From NCBI RefSeq assembly GCF_004010195.1, contig NC_057754.1, positions 12,628,609 through 12,692,608 of the forward strand: a stretch of DNA of 64,000 nucleotides, written 5' to 3'. The position numbers and the translations under genes are program-made. The notes beneath the pieces are model-generated. The model did not search any database, was not told the DNA's origin, and saw only the letters and a list, made by a program, of their open reading frames with translations. Position 1 is the first letter of the stretch; every line of letters begins with the position of its first letter. Below, piece after piece: positions 1 to 64,000 of the stretch. The stretch is from Chiloscyllium plagiosum (Eukaryota).

Positions 1-175
1 AGTTCATGGAATGCCCTGGCAGTAGCAGTGGTGGACTCTCCCTCTTTATGGGCATTTAAGCGGGCATTGGATAGGCATATGGGGGATAGTGGGCTAGTGT
101 AGGTTAGGTGGGCTTGGATCGGCGCAACATTGAGGGCCAAAGGGCCTGTACTGCGCTGTATGTTTCTACGTTCTA
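1..175 (+). mobile_element. CR1 LINE 3' end fragment
   Basis: Begins with the W-N-x-L-P C-terminal ORF2 codons (tggaatgccctggcag), followed by 3' UTR 'gggccaaagggcctgtactgcgctgtatgtttctacgttcta'. Confidence 0.7.
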
Positions 176-279
176 ATGTGCAAACTCCACACAGACAGCA
201 ACCTGAGGCTGGAATTGAACCTGGGTCCGTGGTGCTGTAAGGTAGCAGTGCTAACCAATGAGCCACCGTGCTGCCCCTG
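176..279 (-). mobile_element. tRNA-derived V-SINE (HE1-like), 5' fragment
   Basis: Reverse complement of the SINE head (tRNA-like A/B boxes) plus 'tgtggagtttgcac' V-core; same family as 6097-6390. Confidence 0.75.
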
Positions 280-289
280 ATTTGGTTCT

Positions 290-1720
290 GATCTGCCAAG
301 TGAACCTGCATGTTAACCTTCAGAGAACCCCTGAACTAGGACTGCCAAAGTCCTCTGCCCTTCAAATTTCTGAAGCCTTTCTCCCTGTTCAAAAAGTAAT
401 CTACGCCTTTATTCTTTCTCTCAAACTGCACAATCCAACATTGTATTCCATCTTCTACTTCTTTGTCCAGTCTCGCAACCTGTCCAAATCATTGCCCTCA
501 GGTTTTTTAAAGTTCGGTAAAGCATAATGAGAATAGTTAAACTTCCCATCACTGGCCCCTGTGGAAGGTCACGCTTCACTGGCTGCCGTTCTGTAAAAGA
601 CCCCTCTATCTTGACTCTCCCAGGCAGCCAATATTCTTTGTTTCCACTAAAACCATACTGTTATCTTATTAAGCAGCCTGCTGTGCAGTATCTTACCACA
701 GGTCTTCCAGAAATCCAAACAGACGATGTCCACTTTGTCTAACTTATTTGTTACCACAGGCATGATCACCCCTTGATGAAGCCGTGCAGACTCTGCCCTA
801 TTTGACCGTGCACTTCCAGGTACTCTGCAGTATTATCCTTAATAGGGGACTCCAAAATTTTACCAACAACTGAGATCAGGCTACCTGGCCTATAGTTGCT
901 GTCCATGTCCCCCTCTTTTCCTAAACAGGGATGTTGCATTAGCTATTTTCCAGTGATCTGGGATCCCACTGATTCTAGTGATGTCTGAAGGATCACCACC
1001 AACACCTCCACAATCTCCTTCAGCTATCTAGGGTATAGTCTATCTGGTCTTGATGATTTAGCCACCTTCAGCTTCCCAGCCCTTTCACCTTACTGATGAC
1101 CACAGCACTCTTTAACCCACGTCTGTCTTAAAATTCTGGTGTCTTCCCCTGTAAAACTGATGGAAAATACCTCTGCCATTCCTTTTGTTCCCCATTACTA
1201 CTTCTCCAGCCTCATTTTCCAGCAGGCCAATGACCATTCTTGCCTCTTTGTGACCTTTTACATATCCAAGAAAATCTCCTGCAGTCGCCTTTTATAGTGG
1301 TAGTGAACTTACTCTCATATTTCATCTTTTCCCCTCTTTTTGTTGTTTTTAAGTTGTCCTCTGCTGATTTTTAAAGGCTTCCCAATCTTCTGGCTTCCAC
1401 TAATCTTCACCATATGCTATGCTTTTTCTTTTGCTTTTAAGCTCTCCCTGACTTCTCTTGTCAGCTATGATTGTCTCATCCTCTCCTGAGTATATTTCTT
1501 CTCCTAGGGATGAATTTCTGCAGTGTCTCCTGAATTACCCCAGAAACTGTCATTGCTGCTCCACTGTCTTCCCTGCTAGGTTCCCCCTTCCAACCAACTC
1601 TGGTTGGCTCCACCCATAGGTATTTGTTCTTATTTTTACTCAATCATAATCCTGTTACATCAATCTTCTCCCTCTCAAACTGCAGAATGAACTCTATTAT
1701 GTTGTGGTTGCTGCATCCCA
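290..1720 (-). mobile_element. Old degraded CR1 LINE ORF2 fragment
   Basis: Decayed NYRPVSL-type codons (tcaggctacctggcctatagttg) and RT-region similarity to the adjacent younger CR1; many stops. Confidence 0.6.
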
Positions 1721-1727
1721 AGTGTTC

Positions 1728-3706
1728 ATAGAGTCATAGAGACTTACAGCATGGAAACAGACCCTTCAGTACAACCTGTCCATGCTGACCTGATATCCCA
1801 ACCCAATCTAGTCCCACCTGCCAGCACCCGGCCCATAACCCTGCACACCCTTCCTATTCATATATCCATCCAAATGCCTCTTAAATGTTGCAATTGTACC
1901 AGCCTCCACCACATCCTCTGGCAGCTCATTCCATACATGTACCACCCTCTGTGTGATAAAGTTGCCCCATAGGTCTCTTTTATATCTTTCCCCTCTCACC
2001 CTAAACCTATGCCCTCTAGTTCTGGACTCCCTGACCCCAGGGAAAAGACTTTGTCTATTTATCCCCTCATAATTTTGTAAACCTCTTATAAGGTCACCCC
2101 TCAGCCTTCGACGCTCCAGGGAAAACAGCCCCAGCCTGTTCAGCCTCACCCTGTAGCTCAGATCCTCCAACCCTGGCAACATCCTTGTAAATCTTTTCTG
2201 AATCCTTTCAAGTTTCACAGCATCTTTCTGATAGGAAGGAGACCAGAATTGCATGCAATATTCCAACAGTGGCCTAACCAATGTCCTGTAGAGCCGCAAC
2301 ATGACCTCCCAACTCCTGTACTCAATACTCTGACCAGTAAAGGAAAGCACACCAAACGTCATCTTCACTATCCTATCTACCTGCGACTCCACTTTCAAGG
2401 AGCTATGAACCTGCACTCCAAGGTCTCTTTGTTCAACGACACTCCCTAGGACCTTACCATTACGTGTATAAGTCCTGCTAAGATTTGCTTTCCCAAAATG
2501 CAGCACCTTGCATTTATCTGAATTAAACTCCATCTGCCACTTCTCAGCCCATTGGCCCATATCCTTTTGTAATCTGAGGTAACCCTCTTCACTGTCCACT
2601 ACACCTCCAATTTTGGTGTAATCTGCAAACTTACTAACTGTACGTCTTATTCTCGCATCCAAATCATTTATGTAAATGACAAAAAGTAGAGGGCCCAGCA
2701 CCGATCCTTGTGGCACTCCACTGGTCACAGATCTCCAGTCTGAAAAACAACCCTCGACCACCACCCTCTGTCTTCTATCTTTGAGCCAGTTCTGTATCGA
2801 AATGGCTAGTTCTCCCTGTATTCCATGAGATCTAACCTTGCTAATCAGTCTCCCAAGGGGAACCTTGTCGTACGCCTTACTGAAGTCCATATAGATCACA
2901 TCTACTGCTCTGCCCTCATCAATCTTCTTTGTTACTTCAAAAAACTCAATCAAGTTTGTGAGATATGATTTTCCACGCACAAAGCTATGTTGACTATCCC
3001 TAATCAGTCCTTGTCTTTCCAAATACATGTACATCTTGTCCCTCAGGATTCCCTCCTACAACTTGCCCACCACTGAGGTCAGGCTCACCGGTCTATAATT
3101 CCCTGTCTTGTCTTTACCGCCCTTCTTAAATAGTGGCACCACGTTTGCCAACCTCCAGTCTTCCGGCACCTCACCTATGACTATCGATGATACAAATATC
3201 TCAGCAAGGGGCCCAGCAATCACTTCTCTAGCTTCCCTCAGAGTTGTCGGGTACACCTGATCAGGTCCTCGGGATTTATCCACCTTTAACCTTTTGAAGA
3301 TATCCTGCACTTCCTCCTCTCTAATCTGGACATTTTGCAAGATGTCACCATCTATTTCCCTACAGTCTATATCTTCCATATCCTTTTCCACAGTAAATAC
3401 TGATGCAAAATATTCATTTAGTATCTCCCCCATTTTCTGCAGCTCCACACAAAGGCCACCTTGCTGATCTTTGAGGGGCCCTAGTCTCTCGCTAGTTACT
3501 CTTTTGTCCTTAATATATTTGTAAAAACCCTTTGGATTTTCCTTAATTCTATTTGCCAAAGTTATTTCATGTCCCCGTTTTGCCCTCCTGATTTCCCTCT
3601 TAAGTATAATCCTATTTCCTTTATACTCTTCTAAGGTTTCAGTCGATCTATCCTGTCTATACCTGACATATGCTTCCTTCTTTTTCTTAACCAAAACCTC
3701 AATTTC
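1728..3706 (-). mobile_element. CR1 LINE ORF2 (reverse transcriptase), younger but disabled; 5' part runs into a gap
   Basis: ORFs 3056-3694 and 1808-3034 contain GNYRPVSLTS, YMDFSKAYDKV and GVPQGSVLGPLLF; frameshift near 3050; catalytic FADD is FADY; ctatgact-type tail at 1728-1740. Confidence 0.95.
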
Positions 3707-4519
3707 NNNNNNNNNNNNNNNNNNNNNNNNNNNNNNNNNNNNNNNNNNNNNNNNNNNNNNNNNNNNNNNNNNNNNNNNNNNNNNNNNNNNNNNNNNNNNN
3801 NNNNNNNNNNNNNNNNNNNNNNNNNNNNNNNNNNNNNNNNNNNNNNNNNNNNNNNNNNNNNNNNNNNNNNNNNNNNNNNNNNNNNNNNNNNNNNNNNNNN
3901 NNNNNNNNNNNNNNNNNNNNNNNNNNNNNNNNNNNNNNNNNNNNNNNNNNNNNNNNNNNNNNNNNNNNNNNNNNNNNNNNNNNNNNNNNNNNNNNNNNNN
4001 NNNNNNNNNNNNNNNNNNNNNNNNNNNNNNNNNNNNNNNNNNNNNNNNNNNNNNNNNNNNNNNNNNNNNNNNNNNNNNNNNNNNNNNNNNNNNNNNNNNN
4101 NNNNNNNNNNNNNNNNNNNNNNNNNNNNNNNNNNNNNNNNNNNNNNNNNNNNNNNNNNNNNNNNNNNNNNNNNNNNNNNNNNNNNNNNNNNNNNNNNNNN
4201 NNNNNNTATCCCTTAATAGGGACCATCTCTGTTAGAAATTCTACAGTTGTGAACTTGAGGAAAGATGCCAACCTTTTAACCAGACAACTGAATGTGTGAA
4301 GCTGATAGTACAAATAATGACAATAAATTTAAGCCACACATGAACCAACCTTTCTGGATTCACTTGCTCCCTTCATTGCTGCGAGTGAACATTTTTCCCT
4401 ATCCCACCCTGCCTCTCTCCTTCCCTTCCCGAATGAGAAAAGTAATGGAAAGGGGATAACATTGCTTTGCTTCCAAATATTGCACGGAGAAGGAAGGCTC
4501 ACTCTGAAGTTCGAAAGGC

Positions 4520-4680
4520 AACATGTGCACGTGTAGTCCATGCAGCCAATCGCTGTGCTCTGTGGTGACATCATCGGTGCCCCGGGCAAGGCACATGGGA
4601 GCCCTGCCACCATCCATTGTTGCCTGTAGGCGTCCTGGAGCCAAGGTTTCCAGGGCAACCGGTCATCCAACTGGAGAGAC
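4520..4680. promoter_or_regulatory. Promoter-like motif cluster
   Basis: E-box CACGTG 4528-4533, CCAAT 4546-4550, CRE-like TGACATCA 4566-4573, RFX X-box GTTTCCAGGGCAAC 4646-4659; locally CpG-enriched. Confidence 0.4.
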
Positions 4681-5839
4681 ACAGGACAGCCACATTATGG
4701 AGAAATTTGAAATGTGGGATACACAAAGACCTGAGAATCCAAACACAAATGTACCCATGCTATGAGGTGAGATGTTACAGGTTATTTGCCGAGCGATAAA
4801 GACAGAACAGTGATATGTTGTCCAGATCAACTTGTATTTATCAAAGTGCCTTTTAAATATTGGACTGTTCCAAGATACTTCAGAGAAATGTGACAGAGTA
4901 ACATTTGACACTGGACTGTACAGAGTGATGTTAGGGCAGAACCCAAGTGTTCGGTCAAAGTGATAGATTTGAAAGGCATCTTTAAAGGAGGAAAGTGAGG
5001 TTGAGAGGTAAAAAGGGTTCACAGGGACCTTCCAGAGCCTCTGAAGTAGTCAGCTGAATGCATGGCCAGCAATAGTGGACCGATATAAAATCAGGGCTGT
5101 CTGCCGGCTGGTATTGGGGGGAGGGAGGATATCTTAGAGCATTGTGTGATGGTGGAGGAGGGAGGTAATTAGTAACTCATCTTGGGTTGAAATATGATGT
5201 CCTGGTTGTGAGGCACCTCAAATAGTAACCAAGAAAGAGGGATGGAGTGGGAGATGAGGGAGTAGAGTTTCTGGCTGGGACTGAAGACAATGGCAACAAT
5301 TGTCTTCAGGATTTGTTTGAAGGAAATGTTTGTTTATCCAGTTCTGATGTCAGACAGGTGGGTAAGGTGTATGAGATGGGGGGGATCCTGCAGGTGATTG
5401 TCCTAGCAGCATGTGGAGGGTGAGGGTCTGGGATATTCTCGCAAAGATCTGGTCATTTTTAGGAGATGTAAAATCCTACTCCATACTTCTACCGCCATCT
5501 CCCTCTCTTGTTCTTTTCTCCCAGAGGAGCCGGAATCTTGTTTACGTCCAGGCTGGGTGGCATGTTCCCCTCCCTGAAGGATGTTACTGAACGGTTAGAT
5601 TTTTACAACAGTCTGGCCTATTTCAGGGTCACTTTCTCCTCCTACTGGCCCCACAAATTACCAGATACACTCAGCCCAATTTCTTAATTTTGCTTTGTGC
5701 TGTTGTGGATTCTTTCTCTCATTCCTGTTTTTGTCTTTAAAATGACTTTCACAGTTGTATAAAAAAGGAAAGATTTCTTGTTGGGGAAACGGAAACCAAA
5801 CATCACATCGGGTTTTGTCGGTTTCACCCAAATTATCAT

Positions 5840-6760
5840 AAGCAGAATGACTTTGGATGTTGAACATGGAAGGAGGAGGCACAAAGCAGAGAGAAGTTGT
5901 AATCGTGTTCTGTGCATGGACAATACTTCAGCCATCTTTTGACCTGTCAGAACATAAATGCAGTTTTAATGAAGAGTAGCTATGAATATCTGGCGATTCT
6001 TGGGAATATTCCAGCTAGGCTAGAAATTCATTGTTGCATTAACATTGAGCAGAAGACTTTCACATTCTCTGCATGCAGGAAAAGATTCACTATCTTGGGG
6101 CGGCACAGTGGCTAGCACTGTTGCCTCGCAGCGCCAGGGACCCGGGTTCGATTCCAGCCTTGGGCAACTGTCTGCGTGGAGTTTGCACATTCTCCCCATG
6201 TCCATGTGGGTTTCCTCCCACAGTCCAAAGAGGTGCGGGTTAGGTGAATTGGTCATGCTAAATTGCCCATAGTGATAGATGCATTAGTGGGGAATGGGTC
6301 TGGGTGGGTTGCTCTTTGGAGTGTCGTTGTAGACTTGTTGGGCCGAAGGGGCTGTTTCTGCACTGTAGGGAATCTATTCCAATCTGATATATCTTCTCCA
6401 ATCTGCAGAGCCCCCCACTGCATTGAGACTGGGGAGAGGCCATTCACCTGCTCCACGTGTGGGAAGGAATTCAGTCATACATCCGAACTATTGTCACAGC
6501 AATGAGGTCATGGAGACAGGCCATTCAGTTGGTCTGGGTATGGGAGGAATTCAATCGGATATACGCTACTCAGCACACGACTACTGGAGAGAGACCATTC
6601 ACCTGCCCCCAGTGTGGAAAATGATTCATTTGTTCACCTGCCTCCTAACATACAGATAAGGTCACACTGAGGAGAGACCATTCACCTGCTCCAAATTTGG
6701 GAAGGAATTCCTGGAGTCTTTCCACCTGCTAAGATACCAGCAAGTTCACCAGTGTCTGCA
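5840..6760 (+). pseudogene. Decayed C2H2 ZNF pseudogene interrupted by a SINE
   Basis: [22 protein letters not shown] and other actggagagagaccattcacctgc linkers, with stops and frameshifts. Confidence 0.8.
6097..6390 (+). mobile_element. HE1-like V-SINE
   Basis: gggcggcacagtggctagcactg head, B-box gggttcgattcc, V-core, CR1-like 3' tail. Confidence 0.9.
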
Positions 6761-9168
6761 GTTATGGGAATGTTGCTGTTCGTTATAGCCAGGAATCAAT
6801 GTGTTCATTGGGGTCTGTAACTACTGATGTTGATAAATGCCCTCTTACAGGTGATAAAATGCAAATACAGCAGCTTTGTGTTAATTATTCGTGTGCTGAA
6901 TCATGTTAATAACCTGAACACAACTGAGTGCCTTTCTGAAAGCCTGTTCCTACTCTCACCTCCACCCCATTTATCCTGTCTCCTCCCCGTCTACTCTGTT
7001 TCCTCCATTCTCACCTCAGACAGCAAGTGCGAAGAGCTTACGGAGTTTCTATGTCGCTGAGATTGAGAAAATATTTATTTCTACTAGCCCAACAGGCAGG
7101 GGCTCTTATGGCACAATGAGAATGTCCTTACTCGGGATCAGGAGACCCCTGGATTAAGGCCCACGTTTTTCGGAGGTGGTTAACAACAACTCTGGATAGG
7201 CTGAAAATATAAGTAGAAACAGAAAATACAAGTAGCGACCGACCGAAACACCTTCCAGCCGTCCCTGGCCGAGCTTCCAAATGGAATCTTCCTGTAGTTT
7301 CTCTCCTGTTAGACTCTCCCATTGCTTAGTTTGTCCAGGAAACCCTCCTGCTGCTCCGTTGTTCCTGCCCCTCACTGACTTGTCCATTTCCCCCGTGTTC
7401 CCACATTAATTCATTGTTTCCAATCCCATTGTCCGATTCCTCCAGCTCTACCTCCTTCAGTCTATTGGGCAGCAGCTGCTGTCAATCACCAGGGTGATTA
7501 TGATTTGAAGCATGCGATGTACACGTGAATACCAGTGCGCCAGCGCTTTGTTAGCCAAAGGCTGTAGGGATGCGCAATAGGGGTCAGACAGGTGTGGGAT
7601 GGAGGCTGTGGGTGTGAGATTAGTTTTTTCTGTCATTGGCCTTCCTCCGGGAACAGGACCTGGGAAATGGCCCCTAGCCCAGGGAATGAACTAAAGGATG
7701 ATTCACATCAGAGGATGGCGTCGGGGAAAATAAAGAGGATTCGGTATAGAGGAAAGTCAATGAGTTCTGACCAGGAAGCAAATCCTGGGGTGGCGGGGTT
7801 TGTGGAATTCATCAACACCCACTGGAGATTTCAAACTAGGAGTGAAACTGATTTGATTCTCAAACTGCCGACACGAGCTGAATAACTGAAACCAGAGAGA
7901 CGAGAGGGAGGGAGAAGCATACCGGTAGCAAAGCAAGGAAGTGGGGAGATTGGTTTGGATTTCAGCTCAGGAAAAAAAGACAGTGGGTGCCATACTGGGA
8001 TTTACAAACTTCAGGGAACAGGATGGAAAAAAAGATGTTCAATGCAAATCTTTAACTGTCTGCCCTGAATTTCTATCAATTTTTTTTCTCTGCTGTCAGG
8101 TACTGAACGGGTGCCCAGAAACAGATTGCAGTTTCCGTACTGGCAGTTTGATGGGAACGTAATCTTCTGCATACAGCAACAAGAGAAGGGCAGGGCCCAG
8201 TACCTAGCTCCTTACCTTACTCTTGTAGATATCAATAAGGCAATCAATGTCATAGCAGGCCAGAACTCAATAAGACTTAGGAGGAAACTGGCTGTCCATC
8301 TCAGCTCCTTAGTCTGATCCTTGCTGCTTCTATGATTGGTAGAGGCAGAAACCATTGTAACATTAAAAAAGTATTTAGATGTACACTTGCAATACCAAGA
8401 CTCTCACAGCTATGGATCAAATGCTGGAAATGGAATTGGAATAGTAAGGTGGTAAGTTTTGATTGGTGCAGTCTTTTTCTTCGCTGTGACTCGACGAACC
8501 AATCCTTTCATAACCACAACGCTACCTGAATGAGATCACCAAGTGGCGAGTAATGGTGAGAAATTGATCTTTGGGGGATGCCAAGTCCAAGCAACATGGA
8601 GAAAAAAGGAAGGCTGGGCATGAAGGAAGCCACTTGCAAGGGCAATGAGTTCAAGGGTTTTTTTTTCCCCTGATAAACAATGATGATGGAATTAAAGGTG
8701 AGAATGACAGAACCAGAAAAGAGAGTAAATGTTAACAATATCAGCGAACATGGGGAAGCTGTGGGTAACAGTTTACTGAGAATAGAGTCAAAGCAGCAGG
8801 AGGTACGACTCATGCACAAGATGAGATCTGATAGGATGTGACAATAATAGGAGAGAAAGCTGGAGCAGCTTTCACAGAAAGAGGAATTAAGAACGGGTTT
8901 GACTGATGGCCTAGTGGTGGGGAAGAAAAAAGCACAGGCAGCTGATCAATTGTTCCAATTTCAGTAACAATTCAACAAAGAGAGAAGAGAGAGGGTGATC
9001 CCTTCAAAGTGAACTGGCAAGGGTGTTAAAAAATTAGGCAGACTTATGCTGAACTGTTTTATTTGACTATTTTGCCAAATATTAACATCTGTGGGTGAGC
9101 TAAACATCAGCATTCAACATAGCTCCATTCCAGTTGTGGTTAACAGCAAAACTGAGCCCCTGCATTAG

Positions 9169-10523
9169 TCACTTGTGAAGTCGCTGATGGCGAAGCAGGT
9201 GAGCTGACTGAGTAAATCTCTTCTCACACATTGAGCAGGTAAATGGCCTCTCCCCAGTGTGACCCCGCTGGTGTATCAGCAGGTTGGAGTTTGTCATGAA
9301 TCCCTTCCCACACTCAGAGCATGTGAAAGGCCTCTCTCTAGTGTGAATCCGCTTGTGTACAGTGAGGTCAGATGATCGCCTGAATCCAGACCCGCACTGA
9401 GAGCACTTGAATGGTTTCTCATCAGTGTGAATACGTTGATGACGCATCAGATCTGCAGAACTTTTAAAGCATTTCCCACAAATTGAACACTTAAAAGGTC
9501 TCTCATCAGTATGAACATGTTGATGGGACAAAAGACCCTTGGAACTTTTATAGCACTGCCCACAGTCTGGGCATTTGAAAAGTCGCTCCTCACTGTGTAC
9601 GTGCTGGTGTGCCATGAGATGAGATGACTGAGTGAATCCCTTCCCCCACAGTGAGCAGGTAAATGGCCTCTCCCTAGTGTGAACTCGCTGGTGCATCATG
9701 AGGTAAAATGAACGAAAGAATCCCTTCCCACATTCAGTACAAGTGAATGGTCTCTCTCCAGTGTGAATTCGCTGGTGTATACGGAGGTCAGATGACCATC
9801 GGAACCCAGTCCCACAGTGACAGCACCTGAAAGGTCTCTCCCCAGAGTGAACACGCTGATGGGACATCAATTCAATGGAACTTTCGTGGCCTTTCCCACA
9901 GTCCAGGCACTTAAAAGGACTTTCTTCAGTGTGAACCCGATGGTGCTTCAGCAGGTTGGATGTCCGAGTAAATCCCTTCCCATACTCTGCGCAGATGAAA
10001 GGTCTCTCCCCTGTGTGAACTCTTTGGTGTGCGCAGAGATCATATGATCGACTGAACCCTGCCCCACACTGAGAGCACTTGAACTGTCTATCCTCAGTAT
10101 GAACACTTTGGTGACGTATCAGTTTTAAAACCCTTCCCATGAATTGAGCATTTAAAAGGTCTCTCATCTGTGTAAACACATAGATGGGATATTAGTTCGC
10201 TGGAACGTTTGTAGCAGTTCCCACAAACTTCTCATTTGAAAGGGTCAGCGTGAGCTCGCTGGTGCCTCAGCAGCATTGGTGATTCAGTGAATCCCTTCTG
10301 ACATATGGAGCAGATAAATGGCCATTTCTCAGTGTCAGTATGATGGTGAATTTTGTGAAATTCCAGATCAGAAATGTAACGTCCTGTCTGCTCACAGTCC
10401 CCAGTTTTCCATAGTTTCTCCCCAACATGACTGCAAAAAGCCAGATGACTGTCTGAACCCTTGCTCATACGCAGATCACATATTCAGTTTCTCTTTTCTG
10501 TGAACAGTGCTTTTTCCTTCCAT
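9169..10523 (-). pseudogene. C2H2 ZNF gene, disrupted paralog of 42146-43456
   Basis: Premature TGA at 10232, 11-nt deletion near 10122, Cys->Tyr and Cys->Trp in two fingers; a residual 336-aa ORF (9169-10179) keeps about 9 intact fingers. Confidence 0.85.
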
Positions 10524-10574
10524 GTTCGAAATATGAGGATGTTGTGATAAAATGAGAAATCTTGGTGTGATCCT

Positions 10575-10700
10575 GTTCTGAAGAAGAGTCATCATGAACT
10601 TGAAATTTTAACACTGTTTTGCTCTCTATTCAGATGCAACCAGACCTGCTCAGTTTCTCCAGCATTTTAAATTTTAAATCAGTTTTCAGTAATATTTTGC
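10575..10700 (+). mobile_element. Old PLE-terminus-like short repeat with decayed hammerhead motif (paralog ~43565-43690)
   Basis: ctgaagaagagtcatcatgaacttgaaa...agatgcaaccagacctgctcagtttctccagca resembles the younger mini-elements. Confidence 0.55.
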
Positions 10701-12339
10701 TTTTATCCAAAAGATATTTTTGCATTGGATTCCCATCTTTGAATGTTCCTTTTCCATGAAATTGATTTAAAATAAAATAAAAAGAGATTAGGAGAAAAGC
10801 CACAAAAAGATAAAGCCAAATTGTGTGATATCATGACTCTGAAAATGCATCCATTGTTTTTTTAGGTCAAAACTTAACTAATCTCAGGCACTCCTAGCCA
10901 GTCTTACACATCCCAGTTCCTATAAATCTTGAGGCTTTCTAACATTCGCCGGTCTGTGCATTCACACCAAATCTTAACCAGCCACCACACCTGATTGTAA
11001 GGATGTCAGCCAGTGGACCCTCATAGAATATGATTGGAGCTGTTAATCTGGTGTAGTCAGGGAATCTTGGCTGGCATAAAAAGGTTAGGAATTAGAGATA
11101 CTGACACTGTGGTGTGTGACTCTGTGTGAGGCAGTACTATAGTCAAGGACTGTTCATGTGTAAATGAAGAATTGCTTGGTGATTGGATACCAGCCTCTGT
11201 AGAGGCCAGGCTCACTGACCTATAGGCTATTTAAATTATTGTTTCCAGACATTTCTCCATCACTGAAGTAAAACTGTCTGGCCTGTTGTTACCGGGCTTC
11301 TCTTCACAAGCTTTATTGAACAAGGTGTAATGTTTGCATTCTTCAGCTTCTGGCACTACCGTTAGAGCTAAATAACCTGAAAATATTACAGAAACGCCAC
11401 TACAATTCTACTCTCACTTCCCTTTATATTCTTTGGTTTATCTAATCCACACTTTGTGCCTTATTCATATTGAGTTCTGATAGCCTATGTAACACCTCAT
11501 TCTTCTCAATTTTAAAATATTCAAGTGACTCATATATCTAGTCTTTTACTATGACCTGAGCAGTATATTCGTCTTTGAGAATGACTTATTTAATACATTG
11601 GCTATGATTGTCTGCATTGTAATTTTGGTCCTGAGGAGTCCTATTCAATATTTAACCTCCTTTACAATTTCAAAGCCTAAACAAGAGTTTTAAGATTTCC
11701 CACCCTGTTGACTGCTGTTGAATTTCAAAATCACGTTTTCCTTATTTTATTTGCTGTTTCATCTTCCCTCCGAACTTTCTGTATTCAGCCTAGTTCTAAA
11801 TTTTCACTTTCTATTTAACGTGTAATATGCACATTTTTTCTGTTTTACCTTAATTTTCTCAGATCATGAGATATAGAAGAAGCACGACGTTCAGCTTTTC
11901 AAGACTGCTCTATTATTCAATGGGATCACAGCTGATCTGATAATTCTCAGCCCCACTTATGTCCCTTTTCCTAGGAACCTTAACTTCCCCCCTGAATAAA
12001 GATCTGATCAACTGGTCACTGTGCCCAAATGTTCGACACTCACACTTGACCCAGTTCATTGCCAAGAAGGTCTAGGAATGCTTCTTTTTTTTCATTTAAG
12101 ACTAAGTACACATTGCTGTGGAAAACTTTCCTGAACACACTCTTACCTGCACTGACCTTTACATAATCTCTATTCCAGCAGAAAAGCAAAATATTCCAGG
12201 TGCTGAAAACCTCACACAGGAAACACTGGAGAAACCCATCTGCGCAAATATTTGGAGTACACTTCCTGGACGATAGTTTGGATAGATCAGTTGTATAGAT
12301 TGCCACTTTCGCGTCATTCTCATCATGACAAAACAAATA

Positions 12340-12720
12340 TAACTCACCAATGGCAATACTTTTACCTTTTCCCAGCACGTCCGCTGTCTCGGTCACAAGT
12401 GAACGGTACGCCGGCGTTGTTTCACATCGTGTCTGGAACATGCGCAGTGACAGTGATGATAATGGGTGGAGGTGCTCTTCCTTTTCATCCGCTGTGAGGA
12501 TGCGGGCCAACAGGGAAGGTTAATAAATACTTCCAACCTCGATTAATAACCTCCAATTGCTCTATTTTTGTTCTTGGGGGCTTTCCCTGCGATCAGCTCC
12601 CGGTAACCGCCGACATCTGGATCCGCCGGGTTCAGGGCGCATGCGTGTGAACTTGAAGCTGCTGTGAGGCAGGCGGGGATCCGAAACGTGCGGTTGTGCC
12701 TTTGGATCATAGATTCCGCT
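12340..12720. promoter_or_regulatory. CpG-rich putative (bidirectional) ZNF promoter / non-coding first exon, copy A
   Basis: CpG-rich; NRF1-like CATGCGCA (~12440) and GCGCATGCG (~12637); minus-strand donor TG|GTGAGT at 12347; lies between divergent ZNF sequences. Confidence 0.55.
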
Positions 12721-12729
12721 ACAGTGTGG

Positions 12730-12968
12730 AGACAGAACCTCCGAAGAGTAACCCACCCATTTGCCTCTTACTAATGCACCGAACACTATGGGCAATTTAG
12801 CATGGCCAATTCACTTGATCTGCACATCTTTGAAATGTTGGAGGAAACCCACGCAGACATGGGGAGAATGTGCAAACTCCACACATACAGTCGGTCGAGA
12901 TGAGAAGCGAATTCAGGTTCCTGGCGTTGTGAGGCAGCAGTGGTAACCACTGAACCACCGTGCCGCCC
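12730..12968 (-). mobile_element. HE1-like V-SINE
   Basis: Reverse complement of SINE head and V-core. Confidence 0.85.
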
Positions 12969-13519
12969 TAAGGCTGTGTTAGTTAGAAAGTATCCCATTG
13001 CACATTCCTGCTTTTGGATTTTGTTGCTGATTGTGAGTTATTTGAATTTGTTAGGATTACGTATTGGAAGAACTAAAGCTACCCCTTTGGGTAGCTATTC
13101 CGAGGTTAGAAACTCACACATTGAATGTAGATATAAAACACGTGGACTGTTTTCACCTCCCTGGTACTAGCTTTCTTCCAGTTAATGTCACAGTCTTCTG
13201 GTGGTCCCAACTGGATGACAGGTTCTCATCCCTGATAAACATGATGGAGCCAGTTTGTGATTTAATGACAAAATTCTGGCAGCTTTTATGGTCACTATTC
13301 CCTAGTGCCAGCCCCAAAAATTACCAGATCCATTCACTATGATTCCTTAAGCTGCCTTTACTTTTCTATTTCATTTCACATCCCTTTTTCTGTTAAAGCT
13401 TAATTCCACAGGGTTTTGGAATTAAGGATGAACAGTCATGTAACATGTCAAATAACACACTAAGATCTGACAAACTTGTGGAATGTAATGTAAGCTGAAT
13501 ATTATTGGATTTTAAACAT

Positions 13520-14400
13520 GGATGGTGGATGCATCATTCACAGCGAAGAGAAAATGTGCTCAATTGTGTGTGTGTGGATGAGACTTCAGTTGATCATGTG
13601 ACTTTTTAAAGCCAAACCAATGCCACACTGACAAAAAAACAGGAGATATGTGGGGAATGTAGGAAGAGTTTGATTACCCTCCAAGCTGCAAACACATTTG
13701 TGCAGTCGCCATCAGGGCGAAATCATTCACATGTTCCATGTCTGAGAAGGCATTCATGACGTCCTCCCACCTGCTGGCTCATCAGCGGATTCACACTGGA
13801 TAGGGGCTGCTCCCCTGCTCTGAGTGTCGCAAGGAATTCATTCAGTGATTGCATCTGCTGACATACTCAGGACTCAGAAGCAACCATTCATCTGCTTAGA
13901 GTGTGGGAAGGATTTCTCCCAGTCATCCAGCCGTTTAAACAGGTTTACACTGAGCAGAGACTTCACCTCAGGAAATAACATTACCAACCTAAAATAAGCA
14001 GGAATATTCAGCATTGATTCACCTGAGGCCCACTGTAGTTGTTACCTAGTAGGGCGACGAAATATCTGGAATTGAACCTTCAAGCTCAGCGAGCAAACCT
14101 ACATCCAAAACCTCAACCTGAGCTACAAATCTTCTCAAAACCCACTAAGAGCCTTTAAGTGTGCAGACTGAGGGAAGTGCTATAAAACCTCAAGTAGACT
14201 TTTGTGCCATCAATGTGTTCACACTGGGGAGAGACTGCTCAGGTGCTATCATTATGGGGCTGGGTTCAGGACACTATCTCACCTCACTGTACACCAGTGA
14301 ATACACATTGGGGACAGCTGTTCACCTGCTCTGAGTGTGGTATGAATGTTATTCAGTCATCCAGCTTGGTGAAACACAGCAAGTTTACAAGTAACCGCAG
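13520..14400 (+). pseudogene. Decayed C2H2 ZNF pseudogene containing a PLE terminal fragment (~13962-14148)
   Basis: Repeated cacactgg linker and CxxC codons with stops; upstream acceptor-like ...ttccacag at ~13410. Confidence 0.75.
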
Positions 14401-14699
14401 CAATTCGATGTTTTTGTTTGTTCATGGGATCACGGCACCACTAGCCCAGCCAGAATTTATCATCTATTCTAACTGCCCACCGGATGGTTTGGAAACAACC
14501 TCATTATTATGGGACTGGATTTATATGTAGGCCAAATTAAGTCGGAATTAACGAAGGTTCACAGACAAAATGGCACAAAGAGTTGCTTTCTGGTCTTTTA
14601 TAATGTTTCTGAAATGATCATGAATAAATTCTTACAGCTGATTTAAATGTGAAAGACCAACATGAGTTTTATTCTAACAGGGTGGTCATTACAGGGAAC

Positions 14700-16338
14700 T
14701 GGAAATGCTATAACGCTAGTATGTCAGATGGATCAGTTTTTGCTCAATGTGTGCAGGAGGGTTTCCTGACACGGTGTGTCAAAGAGCCGATAAGAGGGGA
14801 GGCCATACTGGATCTAGTGCTTGGTAATGAAGCAGGCCAGGTTTTTGATTCAGTGGGAGGTGAGCACTTTGGAGAGAGTGACTATAATTCGGTTACGTTT
14901 GATTTAGTGATGGAAAGGGCGAGGTACATGCCATAAACCAAGAGTTATCAATGGGGGAGTGGCAATTATGATATGATTAGGCAAGACGTAGGATGCATAG
15001 AATGGGGTAGCGAAATGCAGGGATGGGGACGATCAAAATGTGGAGCCGGTTTAAGGAACAGATACCGCCTGTCCTTGATAGGTATATCCCTGTCAGGCAG
15101 GGAGGAATTGATGAGGTAAGGGAACCGTGGTTTATTACAGAAATGCGCTTGTCTTAATAAGTGGAAGAAGAAGGTTTATGTGACGATGAAACAAGATTAT
15201 CCAGATAAGGCATTGGAGAGTTACAGATTAGCGAGGAAGTGTATAAAGAGAGAGTTAAAATGAGCAAAGAGAGGACATGAGCAGTCTTTAGCAGGTAGAA
15301 TAAAGGAGAACCCTAAAGCGTTCTATAGATATGTGAGGAATAATAGGATGACTAGGGTAGGAATAGGGCCAGTCAAAGATAGAAGTAGGTAGTTGTGTGT
15401 GAACACTGTGGAGATTGAAAAGATGCTAAACCAATATTTCTCATTGGTTTTCACCCAGGAAATGGAGAATATTGTCGAGGATAAGAATGAGATACAAGAC
15501 ATTAGACCAGAAAGGATCAGGTTAGTAAAGAAGAAGTGTTATCAATTCTCGAAGGAGTGAAAATAGACAAGTCCCCTGGACTGGATGGGATTTATCCAAG
15601 GATTCTCTGGGAAGTTAGGGAGGAGGTATTGGAGCCTTTGGCTTTAATCTTGAATCGTTATTGTCTACAAGTTTAGTACCAGTGGGCTGGAGGATTACAT
15701 ATGTTGTCCCCTTGTTCAAGAAGAAAGTGAGGACTGCAGATGCTGGAGATCAGAGCTGAAAATGTGTTGCTGGAAAAGCGAAGCAGGTCAGGCAGCATCC
15801 AAGGAGCAGGAGAATCGACGTTTCGGGCGTCGATTCTCCTGCTCCTTGGATACTGCCTGACCTGCTGCGCTTTTCCCGCAACACAGTTTCACCCTTGTTC
15901 AAGAAGGGCAGTAGAGATGATCCAGGTAATCATCAACCAGTGAGCCTTACGTCTGTTGTAGGATAAGTTTTGGAAAGGATTATGAGAGATCGGATTTACA
16001 ATCATCTAGCAAGCAACAGTTTGATTGCAGACAGTCAATGTGGTTTCGTCAAGGTCAGGTCACAACCCTCATTGAGTTTTTTGAGAATGTGACCAAGAAT
16101 GTGGATGAGGTTCGGATAATGATATGGTGGACATGGACTTCAGAAAGGCCTTTGGTAAGATTCCGCATGGTAGGCTGTTGGAGAAAATGCAGAGGCATGG
16201 GATTGAGGGTGATTTAGCAGTTTGGATTAGAATCTGGCTTTCTATAAGAAGGCATCGAGTGGGGTTGATATTCAGCCTGGAGAGCGGTTACGAGTGATGT
16301 GCCACAAGGATCTGTTTTGGGACCACTGTTGTTTGTCA
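14700..16338 (+). mobile_element. CR1 LINE ORF2 fragment
   Basis: GEAILDLVLGNE (APE endonuclease C-terminus) through the RT N-terminal half; frameshifted. Confidence 0.9.
15724..15891. mobile_element. 168-bp fold-back mini-element (hammerhead centre deleted)
   Basis: TSD cccttgttcaagaag at 15709-15723 and 15892-15906; inverted arms around cgacg-tttcggg-cgtcg. Confidence 0.9.
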
Positions 16339-16419
16339 GATTGAGGGAGCTGTTCCCGACCAAAGCCAACCTTACACGTGCGTAGCGCTATTTCTCCGTT
16401 GTGAGGCATGACCTGCTGC

Positions 16420-17670
16420 TCACAAACCCATGCTGACTATCTTTAATTAATCTATGGTTTTCCAAGTAATAATAAATCCTGTCTCTCAGAATACTCTCCA
16501 GTACTTTGCCCACCACTCACATAAGACTGACTGGTCTGTAATTCCCAGGATTATGCCTATTTCCTTTCTTGAACAAGGGAATAACATTTGCCACCCTCCA
16601 ATCATCTGGCACTAGTCCAGTGGACAGTGAGGAGGCAAAGATCATTGTCAAAGGCATAGCAATCTCTTCCCTCGCTTCCTGTAGTAACCTAGGGTATATC
16701 CCAGTCTGGCCCAGGAGATTTATCTATCCTTATGTTATCCAAATTTTTCAGTATCCTCCTTCCTAACATTAACCTGCTCTCGCATATCAGTCTGTTTCAC
16801 ACTATCCACAGAAATCTGAAGGTCCCTCTCAGGAGTGAATACTGAAGCATTCATTAATAATCTCCCCAACCTCTTCTGTCTCCAGGTACAAGTTCCCTAC
16901 ACTATCTCTGATCAGGCCGATCCTCATTCTAGCCATCCTCTTGTTCTTCACATAAGTTAGAACGCTTTAGGGTTTTCTTTAATGCTACTCACTAAAGCTT
17001 TTTTATGCTCTCTCCTAGCTCTCCTAAGTCCATTCTTCTGTTCCTGGCTACCTTGTAACCCTTTAAAGCCCTATTTGATTCTTGCCTGCTCAACCTTAAA
17101 TAAGCTTCCTTCTTCGTCTTGACTAATTGTTCCACAACGCCTGTCTCCCAAGGTTCTTTTAATTTACCATCCCTTCCTTGCCTCAGTGGGACAACCTGTC
17201 TAGCACTATCAGTAGGTAGTTTCTTCCCCCTCCCTCAATTAAATACTTTCCCATACCATCTACTCCTATCCTTCTCCATGAGTATAGTAAAGGTCATAGA
17301 GTTGTGATCACTATCACCGACATGCTCCCTCACCAAGAGATCGGACACTTGGAGTGGTTCTCCGCCAAGCACCAAGTCTAAAATGGCATCCCCTCCACTT
17401 GGTCTATCTATATATTACATCAAGAACCTTTCCTGCACACACTTGACAAAAACTGCTCCATCCAAAATATTTGAACTAAGTAGGTTCCAATCAATATTAG
17501 GAAAGATAAAGTCACCTATGACAACAACCCTGTCACTTCTGCACCTTTCCAAAATCTGCCTCCATGTTCTGTTGCTATTGGGGAGCCTGTAGAAAACTCC
17601 CAGTGAAGTGACTGCTCCTTTCCAGTTTCTCACTTCCACTCATACTGACTCTGTAGACAAACCCTCCTAA
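16420..17670 (-). mobile_element. CR1 LINE ORF2 fragment
   Basis: GVFYRLPNS...VVVIGDFIFPNIDW APE motif (17415-17639) and NYRPVSL codons. Confidence 0.9.
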
Positions 17671-17807
17671 AATTCTGTTTAACTGGACCAATCAATCCCA
17701 AACATTTCCAATTTGGCAGGGATGATGCAGTTCTGTTTAACTGAACAGGACTTTATGAACACCAGCAGAAACAGACTGTGATGAACATAGCTCAGTCATG
17801 GATGCAA

Positions 17808-18340
17808 CTAACAGCAATCATTACAGTTTCTCATCAACTCACTGGTGTCTCTGCAGTTTGGATGATTGAGTGAATCCAAACTCACATACTCAGAACATAC
17901 GAACTGTCTCCCCTCAGTGTGAATTCCGTGGTGTATACTAAGTTGAGATGATTGTTTGCTGCCAGTCCCACAATAAGAGCACTTGAAAGGTCTCTTCTCT
18001 GTGAACACGTTGATGAGGTATCACTTCTCCTAAAAAATTGAAAGCAATTTAGTCTGGCCATTCAAAAGATCTTTCAGTCGTGTGACCTTGCTGTTGTGTC
18101 AGCGGGGGTATGACTGAGTAAATCCTTTCTCACACTCCAAGCAGGTAAATGGGCTCTTCTTGGTGTGAAATTGCTGGTGTTTCAGAAGATTGGCTGTCCA
18201 GATGAATCCATTCTAGAACATGTGAATGGCTTATCCCCAGTCTGATTGTGTTGGTGGAGAATAAGTTCAAATGATCTCCTGAAACCAGCCCCACAGCATC
18301 AGACTGGCCTCTCATTGGTATGAATATATAATGGTGTATC
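17808..18340 (-). pseudogene. Decayed C2H2 ZNF pseudogene
   Basis: TEKRPFKCSYCGTGSKQSSQLSIHHGIHTEGRQFVCSE. Confidence 0.8.
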
Positions 18341-18629
18341 AGCTGATCTTTCTCTATGACTAACTTAGAAAATATGTTTATAAAACAAGTTTATCTGAAG
18401 AAGACAAAACAATAATGCTGATTTTTCACAGATGTTGCCAGTAAGCTTTTCCAGTAACTTCTGTTTTCGTTTCCTATTTACAGCATCCTTTTACTTCAGT
18501 TATTATGTTCATAAAACTGTTCATCAAAAGGGAAGGACAGAAATTCAAAACTAAGAATTTAGTTTCCATTGAAACTCTAATGTTCTTCAATACCCCTCAT
18601 ATTCTCCACCTGACTATTATGTTCCAGGA

Positions 18630-19373
18630 CCAAATTACTGCAGATTCTGGAATCTGGACTGAAAGACAACAAACGGAGGTCACAGAGAGTCAGACAGAAT
18701 CCATGAGAGAGCAAGCTAAATTTTCAAGTCTAGACGAATCTTCATCAGATTAGTCCAACACCAACACCCTCCCTCTGCAAACACAGAAGATGAAACATCT
18801 GCACCTTCACTTCCTCCCTGCTCCCCATCCAATGGCCTAAACAGTCTTCCCAGATGAAACAGCATTTTACCTGTACCTCTTCCAATCTTGTGTATTGTAT
18901 TGACTACACCCAATGCGGCCTACACTATATTGCAGAAATCAAACAAAGACTGAGTGTCCGTTTTGCAGAACATCTCCAGTCTGGACACAGGCATTACCCT
19001 GACCTTCCAATAGCCAGTCATTTTAACACAGCTTCCTGCTTTCATGCCGAAGTGTTCCAGTGAATTCACTGGAACACTTCAGCATGCTTTCGGCATGAAA
19101 GCATGCTGGAGGAATGAAATCTCATCTTCAAACCAGGCACTTTACAGGCTTTTGGACTCAACATCGAGTTCAACACGTTCAAATTGTGAACCATTTCTTT
19201 CCTTTTCGCTTGTTACACTCTGTCACCATGTCCTCTCTCCCCTCCCCCCATCCCAATGGGACAGTCTGTTCTTCCCAGTCTGACAATTAGACACACCATT
19301 GTTTTGCCATTCTCACCTTCTGATCACTTAATCTGAGCTATTAACATCTTTTCTCCACAAGTACCCTACATCC
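18630..19373 (+). mobile_element. PLE 3' fragment (GIY-YIG) with an inverted terminus on the left
   Basis: FTCTSSNLVYCI...CGLHYIAEIKQRLSVRFAEHL; minus-strand ctgatga...gaaa remnant at ~18715-18750. Confidence 0.8.
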
Positions 19374-20079
19374 NNNNNNNNNNNNNNNNNNNNNNNNNNN
19401 NNNNNNNNNNNNNNNNNNNNNNNNNNNNNNNNNNNNNNNNNNNNNNNNNNNNNNNNNNNNNNNNNNNNNNNNNNNNNNNNNNNNNNNNNNNNNNNNNNNN
19501 NNNNNNNNNNNNNNNNNNNNNNNNNNNNNNNNNNNNNNNNNNNNNNNNNNNNNNNNNNNNNNNNNNNNNNNNNNNNNNNNNNNNNNNNNNNNNNNNNNNN
19601 NNNNNNNNNNNNNNNNNNNNNNNNNNNNNNNNNNNNNNNNNNNNNNNNNNNNNNNNNNNNNNNNNNNNNNNNNNNNNNNNNNNNNNNNNNNNNNNNNNNN
19701 NNNNNNNNNNNNNNNNNNNNNNNNNNNNNNNNNNNNNNNNNNNNNNNNNNNNNNNNNNNNNNNNNNNNNNNNNNNNNNNNNNNNNNNNNNNNNNNNNNNN
19801 NNNNNNNNNNNNNNNNNNNNNNNNNNNNNNNNNNNNNNNNNNNNNNNNNNNNNNNNNNNNNNNNNNNNNNNNNNNNNNNNNNNNNNNNNNNNNNNNNNNN
19901 NNNNNNNNNNNNNNNNNNNNNNNNNNNNNNNNNNNNNNNNNNNNNNNNNNNNNNNNNNNGTGAATGAGTGGTGGAGCGGGATAACCAAGCTGGAACTGGA
20001 TGGTCCTCCAACCAATAGAAGCAGAAGAAAGGAGCACGATGATTTAATTTGGCCCTTCCAGCCAGCTGCACCATTTATC

Positions 20080-20730
20080 GCCATCATTGCTGATTGTCCA
20101 ACTCAATCGCCTAATTCTGCCTTCTCCCCATAACCTTTGATCCCATTCGCCCTAAGTGCAAGATCTAGCCGCCTCTTCAATGTATTGGCATCAGTTACTT
20201 CCTGTGGTAATGAATTCCATGCGCGCACTCTTTGGGGGAAGAAATGTCTCCTCAACTGGTCCACCCCAAATCCTCAGACTGTGACCCGTGGGTCTGGACA
20301 CACCCACCATTGGGACATCCTATCTGCATCTACTCTGTCTCCTCCTTCAAGAATTGAAATCTCTAAGAGATCTCCCCTCATTCAACAGAACTCCAGCAAA
20401 ACTAATCCCAACCTCATCAATCTCTCCTCATATGTCAGTCCAGTCATCTACAGAATCAGTCTGATAAAATTTTGCTGCACTCATTTAAGACCAAGAGCAT
20501 TCCTCCTCAGAAAAGGAGACCAAAACTGCACACCACATTTCAGGTGTGCCCTCATCAAGGACCTGTATAATTTCAACAATGCATCCCTGCTCCTGTTTCT
20601 CTCAGATTCCAATAGGTTTCCTCCCTTTCATAATAAATAGGACAAATGCAGGGAAATAGGCTGTATGGAGAGACATTTTGGTCCATGTGGACCAGTTTGA
20701 GCCAAAGTGCTGCAGGTCTCTATGACTGTA
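20080..20730. mobile_element. CR1-like 3' fragments in mixed orientation (paralog ~55075-55730)
   Basis: Antisense of C-terminal ORF2 (aaggagaccaaaactgcaca = VQFWSP), then a plus-strand ctctatgact tail. Confidence 0.65.
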
Positions 20731-21299
20731 TAAACTGACATTTTCACAAATGCTGGGACTAATCCACTATGTAAGGATGTTTGGAAAATTACACCCAATG
20801 CATTCTCGATCCGTTTATGCTTGTTTTGGAATCATGGGATGTAAACATTCATGGCCAGTTGTCTTATCTGACGTTAGCCCATCAGTTTGTCAAATGTGAC
20901 TTCAGTCCACATCTCCAACCCTATCCCGTATTCTTCAGTCTACATTTGATAGTCCCTGTTCTCAAGGGGATGATTTATCTTGATATAATTTAAGTCTTCC
21001 ACATTACACATTACCAGATACAAATTAACCGAACTTTCAGCATAACTTGCCTCTTTGGACAGTTAAAGAAACACGTCTATCTGTAATTTATCCCCCTGCA
21101 CAAAGAAAGGCTTTTGTTGTGAAGGAAGAAACAGAAATCAATCTTTATTTGGTACAGATTTAATTAAGGAGTAAAGCATTTCATGTCTGTCTGCCCTGAC
21201 TCTGTCAGTAAATGTCTCTTTATGTGTTCTCCAGTCACCAACAAGTTTACTCAGCATTTGATAAAATTAACAGCTGCAATCAGTGTTACTAAAGTGTTT

Positions 21300-21450
21300 A
21301 TCCTGTGTGGCTGCCAAGGTGTCACAGCAGATCGGATGATTGACTGATTCCTTTCCCACACTCAGAACAAATGAATGGCTTTTCTCCAGGGTGAAGCCAC
21401 AAGTGTCTCAGCAGCCTGGATGTCTGACAGAATCCATTTCCACACACAGC
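21300..21450 (-). pseudogene. Small ZNF remnant (paralog ~56290-56450)
   Basis: Minus-strand [13 protein letters not shown] codons (ttcccacactcagaacaaatgaatggcttttctccagg). Confidence 0.65.
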
Positions 21451-22049
21451 ATTTTTTTTACAGAGGGTGGTGCAAGTATGCAATGAGCTGCCAGAGGAAG
21501 GGGTGGGGGCTGGTGCAGTTACAACATTTATAAGGCATCTTGATGAGTAAATGAATAGGAAGGATTGAGAGGGACGTGGGCCAAATGCTGGCAGATAAGG
21601 AGAGATTTATTTATGATATCTTGTCAGCATGGACAAGTTGGACCAGAAAGTCTGTTTCTGTGTTATACATCTCTATGTCTCTCCCTGTCTTTCTCTCTCT
21701 CTATGATGTCTTGCTGCAATCTGCTCCCAGTTCAGACACGGAGTTGTGTTTGGGGCTGTGTCAGTGGGAACTGGATTGCTTCCACTTCAAACCAATGTTA
21801 TCCAATCATATCCCTGAGGGCAGTACGGATACAGAGATTGTGGGGATGGAGGGTGGGGGAACTGAGGTCAGTGAGGGCGTGTGCAACAGAGACTGGCAGG
21901 GCACGTATGTCTCCAAATATGGGAGAGATTTTAGCTGATTTAATTATGTTAGACTTACCATTGAATATTCTGATGTACAGTTTGCTTATTCAGCTGTCAT
22001 TTGATATTAAGTGTGTCTGGAAAAATCAGCAAGAATTAGATAAAATATA

Positions 22050-22402
22050 ATCCCTCAGCCCTGACCCTCAAACAATGTCTGCTCCCTCTGCACTGACCCT
22101 CCGACAGTGCCCTCCCTCTTAGTGCTGACCCACCGACAGTGCCTGCTCCCTCAGCGCTGACCCGCCGACAGTGCCTGCTCCCTCATGCTGGCCTGCCAAC
22201 AATGCCCGCTCCCTCAGTGCTGGCACACCGACAATGCTCGCTCCCTCAGCAATGACCCTCCAACAGTGCCCGCTCCCTCAGCACTGGCCCACCGACAGTG
22301 CCTGCTCCCTCAGCGCTGGCCTGCCAACAATACCCGCTCCCTCAGTTGTGGCACACCGACAATGCCCGCTCCCTCAGCAATGACCCTCCGACAGTGCCCG
22401 TG
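22050..22402. repeat. ~32-bp GC-rich minisatellite, about 11 units
   Basis: Repeated gacagtgcccgctccctcagcactgaccctcc. Confidence 0.9.
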
Positions 22403-22634
22403 CTCTCGGCATTCTGATTGCAGCCTGGTCCTGCTTCACTGTTATACTCACTTGCACAGTTTTCAACAAGTTTTGAAGCAACCAAGAACATCGTCGATGA
22501 ATTCCTCTGCTAACTGATAACAGTGTCCTGGAAGTAAATGAAACAGAGAGGTGAGCTGGAAAACTCCTTGTCCCTGCCCCCTTTGACCAATTCCTGCCTA
22601 ATTTTCAGTACAGCCCAAAACCAACAGATATGTT

Positions 22635-23025
22635 TCTGTCTCTCCTTAGCAACAGGCCCCAAACCCTCAATAACTCTGGTCTCATCCTCAACAACAGGCC
22701 CAATATTATAGCTGTCTTCTATTTCATCTCTAGCTTCGGTCCAAAATCCTGACCAATCCCCATCTCATCCTTGACAAAGGCCTCATACTATGGTCAACTC
22801 CGCTTGCATCCTTAGCCACAGGCGTCAGGTCCTGACTAACTCGTTTTCCATCCTTAACCTTCGGCCCCATACCCTATCTACCAACATTCTTAGCAAAAAG
22901 GTCCAATTCCATTGCCATCTCAACACTGGCTTGGGTCCCAAACCCTATCCAACTCCGATCTTATCCTCAGTCATAGGACTCAAACACCTGGCTAGGTCCC
23001 ATCTCCTCGTTAGCAACAGCCCACA
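22635..23025. repeat. Highly degenerate ~41-42 bp tandem repeat (paralog ~57610-58000)
   Basis: catccttagcaacaggccc-like cores at ~22646, 22687, 22728, 22770, 22811, 22854. Confidence 0.55.
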
Positions 23026-24127
23026 AGGGACTGTAGCTTGTTGCAGGATATGTGACTATCCATGTAAGTAATATAGACCTATTACTAAAGCCCCACTTCT
23101 CCCAAGCACTGTGATTGGTGTAATTGCAGTACTCCACCCCAGGAGCCAGCAGGTAGTAATAGTTGGCACAGCCAAACAGGAACATTATGGTGCGTTGGAA
23201 TCAGGAGCAGACGCATGTCTTTTGGAGGTTGGTGTGGGTGGAAAAGAGGGGAACAGACAGGGCTGGAGTGGAAAGGTGTGTCGGGAAAGGTGTGGGCTTC
23301 AGCATTGAAATTATCAACAGAAGGATTAGAAACCTGAGGAATAGGACTGACGCCTAGAAATGTGAACCTTAGCAACAGACCAGAAAGCCTGAGGTCTTGG
23401 AATAGCAATAGAGCTGAAGGAGATTACAGAGATAGGGAGGTTGTCTGAGCTGGAGGAGGTTACAGAGAGAGGGGGAGAGAGTGTGCACGAGCCCTTGGTG
23501 ACCAAATGATAAAAGGCTGCTCCCTTTCCTCATACAGACGGAGGTCTGTAGTGCTGCGTGAAACTAAAAGCCAGTGACCTCCATGAAGTGGGAATGATCA
23601 TGGAGGGAGGGAGGTCTCTCTCTTTCTNNNNNNNNNNNNNNNNNNNNNNNNNNNNNNNNNNNNNNNNNNNNNNNNNNNNNNNNNNNNNNNNNNNNNNNNN
23701 NNNNNNNNNNNNNNNNNNNNNNNNNNNNNNNNNNNNNNNNNNNNNNNNNNNNNNNNNNNNNNNNNNNNNNNNNNNNNNNNNNNNNNNNNNNNNNNNNNNN
23801 NNNNNNNNNNNNNNNNNNNNNNNNNNNNNNNNNNNNNNNNNNNNNNNNNNNNNNNNNNNNNNNNNNNNNNNNNNNNNNNNNNNNNNNNNNNNNNNNNNNN
23901 NNNNNNNNNNNNNNNNNNNNNNNNNNNNNNNNNNNNNNNNNNNNNNNNNNNNNNNNNNNNNNNNNNNNNNNNNNNNNNNNNNNNNNNNNNNNNNNNNNNN
24001 NNNNNNNNNNNNNNNNNNNNNNNNNNNNNNNNNNNNNNNNNNNNNNNNNNNNNNNNNNNNNNNNNNNNNNNNNNNNNNNNNNNNNNNNNNNNNNNNNNNN
24101 NNNNNNNNNNNNNNNNNNNNNNNNNNN

Positions 24128-24490
24128 CCTGCTGCTCCCGCTCTTTCTGTGAAGAGAAAACAAAACACCGCTGCCCGCTACCGGTAAGTAATATTAAAAC
24201 AAACTATCTCACCTTAGCTGTAGCTTTCCGGGTTCCTTTAAACTCTGCTCTGCTCGCACTCAAAATGACCGTTGGCGTCAAAGGGTGAGTATTTATACTC
24301 ACTGCTTTCCTTCCCTGCTGCCCCTCTGGTCTTCATCACATCCCCCTGCTGCTCCTGCTCTTTCTGTGAAGAGAAAACAAAACACCGCTGCCTGCTACCG
24401 GTAAGTAATTTTAAAACAAACGGTCTCACCTTAGCTGTAGCTTTCCGGGTTCCTTTAAACTCTGCTGCTGCTGCTCTCTTTGCTCCCCCT
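24128..24490 (-). repeat. ~217-bp tandem units, probably a CR1 5' UTR
   Basis: 24128-24250 recurs at 24345-24465; adjacent to an N-gap. Confidence 0.55.
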
Positions 24491-24617
24491 TTTGAATGGT
24501 TCCTTGTACCACAGTGCCATGGTCAGTTTGCTCATCTTCCCTACAGCTCCCACTCTCATCCAAACAGGGAGCAAAAATCTCAAACCTGTTAGACAAGCCG
24601 AAGAGCTGAGGAGAACA

Positions 24618-25050
24618 TGAGGACTGCAGATACTGGAGAATCGGAGTCAAAAAGTGTGGTGCTGGAAAAGCATGGCAAGTCAGGCAGCATCTGAGTAGTA
24701 GGAGAGTTGACATTTCAGTCATAAGCCATTCATCAGGAATATGGTGGTGGGGAGGGGGCAAGGGGGCTGGGACATAAATAGAAGAGTGGGGCTGGAGCAT
24801 GGGCTGGGGGGAAGGTAGTTAGGAAGGTGATAGCTAGATGGAGATAGAAGATGGTGATAGGTCGGAAAGAAGGTGGAGCGGATAAGTGGGAAGGAAGATG
24901 GACAGGTAGGACTGTTCAAGATGGCAGTGCCGAGTTGGAGGTTGGATCTTGGATGAGTTGGGAGGAAGGGAGATGAAGAAACTGGTGCAATTGACGTTGA
25001 TGCCATGTGAGTAGGTTGCCAAGGTGGAAGATGAGGCATTCTTCCTCTAA
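24618..25050 (-). mobile_element. PLE 3' end with decayed hammerhead
   Basis: Minus strand attcctgatgaatggcttatgactgaaatgtc; upstream EECLIFHLG-type GIY-YIG C-terminal codons (~25020-25048). Confidence 0.7.
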
Positions 25051-25116
25051 TCATCTGATGGCTTGGATTTGGTGGTGGAGGGAAGCTCCTTCAGCACTAA
25101 CCTCTGGTTCCCTCTA

Positions 25117-25320
25117 TTCTGGATTAGTGGTGCTGGAAGAGCACAGCAGTTCAGACAGCATCCAAGGAGTAGCAAAATCAACGTTTCGGGCAAAAGTCCT
25201 TCATCGGGCTTTGCCCGAAACGTCGATTTCGCTGTTCCTTGGATGCTGCCTGAACTGCTGTGCTCTTCCAGCACCACTAATCCAGAATCTGGTTTCCAGC
25301 ATCTGCAGTCATTGTTTTTT
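25117..25320. mobile_element. 204-bp fold-back hammerhead mini-element
   Basis: TSD cctct(g/a)gttccctcta at 25101-25116 and 25321-25336; ~78-bp inverted arms; minus-strand ccgatga-a-ggacttttgccc-gaaacgtt. Confidence 0.88.
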
Positions 25321-26899
25321 CCTCTAGTTCCCTCTACCTGCCTCACTCTCAGTTACACCCTTCTGTCCATGACCACTGACTGAATTTGAGGTAGTCGATC
25401 TAAGGGGCCTTCTGAAAAAGTGTCCAGGTAACTCTTTCCCCCCCCCCTTATGATGTGTAGCAGTGTTCAGAGCTCAGACTCCAGCTTGTCAATCTGAACC
25501 AGAGTTTCTCAAGCAACTTTCTGTGGATGTAGTCACTATGAGCTACAGTAGGTCCACCAGATTCCACACAACGCTGTTATGACACATCATCACATCCAAC
25601 ATCTCTATTTTAATTATTTAGTTAATTTGATTTTTAAAAAAATATACTGAAAAAATGCCCACTGTTGGGGATATGAATTGACCATGTCCCAGAGACCAGA
25701 ATTGGATGAGTGCAGATATCTTGAAGGATTGTGTGGCTGGTAGAGAATACAGAGATAGGAATAATCGCTATCATTGAGGGATTTGAAAACAAGGACCTGA
25801 TATTATTTTAAAATGTTGCTGTGTTTCAACTGGTGAGGTTTTCAGGTCAGTGTGAGTGAGCATGCAGGCAGCGGAGTGTTGCGTGAGCTGAAGATTACAG
25901 GGAGATTGAAAGTGGGACGTGGATCAGGAGTGTGTTAGAGTCATTCAGTTTCGAGGTTACAAAGGATTGGATGAGGTTTTCAGCACATGGAGCTGTGACT
26001 GTGTTGGAGTCAGGCCACGTCACTGAAATGGAAATAGAACGTCACACTGAGGATGTGGCTCTGTGATTGAAAGCTGATCTCCAAGTCTGATATTCCACCA
26101 ACTTTGTGAGGGGCCTGGTTCAGGCAGTTACCAGAGCAAGTGATACAGTTGAAGTGAGGAGGTTTGTAACAGAGACTGAAGCGTACAGCTTTCAGTGAAC
26201 AAAGAATCAGGAGTAGGCCTTTCAGCTGTTCTTCCATTGAATGACATCATGACTGGTCTGTGGCCTTACTCCATATACCTACCTTTGGCTCATATCCCTG
26301 AATACATTTGCTGAACATAAGTTTATTTGTCTCAGATTTAGAACTAACAGTTAGTGATTGAGCATCAACTGCCACTTTTGGAACATAGTTCCAAACATTT
26401 CCCACCCTTTTTGTGCAGAAGTAATTCCTAGCATCTCTCCTAAATAGACTGTGCTCCCAAGTTCTAACCAAATTGGAGGAAATATCTATTCATCCCCCAT
26501 TGGATATTGGGACATTGAGAGATTCGGAGGGAGATGGTGGTGGTCACATGTGCCTGCTCCCCTGGTCCTTCATGGTAGTGGAATTGGCAGATTTGGGAGG
26601 TTTTGCTAAAATTTAGGTTGAGCTGTTGTTAACATCTCCTGCTACCACGCACACAGTCCATATGAGCAGGTTCCCTCCCCGAAATGGCATCAATGAATCA
26701 GTTGGGTTTGTAATGACAATCGGTAGCTTCTGTCATCACTTTTTTCTGAGTGTTCAGCCCCACAAATTGCCACCTTAATTCAACTCAGTTTTGCAACCTA
26801 CTGTGTCACTGGGTAAGTGTAAAAAATGGTGATAATACATTCTCCTACAATCAGGCAGAGTCGTGTGGTTTTGTGAAGGGGGAATCATAGCTGATAAGT

Positions 26900-27530
26900 T
26901 TGTTAAAATATTTTGAGGTAACAAGCAAGATAGATGAGGGGGAAACCAATAGATGAAACATAGATTTCTAAGAAGCATTCAATAAGGTATTGTATATGAG
27001 ATTACTTTTATACAATTTAAACCCATTTGAACACATTATTGGTGGCATATATTAATCAAGGATATTGATGAAGGATTGAATTATGAAATTAAGACAGTGA
27101 GTAAAGATAAAGCTAGAATCTTTATGATGGCAAATTGTTATTTGTGAAGACCCACAGGATTCAAAATTGGGGCCATAATTATTTACAATTTATACTAATC
27201 ATCTAGATGACAGAAGTGGATGTATTGTTGCCAAGTTTGCAAATGACACAAAATGGATGGGGAGGCAAGTAGGGAAGGTGTGTAGTGGTGAGGATGGCAA
27301 TGAAATTACAGAGGTAGGGACAGGGTAAGCAATTGTCAAAACTCAGCAGATGGAATACTCTGTCGAAAAAGTGAGGTGCATACATTTTGGTATGAAGACT
27401 AGGAAAGGTGAATATTATTTAGCTGGGGAACACGCTGCAGCACAGAGAGAATTGAGAGTCCTCTGGCTTGGGAGACAAGCAGCTAGCATCCAATTCAGGC
27501 AATCAGCAAGGTAAATAGTCAGTCAGTTGG
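26900..27530 (+). mobile_element. Old CR1 RT fragment
   Basis: Degenerate DFxKAF, PQxSxLGP and ccaagtttgcaaatgacacaaaa (KFAxDTK) codons. Confidence 0.65.
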
Positions 27531-27733
27531 CTGTTATTTGGGACACGGTGATTTGAAGAGGAACTTTTATATAGCAAACTGAAAGTAAGAGAAATGTTTG
27601 TCTTTTCTAGATTTCTATCCTGGACCATGAGTGATTTTTCTTTTGTGAATTCATTTTACAGGGTATTAATTGAGACTGGGATTTCAATACAAGTTCTGAT
27701 ATGGTTCTGTTCGCCGAGCTGGGAATTTGTGTT

Positions 27734-27773
27734 GCAGACGTTTCGTCCCCTGTCTAGGTGACATCCTCAGTGC
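27734..27773 (-). ncRNA. Minimal type-I hammerhead ribozyme motif in the PLE terminus
   Basis: GCA-CUGAGGA-U-GUCACCU/agac/AGGGGAC-GAAACGUC-UGC: intact core, stems I and II, palindromic ACGU helix III. Confidence 0.8.
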
Positions 27774-29783
27774 TTGGGAGCCTCCTGTGAAGTGCTTCTG
27801 TGTTGTTTCCTCTGGCATTTATAGTGGTTTGTCTCTGCCGCTTCCAGTTGTCAGTTCCAGTTGTCCGCTGCAGTGGCCGGTATATTGGATCCTTGTCAAT
27901 GTGTTTGTTGATAGAATCTGTGAATGAGTGCCATGCCTCTAGGAATTCCCTGGCTGTTCTCTGTTTGGTTTGTCCTATAATAGTAGTGTTGTCCCAGTCA
28001 AACTCATGTTGCTTGTCATCTGAGTGTGTGGCTACTAAGGATAGCTGGTCATGTCGTTTCGTGGCTAGTTGGTGTTCATGGATACGGATCGTTAGCTGTC
28101 TTCCTGTTTGTCCTATGCAATGTTTTGTGCAGTCCTTCCATGGGATTTTGTACACTACGTTGGTTTTGTTCATGCTGGGTTTTGTCCTTTGTCCTGGTGA
28201 GTAGTTGTCTGAGAGTGGCTGTTGGTTTGTGTGCTGTTATGAGTCCTAGTGGTCGTAGTAGTCTGGCTGTCAGTTCAGAAATGTTCTTGATGTATGGTAA
28301 CGTGGCTAGTCCTTTGGGTTGTGGCATATCCTCATTCGTTGTCTTTCCCTTAGGCATCTGTTGATGAAATTGCGGGGGTATCCGTTTTTGGCGAATACAT
28401 TGTAGAGATGTTCTTCTTCCTCTTTTTGCAGTTCCGGTGTGCTGCAGTGTGTTGTGGCTGTTTTTGAACAGTGTCTTGATGCAACTTATTTTGTGTGTGT
28501 TGGGGTGGTTGCTTTCGTAGTTCAGGACTTGGTCTGCGTGTGTGGCTTTCCTGTATATCTTTGTGGTGAATTCTCCATTCGGTGTTCTCTATACCATCAC
28601 GTCTAGGAATGGGAGTTGGTTGTCTTTTTCTTCCTCTCTAGTGAATCTGATTCCTGTGAGTGTGGCTAGATGATCTGGTGTGTGTTTTCTATTTCTGTGT
28701 TTTTAATGATTACAAAGGTGTCATCCACATGTCTAACCCAGAGTTTGGGTTGAATTTGCGGTAAAACTGTTCTAATCTTTGCATTACAGCTTCTTCTATG
28801 AGTCCAGAGATGGGTGAGCCCATGGGTGTGCCGTTGATTTATTCATATATTTGGTTGAATGTGAAGTGTGTTATGAGGCACAGTTTGAGTATGAGGTCTT
28901 TGTTGATAGGTTCCCTGTCTTGTTGTCTGTTCTGTATGTCCAGCTGGTTGGCTACTGTTTCTTTGGTTAGGGTTTTGTTGATAGAGATGAACAGTGCCAT
29001 TACATCGAATGAGACCATAGTTTCTTCCTTGTCTATGTGTATGTTTCTGATGTCCAAGAATTCCTGTCCGCTGATCAGGTGTTTCAGTTTCTGTTGTAGT
29101 TCTTTAGCCAGTTTGTGTGATGGTGTCCCTGGTAGCGATATGATGGGTGTGAGTGGGATGTCTGGTTTGTGCACTTTGGGTAGTCCATAGAATCTGGGGG
29201 TGGTGTTGCTTTCAGGTTTCATTCTCTGTAGGTCAAACCTGGTTATCTGTCCGTTTTTTTGCAGGTTCCTCAGTGTGTTGTTTATCCTATTCGTGAGCTG
29301 TGGATGGGGTCAAACGCCCTCTTTTGGTAGGTGTTGGTATCTGCAAGTAGTTGTTGCGCTTTCTGGATGTACTCTGCTTTGTCCAGGATGACCGTCATTC
29401 TGCCTTTGTCTGCTGGTAGTATGATTATGTTCTTATCATTCCTTAGTGTTTTTAGTGCTTCCCTCTCCTTGGTGTTGAGGTTGTGTGTTTGTCTTTTCCT
29501 TGTTATCAGGGGTACAATACTTTGTCTCATTGTTTGTTGTGTCTCTCCTGTCAATCCATTGTTTCTGAGTGTGCATTCTCGTTGCTAGGAAGTCTGCTGT
29601 CTGCCAGGGAATTCCTAGAGGCATGGCACTCATCCACAGAATCTATCAACAAACACATCGACCTGGACCCAATATACCGGCCACTGCAGCGGACAGCTGG
29701 AACTGATAACCGGAAGCGGCAGAGACAACCCACTATAAATGCCGGAGGAAACAACACAGAAGCGCTGCACAGGAGGCTCCCAA

Positions 29784-29823
29784 GCACTGAAAATGTCACC
29801 TAAACAGGGGACGAAACGTCTGC
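29784..29823 (+). ncRNA. Inverted copy of the hammerhead with a core mutation (CUGAAAA)
   Basis: gca-ctgaaaa-t-gtcacct-aaac-aggggac-gaaacgtc-tgc; G8 is replaced. Confidence 0.6.
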
Positions 29824-30725
29824 AACACAAATTCCCAGCTCGGCGAACAGAACCACGATAACGAGCACCCAAGCTACAAATCTTCTCTCAAACTTTGAAC
29901 AAGTTCTGATAGTCAGCATAGTCAACAGGATCTGAATATGAATTTGAATATCAATGGCATTTTACTATGGACTGAAAAAGGTTTGTCTGTTCTTTCTGTG
30001 GAAAATTATCTCTGATATGTTTGTCAATCGAAAAGAAGCATGATGTTCAAATTTGTGATTAGATTACCCTTGGGGTATGTGCTCAGTTCTGGGCCCTGCA
30101 GCTGAGGAGGGAGATATTAGCCAGAGAGGGAACATGGATTTATCCAAATTACACTCCATCTCTTTGAAGGCACTGTCATATTTAGTCCCAATCACAGATT
30201 CATGATTTTAACCCATAAACTCCTCGTTCTCAATTACCTACAAACTTCCTTTTAAAACTCAGTATAATTTTATATTGTGGCACCTATTTAGGTGGAATAT
30301 TCCAGATCCTGACAGCTCTTTGTTGGTCCAGATCTGCTGAAGTCTCTGTTGAGTCTGGAGGTTATAAAGAGCTGAAATGAAAGATGTGATACTATTCCCT
30401 GAGTGCTCATAGAGCTGCATTGAAACAGTACAGGAGGCTGAAGTCAGTGCAGCTGACATTTAAATCACAGGGCTGCAGTGTGCATGTTGCTTGGCTCAAT
30501 GAGAGTGCTTTGGAGTTGTGCAAAACAGATGAGGTGAGACAGGGAGAAGGTGAAGCTGAAAGTTTGAGTGCGGTGTTCAATCTTAGTTCGAGCCGTTCAG
30601 AAAGTCACTCGGACCCAATGTGAACAGCTAATTTGGAAGTGTTACATATGGAGTTTGTTTTTTTTTCCCCACAGTTTTTAAAGTATGATACTATATATCA
30701 GATTAAGTAAAGGTTTGGGACATTT

Positions 30726-33700
30726 TTTTAATAGATATTTTTATTAGAAATTTAACATTTTTACAAGTTTACAAAAATAAACAAAACTCTCCGATATAAA
30801 CATTGATATACAATTAACTCAAATATACAATAGCCAAAATTTAACAAAAGACAAAAAAAAACCGAAAAAGAAAAAAAACAAAACTCAACTATCTACTAAT
30901 CTAACCTACAACTAACCAGAGTGTATATTTAAGTCTCTTACATGCTCGGAATGTGTTAACATCAGATGTAATAAAACCTGTAATCTCAATTAAATAAAAG
31001 CCCTTGTTAGGATAGCCGAAATATCTGTATTTATGTAATTCAAAAAGGGCTGCCATATTTTATAAAATAATTCGGTCTTTCGGTGCACCATATTTGTAAG
31101 GAAGTCAAGGGGAATACATTCCATAATTAGTCTCTGCCAATTTGAAAGTCCAGGGGGGCCCTCCGCCACCCAGTTCATCAAAATATTTTCCTTGCACAGA
31201 AAGAAAGAATAGAAAATAGTCTCTTCCCGTACGTGTCCAGGGAGGGAAAGTTCGAAAAGCCCAAGAGGAGAGATACAGGGTCCACTTTTATTTCTGTTCC
31301 TAAAATTTCTGTCAGGGTACTTGCTACTTTAGTCCAATATCTACGGATCTTATGACAGGTCCATAAGCAATGTACAAGAGTGCCCACCTCTATTTTGCAT
31401 TTAGGACACATTGGAGATGCTCCTGCCTTAAATTTTGCCAATCGAACCGGTGCTATATGGGCCCTATAAAGTATCTTCAGCTGGATAGCCTGGATTCTGT
31501 TACAAATAGTAATTCTTCTAGCATTTTCCCAAATATCATTCCACGTTTCTATAGAGATTTCTAGTCCCAAATCCTGATCCCATGTTTTAAGCAGATAATC
31601 CATATCTCCCGATACTTCATCATGTAGTAAATGATAAATAGTAATACCCCCACTGGTCGTAGGACACTACATTCTCTATCGGATTTATAAAGACTATCTA
31701 ATAACATAGTCTTCTTCTGTATATAATCTCGAATTTGGAAATATCGAAAGAGGTCTCCATTAGGTAATCCGAATTTCAAAAGACATCAGGACCTCATCTT
31801 TAAATAGATCCCCTAAATATGAGATACCCCTGGATCTCCAGAGTTTAAAAGTGGCATCTGTAAACCCCGGTTGGAATCCCCATGCTCCCACTATCAGTGC
31901 ATAGGGGGATGTTTTATGTGAATTACCCTCATTTTGCCGCATTATATTCCAAGCCTTGATTGTATTCAGTATTATAGGGTTTTTACAGTGATCTGTAATG
32001 ATTTTCCTCTTGTCTGAGAATAAAAGGTTAATAAGTGGGTATTTTACTTGAGAAGCCTCGATGTCCAACCAGATTGATTGTGGATCAGACAAGACCCAAT
32101 CAACTATGTAACTTAATAGGGAACTTAACTGATATTTCCTAAAGTCTGGGAAGTCCAATCCACCCCTTGCCTATGGAAGCTGTAGCTTCTTCAGCTTAAT
32201 AAGGGACCACCTATGATTCCAGATAAAGGAACTCAGCCAGCCGTATAATTTACATAAAGCCGTCCTCGGCAGCATCACCGGAAGCATTCTCATAGGATAT
32301 ACGAGACGGGGCAGGATATTCATTTTGATTAATGCTATTCTACCCAACCAGGAAACTGGCAGGCCCCCCCATCGCTGGAGGTCCTGCCTTATCCTTTCCA
32401 ATAAATACACAAAATTAGCCTTATACAACTGACCAAATACTGGAGTAATAAAAATGCCTAAATATAAGAAACCCTCCAGGGACCAGCGAAAGGGAAAAAG
32501 GGAACCGTCCGCTAAGCGGGGTATCACAGCAAGGCCACCCATTGGCATAGCCTCCGATTTTGAAAAATTAATTTTATAGCCTGAGAATGCACTAAATGTA
32601 TTAATAACTTGGATTAAGCGAGGTATGGACATCAAAGGGTTACTGAGGAATAGAAGAACATCATCTGCATAAAGGGTAATTTTATGTTTACCTGTACCAA
32701 TCCTTGGGGCCACTATATTAGGATCAGCTCGTATAGCATCTGCTAGTGGTTCAATTATTAGCGTGAATAACAATGGCGAGAGGGGACATCCCTGACGGCA
32801 GCCCCTACCCACACTGAAGCTATCCGAGCCTAATCCATTGGTAACCACAACTGCTTTGGGATCACTATACAATGTTGAGACCCATTTGGTAAACACCTGT
32901 CCAACACCAAACCTCTCCAATGTGTAAAACAAATATGACCATTCGACCCTATCAAATGCCTTTTCCGCGTCTAATGAAACCACTACTCCTGGTATCTTTC
33001 CCTGATGACAAGCTTGAATCATATTCAGAGCCCTTCTAACATTATTGGATGATCTACGGCCCTTAATAAACCCCGTCTGATCCTCCTTTATAATATGTGG
33101 CAGTATCCTTTCTAGTCTCAGTGCTAACGTTTTAGAGAGGATTTTAAAATCTACATTTAGCAAGGATATTAGTCTGTATGATGTACAATCTTCTGGGTCC
33201 TTTCCTTTTTTAAGGATAAGAGAGATATTTGCCTCTTTCAACGAAGGCGGGAGACAGCCCTGACTATATGCATAGTTATACATGTCCATAAGTGGACCAA
33301 CCAGTATTTCTGTAAATTCTTTATAGAATTCAGCTTGAAAACAATCTGGGCCCGGTGCCTTACCACTCTGAAGTTGCCTAATTGCATCAAGTATTTCTTG
33401 GACTGTTAGNNNNNNNNNNNNNNNNNNNNNNNNNNNNNNNNNNNNNNNNNNNNNNNNNNNNNNNNNNNNNNNNNNNNNNNNNNNNNNNNNNNNNNNNNNN
33501 NNNNNNNNNNNNNNNNNNNNNNNNNNNNNNNNNNNNNNNNNNNNNNNNNNNNNNNNNNNNNNNNNNNNNNNNNNNNNNNNNNNNNNNNNNNNNNNNNNNN
33601 NNNNNNNNNNNNNNNNNNNNNNNNNNNNNNNNNNNNNNNNNNNNNNNNNNNNNNNNNNNNNNNNNNNNNNNNNNNNNNNNNNNNNNNNNNNNNNNNNNNN

Positions 33701-35328
33701 NNNNNNNNNNNNNNNNNNNNNNNNNNNNNNNNNNNNNNNNNNNNNNNNNNNNNNNNNNNNNNNNNNNNNNNNNNNNNNNNNNNNNNNNNNNNNNNNNNNN
33801 NNNNNNNNNNNNNNNNNNNNNNNNNNNNNNNNNNNNNNNNNNNNNNNNNNNNNNNNNNNNNNNNNNNNNNNNNNNNNNNNNNNNNNNNNNNNNNNNNNNN
33901 NNNNNNNNNNNNNNNNNNNNNNNNNNNNNNNNNNNNNNNNNNNNNNNNNNNNNNNNNNNNNNNNNNNNNNNNNNNNNNNNNNNNNNNNNNNNNNNNNNNN
34001 NNNNNNNNNNNNNNNNNNNNNNNNNNNNNNNNNNNNNNNNNNNNNNNNNNNNNNNNNNNNNNNNNNNNNNNNNNNNNNNNNNNNNNNNNNNNNNNNNNNN
34101 ACACACATATACATACATCCCTCATATATACATAAAATAATAACAGAAAACAACTCCAAGGGGGGGGGGGGAGAAAATCAAATCCCTCTCCCCTCCCCCC
34201 ATAATAATATTAAGCAATAAGGTAAGAAAAAAAAAGGGAGGGGATATAAACCAAAACGGGGAGGGGGGAAGGACGACCAACATCCATTATGTCCTACAGT
34301 TTATCTAAGAGAGTCCAAGAATTCCTTAGCCTTTTCTGGTGATCCAAAGTTATATACAGATCCTTCATGGTTAAAGCGTAACATCGCTGGGTAGCGTAAG
34401 GTGTACTGTATATTTAAGTCCCTTAAACGCTTCTTCGCCTCGTCAAATGTCTTCCTCTTTCGAACCAGAGCCGGGGGAAAGTCCTGAAATAGCATGATCT
34501 TGGGTCCTTTGTAGATCATAGCTTGGGGGTCTTTTCTGAGATTTCTAGAGGCTTCTAGGAGTATCTGCCTCTCCCTATAGCTCTGCAGCCGGAACAGGAC
34601 CGGGCGTGGGCGCTGGTTCGAGCCGGGCCCGTGTATTGCGACCCGGTAGGCCCATTCTACCCTTACCTTGCCTGATCCAGCTTCCAGATTTAAAAGCTGT
34701 GGCAGCCACTGCTCCAAGAATGCTGTAAACTGGCCTTACTCTTCCCGTTCGAGAAGGCCCAGCAAACGAATATTTTTTCGACGACCTCGATTATCGAGGT
34801 CATCAATGTAATTCTCTAAGGTCCGGACTCGCTGTTCGAGAGTCCGGACCTGATCCACGGCCGATTGAGCTGCAGTTTCGGAGGTCGCGGCCTTTAACTC
34901 CGTCCCTCTGACTCGGCGCTCGATTTCTTGGATGTCTCAGTCATGCTTCTGCAGTGCGGCCGAGAGTGAGTCCCATCGATTTCGGGACTCCTCGATGAAA
35001 GCATCGATCTTCGCGTCCAGCTTGGAGATCATCTCCACAAGGCTTGTTACTATAGGTAAGTCCCCTGGGCCGGCTGTGGACGCCTCTGCTGCAGCTGGAG
35101 AGGGTGGGGGAGGGGGTCCTGCTTGTTGAGAGCTGCGGGCTCCCTTCCCTTTAGTCATTTTAATTAAAGATTTGATTGTTTAAGTTTAATATTAAACAAC
35201 TAATTAAATTAAACAACTATTATAAATGATTTGGTGAGTGTGGTGGGGGTAGGTGACCCACTTTACCCAAGTCTTGGGAGGAGCACTGTAGACTCAGTCT
35301 TGCTAGGTCGCCGTCATCTTGGATCCCA
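30726..35328 (-). mobile_element. Near full-length L1-clade LINE (ORF1 + ORF2), disabled
   Basis: ORF1 pieces 34937-35158 and 34301-34717 (RPRPVLFRL, LFQDF, LRYPA); ORF2 RT (SLDAEKAFDRV, RQGCPLSPLLF, LYADD) and C-terminal CPKC...HCLWTC; A-rich tail; TSD ggacattt at 30718-30725 and 35329-35336; endonuclease domain falls in the gap. Confidence 0.95.
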
Positions 35329-35399
35329 GGACATTTATAACAAAGGAAGACTTGAGCTCATTTAAATTCTCTTAATGGGAATAACTAAATAAATCTGGA

Positions 35400-35530
35400 G
35401 AGAAGTCATGACTGGAGATCTCAGACCCAGGATGTGCTCCTCTTGCACGCTGTGGGGAAATAAGGGATGCTTACAGTGTCCCTGATGGCTAAATGTGCAG
35501 AAAGTCTGTCCAGCTGCAGCTACTAAGTAC
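35400..35530 (+). mobile_element. CR1 ORF1 N-terminal remnant
   Basis: CSSC..W...CRK..QLQLL-type codons (atgtgctcctcttgcacgctgtgg...tgcagaaag...cagctgcagctacta). Confidence 0.5.
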
Positions 35531-36074
35531 ACCTGCATCAGGAATGATGAAGGGCTTATGCGCAAAATGTCTATTTCCCCTACTCCTCAGATGCAGCTTG
35601 ACTGGCTGTGTTTTTGTGTAAAAGGACTTGCTGTTTGCTTTTGCTCACACCAATGAATGAACCTTAGTCATTGGGCAGTTTGTGTTGATATTATTAAACC
35701 CAGCTGTATTGAATGTGCTGGTATTGTAGGTAAAATATTGATACAATTGTGTATCTGTATAGTAAATTGTGATCATTTTCAAAATGTCGCTGTACAGCAA
35801 CACACTATCCACCTGCAGATTGTCTGAAAAGTGATTTTCAGTATTGGATTTTGATGTCATTGTTGTTTATATCCAAAACATGTTTTCTGGACCTGTTTCT
35901 GATTGTTTGTAAACACCACAAGTTCAATGAATTATTTGGGATAAAAATAATACAAATCAGGTTTTCATTAAAAGTATGTTGCATCAACTCTGCCTCATTC
36001 TGAGTCCCTTAGAGATAAGATAATCATATATCTTCCTCATATGAGCAGTTGGGAGAAGGCACATCCAGAGTGAG

Positions 36075-36365
36075 ATTAGATTCCCGACAGTGTGGAAACG
36101 GGCCAATCCAATCGACCCTCCAAAGAGAAACCCACCCTGACCCATTTCTCTCAGGCTAATGCACCTAGCACTATAGGCAATTTAGCATAGCCAATTCACC
36201 TGACCCGCACATCTTTGGACTGTAGGAGGAAACCAGAGCACCCGGAGGAAACCCACGCAGACATGGGGAGAATGTGCAAATTCCACAGAGACAGTCGCAC
36301 GAGGCTGGAATTGAACCTGAGACCATGGTGCTGTGAGGCAGCAGTGTTAACCACTGAGCCACTGT
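36075..36365 (-). mobile_element. HE1-like V-SINE
   Basis: Full head, V-core and agattagatt tail. Confidence 0.88.
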
Positions 36366-36399
36366 GATAGCTGGAAATTTAGTTACAAAAGCTGTTGTG

Positions 36400-37790
36400 C
36401 CAAATATAACCTAACTTGACAGGGGGTTGGGATCCAGAGAGAATATCCAAAAGGGTAAGAAAGGAATCCACAAGCGAGTCAGGAAGGCATTGACATTACA
36501 GGTCAGTTATGGTGCATTGGATTTTGACATGGTTGAATCCTACAGCTTTGACGATCGAGGCAGATGAGTTTAGGATAAAAATCAAAACATAGGAATATGA
36601 TGACATTGCTGTCACTGAGACATGGTTGAGAGAGAGGCAGGATTGTAGGCTCAATACTCCAGGATACAGGGTCTTCTTGTGAGACGGTGAAGGAGGTAGA
36701 GGTATCACAACTATGTTCAGAGAATTCATTACAGCTTAGGAAACTCCTTAATTACTTTGGAGTTTCAAGAAATTTGCAGAGCGAGGAGAAGACGTTTGTT
36801 CAAACTCGAAGGACAAATAAGGAGGCAAGTTTCGAGGAAGTGTAGAAGTAATAGCGGGGGATTTCAACTTCCCCAACATCAACTGTAGTCATCATACTGT
36901 GAAAGATTTAGCAGAACTTTTAAAATAGATCCAGTATAGCTTTTGAAGCCAGGATACAGAAACACCAACAAAGAATGGGGGAGGTCCTGCAGTTAACTTC
37001 AGGTAACCAAGGTGGACAAGTGGGTGCAGTATGAGTGAGGGTGCATTTTGTAGACAGTTATCAGAACTCTTTTGAAAAAATTCAGAATTGTTATGGAAAA
37101 GGACAAGGATGGGCCTGCAATCAAAGTTCTAACTTGTTGATTTTAATAAGACCTGATCATGATTTGGCCAGAGTGCACAAGCAGCAGATACTTTCAGACA
37201 AATGTGCAGCAGAGAATGTAAATGGGGAGATATGGAGAGCTATAATGGGAACATGAACTGATAAGGCCAAATAAGATAAAGGGAAGTACTCAGTTGTTTT
37301 CCAGGTACATTAATGGTTAAAGAATAATTGGAGAATGAGTAAGGCACATTTAAGGGACACAGAGGTAATTTGTATGTGGAAGCAAAGGATGTAGGCCTGG
37401 TTCAAAATGAATACTATGTGTCAGTGTTCACAAGTGAGAGAGATTAATTAGGGAGAATTACTGTGATAAAATTTAAAGAAATTTGCACAAAGAGAAAAGA
37501 AGATTTTGAGATTTCCAGTGTCAAATGAAATTTATCCTGCATTGTTGGGATGATAAGTTATAGAAAGAAATAGAAGGGGTGCTTGTAAGAATTTTCAGTT
37601 CACCTTGACAAGAGGAAAGGTACTTCAGGACTGAAGAATAGTCAGGAACTTTTATTTGAGAAGGAAGCAAGGGATAAACTAAGGAACTGCAAGCCAGTCA
37701 GTCTCATTTTGGTGGTGCGGATACTATTGGAAATAATTCTGAGGGATGGATTTCATTTGTATTTGGAGAGGCAGTGATTAATCAAGATTT
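36400..37790 (+). mobile_element. Old CR1 ORF2 fragment
   Basis: AVTETW and GDFNFPNI APE motifs and NCKPVSL codons; heavily decayed. Confidence 0.75.
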
Positions 37791-38025
37791 GAAAAGTATG
37801 GAGTTGGAAAAGAATAGCAGGTCACACAGCATCCGCGGAGCTGGAGAGTTGATGATTCAGGTATAAGCCCTTCATTAGGAGTGTGGAGTGAGGGGCAGCT
37901 GAGAAATGAATAGGAGCCTGGGGATCGGGAGGAGCGTGGGGATCGGGAGGAGGTAGCTGAAGGTGATAGGTAGATGTGGGGTGGAGCTTGGTGATAGGTC
38001 GGAGGGGAGGGTGGAGCGGATTGGT
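37790..38025 (-). mobile_element. PLE 3' end remnant at the left edge of duplication copy B
   Basis: Similar to 24640-24885; decayed ctaatgaagggcttatacctgaatc. Confidence 0.6.
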
Positions 38026-38839
38026 GGTGTTGTTAGCTGAATGCATGGCCAACAATAGTGGAGCGATATAAAATCAGGGCTGTCTGCCGGCTGGTATTAG
38101 AGGGGGGGGGAGGATATCTTAGAACATTATGTGATGGGGGAAGAGGGAGGCAATTAGCAACTCATCTTGGGTTGAAATATGATGTCCTGGTTGTGAAGCA
38201 CCTCAAGTAGTAACCAAGAAAGAGGGATGGAGTGGGAGATGAGGGAGTAGAGTTTCTGGCTGGGACTGAAGACAATGGCACCAGTCGTCTTTAGTATTTG
38301 TTTGAAGGAAATGTTTGTTTATCCAGTTCTGATGTCAGACAGGTGGGCAAGGTGTGGAAATGTTTGTTTATCCAGTTCTGATGTCAGACAGGTGGGTAAG
38401 GTGTATGAGATGGGGGGGATCCTGCAGGTGATTGTCCTAGCAGCATGTGGAGGGTGAGGGTCTGGGATATTCTCTCACAGATCTGGTCACTTTCTGGAGA
38501 TGTAAAATCCTACTCCATACTTCTACCGCCATCTCCCTCTCTTGTTCTTTTCTCCCAGAGGAGCCAGAATCTTGTTTATGTCCAGGCTGGGTGGCATGTT
38601 CCCCTTCCTGAAGGATGTTACTGAACCGGTTAGATTTTTACAACAGTCTGGCCTATTTCAGGGTCACTTTCTCCTCCTGCTGGCCCCACAAATTACCAGA
38701 TACACTCAGCCCAATTTCATAATTTTGCTTTGTGCTTTTGTGGATTCTTTCTCTCATTCCTGTTTTTGTCTTTAAAATGACTTTCACAGTTGTATAAAAA
38801 AGGGAGGATTTCTTGTTGGGGAAACGGAAACCAAACATC

Positions 38840-39730
38840 ACGTCGGGTTTTGACGAATTCACCCAATTTATCATAAGCAGTTGTACTCGTGTTCTGTGCA
38901 TGGACGATGCTTCAGCCATCTTTTGATCTGTCTGAACATAAATGCAGTCTTAATGAAGAGTAGCCATGAAAATCTGGCAATTTTTGGGAATATTCCAGCT
39001 AGGCTAGAAATTCATTGTTGCATTCACATTGAGCAGAAGACTTTCACCTGCTCTGAATGCAGGAGAAGATTCACTATCTTGGGGCGGCACAGTGGCTAGC
39101 ACTGTTGCCTTGCAGCGCCAGGGACCCGGGTTCGATTCCAGCCTTGGGCAACTGTCTGCGTGGAGTTTGCACATTCTCCCCGTGTCCGTGTGGGTTTCCT
39201 CCCACAGTCCAAAGAGGTGCGGGTTAGGTGAATTGGTCATGCTAAATGGCCCATAGTGATGGTGCATTAGTGGGGAATGGGTCTGGGTGGGTTGCTCTTT
39301 GGAGGGTCGGTGTGGACTTGTTGGCCGAAGGGCCTGTTTCTGCAATGTAGGGAATCTATTCCAATCTAATCTATCTCCTCCAATCTGCATTCAGACTGGG
39401 GAGAGGCCATTCACCTGCTTCATGTGTGGGAAGGAATTCAATCATACATCCAAATTATTGTCATAGCAATGAGGTCATGGAGACAGGCCATTCAGTTGGT
39501 CTGAGTATGGGAGGAATTCAATCGGAAATACGCTACTCAGCACACGACTACTGGAGAGAGACCATTCACCTGCCCCCAGTGTGGAAAATGATTCATTTGT
39601 TCATCTGCCTCCTAACATACAGATAAGGTCACACTGGGGAGAGACCATTCACCTGCTCCAAATTTGGGAAGGAATTCCTGGAGTCGTTCCACCTGCTAAG
39701 ATACCAGCAAGTTCACCAGTGTCTGCAGTT
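38840..39730 (+). pseudogene. Decayed C2H2 ZNF pseudogene with SINE at ~39081-39372
   Basis: Paralog of 5840-6760 with the same SINE insertion. Confidence 0.8.
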
Positions 39731-42145
39731 ATGGGAATGTTGCTGTTCGTTATATCCAGGAATCAATGTGTTCATTGGGGTCTGTTACTACTGATGTTGA
39801 TAAATGCCCTCTTACGGTGCTAATCTTCTGTATAAAATACAGAAACAGCAGCTTTGTGTTAATCATTTGTGTGCTGAATCATGTTAATAGCTTTAACAAA
39901 ACTGAGTTCCTTTCTGAAAGCCTGTTCCTACTCTCCCGTCCTCCCCCATCTATCCTGTCTCCTCCCCGTCTACCCTGTTACCTCCATTCTCACCTCAGAT
40001 AGCAAGTGCGAAGAGCTTACGGAGTTTCTATGTCGCTGAGATTGAGAAAATATTTCTTTCTACTAGCCCAACAGGGAGGGGCTCTTATGGCACAGTGGTA
40101 ATGTCCTTACTCGGGATCAGGAGACCCCTGGATTAAGGCCCACGTTTTTTGGAGGTGGTTAACAACAACTCTGGATAGGCTGAAAATATAAGTAGAAACA
40201 GAAAATACAAGTAGCCACCAGACCGAAACACCTTCCAGCTGTCCCTGCCCGAGCTTCCAAATGGAATCTTCCTGTAGTTTCTCTCCTGTTAGACTCTCTC
40301 ATTGCTTAGTTTGTCCAGGAAACCCTCCTGCTGCTCCATTGTTCCTGTCCCTCACTGACTTGTCCATTTCCCCCGTGTTCCCACATTAATTCATTGTTTC
40401 CAATCCCATTGTCCGATTCCTCTAGCTCCACCTCCTTCAGTCTATTGGGCAGCAGCTGCTGTCAATCACCAGGGTGATTATGATTTGAAGCATGCGACGT
40501 ACAAGTGAATACCAGTGCGCAAGCGCTTTGTTAACCAGTGGCTGTAGGGATGTGCAATAGGGGTCAGACAGGTGTGGGATGGAGGCTGTGGGTGTGAGAT
40601 GAGTTTTTTCTGTCATTGGCCTTCCTCCGGGAACAGGACCTGGGAAATGGCCCCTAGCCCAGGGAATGAACTAAAGGATGATTCACATCAGAGGATGGCG
40701 TTGGGGAAAGTAAAGAGGTTTCGGTATAGAGGAAAGTTAATGAGTTCTGACCAGGAAGCAAATCCTGGGGTGGCAGGGTTTGTGGAATTCACCAATACCC
40801 ACTGAGATGTTAAACTAGGAGTAAAACTGTTTGATTTGATTCTCAATCTGCAGACACGAGCTTAATAACTGAAACCAGAGAGAGGAGAGGGAGGGAGAAG
40901 CATACCAGTAGGAAAGGAAGGATGTGTGGAGATTGGTTTGGATTTCAGCTCAGGAAAAAGACAGTGGGTGTCATACTGGGATTTACAAACTTCAGGGAAC
41001 AGGATGGAAAAAAAGATGTTTAATTCAAATCTATAACTGTCTGCCCTGAATTTCTATCAATTTTTGTTTTCTCTGCTGTCAGGTACTGAATGGGTGCCCA
41101 GAAACAGATTGCAGTTTCCATACTGGCAGTTTGATGGGAACGTAATCTTCTGCATACAGCGACAAGAGAAGGGCAGGGCCCAGTACCTAGCTCCTTACCT
41201 TACTCTTGTAGATCTCAATAAGGCAATCAATGTCATCAGCAGGCCAGAACTCAATAAGACTTAGGAGGAAACTGGTTGTCCATCTCAGCTCCTTAGTCTG
41301 ATCCTTGCTGCTTCTATGATTGGTAGAGGCAGAAACCATCATAACATTAAAAAAGTATTTAGATGCACACTTGCAATACCAAGACACACACAGCTATGGA
41401 TCAAATGCTGGAAATGGAATTGGAATAGTAAGGTGGTTAGTTTTGATTGGTGCAGTCTTTTTCTTTGCTGTGACTCGATGAACCACTCCTTTCATAACCA
41501 CAACGCTGCCTGAATGAGATCACCAAGTGGCGAGTAATGGTGAGAAATGGATCTTTGGGGGATGCCAAGTCCAAGCAACATGGAGACAAATGGAAGGTTG
41601 GGCATGAAGCAAGCCACTTGCAAGGACAATGAGTTCAAGAGTTTTTTTTTCCTCCTGATAGGCAATGATGATGGAATTAAAGGTGAGAAGGACAGAACCA
41701 GAAGAGAGAGTGAATGTTAACAATATCAGCGAACATGGGGAAGCTGTGGGTAACAGTTTAATGAGAATAGAGTCAAAGCAGCAGGAGGTGCGACCCATGC
41801 ACAAGATGAGATCTGATAGGATGTGACAATAATAGGAGAGAAAGCTGGAGCAGCTTTCACAGAAAGAGGAATTCAGAATGGGTTTGACTGATGGCCTAGT
41901 GGTGGGGGAGAAAGAAGCACAGGCAGCTGATCAATTGTTCCAATTTCAGTAACAATTCAACAAAGAAAGAGGGAGATCCCTTCAAAGTGAACTGGCAAGG
42001 GTGTAAAAAATTAGGCAGACTTAAGCTGAACTGTTTTATTTGACTATTTTGCCAAATATTAACATCTGTGGTTGAGCTAAACATCAGCATTCAACATAGC
42101 TCCATTCCAGTTGTGGTTAACAGCAAAACGGAGCCCCTGCTTTAG

Positions 42146-43456
42146 TCACTTGTGAAGTCGCTGGTGGCGAAGCAGGTGAGCTGACTGAGTAAATCTCTTC
42201 TCACACATTGAGCAGGTAAATGGCCTCTCCCCAGTGTGAACCCGCTGGTGTATCAGCAGGTTGGAGTTTGTCGTGAATCCCTTCTCACACTCAGAGCATG
42301 TGAAAGGTCTCTCTCCAGTGTGAATGCGCTTGTGTACAGTGAGGTCAGATGATCGCCTGAATCCAGACCCACACTGAGAGCACTTGAATGGTTTCTCATC
42401 AGTGTGAATACGTTGATGTCGCATCAGATCTGCAGAACTTTTAAAGCATTTCCCACAAATTGAACACTTAAAAGGTCTCTCGTCAGTATGAACATGTTGA
42501 TGGGACAAAAGACCCTTGGAACTTTTATAGCACTGCCCACAGTCTTGGCATTTGAAAGGTCGCTCCTCACTGTGTACGTGCTGGTGTGCCATGAGATGAG
42601 ATGACTGAGTGAATCCCTTCCCACACAGTGAGCAGGTAAATGGCCTCTCCCTAGTGTGAACTCGCTGGTGCGTCATGAGGTAAAATGACCGAGAGAATCC
42701 CTTCCCACATTCAGTACAAGTGAATGGCCTCTCTCCAGTGTGAATTCTCTGGTGTATACGGAGGTCAGATGACCATCTGAACCCAGTCCCACAGTGACAG
42801 CACCTGAAAGGTCTCTCCTCAGAGTGAATACGCTGATGGGACATCAATTCAGTGGAACTTACATGGCCTTTCCCACAGTCCGGGCACTTAAAAGGCCTTT
42901 CTTCAGTGTGAACCCGATGGTGCTTCAGCAGGTTGGATGTCCGAGTAAATCCCTTCCCACACTCTATGCAGGTGAAAGGCTTCTCCCCACTGTGAACTCT
43001 TTGGTGTGCGCAGAGATCATATGATCGACTGAACCCTGTCCCACACTGAGAGCACTTGAACTGTCTCTCCTCAGTATGAACACTTTGGTGACGTATCAGC
43101 TCCCCAGTCGTTTTAAAACCCTTCCCACAAACTGAGCATTTAAAAGGTCTCTCATCTGTGTGAACACGTAGATGGGACATTAGTTCGCTGGAACGTTTGT
43201 AGCAGTTCCCACAATCTTGACATTTGAAAGGGTCAGCGTGAGCTCGCTGGTGCCTCAGCAGCATTGGTGATTCAGTGAATCCCTTCTGACATATGGAGCA
43301 GATAAATGGCCATTTCTCAGTGTCAGTATGATGGTGAATTTTGTGAAATTCCAGATCAGAAATGTAACTAACTGTCTGCTCGCATGCCCCAGTTTTCCAT
43401 AGTATCTCCCCAACATGACTGCAAAAAGCCAGATGACTGTCTGAACCCTTGCTCAT
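42146..43456 (-). CDS. Tandem C2H2 zinc-finger protein, 436 aa, 14 intact fingers, no KRAB domain seen
   Basis: Uninterrupted ORF with 14 CxxC-x12-HxxxH units and TGERP-type linkers; start codon uncertain. Confidence 0.88.
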
Positions 43457-43846
43457 ACACAGAACACATATTCGGTTTCTCTTTTCTGTGAACAGTGCTT
43501 TTTCCTTCCATGTTCAAAATCTGCGGATGTTGTGATAAAATGAGAGATCTTGGTGTGATCCTGTTCTGAAGAAGAGTCATAATGAACTTGAAATTTTAAC
43601 ACTGTTTTGCTCTCTATTCAGATGCAACCAGACCTCTCAGTTTCTCCAGTATTTTAAATTTTAAGTCAGTTTTCAGTAATATTTTGCTTTTATCCAAAAC
43701 GAATGTTTGCATTGGATTCCCACCTTTGAATCTTCCTTTTCCATGAAATTGATTTAAAATAAAAGAAAAAGAGATTAGGAGAAAAGCCACAAAAAGATAA
43801 AGCCAAATTTTGTGAAAGCATAACTCTGAAAATGTATCCATTGTTT

Positions 43847-44145
43847 AGATTAGATTAGATTAGATTACAGTGTGGAAACAGGCCCTTCGGCCCAACAAGT
43901 CCACACCGACCCGCCGAAGCGAAACCCACCCATACCCCTACATTTACCCCTTACCTAACACTACGGGCAATTTAGTATGGCCAATTCACCTGACCCTGCA
44001 CATCTTTGTGATGTGGGAGGAAACCAGAGCACCCGGAGGAAACCCACGCAGACACGGGGAGAACGTGCAAACTCCACACAGTCAGTCGCCTGAGTCGGGA
44101 ATTGAACCTGGCGCTGTGAGGCAGCAGTGCTAACCACTGTGCCAC
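43847..44145 (-). mobile_element. Young HE1-like V-SINE, present in copy B only
   Basis: TSD ccattgttt at 43838-43846 and 44146-44154; (agatt)n tail; empty site at ~10850. Confidence 0.95.
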
Positions 44146-45320
44146 CCATTGTTTTCTTAGGTCAAAACTTAACTAATCTCAGGCACTCCTAGCCAGTCTT
44201 ACACATCCCAGTTCCTATAAACCTTGAGGCTTTCTAACATTCGCCGGTCTGTGCATTCAAACCAAATCTTAACCAGCCACCACACCTGATTGTCAGGATG
44301 TCAGCCAGTGGAACCTCACAGAATATGAGTTCCCTGATTTGAGCTGTTAATCTGGTGTAGTCAGGGAATCCTGGCTGGCATAAAAAGGTTAAGCATTAGA
44401 GATACTGACACTCTGGTTTGTGACTCTGTGTGAGGCAGTACTATAGTCAAGGACTGTTCATGTGTAAATGAAGAATTACTTGGTGATTGGATACCAGCCT
44501 CTATAGAGGCCATGCTCACTGACCTATAGGCTATTTAAATTATTGTTTCCAGACATTTCCCCATCACTGAAGTAAAACTGTCTGGCCTGTTGTTACCGGG
44601 CTTCTCTTCACAAGCTTTTTTGAACAAGGTGTAATGTTTGCATTTTTCAGCTTCTGGCACCACCATTAGAGCTAAAGAACCTGAAAATATTACAGAAACG
44701 CCACTACAATTCTACTCTCACTTCCCTTTATATTCTTTGGTTTATCTCATCCACACTTTGTGCCTTATTCATATTGAGTTCAGATAGCCTATGTAACATT
44801 CTTATCAATTTTAAAATATTCAAGTGACTCAAATATCTAGTCTTTTACTATGACCTGAGCAGAATCTTTGTCTTTGAGAATGACTTATTTAATACATTGG
44901 CTATGACTGTCTGCATTGCAATTTTGGTCCTGAGGAGTGCTATTCAATATTTAACCTCCTTTACAATTTCAAAGCCTAAACAAGAGTTTTAAGATTTCCC
45001 ACCCTTTTGACTGCTGTTGAATTTCAAAATCACTTTTTACTTATTTTATTTGCTGTTTCATCTTCCCTCTGAACTTTCTGTATTCAGCCTAGTTCTAAAT
45101 TTTCGCTTTCTATTTAATGTGTAATATGCACAATTTTTCTCTTTTACCTTAATTTTCTAAGATCATGAGATATAGAAGAAGCAGGACATTAAGCTTTTCA
45201 AGTCTGCTCTATCATTCAATGGGATCATAGCTGATCTGATAATTCTCAGCCCCACTTGTGTCCCTTTTCCCAATAACCTTAACTTCCCTCCTGTATAAAG
45301 ATCTGATCAACTGGTCACTG

Positions 45321-45583
45321 TGCCCAAATGTTCTACAATCACACTTGACCCAGTTCATTGCCAAGAAGGTCTAGGAGTGCTTCTTTTTTTTCTTTTAAGA
45401 CTAAGTAGCATTGCTGTGGAAAACTTTCCTGAACACACTCTTACCTGCACTTGCCCAAATGTTCTACAATCACACTTGACCCAGTTCATTGCCAAGAAGG
45501 TCTAGGAGTGCTTCTTTTTTTTCTTTTAAGACTAAGTACGCATTGCTGTGGAAAACTTTCCTGAACACACTCTTACCTGCACT
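45321..45583. repeat. 131-bp tandem duplication, copy B only
   Basis: tgcccaaatgttctacaat... at 45321 and 45452; single copy at ~12023-12153. Confidence 0.9.
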
Positions 45584-45769
45584 GACCTTTACATAATCTC
45601 TATTCCAGCAGAAAAGCAAAATATTCCAGGTGCTGAAAACCTCATACAGGGAACGCTGGAGAAACTCATCTGCGCAAATATTTGGAGTACACTTCCTCGA
45701 CGATAGTTTGGATAGATCAGTTGTATAGATTGCCACTTTCGCGTCACTCTCATCATGACAAAACAAATA

Positions 45770-46150
45770 GAACTCACCAATGGCAATACTTTTACCTTTC
45801 CCCAGCACGTCCGCTGTCTCGGCCACAGGTGAACGGGAGCCGGCGCTGTTTCACATCGTGTCTGGAACATGCGCAGTGACAGTGATGATAATGGGTGGAA
45901 TGAGATGCTCTTCCTTTTCATCCGCTGTGAGGATGCGGGCCAACGGGGAGGGTTTATAAATACTTCCAACCTGGATTAATAACCTCCAATTGCTCTATTT
46001 TTGTTCCTGGTGCCTTTACCTGGGATCAGCTCCCGGTAACCGCCGACATCTTGGATCCGTCGGGTTCAGGGCGCATGCGTGTGAACTTGATGCTGCTGTG
46101 AGGCAGGCGGGGATCCGAACGTGCGGCTGTGCCTTTGGATCACAGATTCC
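45770..46150. promoter_or_regulatory. CpG-rich putative ZNF promoter / first exon, copy B
   Basis: NRF1-like CATGCGCA (~45868) and GCGCATGCG (~46071); donor-like TG|GTGAGT near 45777. Confidence 0.55.
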
Positions 46151-46402
46151 GCTACAGTGTGGAGACAGACCCTCCGAAAAGTAACCCACCCATTTCCCTC
46201 TTACTAATGCACCGAACACTATGGGCAATTTAGCATGGCCAATTCATCTGATGTGCACATCTTTGAAATGTTGGAGGAAACCCACGCAGACATGGGGAGA
46301 GTGTGCAAATTCCACACATACAGTCGGCCGAGGTGAGAAGCGAATTCAGGTTCCTGGCGTTGTGAGGCAGCAGTGGTAACCACTGAGCTGCCGTGCCGCC
46401 CT
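46150..46402 (-). mobile_element. HE1-like V-SINE
   Basis: Paralog of 12730-12968. Confidence 0.85.
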
Positions 46403-46949
46403 AAGGCTGTGTTAGTTAGAAAGTATCCCATTGCACATTCCTGCTTTTGGATTTTGTTGCTGATTGTGAGTTATTTTAATTTGTTTGGATTACATATTGG
46501 AAGAACTAAAACTACCCCTTTAGGTAGCTATACCGAGGTTACAAACTCACACATTGAATGTAGATATAAAACAAGTGGACTGTTTTCACCTCCCTGGTAC
46601 TTTCTTTCTTCCAGTTAATGTCACAGTCTTCTGGTGGTCCCAACTGGATGACAGGTTCTCATCCCTGATAAACATGATGGAGCCAGTTTGTGATTTAATG
46701 ACAAAAATCTGGCAGCTTTTATGGTCACTATTCCCTAGTGCCAGCCCCAAAAATTACCAGATCCATTCACTTTGATTCCATAAACTGCCTTAATTTTTCT
46801 ATTTCATTTCACATCCCTTTTTCTGTTAAAGATTAATTTCACAGGGTTTTGGAATTAAGGATGAACAGTCATGTAACATGTCAAATAACACACTAGGATC
46901 TGACAAACTTGTGGAATGTAATGTAAGCTGAATATTATTGGATTTTAAA

Positions 46950-47825
46950 TATGGATGGTGGATGCATCATTTACAGTGAAGAGAAAATGTGCTCAGATTG
47001 TGTGTGTGTGGATGAGACTTCAGTTGATCATATGACTTTTTGAAACCAAACCAATGCCACACTGACAAAAAAACAGTAGATATGTGGGGAATGTAGGAAG
47101 GGTTTAATTACCCGTCCAAGCTGCAAACACATTGGTGCAATTGCCATCAGGGAGAAACCATTCACCTGCTCCATGTCTGAGAAGGCATTCATGAAGCCCT
47201 CATCAGCAGATTCACACTGGATAGGGGTTGCTCCCCTGCTCTGAGTGTGGCAAGGAATTCATTTAGTGATTCCATCTGCTGACACACTAGCAAGTCCAGA
47301 CTCAGGAGCAACCATTCATCTGCTTCAAGTGTGGGAAGGATTTCTCCCAGTCATCCAGCCGTTTAAACAGGTTTACACTGAGCAGAGACTTCACCTCAGG
47401 AAATAACATTACCAACCTAAAATAAGCAGGAATATTCAGCAGTGATTCACCTGAGGCCCACTGAAGTTGTTACCTAGTAAGGTGATGAAACATCTGGAAT
47501 TGAACCTTCAAGCTCAGCGAGCAAACCTACACCCAAAACCTCAACCTGAGCTACAAATCTTCTCAAAACTCGCTAAGACCCTTTAACTGTGCAGACTGAG
47601 GGAAGTGCTATAAAACCTCAAGTAGACTGATGTGCCATCAATGTGTTCTCACTGGGGAGAGACTGCTCAGGTGCTATCACTATGGGGCTGGGTTCAGGAC
47701 ACTATCTAGCCTCACTGTACACCAGCGAATACACACTGGGGACAGCTGTTCACCTGCTCTGAGTGTGGGAAGAAATTCATTCAGTAATCCAGCTTGGTGA
47801 AACACAGCAAGTTTACAAGTAACCT
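46950..47825 (+). pseudogene. Decayed C2H2 ZNF pseudogene with PLE terminal fragment
   Basis: Paralog of 13520-14400; cca-ctgaagt-tgttacct..aggtgat-gaaacatc-tgg decayed hammerhead at ~47458-47497. Confidence 0.75.
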
Positions 47826-48129
47826 CAGCAATTGGATGTTTTTGTTTGTTCATGGGATCATGGCACCACTAGCTCAGCTAGAATTTATCATCTATTCTAA
47901 CTGCCCACCGGATGGTTTGGACTCAACCACATTATTATGGGTCTGGATTTATATGTAGGCCAAACTAGGTCGGAATTAACAAAAGTTCACAGACAAAATG
48001 GCACAAAGAGTTGCTTTCTGGTCTTTTATCCTGTTTCTGAAATGATCATGAATAAATTCTTACAGCTGATTTAAATGTGAAAGACCAACATGAGTTTTGT
48101 TCTAACAGGGTGGTCATTACAGGGAACTG

Positions 48130-49990
48130 GAAATGCTATAACTCTAGTATGTCAGATGGATCAGTTTTTGTTCAATGTGTGCAGGAGGGTTTCCTGACAC
48201 GATATGTCAAAGAGCCGACAAGAGGGGAGGCCATACTGGATCTAGTGCTTGGTAATGAAGCAGGCCAGGTGTTTGATTGGAGGGAGCTGAGCATTTTGGA
48301 GAGAGTGATTATAATTCAGTTACGTTTGGTTTAGTGATGGAAAGGGATAGGTACATGCCATAAACCAAGAGTTATCAATGAGGGAGTGGCAATTATAATG
48401 TGATTAGGCAAGACTTAGGATGCATAGAATGGGGTAGCGAAATGCAGGGATGGGGACAATCAAAATGTGGAGCCAGTTTAAGGAACAGATATCGTCTGTC
48501 CCTGATAGGTATATCCCTGTCAGGCAGGGAGAAATTGATGAGGTAAGGGAACCGTGGTTTATTACAGAAATGCGCATGTCTTGTTAAGTGGAAGAAGAAG
48601 GCTTATGTGACGATGAGATAAGATTATTCAGATAAGGTGATGGAGAGTTACAGATTAGCAAGGAAGGATTTAAAGAGAGAGTTAAAATGAGCAAAGAGAG
48701 GACATGAGCAGTCTTTAGCAGGTAGAATAAAGGAGAACCCTAAAGTGTTCTATAGATATGTGAGGAATAAAAGGATGACTAGGGTAGGAATAGGGCCAGT
48801 CAAAGACAGAAGTAGGAAGTTGTGTGTGAACACTGTGGAGATTGAAGAGATGCTAAACCAATATTTCTCATTGGTTTTCACTCAGGTAAAGGAGGATAAG
48901 AATTAGATACAAGATATTAGACTAGAAAGGATCAGGTTAGTAAGGAAGAGATGTTATCAATTCTAGAAGGAGTGAAAATAGACAAGTCCCCTGGACCAGA
49001 TGGGATTTATCCAAAGGTTCTCTGGCAAGTTAGGGAGGAGGTATTGGAGCCTTTGGCTTTAATTTTGAGTCGTTATTGTTTACAGGTTTAGTACCAGAGG
49101 ACTGGAGGATTACAAATGTTGTGCCCTTGTTCAAGAAGGAAGTGAGGACTGCAGATGCTGGAGATCAGAGCTGAAAATGCGTTGCTGGAAAAGCGCAGCA
49201 GGTCAGGCAGCATCCAAGGAGCAGGAGAATCGACGTTTCGGGCATGAGCCCTTCTTCAGGGTTCATGCCCGAAACGTCGATTCTCCTGCTCCTTGGATGC
49301 TGCCTGACCTGCTGCGCTTTTCCAGCAACACATTTTCACCCTTGTTCAAGAAGGGCAGTAGAGATGATCCAGGTAATCATCGACCAGTGAGCCTTACGTC
49401 TGTTGTAGGATAAGTTTTGGAAAGAATTATGAGAGATCGGATTTACAATCATCTAGCAAGCAACAGTTTGATTGCAGACAGTCAATGTGGTTTCGTCAAG
49501 GTCAGGTCACAACCCTCATTGAGTTTTTTGAGAATGTGTCCAAGCATGGGGATGAGGTTCGGGCAAATGATGTGGTGGACATGGACTTCAGTAAGGCCTT
49601 TGGTAAGATTCTGCATGGTAGGCTATTGGAGAAAATGCAGAGGCATGGGATTGAGGGTGATTTAGCAGTTTGGATTGGAAACTGGCTTTCTATAAGAAGG
49701 CAGCGAGTGGTGGTTGATATTCAGCCTGGAGAGCAGTTACGAGTGATGTGCCACAAGGATCTGTTTTGGGACCACTGTTGTTTGTCATTTTTATAAATGA
49801 CTTAGTTGCAGCCATTGGTGGATGGGTTAGTAAGTTTGCAGAAGACACTAAAGTTGGTGGAGTACTGGACAGTGTGGAAACGTGTTGCAGGGGGACTTGG
49901 ATAAACTGTAGAATTGAGCTGAGAGGTGGCAAATGGAGTTCAATGCAGATAAATGTGAGGTGATTCACTTTGGGAAGAATAACAGGAAGG
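48130..49990 (+). mobile_element. CR1 ORF2 fragment
   Basis: DFSKAF, PQGSVLGPLLF, SKFAEDTK. Confidence 0.9.
49139..49338. mobile_element. 200-bp fold-back hammerhead mini-element
   Basis: TSD cccttgttcaagaag at 49124-49138 and 49339-49353; 76-bp near-perfect inverted arms 49172-49247 and 49263-49338; intact minus-strand core 49232-49259. Confidence 0.92.
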
Positions 49991-50589
49991 CGGAACACCT
50001 CATCTTCCGCCTCGGAACCCTTCAGCGTCAGAGCGTTAATATGGACTTCACCTGTTTCCTCATTTCCCCTCCCCCCACTTGACCTCAATTCCAACCTTCC
50101 AGCTCAGCAACATCCTCATGACCTGTCCCATCTGTCAATCTTCCTTCCCACCTATCTGCTCCACCCTCCTGTCTGACCTAGCACCTTTACCCCCATCTCT
50201 ATCCACCTATTGCCCTCTCAGTTATCTTCTCTCCAGCTCCACCCTCCTCTCAGGGAGAAAGGAGCAGCAGCTACTGCTTTGCTGGGCAGGAAGGAGCCGT
50301 TTCACATGCTCACGGCCCGACGTTCGCGCTCAGATAATAGGGAACGCTCAATAGGGCTGCTTCTGGTCCTCCAGTCCTTCCGATTGGTCACATTGTGACG
50401 GAATGGGGCGAAACACAAACTCAAATGCAATGGCATGACCTTATCCAAATGATGTTTCAAAGCTTCTGCCAATAGACAAAGTGGTTGCTGTGACAACTGA
50501 CCAATCAGATTGAGGGAGCTGTTCCCGACCTAAGCCAACCTTACACGTGCATAGCGCTATTTCTCCGTTGTGAGGCATGACCTGCTGCT

Positions 50590-51835
50590 CACAAACCCAT
50601 GCTGACTATCTTTAATTAAACTATGGTTTTCCAAGTAATAATAAATCCTGTCTCTCAGAATACTCTCCAGTACTTTGCCCACCACTCACATAAGACTGAC
50701 TGGTCTGTAATTCCCAGGATTATCCCTATTTCCTTTCTTGAACAAGGGAATAACATTTGCCACCCTCCAATCATCTGGCACTATTCCAGTGGACAGTGAG
50801 GAGGCAAAGATCATTGTCAAAGGCATAGCAATCTCTTCCCTCGCTTCCTGTAGTAACCTCGGGTATATCCCAGTCTGACCCAGGGGATTTATCTATCCTT
50901 ATGTTATTCAAAATTTTCAGTATCCTCCTTCCTAACATTAACCTGGTCTAGCATATCAGTCTGTTTCACACTATCCACAGAAATATGAAGGTCCCTCTCA
51001 GGAGTGATTACTGAAGCATTCATTAATAATCTACCCAACTTCTTCTGTCTCCAGGTACAAGTTCCCTACACCATCTCTGATCAGGCCTATCCTCATTCTA
51101 GCCATCCTCTTGTTCTTCACATAAGTTAGAACTCTTTAGGGTTTTCCTTAATGCTACTCACTAAAGCTTTTTTATGCTCTCTTCTAGCTGTCTTAAGTCC
51201 ATTCTTCTGTTCCTGGCTACCTTGTAACCCTTTAAAGCCCTGTTTGATTCTTGCCTCCTCAACCTTAAGTAAGCTTCCTTCTTCGTCTTGACTAGTTGTT
51301 CCACAACCCTTGTCTCCCAAGGTTCTTTTAATTTACCATCCCTTCCTTGCCTCAGTGGGACAACCTGTCTAGCACTATCAGTAGGTAGTTTCTTCCCCCT
51401 CCCTCAATTGAATACTTTCCCATACTATCTACTCCTATCCTTCTCCATGAGTATAGTAAAGGTCATAGAGTTGTGATCACTATCACCGAAATGCTCCCTC
51501 ACCAAGAGATCGGACACTTGGAGTGGTTCTCCGCCAAGCACTAAGTCCAATATGGCCTCCCCTCTAGTTGGTCTATCTATATATTACATCAAGAACCTTT
51601 CCTGCACACACTTGACAAAAACTGCTCCATCCAAACTATTTGAACTAAGTAGGTTCCAATCAATATTAGGAAAGTTAAAGTCACCTATGACAACAACCCT
51701 GTCATTTCTGCACCTTTCCAAAATCTGCCTCCATGTTCTGTTGCTATTGAGGAGCCTTTAGAAAACTCCCAATAAAGTGACTGCTCCTTTCCAGTTTCTC
51801 ACTTCCACCCATACTGACTTTGTGGACAAACCCTC
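50590..51835 (-). mobile_element. CR1 ORF2 fragment
   Basis: Paralog of 16420-17670. Confidence 0.9.
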
Positions 51836-51974
51836 CTAAAATTCTGTTTAACTGGACCAATCAATCCCAAACATTTCCAATTTGGCAGGGATGATACAAT
51901 TCTGTTTAACTGGACAGGACTTTATGAACACCAGCAGAAACAGACTGTGATGAACATGGCTCAGTCATGGATGC

Positions 51975-52690
51975 AACTAACAACAATCATTACAGATACT
52001 CATCAACTCACTGGTGTCTCTGCAGTTTGGATGATTGAGTGAATCCAAACTCACATACTCAGAACATACGAACTGTCTCCCCTCAGTGTGAATTCCGTGG
52101 TGTATACTAAGTTGAGATGATCGTTTGCTGCCAGTCCCACAGTGAGAGTACTTGAATGGCCTCTCCCCAGTGAATCCAAACTCACATACTCAGAACATAC
52201 GAACTGTCTCCCCTCAGTGTGAATTCCATGGTGTATACTAAGTTGAGATGATTGTTTGCTGCCAGTCCCAGTGAGAGTACTTGAATGGCCTCTCCCCAGT
52301 GTGAATTCTCGGTGCATACTGAGTTGAGATGATTGTTTATAGTCAGTCCCACAATGAGAGCACTTGAAAGATCTCTTCTCTGTGAACACGTTAATGACTA
52401 AATTTTAAAGCAATTTAGTCTGGCCATTTAAAAGATCTTTCAGTCGTGTGATCTTGCTGGTGTGTCAGCAGGGGTATGACTGAGTAAATCCTTTCTCATA
52501 CTCCAAGCAGGTAAATGGGCTCTCCTTGATGTGAAATTGCTGGTGTTTCAGAAGATTGGCTGCCCAGGTGAATCCATTCTAGAGCATGTGAATGGCCTAT
52601 CCCCAGTCTGATTGTATTGGTGGAGGATAAGTTCAAATGATCTCCTGAAACCAGCCTCTCATTGGTATGGATATGTTGATGGTGTATCAG
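51975..52690 (-). pseudogene. Decayed C2H2 ZNF pseudogene with an internal duplication
   Basis: Paralog of 17808-18340; ~131-bp segment repeated at ~52039 and ~52170. Confidence 0.8.
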
Positions 52691-52989
52691 CTGATCTTTC
52701 TCTATGACTAACTTAGAAAATATGTTTATAAAATAAGTTTATCTGAAGAAGACAAAACAATAATGCTGATTTTTCACAGATGTTGCCAGACCTGCTAAGC
52801 TTTTCCAGTAACTTCTGTTTTCGTTTCCTATTTACAGCATCCTGTTATATCAGTTATTATGTTCATAAAACTGTTCATCAAAAGGGAAGGACAGGAATTC
52901 AAAACTAAGAATTTAGTTTCCATTGAAACTCTAATGTTCTTCAATACCCCTCATATTCTCCACCTGACTATTGTGGTTCAGGAACAAAT

Positions 52990-54180
52990 TACTGCAGATG
53001 CTGGAATCTGGACTGAAAGACAACAAACGGAGGTCACAGAGAGTCAGACAGAATCCATGAGAGAGCAAGCTAACTTTTCAAGTCTAGATGAATCTTCATC
53101 AGATTAGTCCAATACCAACACCCTCCTTCTGCAAGCACAGAAGATGAAACATCTGCCCCTTCACTTCCTCCCTGCTCCCCATCCAATGGCCTAAACAGTC
53201 TTCCCAGATGAAACCTGTACCTCTTCCAATCTTGTGTATTGTATTCACTACACCCAATGCGGCCTACACTATATTGCAGAAATCAAACACAGACCGAGTG
53301 TCCGTTTTGCAGAAAATCTCCAGTCTGGACACAGGCATTACCCTGACCTTCCAGTATCCAGTCATTTTAGCACAGCTTCCTGCTTTCATGCCGAAAGCAT
53401 GCTGAAGTGTTCCAGTGAATCACAGCACAAACTGGAGGAATGACATCTCATCTTCAAACCAGGCACGTTACAGCCTTTTGGACTCAACATTGAGTTCAAC
53501 ACCTTCAAATTGTGAACGATTTCTTTCCTTTTCACTTGTTACACTCTGTCACCATGTCCTCTCTCCCCTCCCCCCATCCCAATGGGACAGTCTGTTCTCC
53601 CCAGTCTGACAATTAGACACACCATTGTTTTGCCATTCTCACCTTCTGATCACTTAATCAGAGCTATTAACATCTTCTCTCCACAAGTACCCTACATCCA
53701 CTGGGCCCACACCTGTACTATAAACTGTTAGCTCGTCCACAGTTCTGATGAAGAGTGACGGTGGTACAGTGGCATGGCACGGTACACCACGGTGGCTTAG
53801 TGGTTAACACTGCTGCTTCACAGCACCAGAGACATGGTTTCAATTTCCACCTCAGGCAACTGTCTGTGTGGAGTTTGCACATTCTCCCTGTGTCTGCGTG
53901 GGTTTCTTTCAGGTGCTTCAGTTTCCTCCCACAGTCCAAAGATGTACAGGTCAGGTGAATTGGCCTTGCTAAATTGCCTATAGTGTTAGGTGCATTAGTC
54001 AGGGTTATATATAGGGCGGGGTAATGGGTCTGGTGGGTTACTCTTCGGAGGGTCGGTGTGGATTGTTGGGCCTGTTTCCATACTGTGGGGAATCTAACCT
54101 AATCTTGACTGGAAATGTCAGCTTGCTCTCTGCCCCAGATGCTGTCTGACCCACTGTGATCTCCACCATTTGCTGCTTAC
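52990..54180 (+). mobile_element. PLE 3' fragment with inverted left terminus; right hammerhead split by a SINE
   Basis: YCI...CGLHYIAEIK GIY-YIG remnant; ctgatgaagagt (53744) ... gactggaaatgtcag (~54107). Confidence 0.8.
53770..54103 (+). mobile_element. HE1-like V-SINE
   Basis: Head, V-core and aatctaacctaatc tail. Confidence 0.88.
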
Positions 54181-54429
54181 GCTATGTTGTTCTAAATACT
54201 GCCCGCCTACGTCTTTAATCGAGGTTTGTCTTAGATAACTAAGATAGTACCCATGAAGATGATCCCGTTCCTGTTGAGAAGCTTGTAACTGTTGGAACTG
54301 CAGCTTGTTGTTGGGCTCTGCACTGAGGGGTGCGGCCAGTTCTCAGGGGTTCCTTCCTTCCCACTCCAGTGAGGAGTGGGTAAGGATCAGGAAGCTCCCT
54401 GATTGGTTGTCTGGCCCAGCCTGATCAAG

Positions 54430-54557
54430 TGAAGAAGCCCTTCCTGAAGAAGGGCTCATGCCCGAAACGTCGATTCTCCTGTTCCTTGGATGCTGCCTGA
54501 CCTGCTGCGCTTTTCCAGCAACACATTTTCAGCTCTGATCTCCAGCCCTCATTTTCT
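54430..54557 (+). mobile_element. 128-bp hammerhead mini-element
   Basis: TSD cccagcctgatcaag at 54415-54429 and 54558-54572; CTGAAGA-a-GGGC/tcat/GCCC-GAAACGTC at 54444-54471. Confidence 0.92.
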
Positions 54558-57037
54558 CCCAGCCTGATCAAGCTTGTGCTATGAGGACCTGGGCCTCACC
54601 GCCGAGACATGCCGAACAGGTGTCTCTGATTCAAACGGCGCAACAGTGACTTACTTTTCAGTGGTTAAATTATTCTCAACATGTTTACAAAACCTCCTAA
54701 TCCACCCTCCCAGCTCCATAAACTGAAGGATGATCACACCCGCCATGATGTTCCACCCACAGAGTGGACCACCACATACCGTTTGCTCCATCGCCCAGTG
54801 TTGCAGCAAATTGACAGCGGTTCTGCATCAATAGGGGGGAGGGGACAGGACTGGATGTCCCATTTGGAGCGGATGGTTTTCCAATGAGTCAGAGTGACTG
54901 AAGGACAGGGCTGAATGAGGGAGCTGGAAACGATGATCCTCCAACGAGTCGGAGTGAATGAGTGGTGGAGCGGGATAACCGAGCTGGAACTGGATGGTCC
55001 TCCAACCAATAGAAACATAGAAGGTAGGAGCACGATGATTTAATTTGGTCCTTCCAGCCAGCTGCACCATTTATCGCCATCATTGCTGATTGTCCAACTC
55101 AATAGCCTAATTCTGCTTTCTCCCCATAACCTTTGATCACATTCGCCCGAAGTGCAAGATCTAGCCGCCTCGTCAATGTATTGGCATCAATTACTTCCTG
55201 TGGTAATGAATTCCATGCGCGCACTCTTTGGGGGAAGAAATGTCTCCTCAAATGGTCCACCCCAAATCCTCAGACTATGACCCCTGGGTCTGGACACACC
55301 CACCATTGGGACATCCTCCCTGCATCTACTCTGTCTCCTCCTTCTAGCATTGAAATCTCTAAGAGATCTCCCCTCATTCATCTGAACTCCAGCAAAAATA
55401 ATCCCAACTTCATCAATCTCTCCTCATATGTCAGTCCAGTCATCTACAGAATCAGTCTGATAAAATTTTGCTGCACTCATTTAAGAGCAAGAGCATTCTT
55501 CCTCAGAAAAGGAGACCAAAACTGCACACCACATGTCAGGTGTGCCCTCACCAAGGACCTGTATAATTGCAACAATGCATCCCTGCTCCTGTTTCTCTCA
55601 GATTCCAGGAGGTTTCCTCCCTTTTACAATAAACAGGCCAAGTGCAGGGAAATGGGCTGTGCATGGAGAGACATTTTGGTCCACGTGGACCAGTTTGAGC
55701 CAAAGTGCTGCAGGACTCTATGACTCTATAAACTGACATTCTCACAACTGCTGGGACTAATCCACTATGTAAGGATGTTTGGAAAATTACAACCAATGCA
55801 TTCTCTATCCATTTATGCTTGTTTTAGAATCATGGGATGTAAACCTTCATGGCCAGTGGTCTTATCTGATGTTAGCCCATCATTTTGTCAAATGTGACTT
55901 CATTCCACATCTCCAACCCTATCCCGTATTCTTCAGTCTACATTTGATAGTCCCTGTTCTCAAGGGGATGATTTACCTTGATATAATTTAAGTCTTCCAC
56001 ATTACACATTACCAGATACAAATTAACTGAGCCCTTTCAGCATAACTTGCTTCTTTGGACAGTTACAGAAACACGTCTATCTGTAATTTATCCCCCTGCA
56101 CAAAGAAAGGCTGTTGTGGTGAAAGAAGAAACAGAAATCAATCTTTATTTGGTATAGATTTAATTAAGGAGTAAGACATTTCATGTCTGTCTGCCCTGAC
56201 TTTGTCAGTAAATGTCTCTTTATGTGTTCTCCAGTCACCAACAAGTTTACTCAGTATTTGATAAAATTAACAGCTGCAGTCAGTGTTACTAAAGTGTTTA
56301 TCCTGTGTGGCTGCCAAGGAGTCTCAGCAGGTGGGATGATTGACTAAATCCTTTCCCACACTCAGAACAAATGAATGGCTTCTCTCCAGGGTGAAGCCAT
56401 AAGTGTCTCAGCAGCCTGGATGTCTGACAGAATCCATTTCCACACACAGCATTTTTCACAGAGGGTGCAAGAATGGAATGAGCTGCCAGAGGAAGGGGTG
56501 GGGGCTGGTGCAGTTACAACACTTATAAGGCATCTTGATGAGTAAATGAATAGGAAGGGTTGAGAGGGATGTGGGCCAAATGCTGGCAGATGAGGTGAGA
56601 TTTATTTATGATATCTTGTCAGCATGGACAAGTTGGACCAGAAAGTCTGTTTCTGTGTTGTACATCTCTATGTCTCTCCCAGTCTTTCTCTCTCTCTATG
56701 ATGTCTTGCTGCAATCTGCTCCCAGTTCAGACACGGAGTTGTGTTTGGGGCTGTGTCAGTGGGAACTGGATTGCTTCCACTTCAAACCAATGTTATCCAA
56801 TCATATCCCTGAATGGACACAGAGATTGTGGGGATGGAGGGTGGGGAACTGAGGTCAGTGAGGGCGTGTGCAACAGAGACTGGCAGGGCACGTTTGTCTC
56901 CAAATATGGGAGAGATTTTAGCTGATTTAATTATGTTAGACTTACCATTGAATGTTCTGATGTACAGTTTGCTTATCCAGCTGTCATTCGATATTAAGTG
57001 TGTCTGGAAAAATCAACAAGAATTAGATAAAATATAA

Positions 57038-57378
57038 TCCCTCAGCCCTGACCCTCTAACAATGTCTGCTCCCTCAGCACTGACCCTCCGACAGTGCCCG
57101 CTCCCTCAGCGCTGACCCGCTGACAGTGCCCGCTCCCTCAGCGCTGATCCGCCGACAGTGCCCGCTCCCTCAGCGCTGGCCTGCCAACAGTGCCCGCTCC
57201 CTCAGTGCTGGCACGCCGACAATGCCCGCTCCCTCAGCAATGACCCTTCGACAGTGCCCTCTCTCAGCTAATCCTCCAACACTGCCCGCTCCCTCAACAC
57301 TGATCCTCAAAGTGCCCGCTCCTGCAACATTGATAGTACGCACTCCTTCAGTACTGACCCTCTGACGGTGCCTGTGCC
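57038..57378. repeat. 32-bp minisatellite
   Basis: gacagtgcccgctccctcagcgctgacccgct at 57090, 57122 and onward; paralog of 22050-22402. Confidence 0.9.
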
Positions 57379-59409
57379 CTCGGCATTCTGATTGCAGCTT
57401 GGTCCTGGTTCACTGTTACACTCACTTGCACAGTTTTCAACAAGTTTTGAAGCAACCAAGGACATCATCGGTGAGTTCCTCTGCTAACTGATAACAGTGT
57501 CCTGGGAGTAAAGGAAACAGAGAGGTGAGCTGGAAAACTCCTTGTCCCTGTCACCTTTGACCAATTCCTGCCTAATTCTCAGCACAGCCCAAAACCCACA
57601 GATATGTTTCTGTCTCTCCTTAGCAACAGGCCCCAAACCCTCAACAACTCTGGGCTCATCCTCAGCAACAGGCCCAATATTATAGCTGTCTTCTATTTCA
57701 TCCCTAGCTTCGGTCCAAAATCCTGACCAATCCCCATCTCATCCTTGACAAAGTCCTCATACTATGGTCAACTCCGCTTGCATCTTTAGCCACAGGCGTC
57801 AGGTCCTGACTAACTTCTTTTCCATCCTTAACCTTCGGCCCCATACCCTATCTACCAACATCCTTAGCAAAAAGGTCCAATTCCATTGCCATCTCAACAC
57901 TGGCTTGGGTCCCAACCCTGTCCAACTCCTATCTTATCCTTAAGTAATAGGACTCAGACACCTGGCTAGGTCCCATCTCCTCGTTAGCAACAGCCCACAA
58001 GGGTCTGTAGCTTGTTGCAGGATATGTGACTAGCCATGTAAGTAATATAGACCTACTACTAAAGCCCCACTTCTCCCAAGCACTGTGATTGGTGTAATTG
58101 CAGTACTCCACCCCAGGAGCCAGCAGGTAGTAATAGTTGGCACAGCCACAGGGGAACATTACGGTGAGTTGGAAGCAGGAACAGACTCATGTCTTTTGGA
58201 GGTTGGTGTGGGGAAAGAGGGGAACAGTCAGGGCTGGAGTGGAAAGGTGTGTCGGGAAAGGTGTGGGCTTCAATGTTGAAATTATCAACAGAAGGATTAA
58301 AAATCTGCGGAATAGGACTGATGCCTAGAAATGTGAAACTTAGCAACAGGCCAGAAAGCCTTAGGTCTTGGAATAGCAACGGGTGTAGAGCTGGAGGAGA
58401 TTACAGAGATAGGGAGGGGGTATGAGCTGGAGGAGGTACCGAGGGGTGTAGAGGCTGAAGATTACTGAGATAGAAATGGGCTGGAAGAGGTTACAGAGAG
58501 AGAGAAAGAGAGTGTGCACGAGCCCTTGGTGACCAAGAAGATAAGAGGCTGCGTGAAAATTAAAGCCAGTGACCTCCATGAAGTGGGAATGATCCTAGGA
58601 AGGAGGGAGAGTTTCTCTCTCTCTCTCTATCCAACCCCCTTTCCCTCACATGAACTGACAATCCTCGATGAACACTCACGTGCTCGCCTCATCCAAGGGT
58701 CCTTCTTTGAGAGTAATGCACTATGAGATTCACGTAGGTGGACGGTGTCCCACTCCTTCAGGGCATCCACAACAGACAGGGGCCAGTTATTAAAGCAGTC
58801 TGCAGGTGGAATCACACTCTGTACAGGGAACTTGAGGAGCTGGGGGAGTGGTGGGAGTGCTGAGTAGGGAGTTGCAACTCGTCTCTGATGTCCGGAGCCA
58901 GGAGCACGGGAACTGAAAGGTGCTGCTGCACCCCCCCCACCAGGTTGAACAGCCACTGGAAACAGGGTCCAGGCACGGACCGAGTGGAAGGGGTTGAGGT
59001 CAGGACACCACTGGATCCATCTGCGAATGTATTCTGATCCTTTCCCCTTGTACCATACCCTCCCACTTTTCCAGAACTCATCACCTCCAAGCCGATCTTC
59101 CCGGAGCTGTTGAGGGGTGGGGGGGAAGGTGGTTGTCTGTGGGTCCATGCATCCACCTCCCCATTGCCATCTACCCATTGGGGCCAGATTTCCAGAGCTG
59201 ATGATTCACGCCGCCCATCTGGGTTGATCAGCCGCAGACTCAGGTGCTGCGGGATGGTCGCCCAGTGATCCTGGGTGGATGGTCCGAGAGCTTTACCCCA
59301 GGGACCCTGATTACGGGACAGGACGTGCAGGGTCTCCTGGGTCAAAAGGTCCAACTCCCTCAGGTTCTCTCTACCCACTTGTACCTTCAGGGGCATAAAT
59401 ACACTCATC

Positions 59410-59660
59410 TCAGTCTGGGATAGGAGTACTGAGAGCTTTAGTCTGTATGTAATGCCATGCTGTCCTTGTCCTGGGGAGTGTTTGATAGGGGACAGTGTAG
59501 AGGGAGCTTTACTCTGCATCTCAAGCCAAACTATCCCTGTCCTGGGGAATGTTTAATGGGGGAAAAGTGTTGACGAAGTTTTACTCTGTATATATTCCCT
59601 GTCCCTGCGAGTGTTTGATGGGGAATAGTGTAAAGGAAGCTTTACTCTTGTAGCTAATCC
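59410..59660. repeat. Degenerate ~65-70 bp tandem repeat
   Basis: Recurring ccctgtcctggggagtgtttgatggggacagtgtagagggagctttactctgta. Confidence 0.75.
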
Positions 59661-59854
59661 CTGTGGAGGCTTACAGACTCTCAGATGTAGGTCATGGTAG
59701 AAGGGAAATGCAAGGAAATAATGAGCCCATTGCCTAGCAACCACATAACCCACAGTAGGTCTGTGGCCTACTTTTTCAATACAGTGGTCAAAGCCAGAGA
59801 TTGTTAGCTTGATGACATACAGCCAGACTCCCTGATGGTCTGCATTGGTGACCA

Positions 59855-60200
59855 TAAGTCATAGGAGTGAAAGTAAGACCATTCGGCCCATTAAGGCCAC
59901 TCCGCCATTTAATCATGGCTGTTGGGCATTTCAGCTCCGCTTACCCACACTCTCCCCGTAGCCCTTAATTCCTTGCGAGATCAAGAATTTATCAATCTCT
60001 GCCTTGAAGACATTTAACGTCCCAGCCTCCACTGCACTCCATGGCAATGAATTCCACAGGCCCACCACTCTCCTAAAAAAAAATGGAAGAAATGTCTCCT
60101 CATTTCCATTCTAAATTGACCCCCACTAATTCTAAAGCTGTTCCCATGTGTCCTAGTCTCCCTACATAACAGAAACAACTTCCCAGCATCCAACCTTTCT
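59855..60200 (-). mobile_element. CR1 3' end fragment
   Basis: Antisense of VGLWNSLP...EAG...FKAEIDKFL; cataagtcatagga tail. Confidence 0.75.
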
Positions 60201-60534
60201 AAGTGACAAACATCAGCTCCTTGTCATTAGGTAGATCAGCAAGTAAAATTGGTCTTTCCTGTTGATCATGAATGAGCTGAAAGCCAATTTTCCCACAGCC
60301 CAATAGGGTAGGCCATGCTATCGCTGAGGTCAGGTGGTGGGGGAAGCAGGAAGAGAAAAAGCATTTTACCAGCACAGAAACTGAATGCTACATGTTATAG
60401 GAGGAATTAATTTGACAGCTTTAAAGATAGTTGATATATAGAATAAGATACCTGGGAGTGAGTTACAGACTAGAATCTAATCAAGGGGTTCGGAGTGGTT
60501 TATGTATAGAATAACAGATACCCAGGAGTGAGTT

Positions 60535-60860
60535 AGAATTAGAATCCCTACAGTCTGGAAACAGACCCTTCAGCCCAACAAGTCCACACCAACCCTCTGA
60601 AGAGTAACTCACCCAGACCCATTCCCCTACCGTATATTTACCCAGACTAGTGCATCTAACCTACAGATCCCTGAACACTACGGGCAATTTAGCATGGCCA
60701 ATTCATCTAACCTGCACATCTTTGGATTGTGGGAGGAAACCAGAGCGCCCGGAGGAAACATAGGAAAAATGTGCAAAGTCCACACAGCCCAAGGCTGAAA
60801 TTGAACCTGGGCCCCTGGTGCCGAGAGGCAGCAATGTTAATCACTGAGCCACCGTGGCAC
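60535..60860 (-). mobile_element. HE1-like V-SINE
   Basis: Head, V-core, ttagaattaga tail. Confidence 0.85.
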
Positions 60861-61399
60861 TCTAGTTACAAACCAGATGGGATGGTTTGTTAGGAATCAC
60901 ACCCACATACAGAACTCATGAACAGTGTCTTGTCACTGAATGGTGTAATGTATTTTCAGATTGTCTAACTGGTTAGAGCTCTTTCCACAGACAGTGTACT
61001 GGAACACTCACTGCAGCTGCAAGTGTCTCAGAATTTGTTCAATCACATTCTAAATAAAGCTTTCCGCAGACAGAACATTTCTCCCTTGATGGTCGAAGGC
61101 TGATGATTTTTAAGCCCTGCGGGGGGGGTCAGTCTGTCAGATTTTGACATGATGTTCAGTTGAAGTCTCCATCCAATCCGCTGTGAAAGAAGATCAAAGT
61201 GTCAGGATCAGGAGCAGCTCACAACAGAAAAAAAACAATTTGGAGAACCTAAGATGAGAAGCAATCAATTGAACAGAAGCCAAACTCCCCAGAGGTTCCC
61301 CAGAAAGCTCTGTCTCCAAGGTTACCCCTATACAGAGATGGCCAGGGAAGGCAGACTGACAGGCAGTGATCACTTCAACATTTGGGGCTTGTGTTCTAA

Positions 61400-62545
61400 A
61401 CTTTTTTTTATTTCAATAATATACTTAATTCATAAAATACTTTGATGGTCTGTACAGTTGAACATGCCATACATAAACATTCCATTTCTTTGCATACCGA
61501 AACAGAGTAATCATTCCTATTTACAGGTCTGTACAATTATATTTTTAGCTGAGGCATCAGCAGAGCCCAAATGACTGCGCGGGCCCCCTGTTCTTCTTTA
61601 GGCAGGCAGACGTTACACGGTGGTCTTTCCCCACCCCACGTTGGCAGCAGCTGCTCCAAGCTTCAGCGCGTCCCTCAGCATGTAGTCCTGGACCTTGGAA
61701 TGTGCCAGTCTGCAACACTCAGTCGGGGTCAACTCCTTCAGCTGGAAGATCAACAGGTTTCGGACCGCCCAGAGAGCGTCCTTCACCGAGCTGATGATCC
61801 TCCAGGCACAGTTGATGTTCGCCTCAGTGTGCGTCCCGGGGAACAGACCGTAGAGCATGGAGTCCCGCGTCACGGCACTGCTTGGGATGAACCTCGACAA
61901 ACACCACTGCATTCCTCTCCAGACTTCTTCTGCATAGGCACAGTGTTTTTCTTCATAAACTTCTCCACGAAGGACAGTTGATACGGAACGGTCCAACTAC
62001 TCGGAGCGTTCCACGGCAGCGAGGCCAGGCCCATCCTTCGGAACACCGGGGACAGGTAGAACCTCAGTACGTAGTGACACTTGGTGTTTGCGTACCGGGG
62101 ATCCACGCACAGCTTGGTGACTGCAGCGGCACAGGTTCTGGAAATAGGCCAGACCTGTGCCATGTATAATAGCAATGACAGTGCCTCACAGCTGATGACC
62201 AGGTTTTTTCCCGCGATGGAGAGCGACCGTAGCTTCAACCTCACTTTGCTGATACGCTCCTCCCAAGACTCGGTGCACACCCCAGCCCCCCCACCCCCCG
62301 AACCAAATACCCAGCACTTTCAGGTGGTCGGTCCTGACAGTGAAGGGGATTGAGGATTGGTTGGTCCAGTTCCTGAAGAGCTGGAAATGTGTTGCTGGAA
62401 AAGCGCAGCAGGTCAGGCAGCATCCAGGGAACAGGAGAATCGACGTTTCGGGCATAAGCCCTTCTTCAGGAATGTTTTGGTTGGTCCAGTTCCTGAAGAG
62501 CATGGCCTTGCTCTTGCCTCGGTTTACCTTGGCCCCCAGTTCCAA
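61400..62545 (-). mobile_element. Tx1-clade (L1-Tx1) LINE 3' fragment, internally deleted
   Basis: GAKVNRGKS, LKVLGIWFG, SLSIAGKNLVI, YVLRFYLSP, CAYAEEVW, KDALWAVRNLLIF; poly(A) 3' end at ~61402. Confidence 0.8.
62382..62476 (-). mobile_element. 95-bp hammerhead mini-element inserted in the Tx1 ORF
   Basis: 25-bp TSD ttggttggtccagttcctgaagagc at 62357-62381 and 62477-62501; minus-strand core CTGAAGA-a-GGGC/ttat/GCCC-GAAACGTC at 62442-62469. Confidence 0.92.
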
Positions 62546-62862
62546 ATCCTCTGGCGTGTGAGGAATCTAGAATTAGAGGGCATAGCTTTCGGGTGAAGGG
62601 GGAAAGATTTAAAAGCAACCTAAGGGGCAACTTTTTCACACAGAGGGTAGTGCATGTATGAAATAAGCTGCCAGAGGAAGTGGTGGAGCCTGGAACAATT
62701 ACAGCATCTAAAAGGCAACTGGATGGGTATATGTATAGGAAGGGTATAGGTGGACATGGGCTATGTACTGGCAAATGGGACCAGATTAACCTAGTATATG
62801 TGGTCAGCATGGACGACTTGGACCAAAGGGTCTGCTTCCATGCTGTACTTCTCTATGACTCT
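62545..62862 (+). mobile_element. CR1 3' end
   Basis: Matches the 3' end of the 1728-3034 element; ends ctctatgactct. Confidence 0.85.
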
Positions 62863-62989
62863 CGCTCCACCCTCATCTGCAATACAAACCCATCCCCACC
62901 ATTAGTTTCCTCCAAAACCAGTTTGCTCCCTCAGCCTCCTGCAGCTGGTTTCAGTTCGCTAGTTCACCTGTAGGTGGGTTGTAGTAGCG

Positions 62990-63215
62990 ATGTGGAGGTG
63001 CCGGGATTGGACTGGGGTGGACAAGGTCAAAAGTCTCATGACACCAGGTTACAGTCCAACAGTTTGTTTTAAATCACAAGCGTTCAGAGTGACACTGTGC
63101 ATGAAGAAGCAGCAGTGCTCTGAAACCTTGGGATTCCAAATAAACCTCTTGGGACTATAATGTGGTGTCGTGTAACTTCTGACCTTGCCAACCCCAGTTC
63201 AACATCGACACATGA
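62990..63215 (+). mobile_element. Old short interspersed repeat with decayed hammerhead-like motif
   Basis: Inverted ends (gggattggactgggg...gacaccag...tagtcc/cagtccaac versus gggactata...ggtgtc...ccccagttcaac) around atgaagaagcagcagtgctctgaaac. Confidence 0.45.
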
Positions 63216-63279
63216 TGGCTGCTTTCATAGGAGAGACAGACTGCCTGGGGGCAGACAGCTGGAACAGCAGCAGATACTC

Positions 63280-64000
63280 TAGTGCTTCAAGTGACCATTC
63301 AAATACTTCTTCAATATTGTGATGGTTCCTAACTGAACCACCTTTTCAGGCAGCAAGGTCCAAACTCCCACCAACTTCTGGGTAAAATAAATCAGACTTA
63401 AAAGCTCCTCTTAACCTTCTGACTTCAACCTTAAAGCTAAGGTTATTGATCTAATTACTAAGAGCAAATGTTTCTTATTTTCTATTCTCTCTGTGCATCT
63501 CCTAACAGTGAACAACTCAATCTTTTCAGTTCAAAGTGTGGAACTAGTTTAGCTTGGGATTACAGTCAGCAATGGACTGGTTGGAACAAAGGGTCTGTTT
63601 CCATGTTGTATGAATCTATAAACCCAGCCTATCTAGTCTGCCTTCATAGCTGGAAGGCTCCATCTCAGTCAACATTCTAGTGTACCTCCTGTGTATTCTC
63701 TCTATTACCATCATATCCTTCCTGTTGCGCAGTGGCCAAAACAGCATGCAGTACACAAGCATGTGGTCCAACATTTTATGCAACTCCCTCAAACTCCTTG
63801 TGCTGGTATTCAATGCTTGACTTAATAAAGACAACTATCCTTTCTGTCTTCCTAACCATCTTATCACCTGTATTCTTCAAAGATTTCTAACATGCACACT
63901 GATATCCCTCTGATCCTTTGTACTTCTCAAGATACTACACTCACTGTCTACTCCCTTACCTTGTTTATTCTTGCAACATTAACCACCTCATATCTTTCAG
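63280..64000 (-). mobile_element. Old CR1 RT C-terminal fragment
   Basis: LVYCMLFWP...ERIHRRYTRML...SYEGRLDRLGL. Confidence 0.8.

Follow-up and report, generated by a model that had tools for sequence, protein, structure and literature searches.

Short hammerhead insertions in the window

The window, the whole 64,000-nt stretch of Chiloscyllium plagiosum DNA analysed here, contains five listed short insertions related to a hammerhead ribozyme sequence, together with older copies and fragments assigned to a Penelope-like element (PLE). Positions within the copies are counted from C3 of the CUGA box (position 0), and the predicted cut falls after +27. The features, with target site duplications abbreviated as TSDs, are the following.

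54415-54429 (+): left TSD of the 54430 insertion, 15 bp, exact repeat
54430-54440 (+): 11-nt fold-back or stutter leader, read from its sequence as re-copied bits of the hammerhead core, with predicted pairing to the core
54441-54471 (+): minimal type-I hammerhead motif, with C3 at 54444, stem II and a zero-loop palindromic helix III
54472-54557 (+): long tail of the 54430 copy, matching the PLE leader as far as the downstream priming site
54558-54572 (+): right TSD of the 54430 insertion, exact repeat
49124-49138 (no strand): left TSD, a repeat, of a two-armed insertion inside a LINE-like repeat; empty sites known
49139-49260 (-): long arm spanning -1 to +122, with an intact core at 49235-49259
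49258-49338 (+): short inverted arm, +7 to +87, forming a long hairpin with the long arm
49339-49353 (no strand): right TSD of the 49139 insertion
15709-15906 (no strand): segmental-duplication paralog of the 49124-49353 insertion, without 32 bp at the palindrome centre and without the core
25101-25336 (no strand): two-armed insertion of a second subfamily, core not intact; short arm 25116-25208 (-), long arm 25210-25320 (+)
62357-62501 (-): single short arm (62382-62474, C3 at 62469) between 25-bp TSDs
24611-25081 (-): older PLE copy in which a decayed hammerhead and long tail follow about 330 nt of body
37795-38021 (-): older PLE copy, about 135 nt of body and a short tail
35545-35615 (+): old, decayed short copy
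49998-50252 (+): PLE body fragment, the end of the endonuclease region and the 3' UTR, without a hammerhead

The core, stem II and GAAAC are intact at 54444-54468 (+), 49235-49259 (-) and 62445-62469 (-), with a two-mismatch copy of the core at 25183-25207 (-), and the hammerhead pattern gave no match in 100 shuffles. The preliminary description had reported three intact motifs near the 5' ends of their elements, with a predicted cut after GUC at 54471; the count and the cut position are correct, but in the 49139 insertion the motif lies at the centre of a palindrome. Only two of the five insertions, 54430 and 62382, are single-armed, the former with a 9-nt internal deletion in its tail near 54546, the latter starting at -5/-4 and representing the cleanest monomer of the window. 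The other three (49139, 15724 and 25117), formerly taken for monomers, are two-armed, inverted fold-back palindromes with the motif at the centre, and the 25117 insertion belongs to a different subfamily without an intact core. The insertions, TSDs and motifs described earlier are therefore real, whereas the fold-back structure of three of the five copies had been missed.

TSDs measure 15 bp at 54415/54558, 15-16 bp at 49124/49339, 15 bp at 15709/15892 and 25 bp at 62357/62477, in agreement with the 15-25 bp originally assigned to every insertion; the exception is 25117, where the repeat is either an exact 10 bp or, allowing one mismatch, 16 bp (25101-25116/25321-25336). Empty sites, in which the target occurs once, were found for the 62357 site (locus L231) and the 49124 site (loci L076, L149 and L257), and none for 54415 or 25101 among the sampled loci. 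In the segmental duplication, the position corresponding to the 54430 insertion appears to lie inside an N gap (19374-19959), so that an empty site cannot be read there. As already proposed, 15724 is the paralog of 49139, the two representing one event within a segmental duplication whose flanks are 90% identical. The centre of a palindrome can thus vary between copies that stem from a single event, and a difference there does not by itself demonstrate a rebuilding of the mirror arm at every insertion. The 32-bp difference at the hairpin centre between 15709-15906 and 49124-49353 may reflect loss after insertion or an assembly effect.

The statement that the insertions encode no protein and lack Pol III boxes agrees with our data: their ORFs span only 20-54 codons, a size expected by chance, and a simple pattern search of the insertions found neither an A nor a B box. 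An ATG in loop II of the 54430-copy hammerhead opens a 26-codon frame (54459-54539); this ATG is missing in several loop variants and is not conserved.

Affinity of the insertions to a Penelope-like element

We searched the 3.56-Gb genome with the 128-bp element. Four of the 30 loci cut out for this query continue upstream into a common body, which encodes GIY-YIG or reverse transcriptase (RT)-like motifs in three of the four. Longer copies contain a GIY-YIG endonuclease region with CCHH-type residues (motifs read in L016, L099 and L101), preceded in L099 and L101 by a CX4CxxC linker. Pfam matches to GIY-YIG were below the cut-off (E 0.0075 and 0.11), and the nearest Atlas neighbours of the endonuclease region were GIY-YIG clusters (0.96-0.97). 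Broken copies also carry YIDD and neighbouring RT-like motifs, putatively those of a PLE-type RT; searches of Pfam and PDB returned no RT match for these broken copies. Neither an intact full-length element nor an intact ORF was recovered from the sampled loci, and the apparent long ORFs of a first scan were mostly assembly gaps. The older copy at 24611-25081 matches a natural reference copy at 74%.

The hammerhead module ends the GIY-YIG-bearing copies and in others runs directly into the leader of the long PLE ORF, which starts near +162; the module is accordingly the pLTR/5' leader of the PLE unit, and partial tandems place it at both ends of the ORF. Judged from these motifs and junctions, the hammerhead and its tail are the end module of a Neptune-type PLE. 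A CX2-5CxxC linker before GIY-YIG is given in the available text of PMC8557442 as a signature of Neptune/Nematis that is absent in Poseidon, and the clade of the source PLE appears to be Neptune-type, not Poseidon.

Partial tandems composed of a module, 120-420 nt of ORF leader and a second module are numerous in loci L164-L192 and point to template jumps onto short RNA fragments. More distant families (L043:8553-8798, L044, L057 and L150) have the tail motif in common and differ in the hammerhead-like sequence upstream.

5' ends pile up at hammerhead stem I

The ends of the copies were mapped by aligning arms to six natural reference copies, in a sample of 160 stretches of 10 kb each, taken at even spacing from 19 of the largest contigs and amounting to 1.54 Mb once N is left out. 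The sample yielded 258 arms, of which 226 were kept after 32 arms, those of the distant families and low-identity ones among them, had been dropped. Assembly gaps or edges censored 41 of the 226, 29 of them body-bearing, leaving 185 measurable 5' ends; since this censoring hits mostly longer arms, the share of short copies is overstated.

Nearly half of the measurable 5' ends (91/185) fall between -9 and +5, with 42 at -5 to -3 and a mode at -4/-3, compared with 34 upstream of -9 and seven at the predicted cut site (+26 to +30). The other 53 are located beyond +5 but not in the cut-site bin, which implies that ordinary truncation happens too. The stop rate per base was 0.051 within -9 to +5, versus 0.0026-0.0032 upstream and 0.0032 at +33 to +70, corresponding to a pile-up about 16 times the background, and 0.0075 in the cut-site bin; for three subfamilies taken singly, the rate within -9 to +5 was 0.045-0.053. 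Among 30 young copies chosen by their tails only, 17 of the 27 measurable 5' ends lay in the same interval, three of these representing one duplicated event and one the window's own copy. A simulated uniform-truncation control called 17 ends against 16 true ones among 400 and produced no such peak, ruling out an alignment artefact. In the genome samples, the truncation points thus gather at the hammerhead and are not evenly spread, which strongly supports the second reading offered in the preliminary description, namely PLE insertions that stop just 5' of the CUGA core.

A(-4), with which the 5' strand of stem I begins, is preceded by pyrimidines and begins an ATT in all six natural reference copies, a context that we take to fit the initiator consensus. 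A splice acceptor at the pile-up was ruled out by the absence of AG at -5/-6 in the same six copies. An internal TATA-less promoter is described for Penelope of D. virilis in the available text of PMC2377424.

Among 29 loci chosen for the ORF leader, 24 have another arm right after the leader fragment, and in 13 of these 24 the arm starts at -9 to +5, from which it appears that the RT copies to -4 and then jumps to another RNA. A G stands just 5' of A(-4) at six of ten ORF-jump junctions (p 0.02 against 25%; two possibly templated), with the same extra base at three RNA-contig joints, and would fit the copying of a cap. G was found at only 6 of 31 evenly sampled junctions and in four of nine tail-selected copies, several of which can be read from the opposite arm, and it is not the commonest loose-end letter at -4 in raw RNA reads; the cap-like extra G is therefore a weak signal of a template end.

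3' ends and the pairing of arms

The 3' ends are bimodal, with 79 of 226 at +85 to +99 and 107 of 226 at +118 or beyond, the two classes centring at about +89 and +124-126; DNA contigs confirm the long 3' end. The 226 arms combine into 176 events: 50 have two arms (doubles), and of the 126 with one arm 67 are long and 59 short. In 107 of the 176, only the end module is present. Long and short tails are paired in 49 of the 50 doubles (p 5e-14, evenly spaced samples) and in 15 of 16 tail-selected doubles, indicating one long and one short start site per insertion. The EN+ PLE unit is described as a pLTR with an adjacent inverted, 5'-truncated copy and a one-sided tail of 30-40 bp (PMC3846280 and PMC8557442, available text), and the inverted truncated copy with a tail at one end that recurs in these 49 events fits this definition.

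TSDs were detected in 44 of 113 events, versus 0 of 142 in the null set; 24 of 36 young doubles have TSDs of 10-16 bp, 18 of them of 14-16 bp. Microhomology between target and template at the priming ends was 0.7-0.8 nt in 24 events, near the approximately 0.67 nt that by our own estimate would arise by chance; microhomology-guided priming was ruled out, and the near-chance value is consistent with the non-homologous internal initiation described in the accessible portion of PMC11167929. Arm lengths are possibly correlated (3 long-long, 4 mixed and 40 short-short, p 0.005), the counts being small and affected by gaps. Event density is about 114 per Mb, or roughly 400,000 events genome-wide by extrapolation; the short events, 107 in 1.54 Mb, extrapolate to about 250,000.

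Two events have extra sequence between their arms, 121 nt unrelated to the references at L120:5805-6075 and 69 nt of repeated body pieces at L089:8938-9245, suggesting template borrowing or stutter during junction sealing.

Ribozyme motif, predicted folding and RNA reads

CUGANGA and GAAA boxes, a NUH triplet, stem II and a palindromic helix III are all present, and by these marks the motif fits the minimal type-I hammerhead (min-HHR); the Rfam hammerhead models gave no match at E<=1, and Rfam miRNA matches to the hairpins were set aside as chance matches. The core is intact in 46 of the 140 arms that span it; N7 and loop II vary whereas stem II does not, and no compensatory pairs were seen among these arms. 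Stem I has three of four pairs in its commonest form and four of four in six copies, shows no compensatory double change, and has a predicted pairing probability of about 0 in monomers; the earlier caution about a weak stem I was well founded. The predicted probability of stem II reaches 0.91-1.0 in 62382 and in one natural copy with body, but is 0.003 in the 54430 copy with its 11-nt leader and 0 in the long hairpins of 49139 and 25117; the 54430 leader is thus predicted to block the fold of its own ribozyme.

Fold-back leaders like that of 54430 occur at 22 of 30 query-selected loci, on five internal haplotypes. The 9-nt tail deletion is present at 12 of 30 query-selected loci, body-bearing copies included, and in none of 36 evenly sampled tails; it was ruled out as the marker of a mini-family because it recurs on different haplotypes and in body-bearing copies. 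None of 54 cores in the 1.54-Mb sample has a same-strand tandem partner within 600 bp, which places the sampled copies outside the definition of a retrozyme.

The RNA data come from one poly(A) single-cell run with the same species label, from which 2,307 reads mapped. Read depth reached about 1,000 over the module but stayed below 180 upstream of it and at about 20 over the ORF leader, with reads in both orientations. Running on into unrelated sequence in 92% of cases, again in both orientations, the reads look like stubs carried in host transcripts. The module boundaries are confirmed by loose read ends, which fall at A(-4) (106 reads), at +123 to +126 and at +85. No common RNA start position was seen in this poly(A) single-cell library.

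Origin of the short copies

The reading that we favour, with somewhat better than even confidence, is that the insertions are short copies of the PLE hammerhead end module, likely run-offs from an RNA that starts at stem I. Under such a scheme, the PLE would nick both target strands about 15 bp apart and prime one cDNA from each, with a different internal priming site for each strand, about 90 or 125 bases inside the RNA; we base this two-strand, two-site priming on the in vitro activity of an Anolis PLE protein, which, in the accessible part of its description, works from two sites and extends both strands. Most templates would be unit-length RNAs initiated at the initiator-like sequence around A(-4), such that priming near the RNA 5' end would give run-off products of 90-130 nt, and read-through RNAs from tandem copies would give the longer copies. 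At the end of the template, the RT may stutter, fold back or jump to another RNA, generating the 54430 leader, the palindrome centres and the partial tandems. The hammerhead would be copied uncut, and the resulting stubs would be dead on arrival. Stem I is the probable start of the template. Rather than forming a new ribozyme family that spreads by itself, the short insertions are probably dead-end by-products of an element of known type.

The same PLE stubs could instead be made on a longer template if the RT stalls at -4, if the cDNA folds back there, or if a nuclease cuts at ATT. Such a stop would suit the partial self-complementarity of the core region, a fold-back that many junctions use, the breadth of the stop interval (-9 to +5), the weakness of the cap-G signal, and the preference of the Anolis PLE endonuclease for 5'-ATT-3' near the ORF-pLTR junction, as given in the accessible part of PMC11167929. 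However, clean single-arm copies, and ORF-jump junctions free of any fold-back, stop at the same base, and the stop comes after the RT has already passed the only stable hairpin, stem II, with the RNA upstream pyrimidine-rich and weakly structured and no AG acceptor at -5/-6 in the six reference copies. We consider a stall or processing event of this sort unlikely. Hammerhead cleavage of the template RNA as the source of the copies is harder still to reconcile with the data: the conserved core, with free N7 and loop II and a fixed stem II (46/140 arms intact), and the slightly raised stop rate at +26 to +30 (0.0075, seven events) would accord with it, but the main pile-up lies 32 nt upstream of the cut, so that most templates were uncut, same-strand tandem cores are absent (0/54), stem I has a pairing probability near 0 in monomers, and hammerhead mutants of the Anolis Poseidon element PAc still insert (PMC11167929, available text). 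Cleavage is, in our estimation, very improbable, and the data indicate that the hammerhead remains uncut in most inserting templates.

The first reading offered in the preliminary description was an independent, monomeric mini-ribozyme family mobilised in trans, that is, a SINE-like or retrozyme-like mini-element whose short copies are transcribed and re-mobilised by a PLE. Stubs beginning at -4 would carry any internal promoter along with the priming sites, short events are extrapolated to about 250,000, solo pLTRs and mobilisation in trans are known in rotifers (PMC3846280, available text), and retrozymes have been proposed to derive from pLTRs (bioRxiv 10.64898/2026.07.22.740005, available text). 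Yet short and body-bearing copies have internal haplotypes in common, the 54430 leader and the 9-nt deletion recur on different haplotypes, 5' junctions vary from copy to copy, and no lineage with a fixed 5' end and private variants was found, these comparisons resting on few diagnostic sites and no full tree. Among 40 scored hits there were no close daughter copies of the 128-bp element, and only the window copy matched exactly over all 128 bases. Moreover, 92% of the RNA reads continue into unrelated sequence in both orientations, and the PAc protein depends on sequence lying about 55-60 nt past the priming sites (PMC11167929, available text), which the stubs would lack if the PAc rule holds here. 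An independent family mobilised in trans is therefore not supported, and we hold it to be improbable.

Returning to run-off from an RNA that starts at stem I, a broader and more tentative proposal, to which we give slightly less than an even chance, is that the stubs are a fossil record of the PLE cycle, comprising a capped RNA starting at stem I, a dimeric RT-endonuclease, two fixed priming sites, strong-stop-like run-offs of 90-130 nt, and telomerase-like sealing by stutter, fold-back or jump. If true, this model would unite the pLTRs, the inverted arm and the one-sided tail, and would locate the start of PLE transcription to a single base. The element itself is ordinary, truncated PLE ends that carry minimal hammerheads having been published already; the value of the insertions is statistical, as they document the points at which PLE reverse transcription begins and ends. 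The data give single-base predictions for both the PLE cycle and the role of the hammerhead, and two useful mechanistic leads, namely how sharply the copies start at stem I and how strictly long arms pair with short ones.

Relation to known systems

The insertions resemble the EN+ PLE unit, as far as its available descriptions go, in the inverted arm, the tail of about 35 nt on one arm only, the variable TSD, partial tandems, heavy 5' truncation, solo pLTRs, and the combination of CX4CxxC with a CCHH GIY-YIG as in Neptune/Nematis. They differ in that most events here consist of the end module only (107/176), with 5' ends at one site. PAc, from Anolis carolinensis, offers a further parallel in the accessible portion of PMC11167929: two internal RT start sites bound the tail, both strands are extended, no primer homology is needed, and the hammerhead lies upstream of the start sites and is uncut in the insertion template; the protein is predicted to be a dimer. 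The PAc ORF, as described there, starts in stem II, whereas here the loop-II ATG opens 26 codons only.

The motif is similar to the min-HHR of metazoan PLEs, so far as described, in its zero-loop palindromic helix III, the single unpaired base before stem II and the weak stem I. It departs from them in its 4-bp stem II and in copy number, extrapolated here to hundreds of thousands as opposed to thousands. The available text of PMC4209133 describes most min-HHR motifs as single, probably from truncated PLEs, with some close pairs on opposite strands, and reports no cleavage of monomers and weak cleavage of dimers; sharks are not named in that text. Non-LTR retrozymes are likewise small, non-coding and PLE-related, with a type-I hammerhead, but are described, in the accessible parts of PMC7229834 and bioRxiv 10.64898/2026.07.22.740005, as head-to-tail tandems of 150-450 bp units with at least two ribozymes and circular RNAs; the PLE stubs, in contrast, occur singly or as inverted arms and carry the ribozyme at their edge. 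Our literature search, with subscription literature and supplements outside its scope, found no paper on shark PLE stubs or on a pile-up of 5' ends at the hammerhead.

Other features of the window

The segmental duplication spans about 19-20 kb at 90-96% identity, with window positions of approximately 5046-23627 corresponding to 38029-58624. Arrays of C2H2 zinc fingers with an 84-bp period lie on the minus strand at 9237-10312 and 42214-43300, the latter encoding 14 fingers in one frame and the former split over two frames. Near-perfect short inverted repeats at 19043-19086 and 63062-63145 are unlike the PLE hammerhead family. A dispersed repeat of 230-320 bp with tRNA-like boxes at its head, which we presume to be a SINE, has seven copies in the window:

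6098-6406: tRNA-like-headed repeat
12732-12962: tRNA-like-headed repeat
36073-36366: tRNA-like-headed repeat
39082-39373: tRNA-like-headed repeat
43852-44146: tRNA-like-headed repeat
53787-54105: tRNA-like-headed repeat
60539-60864: tRNA-like-headed repeat
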